64,000 nt of DNA from Squalus acanthias (Eukaryota), in NCBI GenBank assembly GCA_030390025.1, contig CM059430.1:73594001-73658000 (forward strand), given 5' to 3'. Of the stretch, positions 1 to 64,000 are shown piece after piece. The position numbers and the translations under genes were made by a program. The first letter of the stretch is position 1, and each line of letters begins with the position of its first letter. Below the pieces are notes generated by a model. It had not been told where the DNA came from and did no database searches. It saw only the letters and a program-made list of their open reading frames with translations.

Positions 1-149
1 TGATACATGACTCGGATAATGAAAACTCTTACTCTGATTTCAAAGTAAATGTAAGATTTATACCGCAATAAAATATATTAAACCTAACTGTCTGCGGGGT
101 TCTCCCTTGATCTCGCCATAAGATTAGCAGGAGGCCAGTGGAACCCCGA

Positions 150-1580
150 CAGAAATCATAGAATCTTAGAAATTTACAGCACAGAAGGAGGTAATTCGAC
201 CCATCTTGTCCGTACCGGCCGACAAGAGCTATCCAGCCTAATCCCACTTTCCAGCACTTGGTCCTTAGCATTGTAGGTTACAGCACTTCAAGTGCATATC
301 AAATAATTTTAAAATGTGATGAGGGTTTCTGACTCTACCACCCTTTCAGGCAGTGAGTTCCAGATCTCCTCCACTCTCAGGGTGAAGACATTTCTCCTGG
401 AATCCCATCTAAACCTCCTACCAATTAATTTAAATCTATGTTCCCTGGTTAACGTTCCCTCTGCTAAGGGAAATAGGTCCTTCCTATAGAGTCTATCCTG
501 GCCCCCCATAATTTTATACACTTCAATTAGGACTCCCCTCAGCCTCCTCTGTTCCAAAGAATACAACCCCAGCCTATCCAATCTTTCCTCTAACTAACAT
601 TCCCCAGCCCAGTCAACATCTTGGTAAATCTCCTCTGCACCCTTTCTGGTGCAATCACATTCTTCCTGTAATGCGGTGACCAGAACTGCACGCAGTATTC
701 TAGCTGCGGCCTAACTAGGGACTGATACAGTTCAAGCATAAACCCCCTGCTCTTATATCCAATGCCTCGCCTAATAAAGACAAGTATTCCGTATGCCTTC
801 TTAACGACGTTATCGAGCTGTCCTGCTACCTTCAGGGACCGGTGGACATGCATTCCAATGTCCCTCTGATCCTCTGCACTTCTCAGTCTCCTATCATTTA
901 TTGGGTAGTGCCTTGCCTTGTTTGTCCTCCCCAAATGCATTACCTCACACTTCTCCGGATTGAATTCCATTTGCCAATGTTCTGCCCACTTGAGCAGTCC
1001 ATTGATATCTTCCTGCAGTCTACAGCTTTCTTCTTCATTATCAACCACACGACCAATTTTTTTTATCATTTGCAAACATCTTAATCATGCTTCCTACATT
1101 CAAGTCCAAATCATTGATATATACCGCAAAAATGAAAGGACCTCTACTGAGCCCTGTAGAACAACACTGCGAATAATCTTCCAGTCACAAAACATCTTTC
1201 GATTAGTATCCTTTGTTTCCTGCCTCTGAGCCAATTTTGGATCCAACTTGTTACATTGCCTTGGATCCCATGGGCTTTTACTTTCGTGACCAGTCTGCAA
1301 TGCGGGACCTTATCAAAAGCCTTGCTAAAATTCGTATAGACTACATCAAACGTACAACCCTCATCGACCCTCCTTGTTACCTCCTCAAATAATTCAATCA
1401 AGTTAACCAGACCCGACCTTCCCTTAACAAATCCATGCTGACTGTCCCTGATTTATCCGTCCCTCAGAAATGTTTCCAATAATTTTTCCACCACCGAGTT
1501 TAGACTGACTGGACTTTAATTACTCCGTCTATTCCTTTGTCCCTTTTTAAAGAACGGTACCACGTTAGCAGTCCTCCAGT
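150..1580 (-). mobile_element. CR1 LINE, 3' portion of ORF2 (RT + C-terminus) and 3' UTR, disrupted
   Basis: ORFs 1144-1401, 590-1075 and 309-581 give [47 protein letters not shown] and LYSLEQRRLRG; short-repeat tail at ~150-170. Confidence 0.93.
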
Positions 1581-2496
1581 CCGGCAGAAACGGCAGCATC
1601 CCAAGTAAAAATAGTTTAAATGTCCATTTTTAATTCTCTACATTATTTCTCTAAAGTTTCGTTGATCTCAAGTCCGAACTGGTGGTACTAATCAGTGGAG
1701 ACCAATGAAATTGCAGTTCCATGATCTCTCGATAAACTGTGTCAATTGTCTTTGTATGAATGTTTCTCTCGCTCTCTCTGCTATTCTACTTCTGTATCCT
1801 TCTATATGCCCTTTTGTTGTCTGTCCTTAAGAAACTTTTGCTCTCTCTCGACACTCTTCTGCATCCTTCTCTGCATATATGCTCTATCACTTGCTGTTGA
1901 ATGTGATGGGTGGCACAGTGTGTTTTGAACGAGAAAATTATTAACTAGTGTGTGAAGGGTTCACGTTGGATGACTTTACAGGGACACTCTGGTCCTTACT
2001 GGCTCCTTTCCCAGCCTGAACCAAATTATTCATCCCTACACATATTACTGCTCTAGCTTCTCCCAAGTGTTCATTTTTCAACCGAAACCTTCCCTTTATA
2101 TCACTCCTCACTCAGATCCACACTGCCCTGCCTCATCCTTATTGAAATATCCACTCAGGCACTCAGTAATCCTGTCCACTTGCTCCCACTACAAGTACCC
2201 TGACATGCTTTTCAGCTGTTCTGCACTCCAATTCAATACTCCAGGCTATGGGGTGAGCGATCTAAGTCAAACTTAACCGTTGCTGGTTTCCTGCCTCTTA
2301 CTATTGTATGTCCTTTCTATTCCTTTCCTTCGATGATGACGTATTTGTTTTGAAAAGTTAAAATACTTTTGAAATAAGCTACGTCAGCATAAGCGAAGTT
2401 AAAAAAATGTCAGCTCTCTCTATCTAAGTCTCTATCCCTAATTTTGAATTTTATCTCTGTACGTAACATGAGCGATCGCGAATAGGGCGACCGTTT

Positions 2497-2618
2497 TCAC
2501 CTCAATCGATTTTCTGCTGATATGCTGTCACCCATTGTTAGCTGGGCGAGTAGATTTAAAATTACCCATTCTGATTCTGATGTCGCACATGTTAGTATGT
2601 AGAAATTCTGTCTCACAT
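2497..2618 (-). CDS. Candidate exon 4 (degenerate transmembrane/terminal exon) of the VJ-C1 IgSF gene
   Basis: Acceptor ttatttctcacag. Phase-1 reading (D)VRQNFYILTCATSESEWVILNLLAQLTMGDSISAENRLR* joins in frame to the C1 exon. Its end (ISAENRLR) resembles the TM exon at 63927-64000 (ISKLHRLR). Confidence 0.5.
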
Positions 2619-4072
2619 CTGTGAGAAATAAGCATTTACACTTTGTAAATGTCAAGCAAACATAATTCACAGTTAGCATTAGTGTGACTCGAAATTCAAA
2701 TAGTTATTCTTTTGAAAATTAAATTCATATTAAACTGAAGAAAGACTCTCTTCTGTCCTTTGGTTATACCTCTCTCTCCTGTGTAACTTTCTCTCTCTCA
2801 ATCTCTGACATAAGCCCCTCTCTCTCATGCTCTGTTCCTCAGCTTAATAACATTTCAAAATATAATGGACCCTTTTAAACCAAACACTAATATCGTTGTG
2901 CAATAATTTTTGTAATATTCCACTTCTCTCTCTCGCTCGCTCACAGACATATAAGCACACGCGTGGTCGAATCAAGTCAATCGCTTTTTAAACACTGAAT
3001 ATAAACTTTTCAACAATGAATATTCCAACATTTTTCCTTTTTCTGGATGAAGCAACAACTGACTAAATGCTGCAGAAAGACGGCACACGCTCAGAAAGTA
3101 TGACCTAAAGTCACCTCAGAGAGCGACAGGTTATGGCAAAATATAAATTCAAAGACTTTTTTTTCTGTGACTGGCTGAAGAAATCAAGTAATAGCTTAAT
3201 GAAGGCAATCAGAGATGGAAAGGCAACTCAATTAATACTTCTCATCATTCTTTACTGATATATCTGATTTTGAATTTGAATATTGTATAATCCCTTAATT
3301 TGACTTTAGATATTGAATTCGCTGCACTACAAATTGAAGATCAAAATTTTCGGTTTAAGAAACTGATAGATAAATTTGAGTGATTGCTCGGGAAAGCTAT
3401 TTTCTCACCAGATCGTGCCATTACAGGGTCACGTTTAAAAAGTAATTGTGTACAGCTTATTCCATTCGTCCGCCATAACTTCGGCGGAAGAGCCGTGAAA
3501 TTCAGTATTTCCTGGATTTCCTCGGCTATTCTCACGAAGATATGGCGGACGAGTGGTTGAGCCCGGCTGAAACTCATGTCAGTATAATTGTCAAGCGAGC
3601 GTCGAGTAATGTTAAACGGTGGCAAAAATATGACATCAATAAGTATTTTTTTTTAGACAGGAAGTGAACAGACATGAGAGGCGTTGATTTCCTCGGGAGC
3701 TGCCCCACCCACCGCATCAATCGCTCTTACATCGTTGGGTAATTAGCTTAATCCGGGGAGAAACTCATAACCAGCCTTTTTCAGCCCTTTTCATCCGCCT
3801 TTGCCCAAAATATTCCACCGATCTCCCATCGATGTTTGGACACCAGACCAGGGCAAGCTCTCATAAATCCCTGGTGAACAGTTTTAGTAAATATATTCAT
3901 ATAAACGGCTGAAGTCACTGAACAATTACATGTTGAACAGTTGGTTACCGATGACTGTTCGTCAGAACTGCTAATTACGTGAAGTGATTCATTTGTATCG
4001 TTGCTATTTGTATCAGTGACGCTGAAAGACATCAGGCGAATGACGGTGTATTCCCAAGACCTTAACTGAAAT

Positions 4073-4821
4073 GGGCCAGACATTCGGCTTTCCGGCTTCC
4101 TGCGGGTGCAAGCATCGCGAGCGTACTTGCCCACCGCGCCTGCTGTTGTGCTTTGGGCCCACGAGGACTTCGGGTCCTAGGCCTCCTCCAGCTGCCTGCG
4201 CGCAGTGCTTGTATATCAAAGCGGCATAGTGAGTTCGAAGCTTCCCCTGCGATCACGTGGGCCATGGAGAGCCAATCCTAGCAGGGCATTTTCATTCAAG
4301 ATTTGACAGGAAGTCCTGTCAAATCTATGAATAGAGATCGGCCCCAACACCACACTTAAACTTCAAATATTTTTTTTAAACTCACATTTTTAAAATAACT
4401 ATAAGTTAAATAAATTAACTAGTATAAATAAAAATGTAAATATTTGAAAAAAATAATTATACTTTTTAACTTTGCTAAAAATAAACTTACCTTTCTTTAA
4501 AGTATCTAAAAAAGATAAACCTTTGGAAACATTTTTAAAATTGTAATTAATGAACCACTTACATTGTTAAAAACTGGCCTTGCACCTCCTTTTTAAAAGC
4601 GCAGCTTCTTCATCCTTACCCTCCGAGAGAAACCTGAAAAAAAACCTGAAGTTCGCTGCCTGCGTGCAGCCTCTCCAACGCACCCGGTTCATCTCTGAAC
4701 CGCTCCCTTTAGGGTAACGGAAGTTCCGGTTTCCCGCGCATGCAGGAAACCGGTACTTCAGGTGGCATTATGGGTGAGTACACAGCGCGTACTCACCCGA
4801 CAACAGCCGAATTTTTGGCCC
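4073..4821. mobile_element. Harbinger-type MITE (non-autonomous DNA transposon)
   Basis: TIRs GGGCCAGACATTCGGCT / AGCCGAATTTTTGGCCC; 3-bp TSD AAT at 4070-4072 and 4822-4824; GC-rich ends, AT-rich core, no recognisable coding sequence. Confidence 0.85.
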
Positions 4822-4899
4822 AATATATTTAAAATTGAATTGTTTATAAGCGGGCACATTTGTGACTGCACGGAGGACTGCCACTTGGGAAAATCTGCG

Positions 4900-5742
4900 C
4901 CCATTGTGAGGGTTCCCGGGACGCATACAGTTCCGATACTTGCCCTCTCCAAACTCAGAGTGCCCAGGTATCCCAGAGGTGCATGCAGTTCGCAGCGTCC
5001 CTGTGATCACGTGGGCCATGGGGATCCAATCACAGAAGGAAATCTCCCTTCATACATTTGACAGGAAGTCTTGTCAAATATATGATGGCGATCAATGAAA
5101 AAACATAGTAAAACCGTAAATTTTTTTTTTTAAACTCATATTTTTAAAATAACTTGAAATTACAATAAATTAAGTATTTTAAACAAAAAATTATTTTTTT
5201 GAAAAATATCATTAAAGTATTTTATGGAGTTAAAAATCAACTTACATTTTTTAAAGTATTTTTAAATGATAAATCAATGAAATTATTTTAATACTTTTTT
5301 TTCAACTCTTATCCTGATAAAAGGCGGCCTTACGCCGGCTTTTGCCAGGCGTAAGAATGTTAATGGTTTTCTGCGTGCGGAGGGACTCCAAAAAGCGGAA
5401 CAAGCCGCTCGCAGAGGCCCTTCTCCAGGGCAGCCGGAGGATCTGTCAAGAGGATTCTTGTGAGAAGTCGCACAACACCAGGTTATAGTCCCACAGCTTT
5501 ATTTGAAAGCACAAGCTTGTGATTTCAAATAAAGCTGTTGTATTATAACCTGGTGTTGTGCGACTTCGCACATTTGTCCACCCCAGTCCAGCACCGGCAT
5601 TTCCACATGAAGATGATTCTTAACAGATCGGAAATGCCGGTCTTCAGCGCATGCGAATGCATGCCGGAAACCGGCATTTCCGATGTCCCTCCAGGTGGTT
5701 GCACAGCGCGTACCCACCAGTAGGGATCGGAATATCCGACCC
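4900..5742. mobile_element. Related MITE (left end unclear), interrupted by a palindromic insertion
   Basis: Shares blocks with 4073-4821 (gatcacgtgggccatgg, ttgacaggaagtcYtgtcaa); right end GGAATATCCGACCC followed by AAT. Confidence 0.6.
5460..5609. mobile_element. Short insertion containing a 104-bp palindrome (5464-5567), probably an inverted Penelope-like terminus
   Basis: Arms gaagtcgcacaacaccaggttata... / ...tataacctggtgttgtgcgacttc centred on AAGCTT; flanked by near-identical 12-bp direct repeats aagaggattctt (5448-5459) and aagatgattctt (5610-5621). Confidence 0.7.
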
Positions 5743-6342
5743 AATGTTACTGTCAGACTTTTATTACTGTATTCCAGCCATGCTACCAAAACGTATGCCG
5801 ATAATATATACTCTCTAAAAATCAATTTGATTGAAATGCTCTAATTCTGGGCAGGGTTTATCGACAATTAAGGTAATAAATGTTTCTATGGAAGCGAAAC
5901 TTCTTCCTTATTTCGCAAAATAATGAAAATTATATAAACAAATACGTCTATTATCACCCTTGTAGAACGATGCGCGTGCATAGCTGTCCTGTTCTTCTGC
6001 TTTAACTTGGGGGGACGATTCCGTAAACATCGCAGAAATGGCCTAAATCGCCATAGGCATTCCAGCCTGACTTTTGCAAGACGAGTGCGGGCCTTTGGTG
6101 AGAGACAATAAAGCAGTTTTCCTGCTTCTATTAACTGGAAAATGTCCTTGTTGTAAACTGCAGCGTGCGGATCATCTTTTACGTGTGTGGAATTGTCTCC
6201 CGAGATTCTTAAGGTTCGCACATGCTGACTAGAAACTCACACAGCACTAACTGGGGCCGGCCGTCCATGGTGACGGATCTCAGCAGAATCAAAATTTTCA
6301 GCAAAGACTGTGAAAAAACAGATAAACAAGCATGCCAATTAC

Positions 6343-6648
6343 CTGAAATGCCAATATGGTAATGAACACTGGCTCCAGTCTGGAGAGATATGTGTGATAC
6401 CTTACAGGTATAATTATTTCCGATCTGCAAAGGATCTGCTTCACTGAGATCACTGGAAACTTCAAAGTGTCCGGCTGGATTACGTTTTTTGATAGATTCC
6501 CTCCCGTTCGCGATTTCCAAACCATTTTTATACCAACTGATGTTCAGATTTTCCGGGAAAAACCAAGCCGTTTTACACTCAAGATTGAAAGAAGTCGAAG
6601 AATGTCTTCTAAATCCAATGGTAGAAATCTGCAACGGCGTCGGAGGAA
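6343..6648 (-). CDS. Exon 3: Ig C1-set domain of VJ-C1 IgSF gene
   Basis: (V)PPTPLQI...LECKTAWFFPENLNISWYKNG...GHFEVSSDL...YTCKVSHISL shows the C1 signatures CxxxxFxP, W and YxCxVxH. Acceptor ttttttttaaag, donor CAG|gtaatt, 306 nt, phase 1/1. Confidence 0.92.
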
Positions 6649-6689
6649 CTTTAAAAAAAATAGAAAAAGAATGTTATTTAAACTGAATG

Positions 6690-7040
6690 GGGGCGAAATT
6701 CCACTCGTTGGTTGACCTATGACATTGTGGTGAGCGGTTTGATACAAATGAGAGACTTCCGAACTGCTTCAGAGGTCAATTGAGAATGAACCATGTTGCG
6801 GTGGGAGAAAAGTCGCAAATAGTGCAGACTGGTTAAGGAAGGCAAGTTTCTTTCCCTGAAGGATATTAGTGAAGAAATAGCGTTTGATGGCAATCCACTT
6901 ACACCAGCATTTATTTCCATATATTTTCGAATAAGTTAAAATGTTTAAACTGCCAAATTGGGAGTTGAACGCACATTCCCTCTATTACTAGTCCAGGCTC
7001 TAGATTAGTAGTCCAGTAAAATAACAACTACTCCACAATG
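6690..7040 (-). mobile_element. Degenerate tRNA-derived SINE
   Basis: Minus strand starts with A-box-like gtggagtagttgtt and B-box-like gttcaactccc; body resembles 44790-44975. Confidence 0.55.
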
Positions 7041-8446
7041 TTGGTACATGAGGGAGAGAGAGAGAGATCCTAAAGTAGCAACAGTCGAGAGAGACCGAGA
7101 AAGAATTACAGATCACCCAAGCAACAGCCAGTTTTCAAGATTGAATAAAGCCTTGCGATGTTTATAGTATTGCAATACTTTAAATATCCCACTACATACC
7201 ATTGCAACCTACGGGAAAGGATGTTGATGTACGAGAACTGTAAAGTTGTGTGTGTGGGAATCGGCTAACAAAGGTGAATTGACCGGTGACTACCATATAA
7301 GGCAATGCAAGTTTCGGTATGATAAGGAGAAACAATGCATAAAAAGATGCTTTTGTGTTAGGAATCTGAGGAGAGAGGAATGTACAAGAATGAGCGCATG
7401 CCTAATTTAAAAACTGCTGACAAAACCCCTCTTGTAAATTGTGTTATACTCTGAAGAAATTATACTCGGCTTTTAGATTGTTTTCATTTAAAAGTAGAAA
7501 AAGTAAAGTGATTATAACGATTAGAGTGAATTCATTACTACTCGAATGAACAACAGATGCTGGTTTAAAACAACACACAGTACCGAATGCATTTGATTTT
7601 ATTCTTCCTCCTCAAATGCATTAACTCGTATCTCCAAAGTACATTTTATTGGACTTGTTCTCACCAATCTCCTAATATATTGATATTCTCAGGAAGTTGT
7701 GTTCAGTCTTCTAGATAGTGAAAACCCTATTTGGTCTGCTCTATCAATTTCCATAGTGCGGCCCTGCAAGTGGTGTTCTCCCAATTTATACCCGAGTAAT
7801 TAAATTCCACATCGTGACTATTGTCTGGGCCCGGTAATTCCACTTGGCTGCCGCATTTTCTGACATTAAGGGAAAAGTAAATCAAACGGGAAGTATAATT
7901 GACTGCACATCCGCCACCGCACTTGGTGGTCTTGGAGGAGAGCAAAAAGGCCGTTTGATACCTCGCCAGATTTTCCATTTCTTTGAAGTCAATGGGAAAG
8001 AAAATGGAGCGGAGTAAATGAACATTAGCGAAAGCCTTGTCCTGAGCTTGGCGCTGCCGCTCAAGACGGCATTCACTGTTGTGTTGGTAATAAATGAATA
8101 AATACATATTGACAAGTGGCTAGAGCTAATTAATAAAATGCTTTACTGCTGTAACCATTCTACCTTTTAATCAAATGTTTTCAGTGGATTGTTTATTATT
8201 GTCGGGGTCTCAAACATTTGGCATGCTTGGCTCCGGACCCGCATTGCCAGCGTTTGTTGTGCTGTAGGTGATACGCAGATGGCTTTATGGGTGGATTACC
8301 GTCCGTCTGCTTTAAACTCCGCGGAAGAGCAGCCGAAAATCCGAGAATCAAACAACGTGTTCCTTGCATAATTTTTTCATTGAAAACGCTCATATAATTG
8401 CTTGTTTCACGAGTTTCTATTACAGACTCCAGGCTATGGAAGTATT

Positions 8447-8940
8447 GGCCCAAAATTTGCGATCGGAGGCTTCCCGTGACCTGGTGGCCCGGAAGGTATG
8501 GAGACGTGCGATCCTGGGCCACTCGGGATACGCGCGGGCAGAGGCCCACGTATCCCAAGGGCGCTTGCGGTTCGCCAGCGCCCCTGGGATCACGTCGGTC
8601 GTCCTAAACAATAAAAGAAGGAAATAGCCATTCATAATTATGAGAGTTCTGTACGTACGGGTGTGCCATAAGTATGAATGGGGAATCACTTAAAAAATAC
8701 AGGAACACATGAAATAAACATTTTAAAATGTGCATCTTTAAAATTAATTAAAATGCGTAGTTATTAAATATTTTAAACAGAAATTTAATTTAAAAAAAAG
8801 TAATTTACATGTTTTAACGGGATTAAAAATAAGCTTACCTTATTGGCCAGGGTTTCAAATGTATAAAAGAGTGTTAACATTTTATTTTTCTATTTGTTAA
8901 AACTCTTATGTTGGTAAAAGCAGACCTTTAATGCAGGATT
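8447..8940. mobile_element. Truncated Harbinger-type MITE
   Basis: Begins ATT|GGCCCAAAATTTGCGATC like the other MITE termini; similar AT-rich core with cttacct motif; right TIR not found. Confidence 0.55.
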
Positions 8941-9079
8941 TAATTTCCCACTTACAACCTGGAGAACTGTCAATCTGTTTCTTGTGATTAGATTACGAGT
9001 GCAGCAGCAGTTTTCGTTCGATCTGATTTAAATGTTACTGCGAAAATATATATACGGGTGCTTGAGTAGATCCGGCAGA

Positions 9080-9172
9080 TCTGTCTATCTGTCTGTCTGT
9101 CTATCTATCTCCCTATATATCAATCTATGTATCTATCTATCTAGCCAGCTGGCTATTTAGGTAGCTATCTAT
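9080..9172 (+). repeat. Imperfect (TCTA/TCTG)n microsatellite
   Basis: Seen directly. Confidence 0.85.
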
Positions 9173-9204
9173 TCATAAAGTGATCCACTTATCTTTCATT
9201 ATCT

Positions 9205-10860
9205 CTGAGCGTTTGCAACAATCTTCAGTCAGACGTGCCGAGTGGATGATCCATATTTGCCTGCACCTGAGTTCCCCACCATCACAGAAGCCAGTCATCA
9301 GCCAATTCGATTCACTCCCTGTGATATCAAGAAACGGCTGAGTGCACTGGATATAGCAAAGTGTATGTGCTGAAGACTTGTGGTTCAGAACCAGCTGCGC
9401 TTCTGGCCAAGCTGTTCCAGTACAGCTACCACACTGGCATCTAATCGACAATGTGGAAAGCTGCCCAGGTTTGACCTGTCCACAAAAAGCAGGACAAATC
9501 CAACCCAGCCAATTACCACCCCTTCAGTCAACTGTCAACCTTTAGCAAAGTGATGGAAGGTGTCGTTGACAGTGCTATAAAGCGGCACTTACTCACTAAT
9601 AACCTGCTCACTTGAGCCCAGTTTGGGTTCCGACAGGACCACTCGGCACCAGACCACATTACAGCCTTGGTCCAAATATGGACAAAGGAGCTGAATTCAG
9701 AGCTGAGGTGAGAGTGACTGCACTTGACATCAAGGCAGCATTTGACCGAGTGCAGCATCAAGGTGCCCCAGTAAACTGAAGTCAATGGGAATCGCGGGAA
9801 ATATTCTCCACTGGCTGGAGTCATACCTAGCAGAAAGGAAGATGGTTTTGGTGTTTGCTGGTTAATCATCATAGCCCAAGGACATCGCTGCAGGAGTTCT
9901 TCAGGGCAGTGTCCTAGACCCACCCATCTTCAACTGCTTCATCAATGAAATTCCCTCCATCATCAGGTGAAAAATGGGGATGATCTTTGATGTCTGCACA
10001 GTGTTAAGTGAGTTTGCAACTCCTCAGATAATGAAGCAGTCCAGGCCCACATCCAACAAGACCTGAACATTCAGGCTTGGGCTGATAAGTGGCAGGTCAC
10101 ATTCGCGCTACATATGTGCCAGGCAATGACTGTCTCCAACAAGAGAGTCTAACCACCTCCCCGTGACATACAACGGCATTACCATCAACATTCAAGCGTC
10201 ACAATTGACCAGAAACTTAACTGGACAAGCCACATACATACTGTGGCAACAAGAGCAGGTCAGATGCTAGGTATTCTGCGGCGAGTAGCTCGCCTCCTGA
10301 CTTACCAAATCCTTTCCACCAGCAACAAGGCAAATATAAGGAGTGTGATGGAATACACTTCACTTGCCAGGATGAGTGCAGCTCCAACAATACACTAGAA
10401 GCGCGGCACCATCCATGATAAAGCAGTCCGCTTGATTGGCACCCCATTCACCAGCTTCAACTTTAACTGCCTCCTCCAGCGGCCTACCGTGGCTGCAGTG
10501 TGTACGATCAACAAGATGCCCTGCAGCAACTCGCCCAGGGTCCTTCGGCAGCACGTCCCAAAGCCCCGATCTCTAACATCTAGAAGGACAAGGGCAGCAG
10601 ATGCATGGGAACACCACCACCTCGAAGTTCCTCTCCAAGTCACACACAATCCTGACTTGGAAGTATATCGCCGTTCCTTAATGTCGCTGGATCAAAATCC
10701 TGGAACTCCCTCCCAAACAGCACTGTGGGAGTACCTTCACCGCACTGATTGCAGCGGTTCAAGAAAGCGGAAGATCACCACGTTCTCAAGTGCAATTAGA
10801 GATAGGCAATAAATATTGGCCTTGCCAGCGACGCCCAGATCACAAGAACGAATATAAAAA
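9205..10860 (+). mobile_element. 5'-truncated non-LTR retrotransposon (LINE family B; RT + 3' end), intronic and antisense to the IgSF gene
   Basis: Decayed RT motifs (LDIKAAFDRV, GVxQGSVL, WADKWQVTFA). 3' end ...ccagcgacgcccagatcacaagaacgaatataaaaa is shared with copies at ~22170, ~34860 and ~41100. Confidence 0.88.
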
Positions 10861-10901
10861 TATATATAAACGACATTTAGATTTAATGACACGCTACTTA
10901 C

Positions 10902-11210
10902 CATATACAACGAGTTCTGTACCGCATCTTTCAACAATCCTGGATGATAGAAATGTAATTCTACAGCAATAAACTCCAGCGTCCTGGAAACTCACATTAT
11001 GAAGATGGAGAAAATATGTTCCTTTCGGTAGTTTACGCGATTGCGTGCGTTTGTCGGAGGTTGAAGTGGAATTGAGCTTCATCCAAAAAACTGTTTGAAT
11101 GTCGGACGTCTTGAGGTCAGATACATTTCCTAGTAAGGTAACATTGCTGCCACTAATCACCGCAACAGAGTTAGGGAAGCGAGGGACATTCGGAGGGATA
11201 CCTTGAGCAG
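10902..11210 (-). CDS. Exon 2: Ig V-type (germline-joined VJ-like) domain
   Basis: (A)AQGIPP...GSNVTLLGNVS...VFWMK...YFLHLHNVSFQDAGVYCCRI...CGTELVVY shows W, LxL, DxGxYxC and a GTxLxV G-strand. Acceptor tttccaacag, donor G|gtaagt, 309 nt, phase 1/1. Confidence 0.88.
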
Positions 11211-11393
11211 CTGTTGGAAATAGATATTGCAGCACAATATTTACGTTGAACACAACATACCGAGAATTGTTTAATAACAGAACAAACCACAATACGATAA
11301 CATAAATGTAACAATTAAAGCACAATATTTGTACTTCTGTCGACAATTCTCTACTCCAGAACCGGAACTTGTTAAATAAAATTGGTCAAATAC

Positions 11394-11460
11394 CTGTGCA
11401 GAAAAAACCCAGTGTGGCACAATATTGAAATACGATATTCCGAACCAGAACTGAACCCAT
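11394..11460 (-). CDS. Exon 1: leader/signal peptide of VJ-C1 IgSF gene
   Basis: ATG at 11460-11458, MGSVLVRNIVFQYCATLGFFCT, donor CAG|gtattt; 67 nt, so phase 1 matches the V exon acceptor across a 183-nt intron. Confidence 0.75.
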
Positions 11461-11580
11461 AACTGAGTTGAGCTTTGCAGATACTCCGATCAGACAACTG
11501 TTAGAGTGACGTGTATGGTTGTAGCATATCTAAACTGTATTCCAGCCCGCTGATGATATGCGTTCTGCAGGGTGTCTGCT

Positions 11581-11916
11581 CCGCCCTCAACATGCCGTGT
11601 TTCGGTTCGCTGTTCCACTCCTGCAACTCTAACTCAGGAAATGTACACAGCACAGACAGAAAAAAATAGCTTTAAAATCCGCCTATGTTAGTGACTTTCA
11701 ATATCCTAAGAACAACAACTCGGCCCCGCTCAGTTAAAAATGAAGCAATATAAAATAATATCCCCAACGTAAGGTAGGGAAGCGATTTAGAACAGACAGC
11801 TGTGAACTGCTCGCGGAAGGTAAAGGAACTTTTAATTGAACAAGATCCCAATATACGGTGCAAGGAGGTAGTTTTCAGGAAGTATTTCCAAGGCAAAGTG
11901 TGAGCGAAAGTGAAAG
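11581..11916. promoter_or_regulatory. Putative proximal promoter: GC box, IRF/ISRE-like and ETS motifs
   Basis: CCGCCC (11581), GTTTCGGTTCG (11599), CAGGAAATG (11635) and GAAAGTGAAAG (11906-11916), within 460 bp upstream of the ATG. Motif matches only. Confidence 0.4.
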
Positions 11917-12630
11917 AGGGACAAGGGTGAGAGAGAGGGAGTGATAAGGGGAGCGGGCATGGCGGCTCACAGCGTGCGAGAGAAGAAGTGCGGGAAGATA
12001 TATCAAGAGGGCAAGTGGACGTAGTAGCTTTCTGATAAATTACAATTTTAATTTTATCTAAGCACGTTCTTCTGGAACATTTGTGTACACTGTTGCGTGT
12101 TAAGGCTGCACATTGTCCATTTAGGCGTCGCAATATGTGAAACCCATATGTTACGTGGTTCAGAGGTAAATCAGCTCAATGTTAGTCTGAAATACACCAT
12201 GAGCAGATAATTAACTGCTAGTGTATCATGAAACAACGTAGAAGTGTTTTAATTTGCACATGATTTAATCTGAGAATAAACACTTCAAATGGTTGACCTG
12301 CTGGTAAACAGCAAAACTTCAGGCAATTTGAGCAGCTCTTTGCATGCGGCCTTTACAAGACGCCTTAGATCATCACTATTCATTTTAGAAATAGATGTAT
12401 ATGTGACACACTGTTCATTGATGGGGTATTCAACATCAGATATCTTCACAGTGCATTAATCAAACTGGTTAGAGGGGGATATTCTCTTTTTTTCCCTCAC
12501 AATTCACCGGAAACACATTTGATAACAAGAAAAAAGATAGTCAGTAAAATTAATGTAGATTTTAAGTAAACACATTCAAATGACGCTCTGAACTCTTGCG
12601 AGATATGTAGACACGCATAATGAGAATAAT

Positions 12631-13369
12631 GGCCCAGAAATTGATCCCGCGACGCGAGAGTACGCACAGCGTACTCTCGCGTATTCCCACTCCAATTGCC
12701 GGTTTTCTGCATGCCCTGCGCATGCGCTGAAAACCGGCAATTGCTCTTTTGAAAAGGGGGCGGTTCCTCGGTGCATCGCGTGCGCGCTACAGGCTGCGCG
12801 CACGCTGTGCACTTCATGCTTTGGACGCGCAGGTAAGTACTGAAGATTTTAGAAATGTAAAAAGGAGTAAGACCCACTTTTAAGAAGGTAAGTAGTGAAC
12901 TAAGTATTTTTTTGAATTTTTTTTAACAGGTATATCTGTTTTAGAGACTTTAAAGACAGGTAAGTTTATTTTTATAACTTTTTAAAAGATTTTAAATTTT
13001 TTCAAGAATTCAATTTTTTATTTAAAATGGTTAATTTAATTAACTATACTTATTGTATTAATGTGATGGTTTTTTTTTAAATTTAATTGAGGTTTAGCTG
13101 TTATTTTGGGGGGTGTAAGATTCATAGATTACACAGCACGTATGTGAAACTTATGAATGGAAGATGGTGTGCTGCCATTGGCTCTAACTGAGTCACGTGA
13201 TCCCACAGCTCGCACGAATTCACTACGCCGCTGGGATACGCAAGCACTGCCCAGCTGATGTCTGGAACATCAAGTTCGTGCGAGCTGGATCTGAAAAAGC
13301 ACAAGCGAGGTGAGAGACTTCGGGGAAGCCTTACCCCCGCGGGAACAGAGCGAGATCAATTTCTGGGCC
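12631..13369. mobile_element. Harbinger-type MITE, copy 1
   Basis: TIR GGCCCAGAAATTGATCCCGC / GCGAGATCAATTTCTGGGCC; TSD AAT (12628-12630, 13370-13372); near-identical to 44077-44785. Confidence 0.9.
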
Positions 13370-13829
13370 AATATTGCAGACTGCTAACAGAATTTCAACC
13401 TTTCTTTCCCTTTATTTTTTGCTTGCCATTTTCTGAGCTCCTTATCAATTCTCCAAATGAGCTTTAATTCCACGGATACGAGAGGATTCTTGCTGCTGCC
13501 TTGAAAATTGTTTCTAATTTTAGACGGGGAGGACAGAGCTTGTTGTTAAACAATCCAAACCGGTCTGGGTATGGAATGAACAGCCAAGACTAATTATATA
13601 TGCAAGAGGTGATTTCCGCGGAGTAGCTCGCTCTTCCGTCTAACTTCGAGAAACAAAGCCCACATTTCCCTATGTGCCCTTTCTCTAGGAATCCCGTTCA
13701 TCTTCTGTCGAACTGTAGGGAAGCAGAGGGATTTGGGGCGGGGGGCGGTGGCAGCTGTACAAATCGCAAAAAGATAGTGGACAGGTGCACCTGTAATCAA
13801 AATAGGTAACGGAATGCTGGCCTTCCCGA

Positions 13830-14500
13830 TTTCACTCCTGAATGACCTAGCTCTAATTTTATGATTTTTGTCCCCTTGTTCTGGATTCCTGTAACATAAC
13901 AACTAGTTTCTCTCTATGCACCCTATCGAATCGCTTCATAATGTCATACACCTCAACTAGATCAGCCTTCAAACGTCTGATCTCAACGGAATACAAGCCA
14001 AGTTTATGCAATCTGCCGTCATAATTTAGCACATAAAGCTATTATTTTGAAACTACGCTGTGCACCCTCCAAGTTCAATAATTCCTTCCTGAGGTGCCGT
14101 GCCAAAAACCGAATGCAGTGCACCAACTGGGATCAGACCAAGGTTCTGTACAATTGCAGCGTAACATCCTCCCCTTTGCATGCCACCCCCTTGAGATAAA
14201 AGCGAACATTCCATTAGCGTTTTTTGTGCACACTTTGATCCCGTCCATTAGCTTTTAGTGATTTGTGTACGTGGATATCTAAATCCATTTGCACCTCCAC
14301 AGGTCCTAGTCTCTCGCAATTACTAAAATATTCCGATTCATCCTTCCTGGATTCATAGTGAAATACCTCACTCGTCTCCACATTTGAAGTCCATCTGGCA
14401 TAGATCTGCCCACTCACTTTATCTGTTCAAGTCCTATTGTTACTTCATGCTCCCATCTATACAATGGACTGTGCCTACCAAGTTAACGTCACCTGAAAAT
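13830..14500 (-). mobile_element. Old CR1 ORF2 3' fragment
   Basis: ORFs 14214-14417 and 13594-13902 resemble the CR1 C-terminal region (VEVQMDLDIHVHKSLK; HKIRARSFRSE). Confidence 0.7.
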
Positions 14501-14734
14501 TTAGGTATGCAAAATCATCAGCAAAAGAATACTGCCAATTGCAGCTTGTTTTCTCGTAGACAGCGTCCCAAAGCTCTCAACAAGCTGATCAAAAATGGAT
14601 GCCCAGAGTAGTAAATGCAACACAGAGGGCAAAGGAGATAAGGACCAAATCTTAAAATGCTTGAGACATTCGGCAGGTTATGGTCTATCTGTGGGTACAA
14701 CAGACCGGCCAACGATTCAGATATGACGCTTCGG

Positions 14735-14865
14735 CTACTAATGAAAAAAAGTCCACACTTGACACATTGGAATGTCTGTTCTCTTCAAAGATACTACCTA
14801 AGCTGCTGCGTGTTTACGACATTTTCTGTTTTTGTTTAGGTTTTCCAGAGTCTGTAGTATTTTTC
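14735..14865 (+). mobile_element. Highly decayed Penelope-like terminal repeat
   Basis: Resembles 56394-56500 (…ctgctgcgtgtttacgacattttctgtttttgtttag); the ribozyme core is degenerate. Confidence 0.4.
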
Positions 14866-16019
14866 CTCGATTGGGATGGGATCCAAGACAGCTTTCGAAA
14901 ATCGGGAAACGTTTAGATTGGAATGTGCGGTTTACGCAAAAGTAGTTAAATATACCGCAAAATATCTCAATTTTTTCCTGAAGAATATTAAGTGAGAACT
15001 TACACAGGAAGCTTAAATTTCAACTGCACAGGGATGGAATTTTCTGCAAAGTTAAAGTGGATCGAGACCGTGGAAGAATCTATAACGTCTGTTTATAACA
15101 TTGTCGACTCTGCAGGAGCAAAGCTCATGTATGGGAATGATATGCGAATGTAACTTAATGTGGAATAAGATGCAAATGGCTAACCCTTTGGCGATTTTAA
15201 GATGAAGAAATTTGGAGCTCAGGGCATTCAGGAGCATTCAAGAAGTCGAGAGAGGAAGTGACATATACGTGGATAAGGGTTTACGAAATGGTTACCATGC
15301 AGGTCTTTAACGCTGTGGCTAAGAAAATCGGCAGTCCCTGGAATTGTATTAAATAAGAGGTGCAGCTCATGCATCAGCGAAAATGCTCACTCCTGAATCA
15401 TTTCGAATGAGTAGCCAGGTAATAGGATGGAATTGGAGCTCAGGCATGGATTTTTGGTTTGGAGACCATTCTGTAGAGGCCAACGTACTGACAGACCCCG
15501 TATTGTAATCTGCCAAATACACCTCACAGTGACTTATATTATGCGAAATACCTCTTAAGATTCTTAAACGTTCTTGAACTTCTAAACGCATTCATCGAAT
15601 TCAAATAAATATTTTTGTTTTGACACATATATTTTTCATTTTCAAAATCTGTAAAGGTAAAATTGTCAAAACCCCAATGGAAAGAGTTGTGGTGTTTGAC
15701 CTAAAATCAATTCCAGATTATTGTGTTTTTACGTTCGCTAGATTGAGTCGGCTGTGCTGCACCACAGGTTTTTGTTCACACATCCTTTGTGGTTTATATA
15801 CTTTGTTTGAAGCGTCAAACAGTCACTGTTTGCTGAATGTTGCATTTTATGTGTAAATGCTGAACTAAAGGTTGCTCCTTTTCATTAATGTTCATATATA
15901 TTATATATTAAATATAATAGAAATTCAGAGCTCTGCCACAATATTAAGCAAGGTTCGGCGGAAAACATGGAGATAGGTCTGCATAGAGCGGGATTAAACG
16001 GAGTTGACTTGAACAGAGT

Positions 16020-19000
16020 TTTTTATTTGGGAATTTAGAAAGAGTGGGAATTTGGAGAACTGGGGGAAGGAGTTGTTGTTTTTTGCCTACACAACTTGAG
16101 CTGCTTTGTGCTGCAGGTAGATATTTAACTTCAGTACGCTTAACTTAATCTAAATCAAATAAGTAATAAAGAAACTACACTGTAAACTAGGATGCATAAA
16201 TACAAATTTAATTACATTTAATTAAATAAAACAAGGTCATATAGTGATGGCAGTGCAGGTGGTGTGGCACAACTGCAACATTAGGGAGGTTGTTCGAGAG
16301 CAATGTGATCCCGGACAATCACGTTTGCATTAAGTGCCTGCATCTTGAGGAAATTCAACTCAGAGTTTTTGAGCTGAAGGCTGAGGTGCAGTCATTGCGG
16401 GGCATCAGGAATTCGGAGAATTACCTGGACAATTTGATCCAGCAGGCAGTCACACACTGGGTTAGGTAATGGTACATGTCTGATTAGTGGTCAGAGACAG
16501 AAGTGTGTGACTGCAACTCAGGCAGGTAAGTGGACCGCAGGTGAGTGCTGGAAGAGTCTCAGCTTGTCCAACAGCTATGAGGTTCTTGCCGTCACTATGA
16601 TTGAGGGAAAACTCAGCAGGATGGATCAGCAAGTTGACCATGGCACCATGGTGCAGGAGGCTATTCAAGTGGGGGAGTGAAAGGGAATGAAGTTGTGGTA
16701 GGGGTCAGTATAGTCAGGGGGTTAGATACTGTTCTCTGCAGCCGTTATCCAGATTTCTGCATGTGTTGGCTGAACGATGCCAGGGTTAAAGATATCTCCT
16801 TGCGGCTTGAGAAGGACTTTGATTGGGAGGGGGAATATCTAGTTGTCGAGGTCCACGAAGGAACCAACGACATAGGTAGAACGAGGAATGACGTTCTGCT
16901 GATGTGTTTTGCGGAGCAAGGACCAAAATTAAAAAGCAGAACCTCACAGGTAATCATCTCTGAATTGTTATCTGAGCCACGCACAAATCGGCATAGGGAC
17001 AAACAGATTAGAGGTTTAATGCGTGGCTCAAAGTGTTGTGTGGGAGGAAGCGGTTTCAGTTCATGGGGCATTGTCACCAGTACTCGGGAAAGAGGAAGCT
17101 GTTCCGTTGGGACGGGATCCATTTAAACCGGGCTGTAACCATGCCCTAGCGAACCGAATATCTAGTGCATTAGAAAGTGCATTAAACTAATGAATAGAGG
17201 TGGGGGAGGGAGTGGGAGGACTCAGGAAATAATAATTTAAAAGCAGCGAGAGAAATGCCAAAGCTCTAGAACAGAGTCGTGTTTTGTGTAAAAATAACCA
17301 GATTGCGTCAGGAAGGGACAGAGAGAGTAACAAAGATAAGAAGGCATCAGTGACTAAGGTGACATCAGGTAAAAAAGATAAGTCAAATCTAAAGGCACTA
17401 TATCTTAACACGATGCATTCGCAAATAAAGAGATGAAAAAATTGCGCGGATATACATCAACATTTTTCATCCAATAGCCATAATTGAGATGTGGTTGCAA
17501 ACTGTCCAACGTTGGGAAATACATATTCCAGGATACTTACCTTTTAGAAGGGTTAGGCAAAATGGAAAAGGAGGAGCGGTAGCCTTGATAATAAAGGATG
17601 GGATAAATGCAGTAGAGAGAAAGGATCTTATCTCCGAAAATCAAGAAGTAGAATCAGTTTAGGTGGAGCTAAGAAACATTGATGCGACTCGTTTATAGGC
17701 TCCCAAACAGTTGTTGTAATGTAGGGTGAAGTATAAATCAGAAAATTAGAGGTGCATGTCACAAGGGGAATACAACGGTCATGGGGGACCTTACTCTACA
17801 TATAGACTGGGCAAACCAAATTTGCAGTAATAGTGTGGAGGACGTACTCATGGAATGTATGGCAAAAGTTTTCTAGATCAGTATGTTGAGGAACCAACTT
17901 GGGAACAGGCTATTTTAGATGTAGTATTGTGCAATAAGAAAGGGTAAATTAATAACCTTGTAAACTTAGGTGAGAGTGACCATAAAATGATAGAATTTTA
18001 TACTGAGTTTGAAAGTGATTTATTTAAATCCGAAAATAGGCTTTAAAATCTAAATAAAGCAAACTATGTAGGTATGAGGGGCGAATTGGCTATGGTAAAT
18101 TGGAGAACTACATGAAAAGGTATGATGGTAGACCAACCAATGGCTAGCATTTAAAGAATTAACCCATCATTTACAACAAATATACCTTCCTTTAAGGCAC
18201 AAAATCCCCACAGGAAAAGTGATCCAACCGTGGCTAAAATGAGCAGTTAAAGACAGCATTACATCAAAGGAAGAGGCTTATAACGTTGCCAAAAAGAGTA
18301 GTAAGCCTGAGGATTGGTGGGATTTTATAATTCAACACAGGAGGACAAAGAAATTGATCAAGAAAGGGAAAATAGTATATGAGAGTAAACTACTGAAAGA
18401 CATAAAAACAGAGTGTAAAAGTTTCTATAGATATGTGAAAAGGTAAAGCTGATGTAAGTAAATGTGGGTCCCTTACAGGCTGAGAAAGGAGAAATTATAT
18501 TGGGGAATAAGGAAATGGCAGAGAAATTAAACAAATGACTTGTGTCCGTTTTCACGGAAGAAGATGCAAAAAACTTCCCGGAAATAGTGGAAAATCAAGG
18601 CTTCAGCGAGAAGGATGAACTGAAAGTAATTATAGATTTGTAAAAAAAATTGCACTGGAGAAAGTAATGGGACTGAAAGCCGATAAATCCCCTGGACCTG
18701 ATGGCCTGCATCCTAGGGTTTTGAAAGAGGTGGCTACAGATATAGTTAAGGCATTGGTTGTTATTTTCCAAAATACCACAGATTCTGGAACGGTTCCCAC
18801 GAATTGAAAGACAGCAAATGTAACCACACTATTTAAGAAAGGAGGGAGAGGGAAAACAGGAAACTACAGACCAGTTAACCTGACATAATTAGTAGGGAAG
18901 TTGCTAGAATTTATTATTAATGATGTGTTAACAGGGCACTTCGAAAAAATAATAGGTTTGGGCAGAATCAATACAGATTTACGAAAGGGAAATCATGTTT

Positions 19001-20260
19001 GACGAATCTGTTAGAGTTTTTTGAGTTTTAAACGACCAGAAAAGATAAGGGGGTACCAGTGGCTGGGGTGTATTTGGATTTTCAGAAGGTATTCGATAGG
19101 GTGCCACACAAGAGGTTATTAAACAAAATGAAGCCTCATGGGATTGGTGGTAATATACTAGCATGTATTGAGGATTGTTTAACGATTTGAAAACGTAGAG
19201 TAGAAATAAAATGTTCATTTCGGGTTGGCAGTCTGTAACTAGTGGGGCACCGGAAGGATCAGTTTTTGGGCCTCAGTTATTCAAAATCTTCGTCATTGAT
19301 TTGGATGAGAAAACCAAAGGTGATGTATCCAAGTTTGCTGATGATACAAAGCTGCGTGCGAATTTAAGTTGTGAGGAGGATGCAAGGAGGCTTCAAGGTG
19401 ATATAGACAAGTAAAGTGAATGTGCCGAAACATGGCAAATGGAATATAACGTGGAGAAATGTGAAGTTATCCACTTTGGTAGAAAAATGGAAAAACAGAG
19501 TATTTTGTAAATGATGAGAGAATGGGAAATTTTGGTGTTCAGAGGGATCTAGCTGTCCTTGTACACGAATCACTGAAAGTTAACATGCAGGTACATCAAG
19601 CAATTAGGAAAGCAAATGGTATGTTGGCCTATATTACAAGATGTTTTGAGTATAAGAGTGAAGACGTCTGAATGCAATTATATAGCGCCCTGGTGAGACC
19701 ACAACTGGAGTATTGTGTACAGTTTTGGTCTCATTACCTAAGGAAGGATATACTTGCCATAGAGGTAGTGCAACGACGGTTCAGAAGTCTGATTCCTGTG
19801 ATGGGATATTGTTCTATGAGGAGGCATTGAGCAGACTAGGACTTTATTCTCTAGAGTTTAGAAGAATGAGAGGGATTCTCATTGAAACATACAACATTCT
19901 TACAGGGCCTGACAGGGTAGATGCAGGGTGGATGTTTCCCCTGGCTATGGAGTCCAGAACCAGGGGTCACAGTCCCAGAATAAGCTGCTGGCCATTTAAG
20001 ACTGAGATGAGGAGAAATTTCTTCACTCAGAGGGAGTTGAATCTTTGGAATTCTCTACCCCAGAGGGCTATGGAGGCTCAGTCCTTGAGAATATTCAAGA
20101 CAGAGATCGATAGATTTTTGAATATTAAGGGAATGAATAGATATGCGGATAGCGTATGAAAGTGGAGATGAGGTAGACGATCAGCCACGATCTTATTGAA
20201 TGAAGGGCTGGCTCGACGGGCCGAATTGCCCACTCCAGCTCTTTTTCTTATGTTCTTATG
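16020..20260 (+). mobile_element. Near full-length CR1 LINE (ORF1 with SGNH esterase-like domain; ORF2 APE-RT), inactivated
   Basis: ORF1: VVVGVSIVRG, VHEGTNDIG. ORF2: VSKFADDTKL, LGLYSLEFRRMRG; ttcttatgttcttatg tail; many stops and frameshifts. Confidence 0.93.
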
Positions 20261-20261
20261 T

Positions 20262-22100
20262 AAGAAGCCTTTGCGTGTTGCTGCAGTGCTTCTTGTAGAT
20301 GGTGCACACGGCAGCGTGCTGCGCTTTTGGTGGAGCGAATGAATGTTCAAGGTGGTGGATGGGCTACCATTCAAAACAGATGATTTGTCCCAGATGGCAG
20401 AGAGCTTCTTGAGTGTTGTTGGAAATGCACTACCAACAATTTGGGAGCTCCATGGAAAACAAACTTAAATGGGCAAAACACATAAATAGTGTGCTTACAA
20501 GAGCAGGTCAGGGGCTGAGTATTCTGCCGGCAGAAACTCACCTCCGCAATTTCCAAAGCCTTTCCACTATATGCATAGGATTACACAGGATGTATGGCAG
20601 AGAAAACAGGCCATTCGGCCCAAACATCCATGCTCCACTCGAGCCTACTCCCGTCTTTCCTCATTCAACTCTATCAGCGTAACCCTCTAATCGCTTCTCC
20701 TTCATATGCTTATCTAGTCTCCTCTTAAATGCATCTATAATATTTGCCTCAAGTACTCCCTTTGTGTTGCAAGTTCCACATTCTCACGGCCCTCTGTGTA
20801 ATGACGTTTCTTCTGAATTCCCTATTTGATCTCTTGGTGGCTATCTTATATTGATGGCCTCTAGTTATGCTCTTCCACATAAGTGGAAACACTCTTCCTG
20901 TATCTACTCTATCAAAACCTCAGATAAGTATCGTGTATTCCATCACACTTCTAACAAGTGCCTTGTATATCTCCTTTTCTCTGGAAAAGAGGGGGCTAAG
21001 GGTTGATCGGCCAGAAGTCTTTAAAATATTGAAAGGTTATGATAGATTAAATACGGGGAGATTGTTTCCACTTGTGTGGAAGAGCATAACTTGAGGCCAT
21101 CAAATTCAGATAGCCACCAAGATATCAGATAGGGAATTCAGAAGAAACCTCTTTATGCAGATTGTCGTGAGAATGAGGAACTCGCTACACAAAGGGAGTT
21201 CATGGAGTTTCATAAGGTCCATGAAGCTCCCAAGTTGTTGCTTGTGGGGGATTCGAACGTGGTAATGCCATTGAATGTCAAGGGGAGTTGTCTAGACTTT
21301 TTCTTGTTGGAGATGTTCATTATCTGGCACTTGTGTGTCGCGAATGTTACTTGCCAGTTATCACCCAAGCCTGAATGTGGTCCAGGTCTTGCTGTATGCG
21401 GACCCGGACTGCTTCATTATCTGAGTTGTGGAGAATGGAACTCCACACTGTGCAATCGTCAGCAAGCATGTCCACTCTTGACCTTATGTTTGCGGGTAAG
21501 TTATTGATAAAGCAGCTGAGGATGGGTGGGCCTTGGACACTGTCCTGAGCAACTCCAACAGCGATGTCCTCGGGATGAGATGTTTGGCCCCAAAAAATAA
21601 CAACGAGCTACCGCTCTGCTAGCTATGATTCCAACCAGTGGAGAGCTTTCCGTTAGTCCCATTGATTTCTATTTTACCCGGGCTCTTTGAAGCCACACTC
21701 GGTAAATAGTGTCTTGATGTCAAGGGTTGTCACTCTCAACTCAACTCTGCTATTCAACTCTTTTGTCCATGTTTGCTGCAAGGCTGCAATGAGGACTGGA
21801 GCTGAGTGGACGTGCCGGAACACAAACTGAGCAGTGGTAAGCAGCTCATTGATGAGTAAGTGCCGCTTGATAGTACTGTCTATGACACCTCCCATCACTT
21901 TGCTAATGATTGAGAGTAGGCTGATGGGGCTGCCATTGGTGGATTGGATTTGTCCTCCTTTTTGTGGAAAGTACATACCAAGTACTTTTTCAAGTTATTG
22001 TTTAGATGATTGTGTTGTTGCTATATGCAACAGCTTGGCTAGAGACATGGCTATTTATGGAGCACAAGTCTTCAGCACTACAGCCGAGATGTTTTCAGCG
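20262..22100. mobile_element. Jumble of short LINE-B and CR1 fragments in both orientations
   Basis: ORFs 20078-20374, 20413-20682 and 21674-21976 match LINE-B RT pieces; 20575-20920 is a CR1 3' end (-) and 20970-21200 a CR1 piece (+). Confidence 0.75.
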
Positions 22101-22169
22101 TTTGCTGATGTGTCTTTAACGAATAGCTATAAGCTATCTGTCTCTGGAACGGCCAAGCCTACGAGGCTC

Positions 22170-23440
22170 AATCTTTTTTTTTTTCGTTCCTGGAATGTAG
22201 GCATCGCTGGCATGGACAGCATTTATTGCCCAATCGTAATTGCCCTTGTGAAGGTGGTGCTTTGACGCCGCCTTATTCCGCTGCAGTCCGTGTGGTGATT
22301 TTACTGACATAGTGCTGTGAGGGAGTGAGCTCCTGTATTTTCACCCAGCGATGATGACGTAATAGCGATATATTTCAAAGTAATGATGGTGTGTGATTTG
22401 GAGAGAAACTTGCAGGTGATGGTGTTCCCATGCGCCCGCTGCCCTTATCCTTCCAGGTGCTTGAGGTCGAGGGCTTGGGAGCTCCTGCCGAAGAAGCCAT
22501 GTCGAGTTGCTGCAGTGCATCTGGTAGATGGAACACACTGCAGCCACGGTGCACCAGTTGTGCAGGGAGTGAATGTTTAAGGTGGTGGATATAGTGCCAT
22601 TCAAGCGGGATGCTTTGTCCTGGATGGTGTCGAGCTTCTTGAGTGTTGTTGGAGCTGCACTCATCCATACAAGTGGAGAGTATGCATCACACTCCTGACT
22701 TGTGCCTTGTAGATGGTGGAAAGGGTTTGGGGAGTCAGGAGGTGAGACAATCGCCGCAGAATACCCAGCCTTTGACCTGCTCTTGTAGCCACAGTATTTA
22801 GGTGGCTGGTACAGTAAAGTTTCTGGTCAATGATGACCCCCAGGATGTTGATTGTGGCGGTTTCGGTGATGGTAATGCCGTTGAATGTCAAGGGGCGGCG
22901 GCTGGACTCTCGCTTGTTGGAGATAGTCATTGCCTGGCACTTTTGTGGCGCGAATGTTACTTGCCACATATTAACCCAATCTTGAATGTCTTCCAGGTCT
23001 TGCTGCATTTGGGCATGGACTGCTTCATTGTCTGAGGAGTTCCGAATGGAACTGAACACTGTGCAATCATCAGCCCACAACCGCATTTCTGACTTTATGA
23101 TGGAGGGAAGAGCATTGATGAGGCAGCTGAAGATGTTTGGGCAAATGACACCGTCCAGAGGAACTCCTGCAGCGAAGACTTGGGCAGGGATGATTGACCT
23201 CCAACAATTATAACCATGTTCCTTTGTGCTAGGTATGACTTCATCCAGTAGATAATTTTTCCCTTGATCCTCATTGACTTCAGTTTTACTACGGCTCCTT
23301 GATGTCACACTCGGTCAAATGCTCCCTTGTTGTCAAGATCAGTCACTATCACCTCACCTCTGGAAATCAGCTCTTTTGTCCATGTTTTAACCAAGACTGC
23401 AATGAGGACTGGAGCCGAGTGGACCTGGCGGAACCATACG
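22170..23440 (-). mobile_element. LINE family B, RT and 3' end
   Basis: ORF 22661-23308 has LWADDCTVF, WQVTFAPQKCQ, TIYKAQVRSVM; ORF 22341-22664 has TLKKLDTIQDKA. Confidence 0.9.
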
Positions 23441-24099
23441 TCATTAAAGTTTGGAAAAATTTGTAAGCTAAGTGAACATATGGATAAGTAGTTGGATATT
23501 CAGGTGGCCAATCCTGCTAGTTGAGCAGCATCAGTGATAGGAAGACACGTTCGATGCCATCACTGAGTGTCTGGAAGGCTTTCTCAAGGATCGAAAGATA
23601 ATAAAAATAAAATGATGTCAGCTATGATTCTGGGTTTACCCTTCGCGCCACCGGAACTGCACTCTCAGAAACCGTAATTCAGGAAAATACCTGACGGAAA
23701 ACACAATCTAAAAATCAAAAACAGAAGGTTGAACGTTTAAAGAAACAGAATGTACAGAAACGCAAAGATAGTAGAAAACAAGCAGCCGAAGTGGTCTAAT
23801 CAGAAGCTCTACTTAAGGTCTCTGTAGATCGGACCGCCTTCAAAATGAAAAATTGGTGGTAAAGTTTCAGGGAACAGCGTTAGAGGAAGATAATGAAGAA
23901 TTGACATGAACATTTGATCAAGAATGTCAGATTTCTGAAGGAATCTGATCCCATCACCAATCCCGAGACAAAGTCTTCAGGAGGCCAACACCAGACGAAG
24001 AACCAAACTGGTACTATTATGTTTCACTGACCTACAAACCCGTCCGGTCTACGAACATCACAAATTCAAAATTATCACGCTTCTGTTCAAATTTATTCC

Positions 24100-24370
24100 T
24101 GTCTCTGTAAACGTCTCCAGCTCTGCAACCCTCCGAGAACTCTGTTAGACCAACACTGGAATAACCTGCCATAACCTCTCCGCCTGTCCACCTCACTCTA
24201 CTCCTTTGGAAACCATCTTTATAGCAAACATGTTTGACCTAGATTTCCGTCACCTCTCCACATCTCTCCTTTGCTTCAGTGTCGATTTATTTCCGAGTAC
24301 GATTCTGTGAAGCGACTTGGATCATTTTCCGACGTTAAAGGCGTTATATGATTGCAAGTTGTAGTTGTGC
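24100..24370 (+). mobile_element. L2 LINE (or L2-tailed SINE) 3' end
   Basis: ctgtgaagcg...ttaaaggcg...caagttgtagttg tail, similar to 26900-26990 and 54760-54835. Confidence 0.65.
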
Positions 24371-24659
24371 AGTTAGCTTTGCACTTGAATTGCCGGATAT
24401 ATGGACTTCTCATGAAAATATGTGTGGGAAGGTATGAGCAGATGATTGGAAGCTGCGTCTGGTGCAACTTGAGATGCTTGATTCATAAGCGATGTTTGAT
24501 TCCCATTGCAAAATATGTTTTCCCTATTTCGCTAAGGTAGCACAAATTCCAGTGTCAGAAACCATGGGATAAATTTTCCTGAAGTAACAGAAAAAGGCAC
24601 AAAAAAACAAAACAAACTAGTTCAGAATGTTGCTAGAAATGTTATTTTAGGAAGAGAAG

Positions 24660-27600
24660 AGAATAGAAACATGAGTAGGCCAATCAAACAATTTCATGAA
24701 TTCAATTAAATCATGGCTGATCTTTATGACAACACATTTATCCGCTTTGGTTGCAAATCCTTGAATAGCGTTACCTAACAAAACAATCGATCAATCTCAG
24801 TTTTGATATTTTTAGTTGCCCTAACCTCAACAGTTGTTTGAGTGAGACAGTTCCTGATTTCCAATATCCTTTGTATGAAGAAGTGTTTGCTGACCTCACT
24901 CCTGAACCTCCAAGGTCTAATTTTAAGGTTATTCCCCCCTGTTCTGCACACACCCGCCAGAGAAAAGAGTTTCTCTCGATCTAGCATGTTGAATACTTTC
25001 ATCATCTTAAAGTGCCGGATTCGAGAGAGGTTTGAGTGGGGTGGGGTAGAGCTGGCTGTCGTCAGTGCACATGTGGAATCTACCGTCGTGTTTTTGAATG
25101 ATGTCGAAGAGGCAAAGCATGCACGTTTAGCATAACTTCACTTCTTTTCAATTCTAACCCTCTATAAATAAAACCTAGTTTTTAATTTGCTTCTTTATGG
25201 CTTTGTTAACCTGTGTCGATACTTTTAGTGATTTGTGTATTTGTACTCCGAGGTACCTTTGCTCCTCCTACCTCTTTTTCTCCCCAAAATGCAATACCTC
25301 ACACTTATCTGTTTTGAATTTAATTTACCAATTATATGCCCATTCTGCAGGTTTATTAATGTATTATTGTAATGTGTTGCCTTCTTCCGCAGTATTGACC
25401 ATCCCCCCAATTTGGTGTGATCCGCAAATTTAGAGATTATGTTTTGATTCCAAAGTCGCAATCGTTAATATAATTTGTGAACAACAGTGGTCCCAGCACT
25501 GATCCTTTTGGAACACCACGTCCTACCTTCTGCCACTCTCAATAGCAACCCTGTATCCCTACTCTCTGCTTTCTGTCTTGAAGCCAGATAGCTATCCATT
25601 CCGCTACTTGTCCCCTGACTCCGCATTCGCTGACCTTATTTATCAATCTATTATGTGGTACCTTATGGAAGGCCTTTTGAAAATCTAGATCAATTACATC
25701 TACTACATTAACCTTGTCTACTCTTTCTGTAACCTTTCGAAAAATTCAGTTAGGTTGTTTAAGCAAGTCTTTCCCTATTGTTAATCCAAGCAGACTACTT
25801 ATTATAATATTTTTTATTTCCAGATGTTCTTCCATTTTCTCCTTTAGTAGGGATTCCATAATTTTTCCAAACACCGATATTAAACTGACTGATCTATAGA
25901 TCTTTGTACATGTTAATCTCCCTTCTTACGTATAGTGATTATGTTAGTTATCCGCCAGACCTCTGGCAGTACACCTTTTTCTAATGAATTATTAAATATG
26001 TGCAGTTATGCATCTGCTATCTCTTCACTAAATTATTTTAGAATGCCGGATGTAATCCGTCTGGACAAGGGGATTCATCCTCTCTTTGAGTTTCATTAGT
26101 TTATTTAAGATATTTCTTTGTTTTATTTTAAATGCATTTATCTCATTACTAATCTCATCATCCAATATCATCTCCACCTGTTCTATCTCCCTGGTAACTA
26201 CTGAAGTAAAGTAATTATTTAATATCTCTTCCATCTCTCTATCGCTGCCTCTGGTTTGATACTGTCCATCCATTAGTGGCACTATTCTCATCCCGAACTT
26301 CCTTTTTTATTTAAGTGCCTGTAAAATATTTTACTATTTTATTTGATGTGCCTTGAAAATTTAATTTCATAATTTCTCTTTGCCTTCCCAATTTTTTTGA
26401 CTTCTCCCCTAATCTTTTCATATTCTGTTGACTATTCCAACGCACTCCTGGCTGGCCTCCCACATTCTAACCTACGTAAACTTGAGGTCATCCAAAACTC
26501 GGCGGCTCCTGTCCTAACTCGCACCAAGTCCCGTTCACCCATATCTGTGTTCTCGCTGACATACATTGGATCCCGGTTAAGCAACGCCTTGATACACATT
26601 TCTCATCCTTGTTTTCAAATGATTCCATGGCTTCGCCCCTCCCTATTTCTGTAATCTGCTTCAGCCTCACAATCCCCCGAAATATCTGTGTTCTTCAAAT
26701 TCTGGCCTCTTAAGCATCCCTGATTATAATCGTTCAACCATCGCTGGCCGTGCCTTCAGCTGCCTAGTCCGCTAAGCTGTGGAATTCCCTCCCTAAACCT
26801 CTCCACTTCTCTAGCTCTCTTTCTCCATTAAGCCGCTCCTTAAAACCTACCTCTTTGATCAAGTTTTAGGTAACCTGCCCGAATTACTTATGTGGCTCGG
26901 TGTCAATTTTGTGTCTTATAAAACTCCTGTGAAGCGCCTTGGGACGTTTTACTGTGTTAAATGTGCTAGATAAATACAAGTTGCTGTTATTTTTGTTCTT
27001 CTCCCTTACCATGCTCTCCCCTGCTAACCAGGTACTAAATGCATGCTTCTTACTTCATGCTCAACTTTTTTCCTCGTGGCTTTAATCATTCACTGAGTCT
27101 CATCTGTATTTACATAGTTCTTGTTTTTTCGCAGAATTTTTTTTTCCTGGACCCTGTTGAACACCACTTTAAATGTTTCCCATTGCTGTTCTAGATCACT
27201 GTTTGCCAATGTAGTTGTCCACTTTAATTTCCGAAGTTCTATTCTCAGCCCCTGTAAATCAGCTTTTCACCAATCTATCACCCTGGTCTTTGTCATGCTT
27301 ATGTCTTTCTCAATTATTACTTAAAACGTCTTATAATTTGGTCAGTATTGCCTAGATATTCCCCTACATTTACTTCTGTTAACTGCTCTGGCCCATTCCC
27401 CATTATTTGATGCAATAGCCAACACTCCCTAGTTGGGATTTTTACATATTGGGTTAGAATGGAGACCTGTACACATTGTAGGGACTCCATTTCCTTAACT
27501 GCATTACCTACCTCTTTTTCCAATTAATATCTAGGTAGTTGAATTACCCCATTATAATTATTCACTGTTTTTTACTCATTTCCCTAATTTGTTTGCATAT

Positions 27601-28850
27601 TTCAGCCTCCATCACACTTCCAATATTAGGTTTTCTGTCGTCTAACCCTATTAGTGTAATTTACCTTTAATTATCTTTTATCTCTATCCACATGGATTCT
27701 ATTTCTTTTTAAATGAGAGCTGCGTCACTTTTTTCTCTGCCATTATTTTATCCCTAACAGGTACCGATACCCCACCTCCCCTTTTCCCCTCTCTATCTTT
27801 CTAACTATGTTATTCCCTTTCAATGTTTAATTTCCAGTTCTGATTTTTCTGTAGCCATGTCTCAGTAATTCCTACTAGCTCTGGTTTCTCGCAACGCAAG
27901 ATTGCCTCCAGCTCTCCTGTTTTATTATGTACACTGTGTGCATTGTTGTACAGGCAGACGAACTCATTTTTCTAGCATTTCCTTTCATTCTATTTGTAAC
28001 CATCATTTTAAAGACCTGTATTTAAAGACCTGTATTATAACTCTATTTATTCCCTTGCCATCAATGTCCTTCCTTGCTTTACTCATTCCTGTGCTCTCCT
28101 TTCCTGTTTCGTTTATATTTAGGCTGGTTTCATTTCTTGCAGATCCCTCCCCCATCTTACTCGTTTAATGCCTTTGCCAACTCCCTTTCCGCTAGGACAC
28201 GGGCCCTATCCTGATTCAGTTGGAGCCCGTCCCATCGACACAGATCCTTTCTGTTCCAGTACTGATGCTAGTGTCCAATGAAAAGGAAGCCCTCTTTCCC
28301 AGACCATCTCTTTAGCCACGTGTTAATTCTCCTCATCTGACTGTTTTTATGCCAATTTGCAGGTGGCTCGGTCAATAATCCATAGATTATTGCCCTCGAG
28401 GTCCTACTTTTTAATTTAGCTCCTAACTCCTGATGCTCCCTCAGCAGGCCATCTTCTCTGTTCCTCCCTCAGTCGTTTGTTCTGACATGGAACAAACAAC
28501 TGGATTTAACCCTACCTCCCACCTTTCCAAATTCCTCTCCAGCCGCCACGAGATATCCCTTACCCTGGCACCGGGTCGGCAACACACACTTCGGAATTCT
28601 CGTTCTTGGCTGCAGAGGAAGCTATCTATCGCCCTAATTATAGAATCCCGTTTCACTACCACATTTCTATTCTGCTCTTGCCCCCACCTCTTCTTGGACA
28701 GCCTTCTGAGCCACGGTGCCTTGCTCAGCATTGTGGATGTCCTGCCTGCAGTCTTTCTCCTTGTCCTCACAGGTAGCGAATATATCGTACCTGTTTGAAA
28801 GGACCAGTGCCTGCCGGATCTCCTTCTCAACCTCTCCTATCTCCCTGCTA
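24660..28850 (-). mobile_element. Long decayed CR1 LINE (ORF1 esterase region + ORF2)
   Basis: ORF 28441-28830 has VVVKRDSIIRAID...CCRPGARVRDIS; ORF 25225-25461 has ISKFADHTKLGG; ORF 26028-26291 has ILNNYFTSV. Confidence 0.88.
26425..26990 (+). mobile_element. L2 LINE 3' fragment nested in CR1
   Basis: DYSNALLAGLPHSNLRKLEVIQNSAAPVLTRTKSRSPI (L2 ORF2 C-terminus) plus tail ctcctgtgaagcgccttgggacg. Confidence 0.85.
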
Positions 28851-29593
28851 CACGGCGCCCTAAATGTGTATGGAGTCTAATGCTGGAGGAATTTGCACTT
28901 TTCAAAGCAATTCATATTCATAGGATTATCGATAATAGGTGCTATTGCTACATGCAGTTAAATTTAAAGATGCATATTTTCGAATAAAATCAAATCAATT
29001 GTTTACAAAGCTGTGTTATCTTAATTCGGTTAATGAAATTCTGAGACCTGCTAATGTTATTGAATCCTCCCCTCTCCCTAGGGTTATGACATATAAGAAA
29101 TAATCAGTAATTTTAAATTGTTTGAAAAAAAACCCACTAAATTAATATATGATGGAATAAAGAAGGAGAAACGGAAATACTTTGAGGCAGAATTTGCGGT
29201 CGGTGTGATGGTGTCCTCTCAGGTACGCCGTCTTACTGCCTTAGAAATTGACTGCAAATTGCTTACGCTAAATCCCGAAATTGCGATCTCTCAAGTTTCG
29301 ACTTGACATGTCATCCACAGTGACGGTGAGATCATTATTGTTGGCGCAGGTTTGGGCTAAAAGCCCAACAACTGCCCAGAAATTGAACAGGAACGTTTTA
29401 CGTCTGGTGCAAACAGGTGCAGGAGTCTGTTTGCACAGCGTAATTGGAGAGGGGATAGGCAGTAACTTGAATTATAAACATGTCAGGATAAAAAAATCTT
29501 CAAAATAAATATCTTTATCCACGTAACTATTTCCAGATCCCAACACAACTCGCGGAGATAAAGAGGCAAAGGGTGAAAACATTCTACAAGAAT

Positions 29594-29750
29594 GAGAGAC
29601 TGATTACTTATTAATAAAACTTGGGGGATTTGGGGACTGATTTATTCATTAATATATCTGGGTGAGTGAGAGACTAATTTATTTATTAATATAACTGGGG
29701 GGAGTGAGACACAGATTTATTTATTAATATAACAGGGGTGAGTGAGACTC
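29594..29750 (+). repeat. Minisatellite, ~4 copies of a 36-38-bp unit
   Basis: Unit ~gagactgatttatttattaatataactggggtgagt starting at 29594, 29632, 29668 and 29706. Confidence 0.8.
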
Positions 29751-31139
29751 AAAAGTCATGAATTGGCACTGGAGATTTCTGTTTCCTGATTGGAGCACCG
29801 CCCCACTTGATTCCCAGGTACACTTATGCACACGGTGCACCCCGGGATCCGTGGGCCACTAAGCTGTGCACAACTCTGCAGTGAAACAACGCAAGTTTTC
29901 GAAGGGGGTCTCTCACCAGCTCAGAGCAATTTTTTTTGAGGTCCGCATTGTACTCTTTAGCTACGACGCCGGCCGCAATTCCAAGGTTTGCATGTTGATT
30001 TTCTGTTTAAAAGCTGCATCAGTTAGTTTGTGTAAAACGTAATTTTTCTTTAATAAAAAGGATGTGTGAATGTTTCGGAGCCCACAAGCTGTGGATACTT
30101 CATCTTTAACCACGTTTTGTAACAATGTTGAAGGTTTTTTTTAACTGTGAAAGGTAACATTTGCTTTCGTTATATTACAGCCACTCGGAAAGAAAGAACA
30201 AAAAGATGATGTAATTTTCTGGGTGTTTTTCAGCACATTCTATTTTACCTGTCGGAATTGTGTTTTGCTAACACAATATTGGCCTGAATTACATTGGAAT
30301 TATCCAGGTTTACTAAAATATTGTGAAAATCCGACTTTCACTGTGGCAACAGGAAAATTCTGGTTGTTGTAAATTTGTTTGGCGTTCTCGAATTCCGGTC
30401 AAATGATTTCACATGTGAAATTGACAGTTTCGTATTTCTGAAATATTTAATGATATGAACTGGAAAATATTGGGACATTTGAGATGCTCATTTTGGTTAT
30501 ACGCGAAAAACCTTAGGATGTAAAACCTTTAAAAAAAATCTATAGCTTAAAAAAAACTGTTGTCTAATTTGTAAAGTTAATACAGATGTTACTGAAGATT
30601 TCTGCAGTTTTAACGGTTTTCAGTTCCGAAGGATAAAAAACGTTGTTAGGATCATTGTGCAAGTTTTAAAAGGTAAAAAGACGTTGAAAAAAGTAAAATG
30701 GAATTTGGTTCTTTTTCTTTAGGCAAAGTTTGTTTTATAAAAATAAGTAAAGTGACGCAATTGCGTCTGATGATATCTTATAAACATTCAAATATGGTAA
30801 ACCTTTCCGTCGTGAGATGTTTTAAGTTCACTACAGGACAACTTTTGTATTGCTGAATATAAATTTATATATTGCGCATTATAATATAACGGCGTTCAAA
30901 TTTCAGTCTCAATGACGGCGTACTCCAGATAATGCCATAGCAATCCATTTGAAAGGCTCAGCAACTCCAGGGTTTCCGCATGGGGTTGCACGTCTGCGAA
31001 ATCCAGAACTTGTGATCTGTCAAGGTACAACTGGAAAAATAGGCGTAGGGCCTTCTTTCATCAGCATGAGTGTATATATAAGTCTTAAATGAAACATTTA
31101 AAAATCAAAAATGTTGGACCTACACTTTGAATTCGTTTT

Positions 31140-31885
31140 TGCAAAGATGGGCCCGACAACATCCTGGCTGCTTGCTGAAGACTTGTTTCTTCAGAAATAG
31201 CTTTACCTCCAGCCAAGCTGTTCAACAACAGCTACAACAACTGGCATTTACCCGACAAAGTGGAAAGTTGTGCAAGTATGTCCTGTCCAGGAGAAACTGG
31301 ACAAATCCAATCCATCCAATTACCACCCCATCAGCCTACTCACAATCATTAGCAAAATGATGGAATTTCGTCGACAGTGCTATCAAGCGGTAATTACTCC
31401 TCAAGAACTTGCTCACTGATGCTCATTTGGTTTCTGCCAGGAACACTCGCATACAGGCCGCATTAATGCCTTGGTCAAAAGAGGTGAATTCCATGTTGAG
31501 TTGACAGTGATATCAATGCAACATTTGACCGTGCATGGCATCCAAGTGCCCTCGTTAAATTTAAATCAATGGGAATCAGTGGGAATAATCTACAGTGGAT
31601 GGAATCATACCTTGCACAAAGGAAGATGGTTGTGGTTGCTTTAGTCCAAGCCTTTCTTCCCCAGGACATCGCTGCAGATGATTCGTCGTGTCAGAGGGCC
31701 AACCATCCTCAGCTGATACATTAATGAACTTCCCTCCATCACAATGTCAGAAGTTGGGGATGGGCGCTGATGATTGCACAATGTTCATTTCCATTTGCAA
31801 ATCCTCAGAAAATGAAGTAGCCCATGCCCGCCTGCCGCTAGATCTGAATGACATATAACTTGGGCTGAGAAGTGGCAATTAACAT
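31140..31885 (+). mobile_element. LINE family B RT fragment
   Basis: Similar to 9380-10100 (gccaagctgttc..., ggaatcatacct..gcacaaaggaagatggttgtgg). Confidence 0.8.
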
Positions 31886-33960
31886 TGGTCGCACTAGGAA
31901 GAGGCATTGCTATACCTGGTTCTGGGGAATGAGGTGGACCAGTTCGACCAAGTATCTGAGGGAGAACACTTGGGTACGACTGATCATTGTATCATAAGAT
32001 TTAGATTAGCAATGGAGAGGAGCAAGGAACAATCTCGAGAGGAACTTCGAAACTGGAATAGGGCAAAATTCAATGGGAATCGAAAGGATCTAGATCTGGT
32101 AAAATGGAACCAAAGCTGACACGAAAAAATATAACGGAACAATTGGTTGAACTTTAAGGAGGCGTAGTTGCAATTACAGTCTAGGTACATTCCAACAAGA
32201 GGGAAGGTTACGGGATACAAAGCAAGGCATTCTTGGTTGACGAGGGAGATAGATAAGATGATGAAACAAAGAAAAAGGAGTATGATGCATGTCAGGTGAG
32301 TTCTTCATGGGAGAACTAGACCAAATACATTAAGTTGAGAGGGGATGTGAAGATGAAAATAAGATTGGGAAAGAGAGAATAGGAGAGGAGAATGGCGGTT
32401 AACATAAAAGGGGACCCAAAAATCTTCTACAGGCATGTAAACAGTAAACGGATAGTAAGAGATGGGCTGTGGCATATTAGGGACAAAGAAGGAGCTATAT
32501 GCTTAGAGGCACAGGGCAAGGCTAGAATACTTAATGAGTACTTTGCATCGCAGTTTACTAATGACGTGGATCCTGACAAAATATCGGTAGAAGTGGAAAA
32601 GCTAGAAGCAATGGAAGGGCTGCAAATTGATAGACAGGATGTACTAGAAAGTCTGCCTATGCTTAGATTGAAGCAGTCGCAGGGCCCAGATGGCTTGCCT
32701 TACAGGTTGTTAAGGGAAATGGCGGAGGAGATAGCGGAAGGGCAAGCCATAATTTTGCCAATCTTCCCTAGATGCGGGGGAGGTGCCTGAGCATTGGTAA
32801 GTACCAAAAGTGGCACCATATTTCAAGAACGGGTGTAAGCACAATCCTAGTAACGACAGACCGCTCAGTTTAACATCAGTGTTTGGTAAACTGTTAGAAA
32901 CAATAATCACGGAAAACATTAACGGGCACTTGGAGAGGTTTAAACGTATTAAAGAGAGCCAATACGATTTGTAAAAAGACAGATCCTGTTTGCGTAATCT
33001 AATTGAATGTTTTGATGAAGTAGCAGAGAGGATTGATGAAGGGAATGGAATGGATGTTCTCTACATGGATTTTCGGAAGGCGTTGGACGAAGTACCACAT
33101 AGAAGGCTGGTTAACACAATTGAGGCTCATGGAATATGTGAGTCAGTGGCAACTTGATTAATGAATTGGCTTCAGGACAAAAAACGCGTGTTGTGGAAAA
33201 TGTCTGTTTTTCAGACTGGAGTTTGGTAGACAGTGGTGTTTCATAAGGGTCAGTGCTGGGGCAAATGCTTTTTTTTGATATACATATATATATGACCTCG
33301 ATATTGGAATACATAATTACATTTCTAAACTTGCCGATTACACCAAATTTGGGGGGTTGGTAAACAGTGATGATGATATCAATCGGCTGCAAACGACATA
33401 GAAAGGCTAGCAGAATGGGCAGACAAGTGTCAGATGGAATTTAATACGGAGAAATGTGAGGTGATGCATTTTGACAGAAGGAGCAGGGAAAGGCAATATA
33501 CACTTAATAACACAGTTTTAAAGAGTGTGCAGGGACAGAGGGACAGAGGGACCTGGGAGTTAATGTGCATAGTTCCCTGACGTTGGCAGGACATATTGAG
33601 AGAGTAGTTAACAAAGCGTATGGAATCTTGGGCTTCATAAATAGAGGTATTGAGTATAAATACAGAAGTCATGCTGAACATGTATAAAGCGCTGATTGGG
33701 CTACAAACGAAGTATTGCGTCCAGTTCTGGTCAACACACATCAGGAAGGATGTGAGGGCCCTTGACAAGGTGCAGAGGAGATTTACCAGAACGTTCCGGG
33801 ATGGGGGATCTTAGCTACAAGGACAGTTTGGAGAAGCTGGATTTGATTTCATTCGAGCAAAGGAGGTTGAGGGGTGATGAGATAGAGGTGTACAAGACTT
33901 TGACGGTTTTTGGGTAGATTAGACGGGGAGAGGCTGTTCCCACTATTTGATGGTAGAAGG
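31886..33960 (+). mobile_element. CR1 ORF2 fragment (APE end to RT C-terminus), truncated at the inverted-repeat segment
   Basis: LVLGNEVDQ, PKIFYRHVNSKR, ILNEYFASQF. Confidence 0.88.
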
Positions 33961-33964
33961 AGTA

Positions 33965-35390
33965 GCAACGACAGGATAATGACGGCTTAGCTTTGCAGTA
34001 TATCTTATCCTTCTGCAAAATGGGCGCTAAGTCACAGCTATTAGCACGTCGACCATTTTTTTAAGCATACCTCTTTTGCAGCACACCATAATGATTTTAA
34101 AGACAAATTTTATCGTTGCTTGAGTAATCATAAAAAACATATAGACATGATGCGGGACCAAGGATGCTGACGCGCAACAAGAGAGAGTCATAGTACCGCA
34201 TGTTGACATTCAATTGCACGTCGAGTCACCAACCATCAACATCCTGGGGGTCAACATTGATGTGGAACTTACCTAGACCAGACAACTAAATACTTTGGCT
34301 GCAACCGCAGTTAAATGCCGGTTATTCTGCGGTGAGTCTCTCACCTCCAGCCTCCCCTAAGCCGTTCCACCATTTACAAGGCACGAGTCAGGGGTGTGGC
34401 AGAATACTCTTCACGTGCCTGGATCAGTGCAGCTCCAACAACACTCAAGTGCTCGACAACATCCATGACAAAGCAGCCTGCTTGATTGGCAAACCATACG
34501 TCACGTTAAACAGTCACTCGCTCCACGACTAACGCACCTTGGCTGCACTGTGCACCATCTACAAGATGCACTGTAGCAACTCGCCAAGTGTTCTTCGACA
34601 GCATCTCCCAAACCCGCGATCTCTCACAACTAGAAGTTCAAGGGGAATAGGCGCATCTGCAAGTCCCGCTCCAAGTCATACACCATCCTGCCTTGAAATA
34701 TATCGCCAAAACTACATCGTCGCTGGGGGAAAAATCTGGAATTGTCTCCCGAATAGCATTTTGGAAGTAGCTTCTCGACACGGACTGAAGCGGTTCAAGA
34801 AGGCTGCTCGCCATCACATTCTAAAGGACAGTCAGAGATGGCCAATTATTGCTGGCCTTACCAGCGATGCACACATCCCATGAACGAATAATAAAATGTT
34901 TAGTATGAAGCACATTACATTTAGACTAGAGAAATGACTTGAGAAATGTAAGTGGTTCGAACAAGATTTGGAGCTTAGATATTGCTGTGAGGGTCAGCAG
35001 GGGCCGTTGAAGATTAAGACGGAGATGTAGTAAAGGAAACCATGTTCTTCAATTAATTCTGTAGTTTAAATCCCGTAAAAGGAATGAATGACATCGATAT
35101 GAAACAACGTAATACTGACATTAGAAAAGGGACATCTAACTTTGAGAATCACTGTTGGTGGCAAACGGTCGAGAATGCGCCTCAGCATCCTTGGTCCCGT
35201 ATCATGATCAATATGTTTTATATGATTACTCAAGCAACGATAAAAATTTGTCTTAAAAATCATTATGGTGTGCTGCATGAGAGGTATGCTTAAAAATCTT
35301 GGTCGACGTGCTAATAGCTTTGAGTTAGCGCCCATTTTGCAGAAGTATAAGATATACAGCAAAACGAACTCGTCATTATCCTGTCGTTGC
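33965..35390. repeat. ~210-bp inverted repeats (33965-34176 / 35176-35390) enclosing a LINE-B 3' fragment (~34215-34900) and unique DNA
   Basis: gcaacgacaggataatgacg...ggaccaaggatgctga is the reverse complement of tcagcatccttggtcc...cgtcattatcctgtcgttgc, with scattered mismatches. Confidence 0.88.
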
Positions 35391-36109
35391 AAAACAAAGA
35401 AGGAACATTGACGTCTGAAAGATGCTATCTTGTTATTCACTCGAAAGCTGCGGTCATGTGTATTAAAGCGCTCTTAATATTTGTCAATTTTTTATTCATA
35501 TAAATAATGTTTAGTATTAGGTTTTCCCAAAAGCATTTCCTTGTTAAGGTTGGTTGAATTATAGTTACATTTTATACTTTATTTGAATTAGTAAAGTGAA
35601 TGATGCTGAGGTTGGGATGTATTTACACTTAGAATTTCGTCCGGTCAAGGTCTACTGCATGAGCCTTTAACCGCAAAAACAAACGAAGCTTGTACTTGTG
35701 CTAAAAATAGAAATAAGTTAATCTGGTTAAGGACATGTAAGTACCGAGTGCCCACCCTATGATTGGGTAGAATGAGGAGATTATTGGAGAAAGCATGACT
35801 GGATGAATTTTTCCACCAATTTGATTTTTGGGGTTTCACCTCGGAAAATTGAGCGCCTCTCAGTCTGGAATATTGAACTGAGGGAACCGGGACAGAGAGC
35901 AGAGTGTGCTTGGAAATAATTTGCATCTTCCACCAAGGGACAACGGGTAATATACTTTTCAACGGTGCCTTGTAAATGGTTGTTTAAACAATGTAATATA
36001 TTGATTTAGCCTGCACCTGAATCAAAGTCAAAACCATTACCAATATGGTGTCAGCGTCGAATAATTGAACAGACTGTCTTAAGGGGCGATAGCTGGTAGG
36101 TTGATAAAT

Positions 36110-36402
36110 ATATGATAGAATGATAGAAACAATGATAGATGATAGACAGATAGATAAATAACGAATAGATGGTTCAATCTAGATAGATATGGGGAAGATA
36201 GTTGATATATAAAAGATAGATAGATGATAGATAGATAGTATACTGAATGATAGACAAAAAAATAGACAGACCGATAGCTGAGTTATAAACAGTTAAATAA
36301 TAGATAGATATAGAGATAAATATATATATATATAGTCAGAAAAAAGAAAGATATAGAAAAAATACGGTAAAAACATAGGTATATATATAATATCTATATA
36401 GA
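36110..36402 (+). repeat. Imperfect (GATA)n/(TA)n microsatellite next to assembly gap
   Basis: Seen directly. Confidence 0.85.
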
Positions 36403-36553
36403 NNNNNNNNNNNNNNNNNNNNNNNNNNNNNNNNNNNNNNNNNNNNNNNNNNNNNNNNNNNNNNNNNNNNNNNNNNNNNNNNNNNNNNNNNNNNNNNNNN
36501 NNNNNNNNNNNNNNNNNNNNNNNNNNNNNNNNNNNNNNNNNNNNNNNNNNNNN
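36403..36553. other. Assembly gap (151 N)
   Basis: Run of n. Confidence 1.
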
Positions 36554-37855
36554 ATGACAGATAGACAGACAGAATCTATGAAGCTATATTGGCAGAGAGG
36601 CAGAAAATGCAGCATCATATATTTGCATGACTTTCCGACAGCTCAGCGTTTCTTGCGATCACCAACATATTTTAGGAATTTGATCACACATTTAAATAAC
36701 AGGTCTAAAAATGATGCCTGCCACTGCCAGTCAGCAAGCCGAAAAGCGCTCTGGATTAAAATTCAGCTCTTCAAGTTACATTTCAACTTGCTGCCGGGCG
36801 AAAACCTGGTATTGAGGATGGGTCGCCATTTTCAACGTTTCCAGCATCCGCTGTACCTTGGAGTTTTTCCAATTGTTCCCTGAGTAAAATATAATGACGT
36901 AAAAACACAGTCTTTAGATCGAGTGGGATTAATTTTTATACAGGTTATTGCTGAAATATATGTTAATTAAATTCCCTTCAACATGCGCTATGCACGTTGT
37001 TCGTTCATTTTAATGTCTGTTTTTCCTATCAAGGCATTTCCGACTTCACTAATTATTTCCGCTGCATTGTCTCAAACTCGTTATACCAATTTGCGATCGT
37101 TTAATGAAACGTCTTGGTTTAACAGCGAAGATTATAACGTCACTTGATATAAAAATGATCTGGAGATTGAGTTTAGATTAAAATTGAAGGCGAACATTTG
37201 TGCAGTGTTTATGGAGGCTGGTTGACCATTTGGTAGGCCCATCTTTCTTTGTTGCCATATGCCCTATTCCAGCAAAGGTCATACCACAGCGACCAAGAAT
37301 GGAGACGCTGGCTTTAAAATTGCCATCAGTGGCATCGCTGCGGAGTAAGCATCCGACACGCCAAACACATACGAATTATCTCCAGGTGTCTAGGTTGCAA
37401 ACATTTGCGATCTCGCTTGCGCTAAAGGGGTGCTAGTGCAGTCGGAGCGGAGCGAGGGGAATCCAGCGCCACGTGGCAAATCCGGTTTCCCCGTTGCGCC
37501 GCCTATACAAAGTACATCGGAGACTTCAATGCCAGGCAAATCATGACAACAGGGCCACCCGATATGCAAAATGAATTTTCGCCACGTATCTCAGCAACTC
37601 CAGCAGACAGTGACAGGGAGAGGAGGCGTCAAGCAGGGCGATGCCGTCTCCAGGGATGTTACTTTAAGGGATCATGAGCAATGAGTCCCAGCTGTCAGCT
37701 TAGTCAAGTTTCAGTGCATTCTTGTCAGTTTGACATTTTGCAACAGTTTAATTCAGTAATTTAAAGATTCTTCTGTATCGGGAGTGTTGTGGTGACAACT
37801 TTTTTTATACATTTATTGTTTAAAAATAACTAAGTGATACACTTGTCTTACATTA

Positions 37856-39037
37856 ATGGGGACTGTGCTGGCAGTCGAATTCGCCCTCCAGGACCGACGG
37901 CAGAGAGAGCGGAGGCAGTGAAAAATACCGGAATATGTGGCCAGAGGGAGGACGGGGGCCAACAGAGATCTCAATAGTAGGTCTTATTCTCTGAGGGTCT
38001 TCCGAGAGCAATTCCACCTCCAATTAAGTAAGGAGCAGTGTATTAGAAGGCTCCACATCACCAAGGATGTGGTCAAAGAACACTGCCACCTCCTGCAACA
38101 AGACCTCCAGCCACAGGTCACTGCGACCACGGCTATCTCAGTGGCAATAAAGGTCACCACAAGCCTCAATTTCTTCACCAGTGGATCCTTCCAGTCTGCA
38201 ACACGAGACATAGGTAACATCTCGTTGTTCACCGTCCATTGCTGTATCCGAAAGGTCACTGAGGCTCTCTACAGGAGGAGATGGGATTATCTTTCCTTCC
38301 CCATCACCAGAGACAAGCAGGCCAAGCGCGCCTGTGTCTTTTTCAGGCTAGCGTGATTTCCCATGGTGCAGGGCACCATTGACTGCACCCACGTGACTTT
38401 GCGGGCACGGCATAAAAATCCTGAGATCTGCCATGACCGTATAGTCTTCCACTCAATTAACGTGCAGTTGATGTGCAACCACACCCAGCCAATCCTCAAT
38501 ATGAATGCCCGCTAGCCTGGAACAGGCCACGATGCCTTCATTCTGTCCCAGGCCAGTGTGCAAGCACTCTTCCAGCCACAACGTCAAGTTCATGGTGGCT
38601 GCTTAGAGACGAGGGCAATCCGCTACATGGCACCCCTTTGCAACACAAAAATTTCTGCCCTGCACTAATATAATGCCAGCTATGCTGTGAACTGAGACAA
38701 TATCGAGCAGAATTTTGACGTGCTCAATCCACGGTTCCGTTGCCTTGAGCGCTCTGGAGGAGCCATTTGGTACTCGGCTGAGAGGGTGTCACATTTTTAG
38801 GTTGTCTGCCGCATGCTCCAAACATTGGTCATCATGAAGGCACAGCCCTTGCCACCAGGGATTGCGGGAAAACCTCAGGAGGAGGAAGAGGGAGAGGAGG
38901 AGAAGGGGGAGGATGAGAAGAAAGAGGAAAATTAGGTGGACGTGGAGCCGGAACAGGAGCGAGGGAGGAGGCAGCCAATGAATCGGCCTTCCGGAAGGGC
39001 AGTGCGCGATCGCCTAATCAGACGACAGTTCGAATAA
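37856..39037 (+). pseudogene. PIF/Harbinger (HARBI1-like) DDE transposase, disrupted
   Basis: AIKVTTSLNFFTSGSFQ, FPMVQGTIDCTHV, FHSINVQLMC, GWLLRDEG, IEQNFDVLNPRFRCL and acidic tail; stops and frameshifts present. Confidence 0.9.
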
Positions 39038-39206
39038 ATTAAAACCCAGATCCCTGTTGCTCACCACATCCCCATCATTGCATCCGTTTTGCACGCCATA
39101 TCACAGCGCAAAGTTGAAATGAGGGACACCACAAAATAATCCAATCTGAATTAATAAATGCATCAATAATAAGTGAACACATATAAATAAGAACACTATT
39201 AAGTAC

Positions 39207-41095
39207 TCAGGCTTGTGCAACACCCTTGGTTTCTCTCGTTAATGTGTCTTTGCCTATTCTAGTGCTCTGATGAAATTTTGGCCCAGTGGCTGCAGCAGGG
39301 TTGCTGGAAGGCTGCTGAGTGCCTGCGCGGGAGACTTCAGATGGCTTTGCAGTACGCCCTCCACCAGCTTTGAGACTGGAAGGCCCGGCTGTTGACTGCA
39401 CCATCTCAGCATGAGAGGCAGCAGGCTGGGCTGGCTGGATGACAGGCATCAACAAGCGCAATTCCAGAGTGGCAGTTTTGGCAACAGGAATCCTGTCATA
39501 CTGAAAGAGGACAGCAGGCTCCTGCTCCACTGACCGACTGCCACTCCCCCGGGGCAACATCTCAACATCCGTAGCAATCAGTTGGAGCAAAGATAGCTAG
39601 CCTGCTGTGACATTGTGAAAGCCCCGGTAAATCATGGTAGACTCAGACATGATGCCAGCAGTCAGAACTTGCATTGCATCAAGGTGAGACTGCATGAGTG
39701 CAGTCTGAGATTGATTGCCACCAAAAATTGAATGCATTATATCACTAAGATGTTGCGTCGCTTCCATTTGTGCTTCAGTGGAAGCTGGAATATCGCCCAT
39801 CACACATGGCATCAGGTCTGGGTCGCCACGTTCTCTCTGGGATTTTACCATCATTTGCAGACTGGAAATTATCGCCTCTTTGGTGTGCAGAGAGCCATGT
39901 GCAATGCTGAAGGCGTAATCCTCCACGCTACTTATCATTTTAGAGTAGCTCTCGGGCAACCTTGTCATTGCACCTATCATCTCCGTGTGAATGCCCAGAA
40001 CCCTTCTTCTAAATTATTCCCCATCGAGGTCCACATCTGGGTCCTGTGGAAAAGAACTCGCGTGTGATCTCGCCCTCCAGGGGGCTGGTCCCTGAGCTAC
40101 CCGTTGCCCCTGGCCTTGCTGCAACCGACACGTCCCCGGTGATACACACTGTGCTAATCCCACTACTAGCCTCTAAAGAAGACGTATTGCCAATATCTGT
40201 GCTGTCGCCTGTGAGTGAGACATGCAGTGACGTGGATTGTTCTTCCCCCTCCTCTTCTCCTGCCTCGCACTCAATGGTGCCCTCAGGGACAGGCTGCTCA
40301 GTGGCTTGCTCATTAACTAAAAGCATAAAGGCACAAGAGTCGGGTTAAGGTGAACGGAGGGGGCAGTAAGCGATAAATGCATGCATACAGCATGATGAGT
40401 TAGAAAGTGCGAAACGCTTGTGGGGTGAGGGGTAAGTGGGATGTGAGCAGAAATAGTAGGGATGAACAACCTTTGTTGCCCCCAAGGGGATCAACATCGC
40501 CGGCGGCCATGGCGCCCGGTACCTGGAGCCCAATCTTTTGCAACACACTTTCCTCCAACTGAGACAGTGGTTGGGTGTCCGCTTGTCCCTATCCTGTGCG
40601 CTCCTGCTCCCTCCTGTTGAGAGCCAACTTGGCCTTCAAGATAAATGGAAGTGTGTGACTGCGTGTGCAGAAATGTGTTTGGGGAATGTGTCTGCCATAG
40701 TTGAACAGCTCACAATGTGTGTCTGGTGTGAAATGTGGGTGTGAGTGTTCGTTGTCAGAGGTTGTTGGTGGGTGAGTGCTGGTGAGGTCGTTCTTTGGGC
40801 AGTGTGTGATGACTATGGTTCAGATAGGGGAAGAATGATGCATTTGTGGAGCTTTGACGAACCCTAACCACCCGAGCGAGGTAGTTACATTTATTCCTGC
40901 AATGTGTGTGAGTCCTGGGAAACACAGTGCTGCGCGAGACGAGCTGGGCTACCACCCTCCAAATGGTGCAGAGGACTTGCGGCGAGGGCGTCCTGCCAGT
41001 TTTTGAGTACTGCACTGCACTGCCTCTCTCCACAGCAAACACCAATACTTCCAATGCTTGATCGCAGAGTCTGGGGGTCTCTCCCTCGGTGGTGG
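39207..41095 (-). pseudogene. Harbinger Myb/SANT-like second gene (multi-exon), convergent with the transposase
   Basis: PRLCDQALEVLVFAVE...IWRVVAQLVS...RTHTHCRNKCNYL (Myb/SANT-like) followed by low-complexity ORFs 40009-40326, 39597-39980 and 39207-39590; typical two-gene Harbinger layout. Confidence 0.78.
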
Positions 41096-41099
41096 ATCT

Positions 41100-44000
41100 T
41101 ATTTTATTTTCGTTTTTGGGATGTGGGCGTCGCTGGAAAGAGCAGCATTTAAAGCGCATCATTAATTGCCCTTGAGAAGGTGGCGCTGAGCCACCTTCTT
41201 AGAAAGCTCCAGTCCGTGTTGTGAATATACTTCCACAGTGTCCTTGGGTAGGGAGTTCCAGGATTTAGACTCAGCAACGATGAATTATCAGCGATCTACT
41301 TCTAAGTCAGGATGGTGTGTGCCTTAGAGGGGAACTTGGAGGCGGTGGTGTTCCCGTGCACATGTTGACCTCATGCACATGCTGCTCTTGTCCTTCTAGG
41401 TGGAGGAGGTCGCGGGTTTGAGAGGTGCTGCCGAAGTAGATTTGTCGAGTTGCTGCATTGCATCTTATAGATGGTACAAACTGCAGCCACTGTACTCCGG
41501 TGGTGGAGAAAGTGATTGTTTAATGTATTGGAATGTGTGCCAATCAAGCGGGCTGCTTTGTCCCGGATGTTTTCGAGTTTTTTGAGTGTTGTTGGAGCTT
41601 CACTCATCCTGGCAAGTGGAGAATATTTCATCACACTCCTTACTTGTGCCTTGTCGATGGTGGAAAGTTTTCGGAGAGTCAGGAAGTGAGACACTCGTCG
41701 CAGAATACACAGCCTCTGATCTGCTCTATTTGCCACAATATTTATGTGGCTGGTACAGTTAAGTTTCTTGTCAATGGTGACCCCCAGGATGTTGCTGGTG
41801 GGGGATTCGGCGATGGTAATGCCATTGAATGTCAAGGGCGGTGGTTAGAATCTCGTTTGTTGAAGATAGTGATTGCCTGGCACTTCTGTGGCGCGAAAGT
41901 TACCTGCCACTTATCAGCCCAAGCCTCAACGTCATCCAGGTATTGCTGCATGCGGGCAGGGAATGCATCATTATCTGAGGACTTGTAAACGGCTCTGAAC
42001 ACTGTGCAGTCATCAGCGAACATCTCAATTTCTGAATTTATGTTGGAGGGAAGTTCGTTGAAGAAGCAGCTGAGGATGGTTGGGCACAGGACACTGCTCT
42101 GAGGAACTCCTGCAGCGTTGCCCTGGGTCTTGAATGATTGACTTTCAACCACCACAACCACCTTCCTTTGCTAGGTATGACACCAGGCTGTGGAGAGTTT
42201 TCCCCCCGATTCCCATTGACTTCAGTTTTACTCGGTCTCCTTGATGCCACACTCGGTCAAGTGCTGCCTTGATGTCAAGGGCGGTCAATCTCACATCACC
42301 TCTGGAATTCGGCTCCTTTTTTCATGTTTGGAGGAAGGCTGTAATGAGGTCGGGAGCCGAGTGGTCTTGGCGGAACCCAAACTTGGCAATAGTGAGCTGT
42401 TTATTGATGAGTAAGTGCTGCTTGATAGCACTGTTGATGACACCTTCCATCACTTTGCTGATGATTGAGAATAGACTGATGAGATGGTAATTGGCCAGAA
42501 AGAAATTGTCCTGCTTTTTGTGGACAGGACATAACTGGGCAGTTTTCCACATTGTCAGATAGATGCCAGTGTTGTAGCTGTACTGGAACATCTTGGCTAG
42601 AGGCGCAGATAGTTCTGGCGCACAAGTCATCATCACGATAGCAGGGATGTTGTCGTGGCCCATAGCCTTTGCTGTATCGAGTGCGCTCAACCGTTTCTTG
42701 ATATCACGTGGAGTGAATGGAATTGGCTGAAGACTTGCTTCTGTGATGGTGGGGAACGCAGAAGTAGGCCGATATGGATCGTCGACTTGGCACTTCTGGC
42801 TGAAGCTGGTGCAAACGCTTTAGCCTTGTCTTTCACATTCAAGTGCTGGGCTCCACCATCATTGATGATGGGGATATTCATGGAGAATCCTCCTCCAATT
42901 AGTTGTTTAATGACCCATCACCATTCACGACTGGATGTGGCAGGACTGCAGAGCTTTGATCTGATCCGTTGATTGTGGAATCGCTTAGCCCTCTCGGTAG
43001 TCTGCTGCTTCCGCTTTTTAGCTTGCATGTAGTCCTATGTTGCAACTTCCCCAGGTTGGTCCCTCCATTTTAAGAACGCATGATGCTGCTCCTGGAATGT
43101 TCTTTTCCACTCCTGATTGAACCAGTGTTGGTCCCCTGGCTGATGGTAATGGTAGAATAGGGAATTTGCCGAATGATAAGGTTACAGATTGTGGTGGAAT
43201 ACAATTCTGCTGCTGCTGATGGCACACTGCGCCTCATGGATGCCCAGTTTAGAGCTGCTATTTCTGTTTTCAATCTATCCCATTTAGCACGGTGGTAATG
43301 CCACACAACACGATGGAAGGTGTCCTTTGTGTGAAGACGGCACTTCATCTCGATAATGACTGTACAGTGGTCACTGCGACCAATACTGTCATGGACAGGT
43401 GCATCTGCGACAGATAGATTGGTGAGGACGTGGCCAAGTAGATTTTTCCCTCATGTTGGTTCTCTCACCACCTGTCGCAGACCCAGACTGACAGCTATGT
43501 CCTACAGTACTCGGCCAGCTCGGTTAGTCGTGGTGCTACCGAGCCACTCTTGGTGATGGACATTGAAGTCACACATCCAGTTTACATTATGTGCCCTTGC
43601 TAGTGTCAGTGCTTCTTCCATGTGGTGTTCAACATGTAGGAGTACAGAGTCATCAGATGATGGAGGGTGGTATTTCATAGTCAGCAGGAGCTTTCTTGCC
43701 CATGCTTAACTTGAAGCCATGAGACTTCATGTGGACCGAAGTCAATGTTAAGCGATCCCAGGGCCACTCCTTCCAGACTGGATACCACTGTGCCGCCACC
43801 CCTGTTGCGTCTGTCCTGCAGGCGGGGCAGGTCATAACCAGGAATGGTGATGGAGGAATCTGGGACATTGGCTGAAAAGTCTGATTCTGTGAGTATGAAT
43901 ATGTCACGCTGTTGTTTGACTAGTCTGTGCAACAGATCTCCCAATTTTGGCACAATTCCCCAGATGTTGGTGAGGGGGAATTTTCAGGGTCGATTGGGCT

Positions 44001-44975
44001 GGTTGTGCCATTGTTCTGTCCGTAGCCAGTGCCGAGGTCGATGCCGGGTGTTCCGTCCAGTTTCATTCTTATTATTGGGCCAAAAATTCATCTCGCGTAT
44101 TCTCTCTCCAATTGCCGGTTTTCTGCATGCCCTGCGCATGCGCTGAAAACCGGCAATTGGTCTTTTGAAAAGGGGGCGGTTCCTCGGTGCATCGCGTGTG
44201 CGCTACAGGCTGCGCGCACGCTGTGCACTTCATGCTTTGGACGCGCAGGTAAGTACGGAAGATTTTAGAAATGGAAAAAGGAGGAGTAAGACCCACTTTT
44301 AACAAGGTAAGTAGTGAATTAAGTTTTTTTTGAATTTTTTTTAACAGCTATATCTTTGTTAGAGACTTTAAAGACAGGTAAGTTTATTTTTATAACTTTT
44401 TAAAAGATTTTAAATTTTTTCAAAAATTTAATTTTTTACTTTAAATGGTTAATTTATTTAACTATACTTATTTTATTAATGTGATGTTTTTTTTTTAATT
44501 TAATTGAGGTTTAGCTGTTATTTTGGGGGGTGTAAGATTCATAGATTTCACAGCACGGAAGTGAAATTATGAATGGATGATGGTGTGCTGCCATTGGCTC
44601 TAACTGAGTCACGTGATCCCACAGCTCGCACGAATTCACTACGCCGGTGGGATACGCAAGCACTGCCCAGCTGATGTCTGGAACATCAAGTTCGTGCGAG
44701 CTGGATCTGAAGAAGCACAAGCGGAGTGAGAGAGCGCGGGGAAGCCTTACCCCCGCGGGAACAGAGCGAGATCAATTTCTGGGCCATTGTGTTTTGTAGC
44801 GGTTTGTTACAACTGAGAGGCTTGCTAGGCCATTTGAGATGGCAGTTAAGATTCAACCACATTGCCGTGGGTCTCGTGTCATATATAGGCCATACCAGTT
44901 AATTACAGCAGATTTCCTTCCCTGAAGGACAGTAGGTGAACCAGATGAGATTTTACAGCATTCCGATAGTTTCAT
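41100..44975 (-). mobile_element. Near full-length LINE family B (APE + RT), inserted next to or into the Harbinger Myb gene
   Basis: APE: DIFILTES, RLQDRRNRGGGTVV. RT: GVPQSSVLCP, MFADDCTVF. 3' end at ~41100. Confidence 0.9.
44077..44785. mobile_element. Harbinger-type MITE, copy 2, nested in LINE-B
   Basis: TIR GGGCCAAAAATTCATCTCGC / GCGAGATCAATTTCTGGGCC; TSD ATT (44074-44076, 44786-44788). Confidence 0.9.
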
Positions 44976-47220
44976 GGCCTCCATCACTACCTGCCATCAA
45001 TAGTGCTGCTTGAGATGTCCAGCTTCTTCTGCTTGATCTGCTGTTGCTTGCTGATGCAGCTGCAGAGCCTGCAATACTGAGATTGAGGTGCTGCAGCATC
45101 ATGAACCTCCTCTTTAAGAACTGGTAACAGCCTTTAGCAATAATGACCTGCGATTAAACCGCACCTGATATTGGTCAAGCCTTTGAGTGTAACAACAATG
45201 AAGTGCGGCTTTGACGCTTGATTTAACGCTCCAATCATTTCTTTGAGCAATAGCAGGAATTCTGTTTGCAGTCTCAAGTAAGAGCGCCAGGTGCTAATTC
45301 TCAAACTTTTCTAAAGGTACTGCCCATTACTAGCCTATTATAAATTTCTAGCCCCTGCACTTTATTCTACCTCCTCTTTATCAATTTTATCCAATCGAGT
45401 ATCTCAGTTACTTTCTCTTTTTAAATTATATTGGCAACATCTTCTTCCTTGGTAAAGGCTGTTGCAAAGTATTCATTTAGTATCTCAGCCATGACATCTA
45501 CCTCCATGCGTAGATCTACTTTTTGGACCCTGATCGGTCCACCCCTCCTCTTACTATGTGTTTACTATTTATGTGCTTACAGAAGACTTTTGGACTCCCT
45601 TTTCTGTTAGCTGCCAATCTATTATCATATTCTCTCTTTGCCCCTCTTATTTCCCTTTTCACTTCCCCTCTGAACTTTCTTTATTCAGCCTGGATGTTAC
45701 GAGTATTCTCAAACTGACATCTGTCACACGTCCCCATTTTCTGCTTCATCTAACTCTCTACATCTTTCATCATCGAGGGAGATCTGACTTTGGTTGCCTT
45801 ACCTTTCCCCCTCGTGGATATGTGCCTCGAATGTAACTAAACCATCACCAATTTAAAGGCAGCCGGTTGTTCGATTACAATTTTGCCTGCCAATATTTGA
45901 TTGCAATTTACCTGGGCCTGATCCATTCTCAGCACTCGCAAATTGGCTTTCCTATAATTAAGGATTTTTACTCTAGATTGTTCCCTGTGCTTTTCCATCG
46001 CGATTCTAAATGTTATGATACTATGATCACTTTTCCCTAAATAATCCCCTAGTTACACTTGCTCCACTTGATTCACCTCATTCCCCAGAACCAGATCCAG
46101 CAATGCTTCCTTCCTCGTTGGGGCGGATACATACCAATCAAGAAAGCTCTCTTGAACGCAGTTCATAAATTCTTCACCCTCTCCGCACATTACACTGTTT
46201 CTATTCCGGTCTAAATTAGGAAAGTTGCAGTCGCACATTATCCCCACTCCATAGTTCTTCACTTCTCTGTAATTTCCATGCAAATGCTCCTCTTTCTCCT
46301 TCCCACTAGTTGCTGGCCTATGGAATATACATAGTAGTTTAATGGCACCTCTATAGCTTCTTACCTCTCATCAAATAGATTCTGCACTTCACACCTCCAG
46401 AGCACCCTCTCTCTCCAGAAATTTAATATTCCCCTTAATCAATACTGCCACCCCATGTCCTTCCTTTCCTTCCCTTTCTTTCCTAAACACTTTATATGCA
46501 GCGGTATGCAGTACACAATCCTGATCTTTTTTGGGCCAGGTCTCCGTTATCGCCTCGACATCCTATTCACATGTGCCTATTTGCATCTGACGCCCACGAA
46601 CCGTATTTACCACGCTTCGTGCGTTAGACCTTCTTGTCTTCTCTCTTATTCTGACCGGACCTCATACCGTTTAATTTCTAACTCTAGTGCTATCAGTCTC
46701 TCCCAATCCTTTGTGCACCTGGTTTCTCCGTTATATTGCTGCATCCTGGTGCCCATTACCAGCAAAATTAATTTAATCCCTTCCCAACAGCACTATAAAT
46801 CCCAACCCCCCCCCCGCAACCCACCCCGCGACGACATTCGTCCTAGCTCTGTTGAAGTGAAACCCGTCCGGAATGTACAATTCCCAACTCCCCCTGAAAC
46901 GGTCCCAATGTCCCAGGAATCTAAAGCCCTCTCTCCTGCACCTTCTCTCCAGCCACGCGTGCATCTGCTCTATCCTTCTATTTCGATATTCACTCGCTCG
47001 TGGCATCGGGAGCAATCCTGTAATCACTAATTTTGAGGTCCTTTTACTAATCTCTTTCCTAGCTCCCTAAAATGTGTTTGCAGTACCTCTTCCCTCTTTC
47101 TATTTATGACATTGATGCCGCTGTGGACCACGACCTCGTGCTGTTCACTATACCCCCCAGGATGTCCTACAGCTGCTTCGTGACACGTTGGTCCCTGTCA
47201 CCAGGGAGGCAACATACCAT

Positions 47221-47319
47221 GAAATAACAACAGAAAACGCTGGAAAAACTCAGCAGGCCAGGCAGCATCCGTGGAGAGAGAAAGAGAGTTAACGTTTCAG
47301 GTCGATGACCTTTCGTCAG
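47221..47319 (-). mobile_element. 99-bp Penelope-terminus mini-insertion with 10-bp TSD
   Basis: TSD AACATACCAT at 47211-47220 and 47320-47329; identical by eye to 60437-60535. Confidence 0.88.
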
Positions 47320-47322
47320 AAC
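47287..47322 (-). ncRNA. Minimal type I hammerhead ribozyme motif
   Basis: GUU-CUGACGA-A-AGGUC-auc-GACCU-GAAA-CG-UU-AAC(U) on the minus strand. Confidence 0.72.
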
Positions 47323-48585
47323 ATACCATCGCTGAATCACGTCTGCGGCCGCAGAGACGCCTGTCTGTTTACCTAACTACTGAATCCACCATCACTTTTG
47401 CTTTCACAATAATCCTTCGCCCCCCACCCTCCCCACAACCATCCCGCTCTGTACAGCTGAGTCACTCATCGGGCTGAGGACTTGGCTCTGGCGGGTGAGA
47501 TGCACTTAGGGGACTCCTGCACTATCTGTCTGGTCATCCATGTCTGTCTGGTAGTCACTCATTCCCTCTCTGCCTGCACACTCTTAAGCTGCGGGGTGAG
47601 CTCCTCCTGAAACGTGCTATCCACTAGCACTCAGGTTTGTGGATGCATCGCAGTGACGACAGCTGCTGCTGAATCTCCATAAGTCAGAGCTCGAGCTCCC
47701 CCGTCTGACGATACTTCCTGCACATGTGGGTGTCCAGGACATGCGAAGTGTCAAGGCGGTCCCTCGTGGCACAAGATGTCCATTCCACGGTACTGAGGTA
47801 CCGTGTCATGCCTCTATTTAATAGACTCTTATCTAACTTAACAGAATTAAACTCCAGACTTAAAAAAAATAACAGTATACTCACCAATCAGCTGCTTCCG
47901 TTGTTTTGACGTGACTTTAGTTTTTTTTAACTCGCTCCCTCTCGGTGGCACTCCCTCTGGGCACCGGACTCACGGATCTACCTTTATCTCCTGCAGCTCC
48001 TCTCGCTCTACCGCAGGTCCACTCTCCGGTGTGCCTTTAACTCCAGCCGTTCCTCTCGCTCTACCGCAAGTCCCCTCTCAGGCCTATTAAATAAGAGTCC
48101 TTACAGATGGAGGTGATAATAGAAGATTTTCTGGTGCAGGTAGAGGGCATGGCTGAGGTACAAAATGACTTTATATGCATCTGCCTTCACTGGAGAAGAG
48201 GATGCTGCCAATGTAGCTATAAAGGAGGAGGCAGAAGCAATGTTAAATAGGATGTACTTAAATGATGGTAGTGTTAAAAATAGAAAAGACATCCTGTCTG
48301 GATGTGCTTCATCCTAGGGAATTAATGTTGTAAATTGCATGGGCACTGGCCACAGTCTTCCAATCCTCCTTGGATATTGGATTGGTTCCAAAGAACTGGT
48401 GGGTGCAAGTGTTACCCACCTGTTTAAGAAATCAGAAAGGGATAACCGAGGCAACTGCAGACCAGTCAGCCGAACGTCGGTGGTGTGGTACTTCATAGAG
48501 ACAACAATCCGGGACAAAATGAATTGTCACTTGGAAAAGTATGGGCTAATAAATGAAAGCCAGCACGAATTTGTTAAAGGCAAAT

Positions 48586-48827
48586 TGTGGCGGAACGCCA
48601 CCTAAACGGGCATTAACAACTTGTCCATCCGTGGACAATATATCGATGCACCTTCCCTTTAAGGAACCTTATCTTTAAGGCAGGTGTGGGCGGGGCCTCA
48701 GGGTTTTTCCAGAGAATTCTAGGAGCAGTCTGTTCAGCCATTTTGTGCCATGCAGTGATATTAAAAAAGTCTCTTGTTTTCCACACATGGATTCAGCCAT
48801 AATTCCTGTTTCGCGGCAGCCTCCACA
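48586..48827 (+). repeat. 5' LTR
   Basis: tgtggcgga...gcagcctccaca; about 30 mismatches vs the 3' LTR by manual alignment. Confidence 0.95.
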
Positions 48828-48828
48828 T

Positions 48829-48842
48829 TGGTGACCCCGACG
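48829..48842 (+). promoter_or_regulatory. Primer binding site complementary to tRNA-Trp 3' end
   Basis: TGGTGACCCCGACG, 1 nt after the LTR. Confidence 0.85.
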
Positions 48843-48867
48843 CTCAGAACGTATTCCGAGCACTGCA

Positions 48868-51800
48868 ATGGCGGACACAAACGCAGTTTTTGTGAAACTG
48901 TCGGAGTTTTGGAAAAAACAGCCCGAAGCCTGGTTTCTCCAAGCTGAATCTCACTTCTGGCTACGAAATATCACAACAGATGGGACGAAGTACGACTATC
49001 TCGTCACATCACTCGGTAGCGCCACAGTTTCGAAGGTTTTGGACAGCACTGCAGAACCCACCAGAGGAATGCAAGTACGCACTTCTCAAGACAGCGCTCC
49101 TTAAAAAATTTACGTTCTTGGCATATCAGCGATACTGCCGCCTCCTCGACCTTCCAAGCCTCGGTGATGCCTCACTGTCAGACCTCCTCTCCCACATGCT
49201 CTCCCTCACCGACGAGAGCCCACCCGGATCCCTCTTCCGCATGCTGTTCATCCGCCAGCTCCCTCTCAGCATCCGCCCAGCGATCGTTGCGTCCGGCCTC
49301 ACGAACCTGGAAGCCCTGGCCGATGAGGCCAAACAAAGCTGCTGTCCGCTCACTCCAGCCGCGACGTCACACCGGACCTGGCAGCCAAAGCCTGGGCGCA
49401 CCCCTCACCGGCCACCATGCAGCCACAAGGACCTGCCACCAGGCCCACGGGGCCTACACGTCCCACTAACCCGGGCCACTGTTACTACCATGCACGGCTC
49501 GGCGCCAGGGCACAATGATGCACAACTCCCTGCTCTTTCAAGTCCGCCCCCGTACCAGCCCCCGCAATGGCCGTGGGCCATGCGGGCTCCCTGCTGTTCA
49601 TCACGGATGACGAAACCGGCCGCCGGTTCCTGTGCAACACTGGGGTTCAGCACAGCTTCATCCCGGCCTCATCCCTCGTCATCCAAAAGGTCGAACGAGG
49701 ACCGGCGCTGGCTGCTGCTAACGGCTCAGAAATCCAGACGAATGGCACCGGGACAGTCACCCTCGACCTCGCTGGTCGCCGCTACCGATGGGAGTACATC
49801 ACTGCCAAGGTGCTCTCACCTCTCATCGGCGCAGATTTCCTGTGCACCCACGGCCTACTGGTAGACATCCCCCGTCACCGCCTCGTGGACATGAACAGCA
49901 TGTCCCCCATCCTGGGCGCCATGGCACCCCGTCAACCCGCCAACATGGCGTCACAGTGCCACACCCGGGCCACAGATGACTACACGGAACTCCTGCCCGA
50001 ATTTCCGGCCCTTACCAATCCCACCGTCTCCGCGGAGGCCGCCAAACACGTGGTGGAACACTTCATCCCCACCACAGGCCCCCCAGTGTACACCCACGCC
50101 TGCAGGCTGGACCCGACCAAACTGGAGATCGCGCGGACCGAGTTTGCCACCATGGAACAGCTCGGCATCATCCACCACTACAGCAGTCCCTGGGCCTCCA
50201 CACTCCACATCGCCCCCAATCCAGGCGGAGCTTGGCGCCCCTGCGGGGATTACAGCCTCCTCAACGACGCCACCACCCCTGATCGGTACCCCATGCCGCA
50301 CATTCAGGACTTCTCGGCTAGACTGGCCGGCTGCTCAGTCTTTTCCAAGGTCGACCTGGTGCGCGGTTATCACCAAGTCCCCGTCCACCCCGCGGACGTC
50401 CCCAAGACGGCTGTAATCACCCCGTTCGGCCTGTTCGAGTTCCTGCAGATGCCCTTCGGCCTGAAAAACGTGGCCCAGGCATTCCAACGGCTCATGTACT
50501 CGGTCCTTCGGGACCTGAAGTTCCTGTTCGTCCACCTGGACAAAATCACGGTAGCCAGACCCTCCAAGCAGGAACGCCTCGAACATCTTTGCATCCTGTT
50601 CGGGCGCCTCAGCGACCACGGGCTCATCCTTAGCCCAGCCAAATGCCAGTTCGGCCTGGACAACATCGACTTCCTCGGCCACCACATCACCCATGATGGG
50701 GCCATTCCCCTGCCCACCAAGCTGCAGGCCGTCCAACAATTTCCCCGCCCCACCACCATCAAAGGCCTCCAGGAGTTCCTCGGGATGGTGAATTTCTATA
50801 ACTGCTTCATCCCCAAAGCGGCGTCCCTCATGAGGCCCCTGTATGAAGCCCTCCGGGGCAGGAGCGGCAAGATCGCTGTCAAATGGGCGGCAGCTGCGCC
50901 CGCCGCCTTCAACCCCATCAAGACTGCGCTCGCCAACGCCATTATGCTCACGCACCCACGGCCCAATGCCAGGGTAGCGCTCACCACGGAAGCTTCCGAA
51001 CACACGGTCGACGCCATGTATGAGCAGTGGGTCGACGGTGCTTGGCAACCACTTGCCTTTTCACCCGCCAACTAGGCCCCCCGGAGGTCAATTACAGCAT
51101 CTTCGACCACGAGCTCCTCGCGCTGCTCCTGGCAGTCGCCCATTTCCGGTTTTTGCTGGAGGGCCACCCCTTCACTGTGTTTGTCGACCACAAGCCCCTG
51201 ACATTCGCAATGGCAAAGTCAACCAACCCCTGGTCTGCAAGGCAGCAGCGCCAGCTCGCGGCAGTGTCCGAGTTCACCACGGACATCCAACATGTCTCCG
51301 GCCGAGACAATGTGGTAGCCGAGTGCCTTTCCCGCCCCGCACACCTGTCAGTCGACTACACTCAATTCGCAGCAGAACAGATCACCGACCCTGATCTGCT
51401 CTCCGCACCCACCAACCTACCAGGGCTACGCCTGGCTGACGTCGCCTGTGGCCCGACCGCATTCAGGGTCAAATGCGACATATCCCTATGTTAACCTCGG
51501 CCCGTCATCCCAGCGTCCTGGCTCCATCGTGTATTCGACATTATCGACAACCTCTCCCACTCCGGCGCCCGTGCATCCATCAAATTGGTAGCCAACCATT
51601 TCATCTGGCGCGGCCTTCGCAAGAATGTGCGTACTTGGGCCAACTCCTGCCTAGCCTGCCAATGGGCCAAGGTACAGCATCACACGAAAGCACCCCTTGA
51701 GGAGTTTACCGTCCCCTCACGGAGATTCGAACACATCCACGTGGACATCGTCGGGCCCTTGCCGCCGTCGCAAGGACACACGCACTTGCTGAACATCGTT

Positions 51801-52670
51801 GACCGCACCACACGCTGGCCCGAGGCATTACCACTGACCTCTACCACCACCGCCGACATCGCCAGAGTCTTTGTCAGCACCTGCGTCGCACGGTTCGACG
51901 TCCCCTCCGACATGACGTCGGACAGAGGTCCGGAATTTACCTCTGAACTCTGGACCGCCGTCGCACTCAATCTCGGCGTGACCATTCAGCGCACCACAGC
52001 GTACCACCCCCAAGCCAACGGACTGTGTGAGCGGTTCCACAGATTCATGAAGGCATCTCTTTGAGCCAGCCTCCAGGATGGCGCCTGGACTGACCGACTT
52101 CTGTGGGTCCTCCTCAGCCTGCGCACCGCGGTTAAAGAAGACCTCCATGCATCGGCAGCAGAGCTTGTGTACGGTCAGCCGCTGCGCGTACCCGGCAAGT
52201 TCCTGCCCACCGCCACGACACCCTGGTCAGCCGATCAGCAACGCCACGACTTCGCCTCAACGGTGCTGCAGTTCGCCCTGGTGCCCATTGCCCGATACGG
52301 CGAATCCACCTCAGATGTCCCACTAAGCCTGCACCAGGCACGGTTTGTTTTTGTCCGACACGACGCCCACCGCGTACCCCTTCAACCCCCGTACGACGGG
52401 CCCTACAAGGTGCTACAGGTTTGGGACAAATTTTTCACCCTGCAAGTGTGCGAAAGGACCAAAAAAGTGTCGGTTGACCGACTCAAGCCAGCACACTCGG
52501 AGCCCGATGAGCAGCTCCCTGTAGCTCATCCACCTCCACGCGGCCGACCTGCCCTCAAGCCGGTTCACCCGGCTGCTCCATGCCCGGCCGTCCCACGTCC
52601 ACCGGCGGCCGACAAGAGCCACGCCGGCCGGCCCATCAGACCACCGCACCCTCTCGTCCACACCTCCTAA
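48868..52670 (+). pseudogene. Gypsy gag-pol (frameshifted, with stops)
   Basis: gag: VKLSEFWKKQPEAWFLQAE. PR: FLCNTG. RT: FSKVDLVRGYHQ, MPFGLKN, VHLDK. RNase H: TEAS, DHKPL. IN: HVDIVGP, TSDRG, NGLCERFHR, PPYDGPY. Confidence 0.95.
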
Positions 52671-52690
52671 GCGGATTCTGCGGGGAGCTG

Positions 52691-52932
52691 TGTGGCGGAT
52701 CACCACCTAAACGGGCATTGTTCAGTTTTTCGTAAGTGTACAATATACCGATGCACCTTCACTTTAAGGCACCTTACCTTTAAGGAAGTAGTGGGCGTGG
52801 CTTCAGGGATTTTCCAGAGAATTCTGGGAGCAGTCTGTTCAGCCATTTTGTGCCATGCTGTGGTATTAAAAAAGTCTCTTGTTTTCCACATATGGATTCA
52901 GCCTTAATTCGTGTTTCGCGGCAGCCTCAACA
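52691..52932 (+). repeat. 3' LTR
   Basis: tgtggcgga...gcagcctcaaca. Confidence 0.95.
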
Positions 52933-54559
52933 AAATCGTGTTTAAATAAATTCATCAAGTTCTATGATAAAGTAATGGAGAGGGTTGATGACATTAGTGC
53001 AGTGACGTTGTGTATATGGACATTCAAAAGGATTTTGACAAAATACCTCATAAAACTCTTGTTCGCAAAATTAAAGCCATTAAATTAAAAGGACAGTTGC
53101 AACATAGATACAAGTTTGGCAAAGGGACAGGAAGGCGAGTGTAGTGGGGAATCGTTATTTTTCTGACTGGAGGGAGATATACAACGGTGTTCTCCACGGG
53201 CCGGTATTAGGACCACTGTTCTTTTTAATATATATGAATGACCTGTACTTGGGTAAACAGGGCATAATTTCAAATTTGCAGATGATCCGAACCCCGGAAA
53301 TGTAGTAAACACTGAGGGTGATAGAAACATACTTTAGGAGGAAATAGACAAACCAGTAAAATGGGTAGACATATGGCAGATGAAATTTAACGTGGAAAAA
53401 CGTAAAGTGATACATTTTGTTATGAGGAATGAGGAGAGGCAATATGACGAAATGGTACAATATTAAAGGAAGTGCAGGAGCAGAGATACCTGGCGGTGTA
53501 TGGAAAAACATTTTTCAAGGTGACAGGACAAGTTGAGAAGGCTGGTAAAAAGCATATGCGATCCTCGGGTTCATTAATAGAGGAACAGAGTACAAAAGGA
53601 AGGAATGTAAGCAAAACGTTTATGAATCACTGGCTAGGCCTCAGCTGGAGTATTCTGTTAATTTCTGCGAATAAGACTTTAGCAAGGATGTCAAGGCCAT
53701 GGAGAGCGTTCAGAAAATATTTACTACAAATTTGCCAAGGGTGAGAGACTTCTGTTATGGATAAAGACTGGAGAAGCTGGGTTTGTTATGCTTGGAACAG
53801 ATAAAGGTAAGAGGCGATTTGTTAAAGCTGTTCAAAATTATTAACAGTTTTGATAGAGTAAATAAGGAGAAACTTTTCATTGTCAAGAGGGTCGGTAACA
53901 GATTTAAGTGAATTGGCAAAAGTACCAAAGGCGACATGCGAAAACATGTTTTTACAGAGCGAGTTGTTGTGATATGGAATGCATTGCTGAAAGGGTGACG
54001 GACGGATATTCAATATTAACGTTCAACAGAGAACTAGACAAATGCTTGATCGGAGAAAAAATGTACTGGAAAAGAACAAGGGTGTGCGATTATTTAATTA
54101 GCTCTAACAGATAGCCGTCACAGGCAGTGGCACGATGGGCCGACTGACCTGCTTGATTGCTCTGTCAGTGTATAATTATTGTCTTTTATTGCCATGGAGC
54201 AAGCACACAAACGCTGAGCTGCCTTCTATTAAAATGATTGCTGCATTCGCCCAGAGCTATACTCGACATCCATTTCCTCGCAAGGCGAGTGCCGGAATAT
54301 TGGGTGTATGTGGCGCTACTTAAAGGCAGGCAGCACCTCTGAAAGTGGAGTTGCATTACTGGTAACGTTAACGTTGTATGGTCTTTCTGCACATGTTGCC
54401 ATTTACACCGTCTTTCCCTGTCTATGCTTTTATAATCAAATGAACCAAAGGGTTTAGTCCCACGTCCTCATGTGATTTCCCATTACACAATGCATCACTG
54501 ACTTGTCCATGTCTGGACGCTATCTTGATTCGATCATAAATTCCGTAAAGAGTTGGAAT

Positions 54560-54835
54560 CTAATAGTTCGGCATTTGTGGACCTGCCTTTAGCTGCCGAG
54601 GCCCTAACTCTGGAATGCCCTCCCTAATCCTCTCCGCCTCGCTACCTTTCATTCCTCATTTAAGACGCTCCAGAAAACTGAAGTCTTTAACCAAGCGTTT
54701 GGTCATCTAATCGAATATCACCTTACCCTGCTGGATGTCAGTTTTTTTTTGACAACGCTCCTGTGAAGCCTCGGGGCGTTTGATTACTTTAAAGGCAGTA
54801 TGCAAATTCAAGTTGTTGCTGTTGTTGTTGTTGTG
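54560..54835 (+). mobile_element. L2 3' end with (GTT)n tail
   Basis: Similar to 26740-26990. Confidence 0.75.
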
Positions 54836-55649
54836 AAAAGTTGTTGAAAATATAAGGCTACGATATTAGCGTCAAAATGTTCTTTAGTTGAGAGTGTAGA
54901 GAATTTTAAATTGCACAAAAACATTACTCATGGTCGATATTTAATCTTGGCAGCTTTCCTTTCAATTGTACCCGTTCCCCTCTGGCGCTACTCATTTATT
55001 TCATAGCGCACGACTGTGTGATGTAATTACGGATATTAAATGAGCCATTGCCTCTTCCAATGATTCCGCGCCCTTCCATCCTTCCTTACAAATTAAATCT
55101 GCAACTCTCAAGGTATCTGGCTCTGTAGTAATTTCTTACCACTTGGGACTCACTCAATCCTCGATCGCTTTTGTCTCCTACTTTTTGTCTCTCCAAAACA
55201 CTCTGGGACATTACAATATCAGCACAGACATTTAAGATGGGCTCAGATTCTGAGATTGCTTTACAGAGATTTATTTGTCAGAAACATGCTGAATTGCGTA
55301 AGCTTGTGTATAGAGACAGGAGTAAAAGGCCTCCCTTTTAAATATTCACTGTGAATTTGACAGCACTGAATGTGCACAGTCCTTTCAACACTGCTTTTTG
55401 CAGGTTGCAGCACTCACTTTCAGTTCATTTCACCAAAAAATACTTTGGTTCCAGCGCATTTGCTCTTCTTTTGGATACATTTTAAATTCACTCATTGAAT
55501 TTGATGGAAAACGTTGCAGATTCGTATTGATGTAAAATAAATCAGATTTATGATGCAAATTCCTGTGTGTCTTGCCAACTCCGGCAAATTCCTTTGATTC
55601 GACAGATCCACAATCCCGCAATTCTCTTCAAACCCAAAGCACTACCAAC

Positions 55650-55920
55650 GATATATCCTTGCTCTCTCCTCTTCTTCTTTATCTACAAGATAATCTTTGG
55701 CGACTTCATCCACAGACGTGGGGACAACTTCCAACCAGACACTGACAATCTCCAATTCTGCTAGTCCACCCCGACGCTCCAATCCAATATGATGTCATAT
55801 TGCTTGTCCCCAACTTCCAAACTTGAATGAATCGTAATTGCCTCCAGCTAAAGACCAATGTATATTTAGCGCTATTGGTGTAGATCAACTTGACTTCCAA
55901 ATTCTTCTGTGACATCTGTC
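55650..55920 (+). mobile_element. Decayed L2 RT fragment
   Basis: Degenerate PLLF.IY...GD.I.R.G..F...DD.Q region. Confidence 0.5.
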
Positions 55921-55949
55921 TATCGCTGTATGATCGACTGAATGAAATA

Positions 55950-56500
55950 GCCTGTCACTTTAATTCACCACTCCACTCCCACTCTGACCTCACCGTCCTC
56001 GGCCTGTTACACTGTTCCACGGAAGCGCAGCGTAAGCTCGAATAACAGCACCTCAACTTTCGTTTTGGCACCCTACAGCCTTCTGGACTCAACATCGACT
56101 TCAACAATTTAAATCATAACCTCGGCCCCTATCACATTTATATTTTATTTTTTCATACACCCTTTAGTTTGCCCCCCCTTTTTTTTCCTCCCAGAAGCTG
56201 GCAGCTGTCCTTCATTCTGCCAGTGGATTTCACACTTAATTTAGCCTCAACATGTTACATCAACAACCCCTCTTGACGTAATTATCTCTTACCCTCTCTC
56301 AATGTCTCTTAATCTCTCCTTTTGTTCTTTCATCCCCTCCCCCTTTTCCCAGCTTTAACTTGCTTTAAATCCATTTCATTTCCTGCTTTTTCCAGTTCTG
56401 ACGAAAGGTCTTCGACCTGAAACGTTAACTCTGTTTCTCTCTCCACGGATGCTGCCTGGCCTGCTGAGTTTTTCAAGCGTTTTATATTGTTATTTTGAAT
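55950..56500 (+). mobile_element. Penelope-like element 3' end (GIY-YIG endonuclease C-terminus + terminal repeat)
   Basis: HFNSPLHSHSDLTVLGLLHC...RKLE*QHLNFRFGTLQPSGLNIDF, followed by a UTR carrying the hammerhead motif. Confidence 0.85.
56394..56430 (+). ncRNA. Minimal type I hammerhead ribozyme motif
   Basis: AGUU-CUGACGA-A-AGGUC-uuc-GACCU-GAAA-CG-UU-AACU: 4-bp stem I, 5-bp stem II, palindromic AACGUU in place of stem III. Confidence 0.78.
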
Positions 56501-57109
56501 GAAATAGCTCTTGGACAGCAGCGCAACATGCACACTCGGAAATCAGCAGGCGATTTCACATCCCACCCGAAATAATTAATCATTGAATTTAAAGGTTACA
56601 GTTTCAAACATGCTACAACCTAAGGATACATTCACCACTCCATTTGTATGTTAAGTAGGATACCACATTCGTGTAGATTTTCTTCTTCACGGTCTGTGCA
56701 GAAAACGTCTGATTTAATTCAAATGAATTCATCAGAATGGATATAAGACGCGTTCTATAAATGTGGGATCCTCCCCGCCAGATTGTTCCCTCTGCTGCTC
56801 CTCCCGGCGATAATAAAGGCCCTCCGCCTCATTTATTTATCCTTTCCCCAATGAAAAGTTTATACCTGTAGCGCATTCCCACGATCCGTGATATGGATAT
56901 GTTGATTATCTTCGGTGATAATATTTGGCAGCATCTCTCTGCTGCTCTTTGATAGAACAATATATGCAGACATAAATGCAACAAATATAATAGCCAGGAA
57001 TTTTTCCGTAAGCTAAGAAGCAAAGGCATTCCTTGCTGGCCCAAAGAAAGCTAAACACAGAGCTCTTGCGATCTCTATAGCGAGAAGTTTGCCTTTGTAA
57101 TATAATGGG

Positions 57110-57707
57110 AAATCCCTGGATTACACTTTTGTGACGTTATTGCAGAATTCTCACCGGAAGGTAAACAGGAAGTGAAGAAGCTGCCTTTATCAGGGCTTTT
57201 AAAAATTGTTACAGAGAGCAAAACATGTTTGGATCACTCACATGGGGAAAGGTTAAATCTGAAATAAATATGAACAAACGTTTAAAAATATATATATTTT
57301 CAAAAATGCTTAAAAAATTATATTTGTTATCATAATGGAGAAATGTGTCACTCCACAAAATCAAAATTATTTTTTCAGGGCCATACTGTTTGTTTCGTCG
57401 TCAGTACACTGCTAAAACCCCAATTACATCTAATCCAACAATTACTAATTTTTAGAGGGGTAGTTAACAGAAATATTACCGTGTAAAAGGCAACGTCTTT
57501 GTCAGTTTCACTGAATACACTGATTGCCGCTTATACGGGTGGGGGCACAGCGCAGCCACTGTCAGAGCAGTGAAGGACTGACCGCAACTTCAGGATTTGC
57601 GTTTAGATGTGCATGCGCTACATCCTGAAGTTGCGATCAGCTTCAATAAGGTAATAACAGCGAACCCTGTTAGTTCCGCGTTATTAACATCCGCAACTCC
57701 AGGCCCT
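57110..57707. mobile_element. Degenerate MITE-like element with internal hairpin
   Basis: Hairpin ctgaccgcaacttcaggat...atcctgaagttgcgatcag (~57578-57640); right end ...CCAGGCCC; AT-rich core like the other MITEs. Confidence 0.45.
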
Positions 57708-58869
57708 ATGTTAAAAGGCGATTCCGAAAATCGTCAGGAAAAGGAAAACTAGGAGAACAAGGTTATATAATGAAGTTATAATTTTGAATTATTGTTCCGG
57801 TAGAGACCACTTTAACAACCGGGGTAACTACAAACTTAACCCCAGCTGTACAGTATGCGACTCTGTTAATTAACCGCAGATGGAGCTCGCAATTCAATCA
57901 CGTTGACCGATCAGCTTTCCTTTCCTCTGGAAAACACTTTTGCTTGACCAAAGACTTGGAATTTCATGATTTTTTTAATGAATCAATCAGTAAAAAGTCA
58001 TGGAAAAAATACTTTTCAAACAGCTGTAGAAAGCTTTAGGGAAAGCACAATAACAAATATAAAGATTGGCAAATTACTCTTGTTAAATATATAATATGAT
58101 AAACATTTTTAAATTTATTCCAGAAATGTTACTTGAATCAAAGTATAACATTTGGCAATATTTCAGAAAGTAGCTGGAGAACTTTTGAATGACTCTCTTC
58201 GTTCCAGTGTCCACAGCAAAGGAGCAGATGCGGAGGTATTTTATCAACATGAACAGATAGAGGTGGCGCCTTACAACTATCTTCTGCATCAAGTATCACT
58301 TTCTTCTGAAACACTGATGCGAGAAAATGTAAAACAAATAATATTTATCTATTTCCCTCAACTGAAGCTCTCAATGATCAGCGACTTGATCAGCAGAAGA
58401 TTCCATTGTCACTTTTCTTTGGTTACACGTCTGTGGGTTTCAAACACCCTTTTCTGCTTTCTGAACTGAAGCTGCCCACACACTATGTGCTCCTCCTGCC
58501 CTTTCGGTTTCGTCTATGTCTTCTGACAGACAAAGTCCAGCGCACAGTAGGTCAGCCTTTCTTAAGCTAACATTTTCGGAATCTGTAGTAGTGTTCAGAA
58601 ATATCGTTAATATTCTGTCTTCAACAGCGTAAAGATTGCTACCTCAAACAACTTCGGATATTCCAGCATAGGGTGAGGCAAATGTGACGTGCGAGTATCA
58701 ATCCAAACTTCTCTCACCCTCCTGAAGCGGCTCCTGCATACACTCCTGCACCTCAACCCTGAGCCTCGTTATCACTTTAAACTCAACATACTTCGGGATC
58801 ATATTTGTGTATACACGATAATGATAGTGAAATAAAAACGTAAACGTCAGCTTAGAAAGATTCGTGTAA

Positions 58870-59685
58870 ATATGAAACTGATTCCACTGGCAGAAGATTC
58901 GCTAAACTGATTTAAGTCATTTGGCAAAAGAGCCAGATGTGAGATGATGAGATTGTTTTTTTTTTAACCAGCAAGTTATTATGATTTAGAATGCATTGCC
59001 TGAAAGATTGGTGGAAGCAGATTCAGTGGTACATTTCAAAAGGAAATTAACTATACGCTTGAAAAGGCGAACAAAAGCATGGTTATAGAGAAAGAGAAAG
59101 GGAGTGTGAATAATTTTGAAAGCTTTTCAAAGAAGTGGCACTGGTACGATGGGCCGAGTGGCCCCCTTCTGTGCTGAAACATTCTATCATTCTATGATGT
59201 GTGTGTGAACAAGGAGCACATGAAGTGTCTAAAATGAGTGTATTTATCGTATGCAATACCAGTGTGAGATAACACATAATGTTAAGGGGAAGTTTAATAG
59301 AGGCTTTCAAGATCATAAAGGGTTGTGTTAGAGTAAATAAGGAGAAACTATTTCCACTGAGAAAATAATTGGTAACAGGTGGACACAGATATAAAGTAAT
59401 TGTCGGAAGAAGTGGAGGCGAGCTGATGAAAAAAATGTTTATGTAATAAGTTCTTATGATTTGGAATGCACTGCCTAAAATAGTATTGGAAAGCGATCCA
59501 ATTGTAACTTTCAAAACGAAATTGAGTAACTAATTGATGGGTGAAAATTGCAGGGCTATGGGGACAGAGAAGAGGGGTGTGACTAATTACACATCTATTT
59601 CAAAGTGCCGACAGAGGCAGAATGGATCCAATGGCCTCCTTCTATTTTGTTAGATTATATGATTCTATATGATTCTGTAATACGT
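58870..59685 (+). mobile_element. Two tandem CR1 3' ends
   Basis: Two ggcc(c)cctt/ggcctcctt...attctatgat tails ending near 59200 and 59680. Confidence 0.8.
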
Positions 59686-60409
59686 CTGTTAGCAAGGACC
59701 ACATGAAGAATCAAAGAGAAGTATATTTCTCGTATGCCATACCAGTGTGAAATAGCGGAGCTTGTCAACAGCTTCAGCAGTGGAATATTATATACATTTG
59801 GATTGATTGCATTTATTGAGCTCAGCGATAGCTTTATGAACGAACAGTATATTGGTTACAGGCAGGGAAGATATCTCATGTAGCTGAAAATTTTGATTGG
59901 CAATGCGATGCAGCTGTGCTTCTCGCAGAATACTGGGAGTGTGAAAGTTGGAGGCGTTTTCTCTCTTTGGTGCCGATTTTAACTGTTTCAAATCGGCACC
60001 AATGAGCCAATAATGGCCTCAAAATGGGGTTGGTAAAATTACCGCCCTTTTACGCAGACATTCTATCGCTGGCTGGAGAGAGCACCTGTCTACTCAGTGA
60101 GTAAGTCCTTTTATGATGCAAATTGGGGTCCTCTGCCTTACAAAGGACCAGTAGTTTTATTTTATGATATAGCAGGGCGGAGCTTGAGCCGTGTACTCGG
60201 CAAACAATTGTACTGGCTAAATGGCGACATTTTTTGCAAAATGGTCGTATTGCTCATTCTGGGTCCATAAAAATAATCTGTGGCGCCGCTCCGGTGGCTT
60301 TCCGCATCCAAGATCGCGACCCCCAGCCCAAGACTTACATTGTTGCCGCTGGGTTTTTTCTGTCCCCTTGATACTACAACAGCCTGAATCCGGTCTAACT
60401 GATACGATA

Positions 60410-60721
60410 GCAAAATACTGCAGATGCTGGAAATCTGAAATAACAACAGAAAACGCTGGAAAAACTCAGCAGGCCAGGCAGCATCCGTGGAGAGAGAAAG
60501 AGAGTTAACGTTTCAGGTCGATGACCTTTCGTCAGAACTGTGAAGAGCCGGAAATCTAATAGATTTAAGGCCAGAGTAAAGCTGGGAAAAGGGGGAGGGG
60601 ATAAAAGAACAAAGGGGGAGATGAAGAGACATTAAGAGACATTAAGAGATATGCAAGGCTAGAGGTGGTGTTAATGTGACAGATTAAGGCTGAAAGAAGT
60701 GTGAAATCCACTGGCAGAATG
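60410..60721 (-). mobile_element. Penelope-like terminal repeat
   Basis: Reverse-complement similarity to 56215-56500. Confidence 0.82.
60503..60539 (-). ncRNA. Minimal type I hammerhead ribozyme motif
   Basis: AGUU-CUGACGA-A-AGGUC-auc-GACCU-GAAA-CG-UU-AACU. Confidence 0.78.
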
Positions 60722-61439
60722 CATCGACATGTCCATCTAGGACGTTTACCTAGCCGCTTCTATTGAAAGCCAAATCATGACAATGGCTCCGGGCACTGCA
60801 ATGCTGGACTGGGCCGTCCGCTGACCAAACCGTTAATATTTAACCCAAAGGGTGCACCAACGATTATGCAGTAAACTGGTGTTGGAAACAGTTGTGGAAG
60901 GCAATGGTTAAGTTTTTTCTGAGTGCATGCCTGTCAGTTCACTGCTTAAGACTCGCAAAATGATGTTAGACACATATCAGTGGAATTTAGCATTTTAACT
61001 TTAAGTTGAACCATAGGTAAAATGTAAATCTCACTGTGAATGTACTATCATATTCCATCAGTATTTCATAAATATGAAATCGGTTGTTCGTTTCCAATTG
61101 GCATAATCTCCATAATTGCTGATCAGTCCAAATGGAAGATGAGAGAGATGGTGTTGCGAGACACTAACGATCACAGAATCGATGGCGTTGAAAGTTGTAA
61201 AACTGATTAAGTGTTACGATGAAATTGCGTTGTGGCGCAAGACGAATTTCACGCGATAATTCGAAAGCAACGAGGAGTAAATTGGTCTGGGGAGTACTCT
61301 TAATGTGCAAGAAAAGCAGGCTGTTACAACTAAGACATTCATTATATACCTGTCTATAAAAGTTTCCACACCAGCGATTTTAGGCTAACTGGCCTGTAAT
61401 GTCATGGTTTATACCTCTCCCCGTTTCAAAACAGCGGTG

Positions 61440-61960
61440 TACAGTTTCCAATCCTCCTGTCCTCTGGCACCAGCCTAAATCTATGGAGACTTGCAAGATT
61501 GTGGACAGAGCCTTTGAAATTTTCACTCTTATTAGAATGCATCCCATCCGAACCAGGTGACTTTTGTACTTTGAGGACTGCCCACGTTTTAATCCCTTCT
61601 GTTTATCTATTTTAATCCTACCCGATATCGCTGCTACTTTCTCCTACAGTGTAGGATCCTCTTCTCTAGTGAAGAAAGTTTAAATTACTAATTTAATACC
61701 TCAGTCATGCCTTCAGCCTCCACAGAAATATTTCCTTTTAGGCCCCTCATTGGTCTCATCCTTCCGCTGATTATCTTTTACTACTGATATATTTATAAAA
61801 TACATTCTTGTTTAATTTTAATTTAGCCGCTAATCTATTCTCATAGTGTCCTTTTTAGATCTCCTCTACCCGCATTAACCCTCTCCGTTTCTTTATGAAA
61901 GAACTCAGTCAGGTTAGTCAAATACGATTTGCCTTTATGAAATCCGTGCTGACTTTCACT
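61440..61960 (-). mobile_element. CR1 ORF2 fragments
   Basis: Similar to the KSPG..GMH and QHGF.KGKS regions of other copies. Confidence 0.65.
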
Positions 61961-62579
61961 TATTAGCTCACTCTTTCAAAAAGCCAATGAAGATTATTGA
62001 TATGTCTTTTCTTCATGAAAAGTATTAAATCAATTCAAATCGTTGCTGCACGCGTGGGCTACATCTTGATATTATTCAGAGGAAAATGTTGCCTTTTTGA
62101 ATACACACGATGGAGGAGCGGTTTAACATTCACTCATCACATAGATTATCTAAATGGAGGCTATTAGTATCAGCAATTCCGAAAAGATGATGGATAGTTT
62201 TCCTGCTAAGAAGTCATTGACGTATTACCCAGATTTCCGCCAATGTTTTCCCGATCTCCATCCTTAATTTTGGCAGGAATTTGCCAGAAAACCCAAGAAG
62301 TAGAGTAGATAGTTAAAACCCGCTATTTCCTCGTTTTTGTGTGGAATTTGTCAATCTTCCACCGAACGTGCAGTGGTGGGTAAAATATCAAATAATTCCA
62401 GGGTCTACAGGGACATGGTCAACAGAGGAGCAACAAGAATTACCGATCACACTGCTGCAGCTGCACCAGATTCTAAATGATCTATTTGGGAACAACAAAA
62501 TAATTTGGCCCGAAGAACAAGGTCATGGCACTTGAGTCCATTCACAAGCTGCAAGATATCAGCGCCCTTCAGCGGGAGT

Positions 62580-63430
62580 TCTATTGAAAATCTGAGGACA
62601 TGGCGAAAAGGGCTAGAACCACTGCTTTTCTTGATGTATAACAATGACTTGAACGTTGTTGTACAAGGCACAATTTCAAAATTTGCAGATGGCACAACAT
62701 TTGGAAGTATGGTGAAAAGTGAGGAGGAAAGTGATAGACTTCAGGAATAGACAAGTTGGTGAAATGGGCGGAAAAATGGCAGATGCAATTTAACGCAGAG
62801 AAGTGTGCAGTGATACATTTTGGTTGAAACAATGAGGAGAGGACATATAAACTAAAAGGTACAATCCTGAAGGGGGTGCATGAACAGAGAGACAAGGGGA
62901 TATGTGTGCACGAATCGTTGAAGTTGGCAGGGCAGGTTGAGAAAGCAGTTAAAACGCTTCCGGGATACTGGGCTTCATAAATAGAGGTATAGAGTATAAA
63001 AGTGTGGAAATTATGATGAACCTGTGTAAAACACTGGTTCAGCCCCAACTGGAGTACTGTGAGCAATTCTGGGCCCAACGCTTTAGGAAGGATGTGAAGG
63101 CCTTAGACAGGGTGCAGAAAAAAATTCCGAGAATGATTACAGGAATAAGGTGATTGGCAAAAGAACCAAATGCGACGGAAGAAAAAACGTTTTAACAAAG
63201 CCACTGGATAAGATCGGGAATGCAGTGCTTGAAAGGGTGGTGGAGGCAGATTCAATCACGACTTCGAAACCGGAGTTAGATAAGTAGCTGAAGGAATGAA
63301 ATTTGCATTTTTACGAGGAAAGGGCGGGGTAGTGGGATTTGCTGAAGTGCTCTTGCAGAGAGCCGGCACTTGCTCGACTGGCCTAAAGGCCGCCTTCCGT
63401 GCCGTAACCATTCTATGATTCTATGATTCT
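62580..63430 (+). mobile_element. CR1 3' portion
   Basis: PLLFLMYNNDL..ISKFADGT; tail attctatgattctatgattct. Confidence 0.9.
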
Positions 63431-63926
63431 GAGCAGCGTTTAAATCAATTTCTCAAGTTTTTGGGCAAAAGGAAGCAGAATCAAGCAGAAATTCTCTCCC
63501 TAAGTCGCTGTCAGTCTGTAATCGAACGTTGTCCGACTTTTATGTGCGATTAATAAATTGGGAGGAGAAATTCCAATGAGTTCTAAAGAACCTCCACGTA
63601 AAAATTGCAGCACCCCAAGCAAAACTACAAACAGCTATTTTGATCCAGTTATGCCCTTTCTCTGGTTGTTGTTCTATATTTCGTCTGAAGTTAGGGCGAG
63701 AGACTGGCACGATTCCCATGACATTCCCAAGATATTTCATAGCCCTTCTGTCCAAGGTGAGCCGGCTGCATAAATTTCTGAACAACAGAAGAATTGGCAA
63801 CTTTTCAAAAATCTGATCGAATTTGTTTATCTTCACTCGTACATTGTTTTCTTCTCTTTATGGTTAATTTAATATTTTGCAGGCGCAACACATCATGAAT
63901 ACACGGGAGAAAATTAGAATACTTAC

Positions 63927-64000
63927 CTCTTAATCTATGCAATTTTGAGATTTTCATTATAGTGAACACCAATATTAGAATTAACAGTCCAACACCGAGC
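63927..64000 (-). CDS. Transmembrane exon (5'-truncated by window edge) of a probable paralogous type I membrane IgSF gene
   Basis: LGVGLLILILVFTIMKISKLHRLR: hydrophobic run then basic stop-transfer residues; consensus donor GAG|gtaagt, phase 1. Confidence 0.7.

Follow-up and report, generated by a model that had tools for sequence, protein, structure and literature searches.

An anchor-less, probably decaying gene within a large tandem family of germline-joined VJ-C1 genes in Squalus acanthias, likely paired innate immune receptors

What is a gene that carries an antibody-like V domain, already joined to its J-like strand in the germline, together with a C1 domain, and to which family does it belong? 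The window analysed here is a stretch of 64,000 nucleotides of Squalus acanthias (C6:73594001-73658000, C6 being the contig that bears it). An earlier sequence-only reading saw in it a non-rearranging, split-leader VJ plus C1 gene of a poorly characterised, probably chondrichthyan family. With a probability of roughly 0.7, we consider it an anchor-less, probably decaying member of a family of germline VJ-C1 genes, arranged in tandem and over 120 in number, that are likely paired innate immune receptors.

Exons of the window copy

Three exons of the window copy are real, those for the leader, the pre-joined VJ and the C1 domain (Table 1). The four minus-strand exons first drawn (67, 309, 306 and 122 nt) have the GT-AG signals and phase-1 introns claimed for them, present as sequence, and splice into the announced open frame of 267 aa with six N-glycosylation sequons. 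On the Pfam V-set profile, whose cut-off is 26 bits, the V exon reaches 34.7 bits, and on the C1-set profile, with a cut-off of 21, the C1 exon reaches 38.3 bits; the J-like strand lies inside the V exon. The claimed absence of RSS also holds, since none of the 97 family V matches examined has an RSS-like motif at a distance of 300 nt or less; the scan gave one loose match, in an intron of window positions 1-12500, the background being 22 matches across 1.28 Mb. The sequence-only reading was right to call the gene non-rearranging. What that reading did not notice is that the B-strand cysteine of the V domain is changed to glycine, the F-strand cysteine being retained. In addition, an arginine replaces the first glycine of the G-x-G motif, whose X position holds an extra cysteine, and the V exon has an in-frame deletion of 12 nt relative to a paralogue that we call paralogue B.

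The proposed terminal exon fared differently. It falls within the C1-TM intron, the real TM and cytoplasmic exons were found outside the window, and the segment is probably intron rather than exon. It gave no match at E<=1 among the proteins compared, no poly(A) hexamer occurs within 600 nt of it, and its best 19-residue hydropathy is 1.04 versus 2.81 for a real TM exon. Its AG acceptor is AT in 3 of 11 copies, one of them an otherwise intact gene. We also sought a short extra exon between the TM exon and cytoplasmic exon 1 and found none convincing. Read depth from three same-species runs of guessed type fell on repeats, with exon bins near zero, a pattern uninformative about expression. In the neighbouring copy, foreign, repeat-like sequence splits the TM exon near 63930-64000 and a cytoplasmic exon has stops near 58460-58590; past the window edge its V is shortened by 16 nt and its C1 has a stop.

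Table 1. Features of the window copy and its neighbour (window positions, or positions on C6 where so marked)
Feature	Position	Strand	Evidence or remark
Phase-1 leader exon of 67 nt with split signal peptide	11394..11460	-	14 homologous leaders, GT conserved
Pre-joined VJ exon, short C'-D region	10902..11210	-	V-set match, V tree
C1-set exon, open, both cysteines and Trp kept	6343..6648	-	C1-set match; 91% identity to paralogue B (C6:73.876 Mb)
Terminal exon of the sequence-only reading; probably intronic, behind cryptic AG	2497..2618	-	Protein comparison, hydropathy, copy alignment
C1-to-TM intron, continues past window end	1..6342	-	Alignment to other copies
TM exon, beyond window base 1	C6:73593939-73593888	-	52 nt vs 114 nt normal
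Cytoplasmic exon 1, ITIM-like LTYGTV	C6:73590094-73589976	-	Splice sites predicted
Last exon, ITIM-like LTYCAL and IVYEQV	from C6:73583595	-	Splice sites predicted
Neighbouring tandem copy, 3' end, approximate	58430..64000	-	Homology to family exons

The tandem family and its relation to known receptors

The sequence-only reading missed that the gene stands, judging from its homologues, in a family of more than 120 members with putative activating and inhibitory forms, and also that this copy is without its membrane anchor and stands in a branch most of whose copies are broken. With 150 of 323 candidates scored, 125 of 146 C1 matches lie on C6 and represent 123 distinct exons, a lower bound, in four groups at 57.5, 61.2-62.8, 67.4-68.2 and 72.5-76.9 Mb. 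A census of the 1.28 Mb fetched around family C1 matches found a V at most 9 kb upstream in 92 of 103 C1 matches, 68 of the 103 being open with an open V upstream, and 42 ITIM-repeat matches. The tryptophan is kept in all 76 full open V exons, the B-strand cysteine in 66 and the G-x-G-[TS]-x-L-x-[VI] motif in 63. Intact members consist of a leader, one pre-joined VJ, one C1 and a TM, with either a tail of two to four tyrosine motifs (ITIM-type, although only one to three per tail follow the strict consensus) or a short tail-less anchor with arginine; the arginine type makes up 10 of 71 TM matches, with a stop within about 11 codons in 8 of the 10. The suspected chondrichthyan family was borne out: protein database members, named SIRP-, B7-H6- or tapasin-like, come from sharks, rays and chimaera, and those with a contig record share one common contig per species. 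The family dates back at least to the shark-chimaera split. A protein database search with the window C1 gave no match among 26 candidates, and a representative-protein search was dominated by long multi-Ig proteins. We found no description of the family in the full-text literature searched, and related papers or supplements may mention it.

Four pairs of members with opposite anchors (activating/neutral) have V domains identical at 100/100, 96/103, 91/98 and 77/88 positions (88-100%), and ITIM exons were found for the neutral partner in three of them; likewise, within one species, database member P0001 has an ITIM tail and P0002 an arginine anchor. Candidate ITAM adaptors for such anchors are of the FcR-gamma or CD3-zeta type. 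In the parts of PMC3533184 covered here, paired receptors are clustered genes whose inhibitory (ITIM) and activating (short tail, TM Arg/Lys) members have ectodomains that closely resemble each other; they are expressed on overlapping immune cells and couple to SHP or an adaptor. The family shows the clustering, with at least 123 C1 exons on C6, and the matched ectodomains on both kinds of anchor; the window copy, having no anchor, lacks the latter trait. Because antibody-like, non-rearranging heads sit on 'off'- or 'on'-type tails, we read the cluster as likely a paired innate immune-receptor system. By extension from the covered parts of PMC3533184, ITIM forms would recruit SHP-1/2 and dampen the leukocyte when V binds a self ligand; an ITAM adaptor would associate with the arginine forms, which would activate on a pathogen mimic or altered ligand. 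These roles (expression, ligand, adaptor, signalling) are predicted by analogy. Turnover of the array is likely driven by unequal crossover and the exchange of exons. V changes faster than C1 in the 29 closest pairs that do not overlap (pN/pS 0.80 versus 0.61, Fisher p=0.012); overall V pN/pS is below 1 (p=0.03, purifying selection), so positive selection on V is not demonstrated.

An unlikely alternative is that the family belongs to a known one, as a chondrichthyan expansion of SIRP (or of B7-H6/NCR3LG1) relocated to another chromosome. Many members bear RefSeq-type names of the form SIRP-alpha-like or NCR3LG1-like, one full-length member has two SIRP-alpha-named Atlas clusters as its nearest (0.96), and the best matches among solved structures include SIRP-alpha and SIRP-gamma. 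The four-tyrosine tail resembles that of SIRP-alpha. However, SIRP has a V followed by two C1 domains and an activating anchor with lysine, while full-length family members have one C1, activating anchors have arginine, and there are more than 120 genes. NSFL1C (SEP domain), which we take to flank human SIRP, has no counterpart beside the cluster: SEP-domain matches, a single marker, occur only on C8 and C11. RAG1, presumably on the same human chromosome arm as NCR3LG1 (11p-type block) and hence a distant proxy for it, is on C10; the C6 cluster, away from both, lies near NUP93 and around VAC14. Besides, immunoglobulin light-chain V-C pairs match the family profile at least as well as SIRP does, and bony-vertebrate SIRP/B7-H6 is absent from 33 profile matches (32 chondrichthyan) in a search that needs shared words. 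The B7-H6 ectodomain is V-C1, a layout that the family has too, along with automatic names. NKp30 is a single V with a G-x-G-T strand and a TM arginine; the strand and the arginine recur in the family, but its members carry V plus C1. We know of neither NKp30 nor B7-H6 as an ITIM/Arg paired array. What the family does share with SIRP (SIRP-alpha/beta/gamma; PDB 2WNG, 4I2X) is a J-like V in one exon (SIRP is listed among the joined-VJ genes in the covered parts of PMC11599192), a C1-set domain, a tyrosine-motif tail, paired inhibitory and activating forms and a tandem cluster (PMC3533184, in the parts covered). By analogy, it probably works like SIRP or NITR.

The NITRs of teleosts and holosteans resemble the family in their single-exon VJ, large clusters, pseudogenes and inhibitory, activating and secreted forms, the bowfin activating form having a TM arginine; they differ in the second domain, which in NITRs is of the I type, bears a J of its own and conserves six cysteines (bioRxiv 10.1101/2021.06.11.448072, in the parts covered), whereas that of the family is a Pfam C1-set domain with two cysteines. 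In holosteans, NITR genes are syntenic with runx1/donson. UrIg and UrIg2 (PDB 9DMX) are also non-rearranging, with a split-leader VJ and then C1, but their C1 domains number 3 in UrIg and 9-11 in shark UrIg2, against one in the family; their loci are in the MHC or beside IgH/TCR-alpha-delta, and the parts of PMC12227049 covered report neither ITIM nor paired forms. The nearest non-chondrichthyan V domains recovered belong to reptile multi-V receptors of turtle, lizard and viper (P0021, P0029, P0149, P0086), which score 45-61 bits versus at least 83 for family members, have several tandem V-like domains instead of V and one C1, and stand separate in the V tree.

The locus itself, whose synteny rests on marker families, lacks the linkage to MHC or Ig/TCR genes known for UrIg. 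As for the MHC linkage described for NKp30 in the covered parts of PMC10751288, three PBX matches are placed, none on C6, and one is unplaced; none of 28 proteasome matches and none of the best 150 V-set matches is on C6, and Ig/TCR V segments are on C29, C911, C449 and other contigs. Exons on C26 are presumably MHC class I-like alpha-3, a label assigned from motifs. On the suggested check for synteny with MHC paralogons, no placed MHC-paralogon or antigen-receptor marker tested is at the cluster. In the 160 kb past the cluster end, no gene was identifiable among the matches listed. FTO is on an unplaced contig.

The lost anchor of the window copy

In the branch of the window copy, the B-strand cysteine was lost and a G-strand cysteine gained at the position of the UrIg2 interchain bond, Cys114, just before G-T in the G strand (PMC12227049, in the parts covered). 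The V of this branch, from which the window copy comes, dropped the canonical disulfide. Only 4 of the 17 copies of this branch are intact, and 13 are broken or incomplete; paralogue B (C6:73.86-73.88 Mb) has a complete frame of 372 aa. Trees and identity indicate a mosaic ancestry, the window V being nearest to a copy at 74.12 Mb and its C1 to the one at 73.88 Mb. Since none of 60 database family V domains, a limited sample, shares the B-strand loss, the branch is seen only in the Squalus acanthias genome. AlphaFold gives Ig V-like folds for a canonical family V (pLDDT 83) and for a cysteine-swapped one (pLDDT 76). When paralogue B's cysteine-swapped V was modelled as a homodimer, the prediction scored 0.02, which neither supports nor opposes a dimer.

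The TM exon of the window copy has a frameshifting deletion of 62 nt, unique among 11 aligned TM exons, which takes out the hydrophobic core and brings a stop 11 codons into the exon; owing to this frameshift, the copy is without membrane anchoring. With these 62 nt lost, the reading frame would end after 238 aa, which would make the transcript a likely target of nonsense-mediated decay, or else the TM exon would be skipped, giving an unanchored product of 330 aa. The deletion is known from one assembly, without reads, and the cytoplasmic splice model is short and predicted. The copy is either a decaying gene or a secreted decoy. Its open leader, V and C1, its intact splice sites and ITIM exons and the dN/dS of its C1 against paralogue B (0.46; 8 vs 5 changes) speak against decay, which is thus unproved.

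We hold it unlikely that the window copy functions as a secreted decoy, a soluble VJ-C1 protein that would compete for the ligand of its membrane-bound sister receptors, a role that LILRA3 or secreted NITRs may have. Its leader, V and C1 exons have open frames and good splice sites, and either splice would yield an in-frame soluble product, but the deletion shifts the frame and is private to this copy. The stop comes before two more junctions, and a stop codon upstream of further exon junctions is a classic signal for nonsense-mediated decay. Moreover, the 13 damaged copies of its branch are damaged in unrelated ways, and the V dN/dS of about 1.3 against the two nearest copies fits absent constraint. 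Other paired families do include soluble members (PMC3533184; bioRxiv 10.1101/2021.06.11.448072; parts covered). It is quite improbable that the deletion in the TM exon stems from faulty assembly or is confined to a single haplotype, the gene being normally an intact inhibitory receptor: every other exon is intact, including those of the three ITIM-like motifs, but the deletion is clean, bounded by short microhomology and outside simple repeats, and lesions are common in the branch.

Rearranging receptors and meaning for cartilaginous fishes

The sequence-only reading had hinted at closeness to the ancestor of the RAG-split receptors, and an extant near relative of the unsplit VJ-C1 gene in which the RAG transposon landed would indeed have, as the family does, a split leader, a single-exon VJ and the VJ-C1 layout, as in the two-domain precursor drawn in PMC12227049 (parts covered). 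The family is also old, and among three alignments listed, light-chain-type V-C pairs give its V-C1 profile the highest scores per stretch (63.8 and 62.3 bits). The hint finds no support here, and we give this idea little credit, as the V domains of Ig and TCR form a clade (100/99) with the family outside, and the placed markers tested are missing from the locus. Besides, in the family V the J phenylalanine/tryptophan is absent and C'-C'' is shortened, and by fold NCAM I-set domains and VNAR match it best, within about 1 Z unit. In both trees, which were built without SIRP, NKp30 and B7-H6 sequences, the family occupies one side of a branch (V 84/95, C1 98/93; the V tree has 104 columns and a bootstrap for family monophyly of only 84%). 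A germline-joined immunoglobulin light-chain cluster, suggested by the pre-joined VJ with a single C1 and by several database members named 'immunoglobulin lambda-1 light chain-like', is almost certainly wrong: the V tree, the C1 tree, where joined IgL is set apart, and the AU test (p=0.001 for the family with joined IgL, p=0.002 for the branch of the window copy) exclude, under the models used, the nesting that had been named as a refuting outcome, the joined IgL of this genome is on C13, and the family has TM and ITIM exons.

To our knowledge, it is still to be settled which germline receptors control NK-like and myeloid cells in sharks. The covered parts of PMC6795676 describe NITRs from ray-finned fish and name none from cartilaginous fish. 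Tentatively, and as a whole more doubtful than not, cartilaginous fishes may have their own large natural-killer/myeloid receptor complex, apart from the MHC, SIRP and Ig/TCR loci, comprising upwards of 120 unsplit VJ-C1 genes, some inhibitory, some activating and some secreted, kept since the shark-chimaera split; it would be an independent lineage of the two-domain antigen-receptor-precursor gene type, in which one branch swapped its V disulfide for a chain-linking, UrIg2-like G-strand cysteine and the window copy is a secreted decoy. The window copy is a poor representative of the family, paralogue B and the pair at 72.58/72.68 Mb being better test objects. To the non-rearranging relatives of antigen receptors the family adds a VJ-C1 group outside the tested MHC and Ig/TCR regions, which bears on where such genes were located before RAG. 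The cluster is a very large and concrete candidate receptor set with matched on/off pairs, and therefore its ligands, adaptors and cell types are directly testable.

A VJ-C1 gene cluster on contig CM059430.1

Searched with the C1 exon of the window gene, the 3.7-Gb genome of Squalus acanthias (assembly G000) gave at least 146 matches, at least 125 of them on contig CM059430.1 (C6), where at least 123 distinct C1 exons remained after two split matches were merged; these counts are lower bounds, with the best 150 of 323 candidates scored. Around most of these C6 exons, a census of 1.28 Mb of DNA found 97 V, 103 C1 and 71 transmembrane (TM) matches, and at 68 of the 103 C1 matches an open C1 has an open V upstream. 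The C-strand Trp is kept in 76/76 full open V exons, the F-strand Cys in 71, the B-strand Cys in 66 and the motif G-x-G-[TS]-x-L-x-[VI] in 63. The sequence-only reading saw no RSS at the exon edges of the window gene, and no RSS-like motif lies within 300 nt of any of the 97 V matches (heptamer with at most one and nonamer with at most two mismatches to the consensus; background 22 in 1.28 Mb).

The window, G000:C6:73594001-73658000, also holds a lone degenerate C1-exon relic of the family on the opposite strand (36995-37168, plus; 39% identity, one stop, E 0.003), frameshifted pol-like frames of a presumed Ty3/gypsy-type retrotransposon (48896-52700, plus) and many presumed LINE fragments. 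Immediately past the final cluster gene there is a long degenerate tandem repeat array (G000:C6:76.96-76.99 Mb).

Homologues were found in the sharks Heptranchias, Heterodontus, Scyliorhinus, Hemiscyllium, Chiloscyllium, Cetorhinus, Carcharodon and Mustelus, and also in Mobula, Hemitrygon, Hypanus, Leucoraja, Amblyraja and Callorhinchus; within each species, all those with a contig record lie on a single contig. In a word-limited search, 32 of 33 full-length profile matches were chondrichthyan, and under a V profile made from family sequences no member scored below 83 bits, against 61 for the highest-scoring outsider, the values of training members being inflated. Single members are already in public annotation under automatic names that disagree with one another (SIRP-alpha-like, NCR3LG1-like, tapasin-related, Ig lambda-like, CD276). 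Within the papers that a full-text literature search covered, none describing the C6 cluster was found. By term counts, the elephant-shark paper (PMC3964593) has no SIRP in its main text and neither SIRP nor ITIM in its supplement.

Human NUP93, VAC14 and GPI are genes of 16q and 19q13.1, and their dogfish counterparts lie on C6 (see table). SEP-domain genes were found on C8 and C11, RAG1 on C10 and PBX on C14, C15, C22 and unplaced contigs, while none of 28 proteasome matches and none of the best 150 V-set matches fell on C6. No linkage of the locus to the tested SIRP, MHC-paralogon or Ig/TCR markers is therefore apparent, on the basis of single markers rather than full microsynteny. At G000:C4:147629506-147630066 lies a proteasome-subunit copy that lacks introns and contains a stop, probably a retrocopy.

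Positions of features on contig C6 of assembly G000
Feature	Position	Strand	Remark
GPI	C6:23.6 Mb		
NUP93-family exons	C6:52.6 Mb		
C1 exons	C6:57.5 Mb		1
C1 exons	C6:61-63 Mb		39
VAC14	C6:66.6 Mb		between two sub-clusters
C1 exons	C6:67-68 Mb		14
C1 exons	C6:72-77 Mb		69
Intact branch copies	C6:72.49, 73.00 Mb		Arg-type
Intact branch copies	C6:73.42, 73.88 Mb		inhibitory-type
TM exon, window gene	G000:C6:73593939-73593888	minus	52 nt vs 114 nt in paralogue B

Phylogenetic and structural placement

The V tree has 103 rows, of which 58 are genomic V (from the 76 open ones, thinned at 90% identity), 23 come from database members and 22 are outgroups. In it, a branch (84/95) sets the family off from all other rows, and the Ig and TCR V of this genome make up a group of their own (100/99). 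In the C1 tree (63 rows, 36 of them genomic, 17 from databases and 10 outgroups) the family (98/93) is separate from IgL, IgH, class I-like alpha-3 and a further VJ-C1 family; outgroup labels in both trees are presumed from motifs. Grouping with germline-joined IgL, one of the outcomes that the sequence-only reading had named as refuting it, was rejected by AU tests on 40 rows (p=0.001 and 0.002). The trees have few columns, long branches meet in them and SIRP, NKp30, B7-H6 and UrIg were left out; deeper relations are not inferred. The high-ranking matches among solved structures include antibody V-C pairs, SIRP-alpha and UrIg2; in the Atlas, SIRP-alpha clusters rank first for a full-length member (0.96) and generic V fragments for the V alone.

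Other loci were noted. What we take to be germline-joined IgH VDJ on G000:C29 and germline-joined IgL clusters at C13:52.9-54.8 Mb served as outgroups. Of 12 weak C1 matches at G000:C26:32.7-38.4 Mb, the two examined are near-identical exons, presumably MHC class I-like alpha-3. A further single-exon VJ gene on G000:C262, long-branched, groups with Ig V domains and has no C1 match within 10 kb downstream; it is probably multi-copy, and V-set matches of full length that resemble it lie on C3676 and C2944. A second pre-joined VJ + C1 family (G000:C5:145.18-145.38 Mb, at least two copies) groups with the C6 family in neither tree and carries E-I-P-P-P ahead of G-x-G-T, a motif ascribed to CD28H-like genes in PMC11599192.

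The window gene and its cysteine-swapped branch

The four segments proposed by the sequence-only reading splice at GT-AG, phase 1 junctions into a 267-aa frame with six sequons. The HMM check bore out a V-type domain followed by a C1-set domain, as the 309-nt exon matches Pfam V-set (34.7 bits) and the 306-nt exon C1-set (38.3 bits), both exceeding the curated cut-offs, and the J-like strand does lie inside the V exon. Splicing, domains, J strand, RSS absence and a chondrichthyan family stand; the fourth exon (2618-2497) probably does not, since it sits in the C1-TM intron and the true 3' exons lie past window base 1. Its conservation (about 90%) is no better than that of the flanking intron, its AG acceptor is lost in 3/11 copies, one copy has a premature stop and its hydrophobicity is too low for a TM. 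It had no match among the proteins compared in this analysis, nor was a poly(A) hexamer found nearby.

Beyond base 1, three exons were located by means of the tails of database homologues, one for the TM segment and two with tyrosine motifs. A 62-nt deletion takes out the hydrophobic core of the TM exon, and predicted splicing that includes the remainder gives a stop after 238 aa; paralogue B, an intact relative at C6 73.86-73.88 Mb, has a complete predicted leader-V-C1-TM-tail frame of 372 aa. By these predictions the window copy has lost its anchor, and it is ordinary debris or a decoy. Its V is also abnormal: the B-strand Cys is Gly, the G-x-G strand reads R-C-G and the exon is 12 nt shorter than in the nearest intact paralogue. 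We consider that the copy is probably decaying (about 0.7). Skipping the TM exon would leave a 330-aa frame without an anchor, and use as a secreted decoy is a doubtful second reading. That the deletion, present in one of 11 aligned TM exons, is an assembly or haplotype artefact seems quite improbable.

The window gene belongs to a branch in which the B-strand Cys is lost and a G-strand Cys gained: Cys occupies X of G-x-G in 8/10 open V without the B-strand Cys vs 0/66 with it. The swap probably arose once, because swapped V exons form a single long-branched clade (100/100); no case was found among 60 database V domains of the family. The branch C1 is sister to a subfamily common to Heptranchias, Heterodontus and rays (93/92). 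Judged in part by stop flags of leader, V and C1 plus indel counts, the pseudogene load of the branch is high: 13/17 copies are broken or incomplete, the window gene among them, and 4/17 are lesion-free in leader, V, C1 and TM. Open V exons that lack only the F-strand Cys, or both canonical cysteines, occur at G000:C6:74.35-74.49, 72.49, 73.20 and 74.27 Mb.

In the predicted model, the swapped V retains an Ig V fold (pLDDT 76). In the UrIg2 crystal, as described in PMC12227049, G strands are joined by interchain disulfides at 112 and 114; the second of these Cys, immediately before G-T, aligns with the gained Cys. For this reason we prefer to see intact branch members as putative disulfide-linked homodimers, the competing option being an F-G bond within one chain. 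At G000:C6:72.99-73.00 Mb, an intact chimera of cysteine-swapped V, other-subfamily C1 and arginine anchor points to exon exchange.

Two anchor types and the paired-receptor pattern

Arg-type TM exons (10/71 matches) form a distinct type marked by an N-terminal Arg and a final acidic residue, with a stop within about 11 codons in 8/10; the other 61 are mixed, many neutral and some with Arg near the start. ITIM-repeat exons gave 42 matches. Four of the closest gene pairs each unite an Arg-type with a neutral-anchor gene (V identities 100/100, 96/103, 91/98 and 77/88); three neutral partners have ITIM exons, and none was found in the short stretch examined for the fourth. In sequence terms the family fits the definition of paired receptors outlined in PMC3533184. 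Across 29 non-overlapping closest pairs, pN/pS was 0.80 in V vs 0.61 in C1 (difference p=0.012), both below 1, and therefore the binding domain is less constrained, with no claim of positive selection.

Joined-VJ innate receptors are known (CD79, NITR, SIRP, CD8, NKp30 and PRARP, as listed in a section of PMC11599192), and VJ-C1 genes are discussed in parts of PMC10751288. NITR clusters, as described in bioRxiv 10.1101/2021.06.11.448072, show a matching logic of inhibitory, activating and secreted forms, with an I domain. Architecture, cluster, two anchor types and shared V domains are established at the sequence level, and the family is likely a variant of paired receptors of the SIRP/NITR kind. 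ITIM forms would signal inhibition via SHP phosphatases and Arg forms activation via an ITAM adaptor, and an arms race between self-ligand and pathogen mimic may drive duplication and exon exchange. The family offers a candidate, open to testing, for the NK/myeloid receptor complex of sharks.
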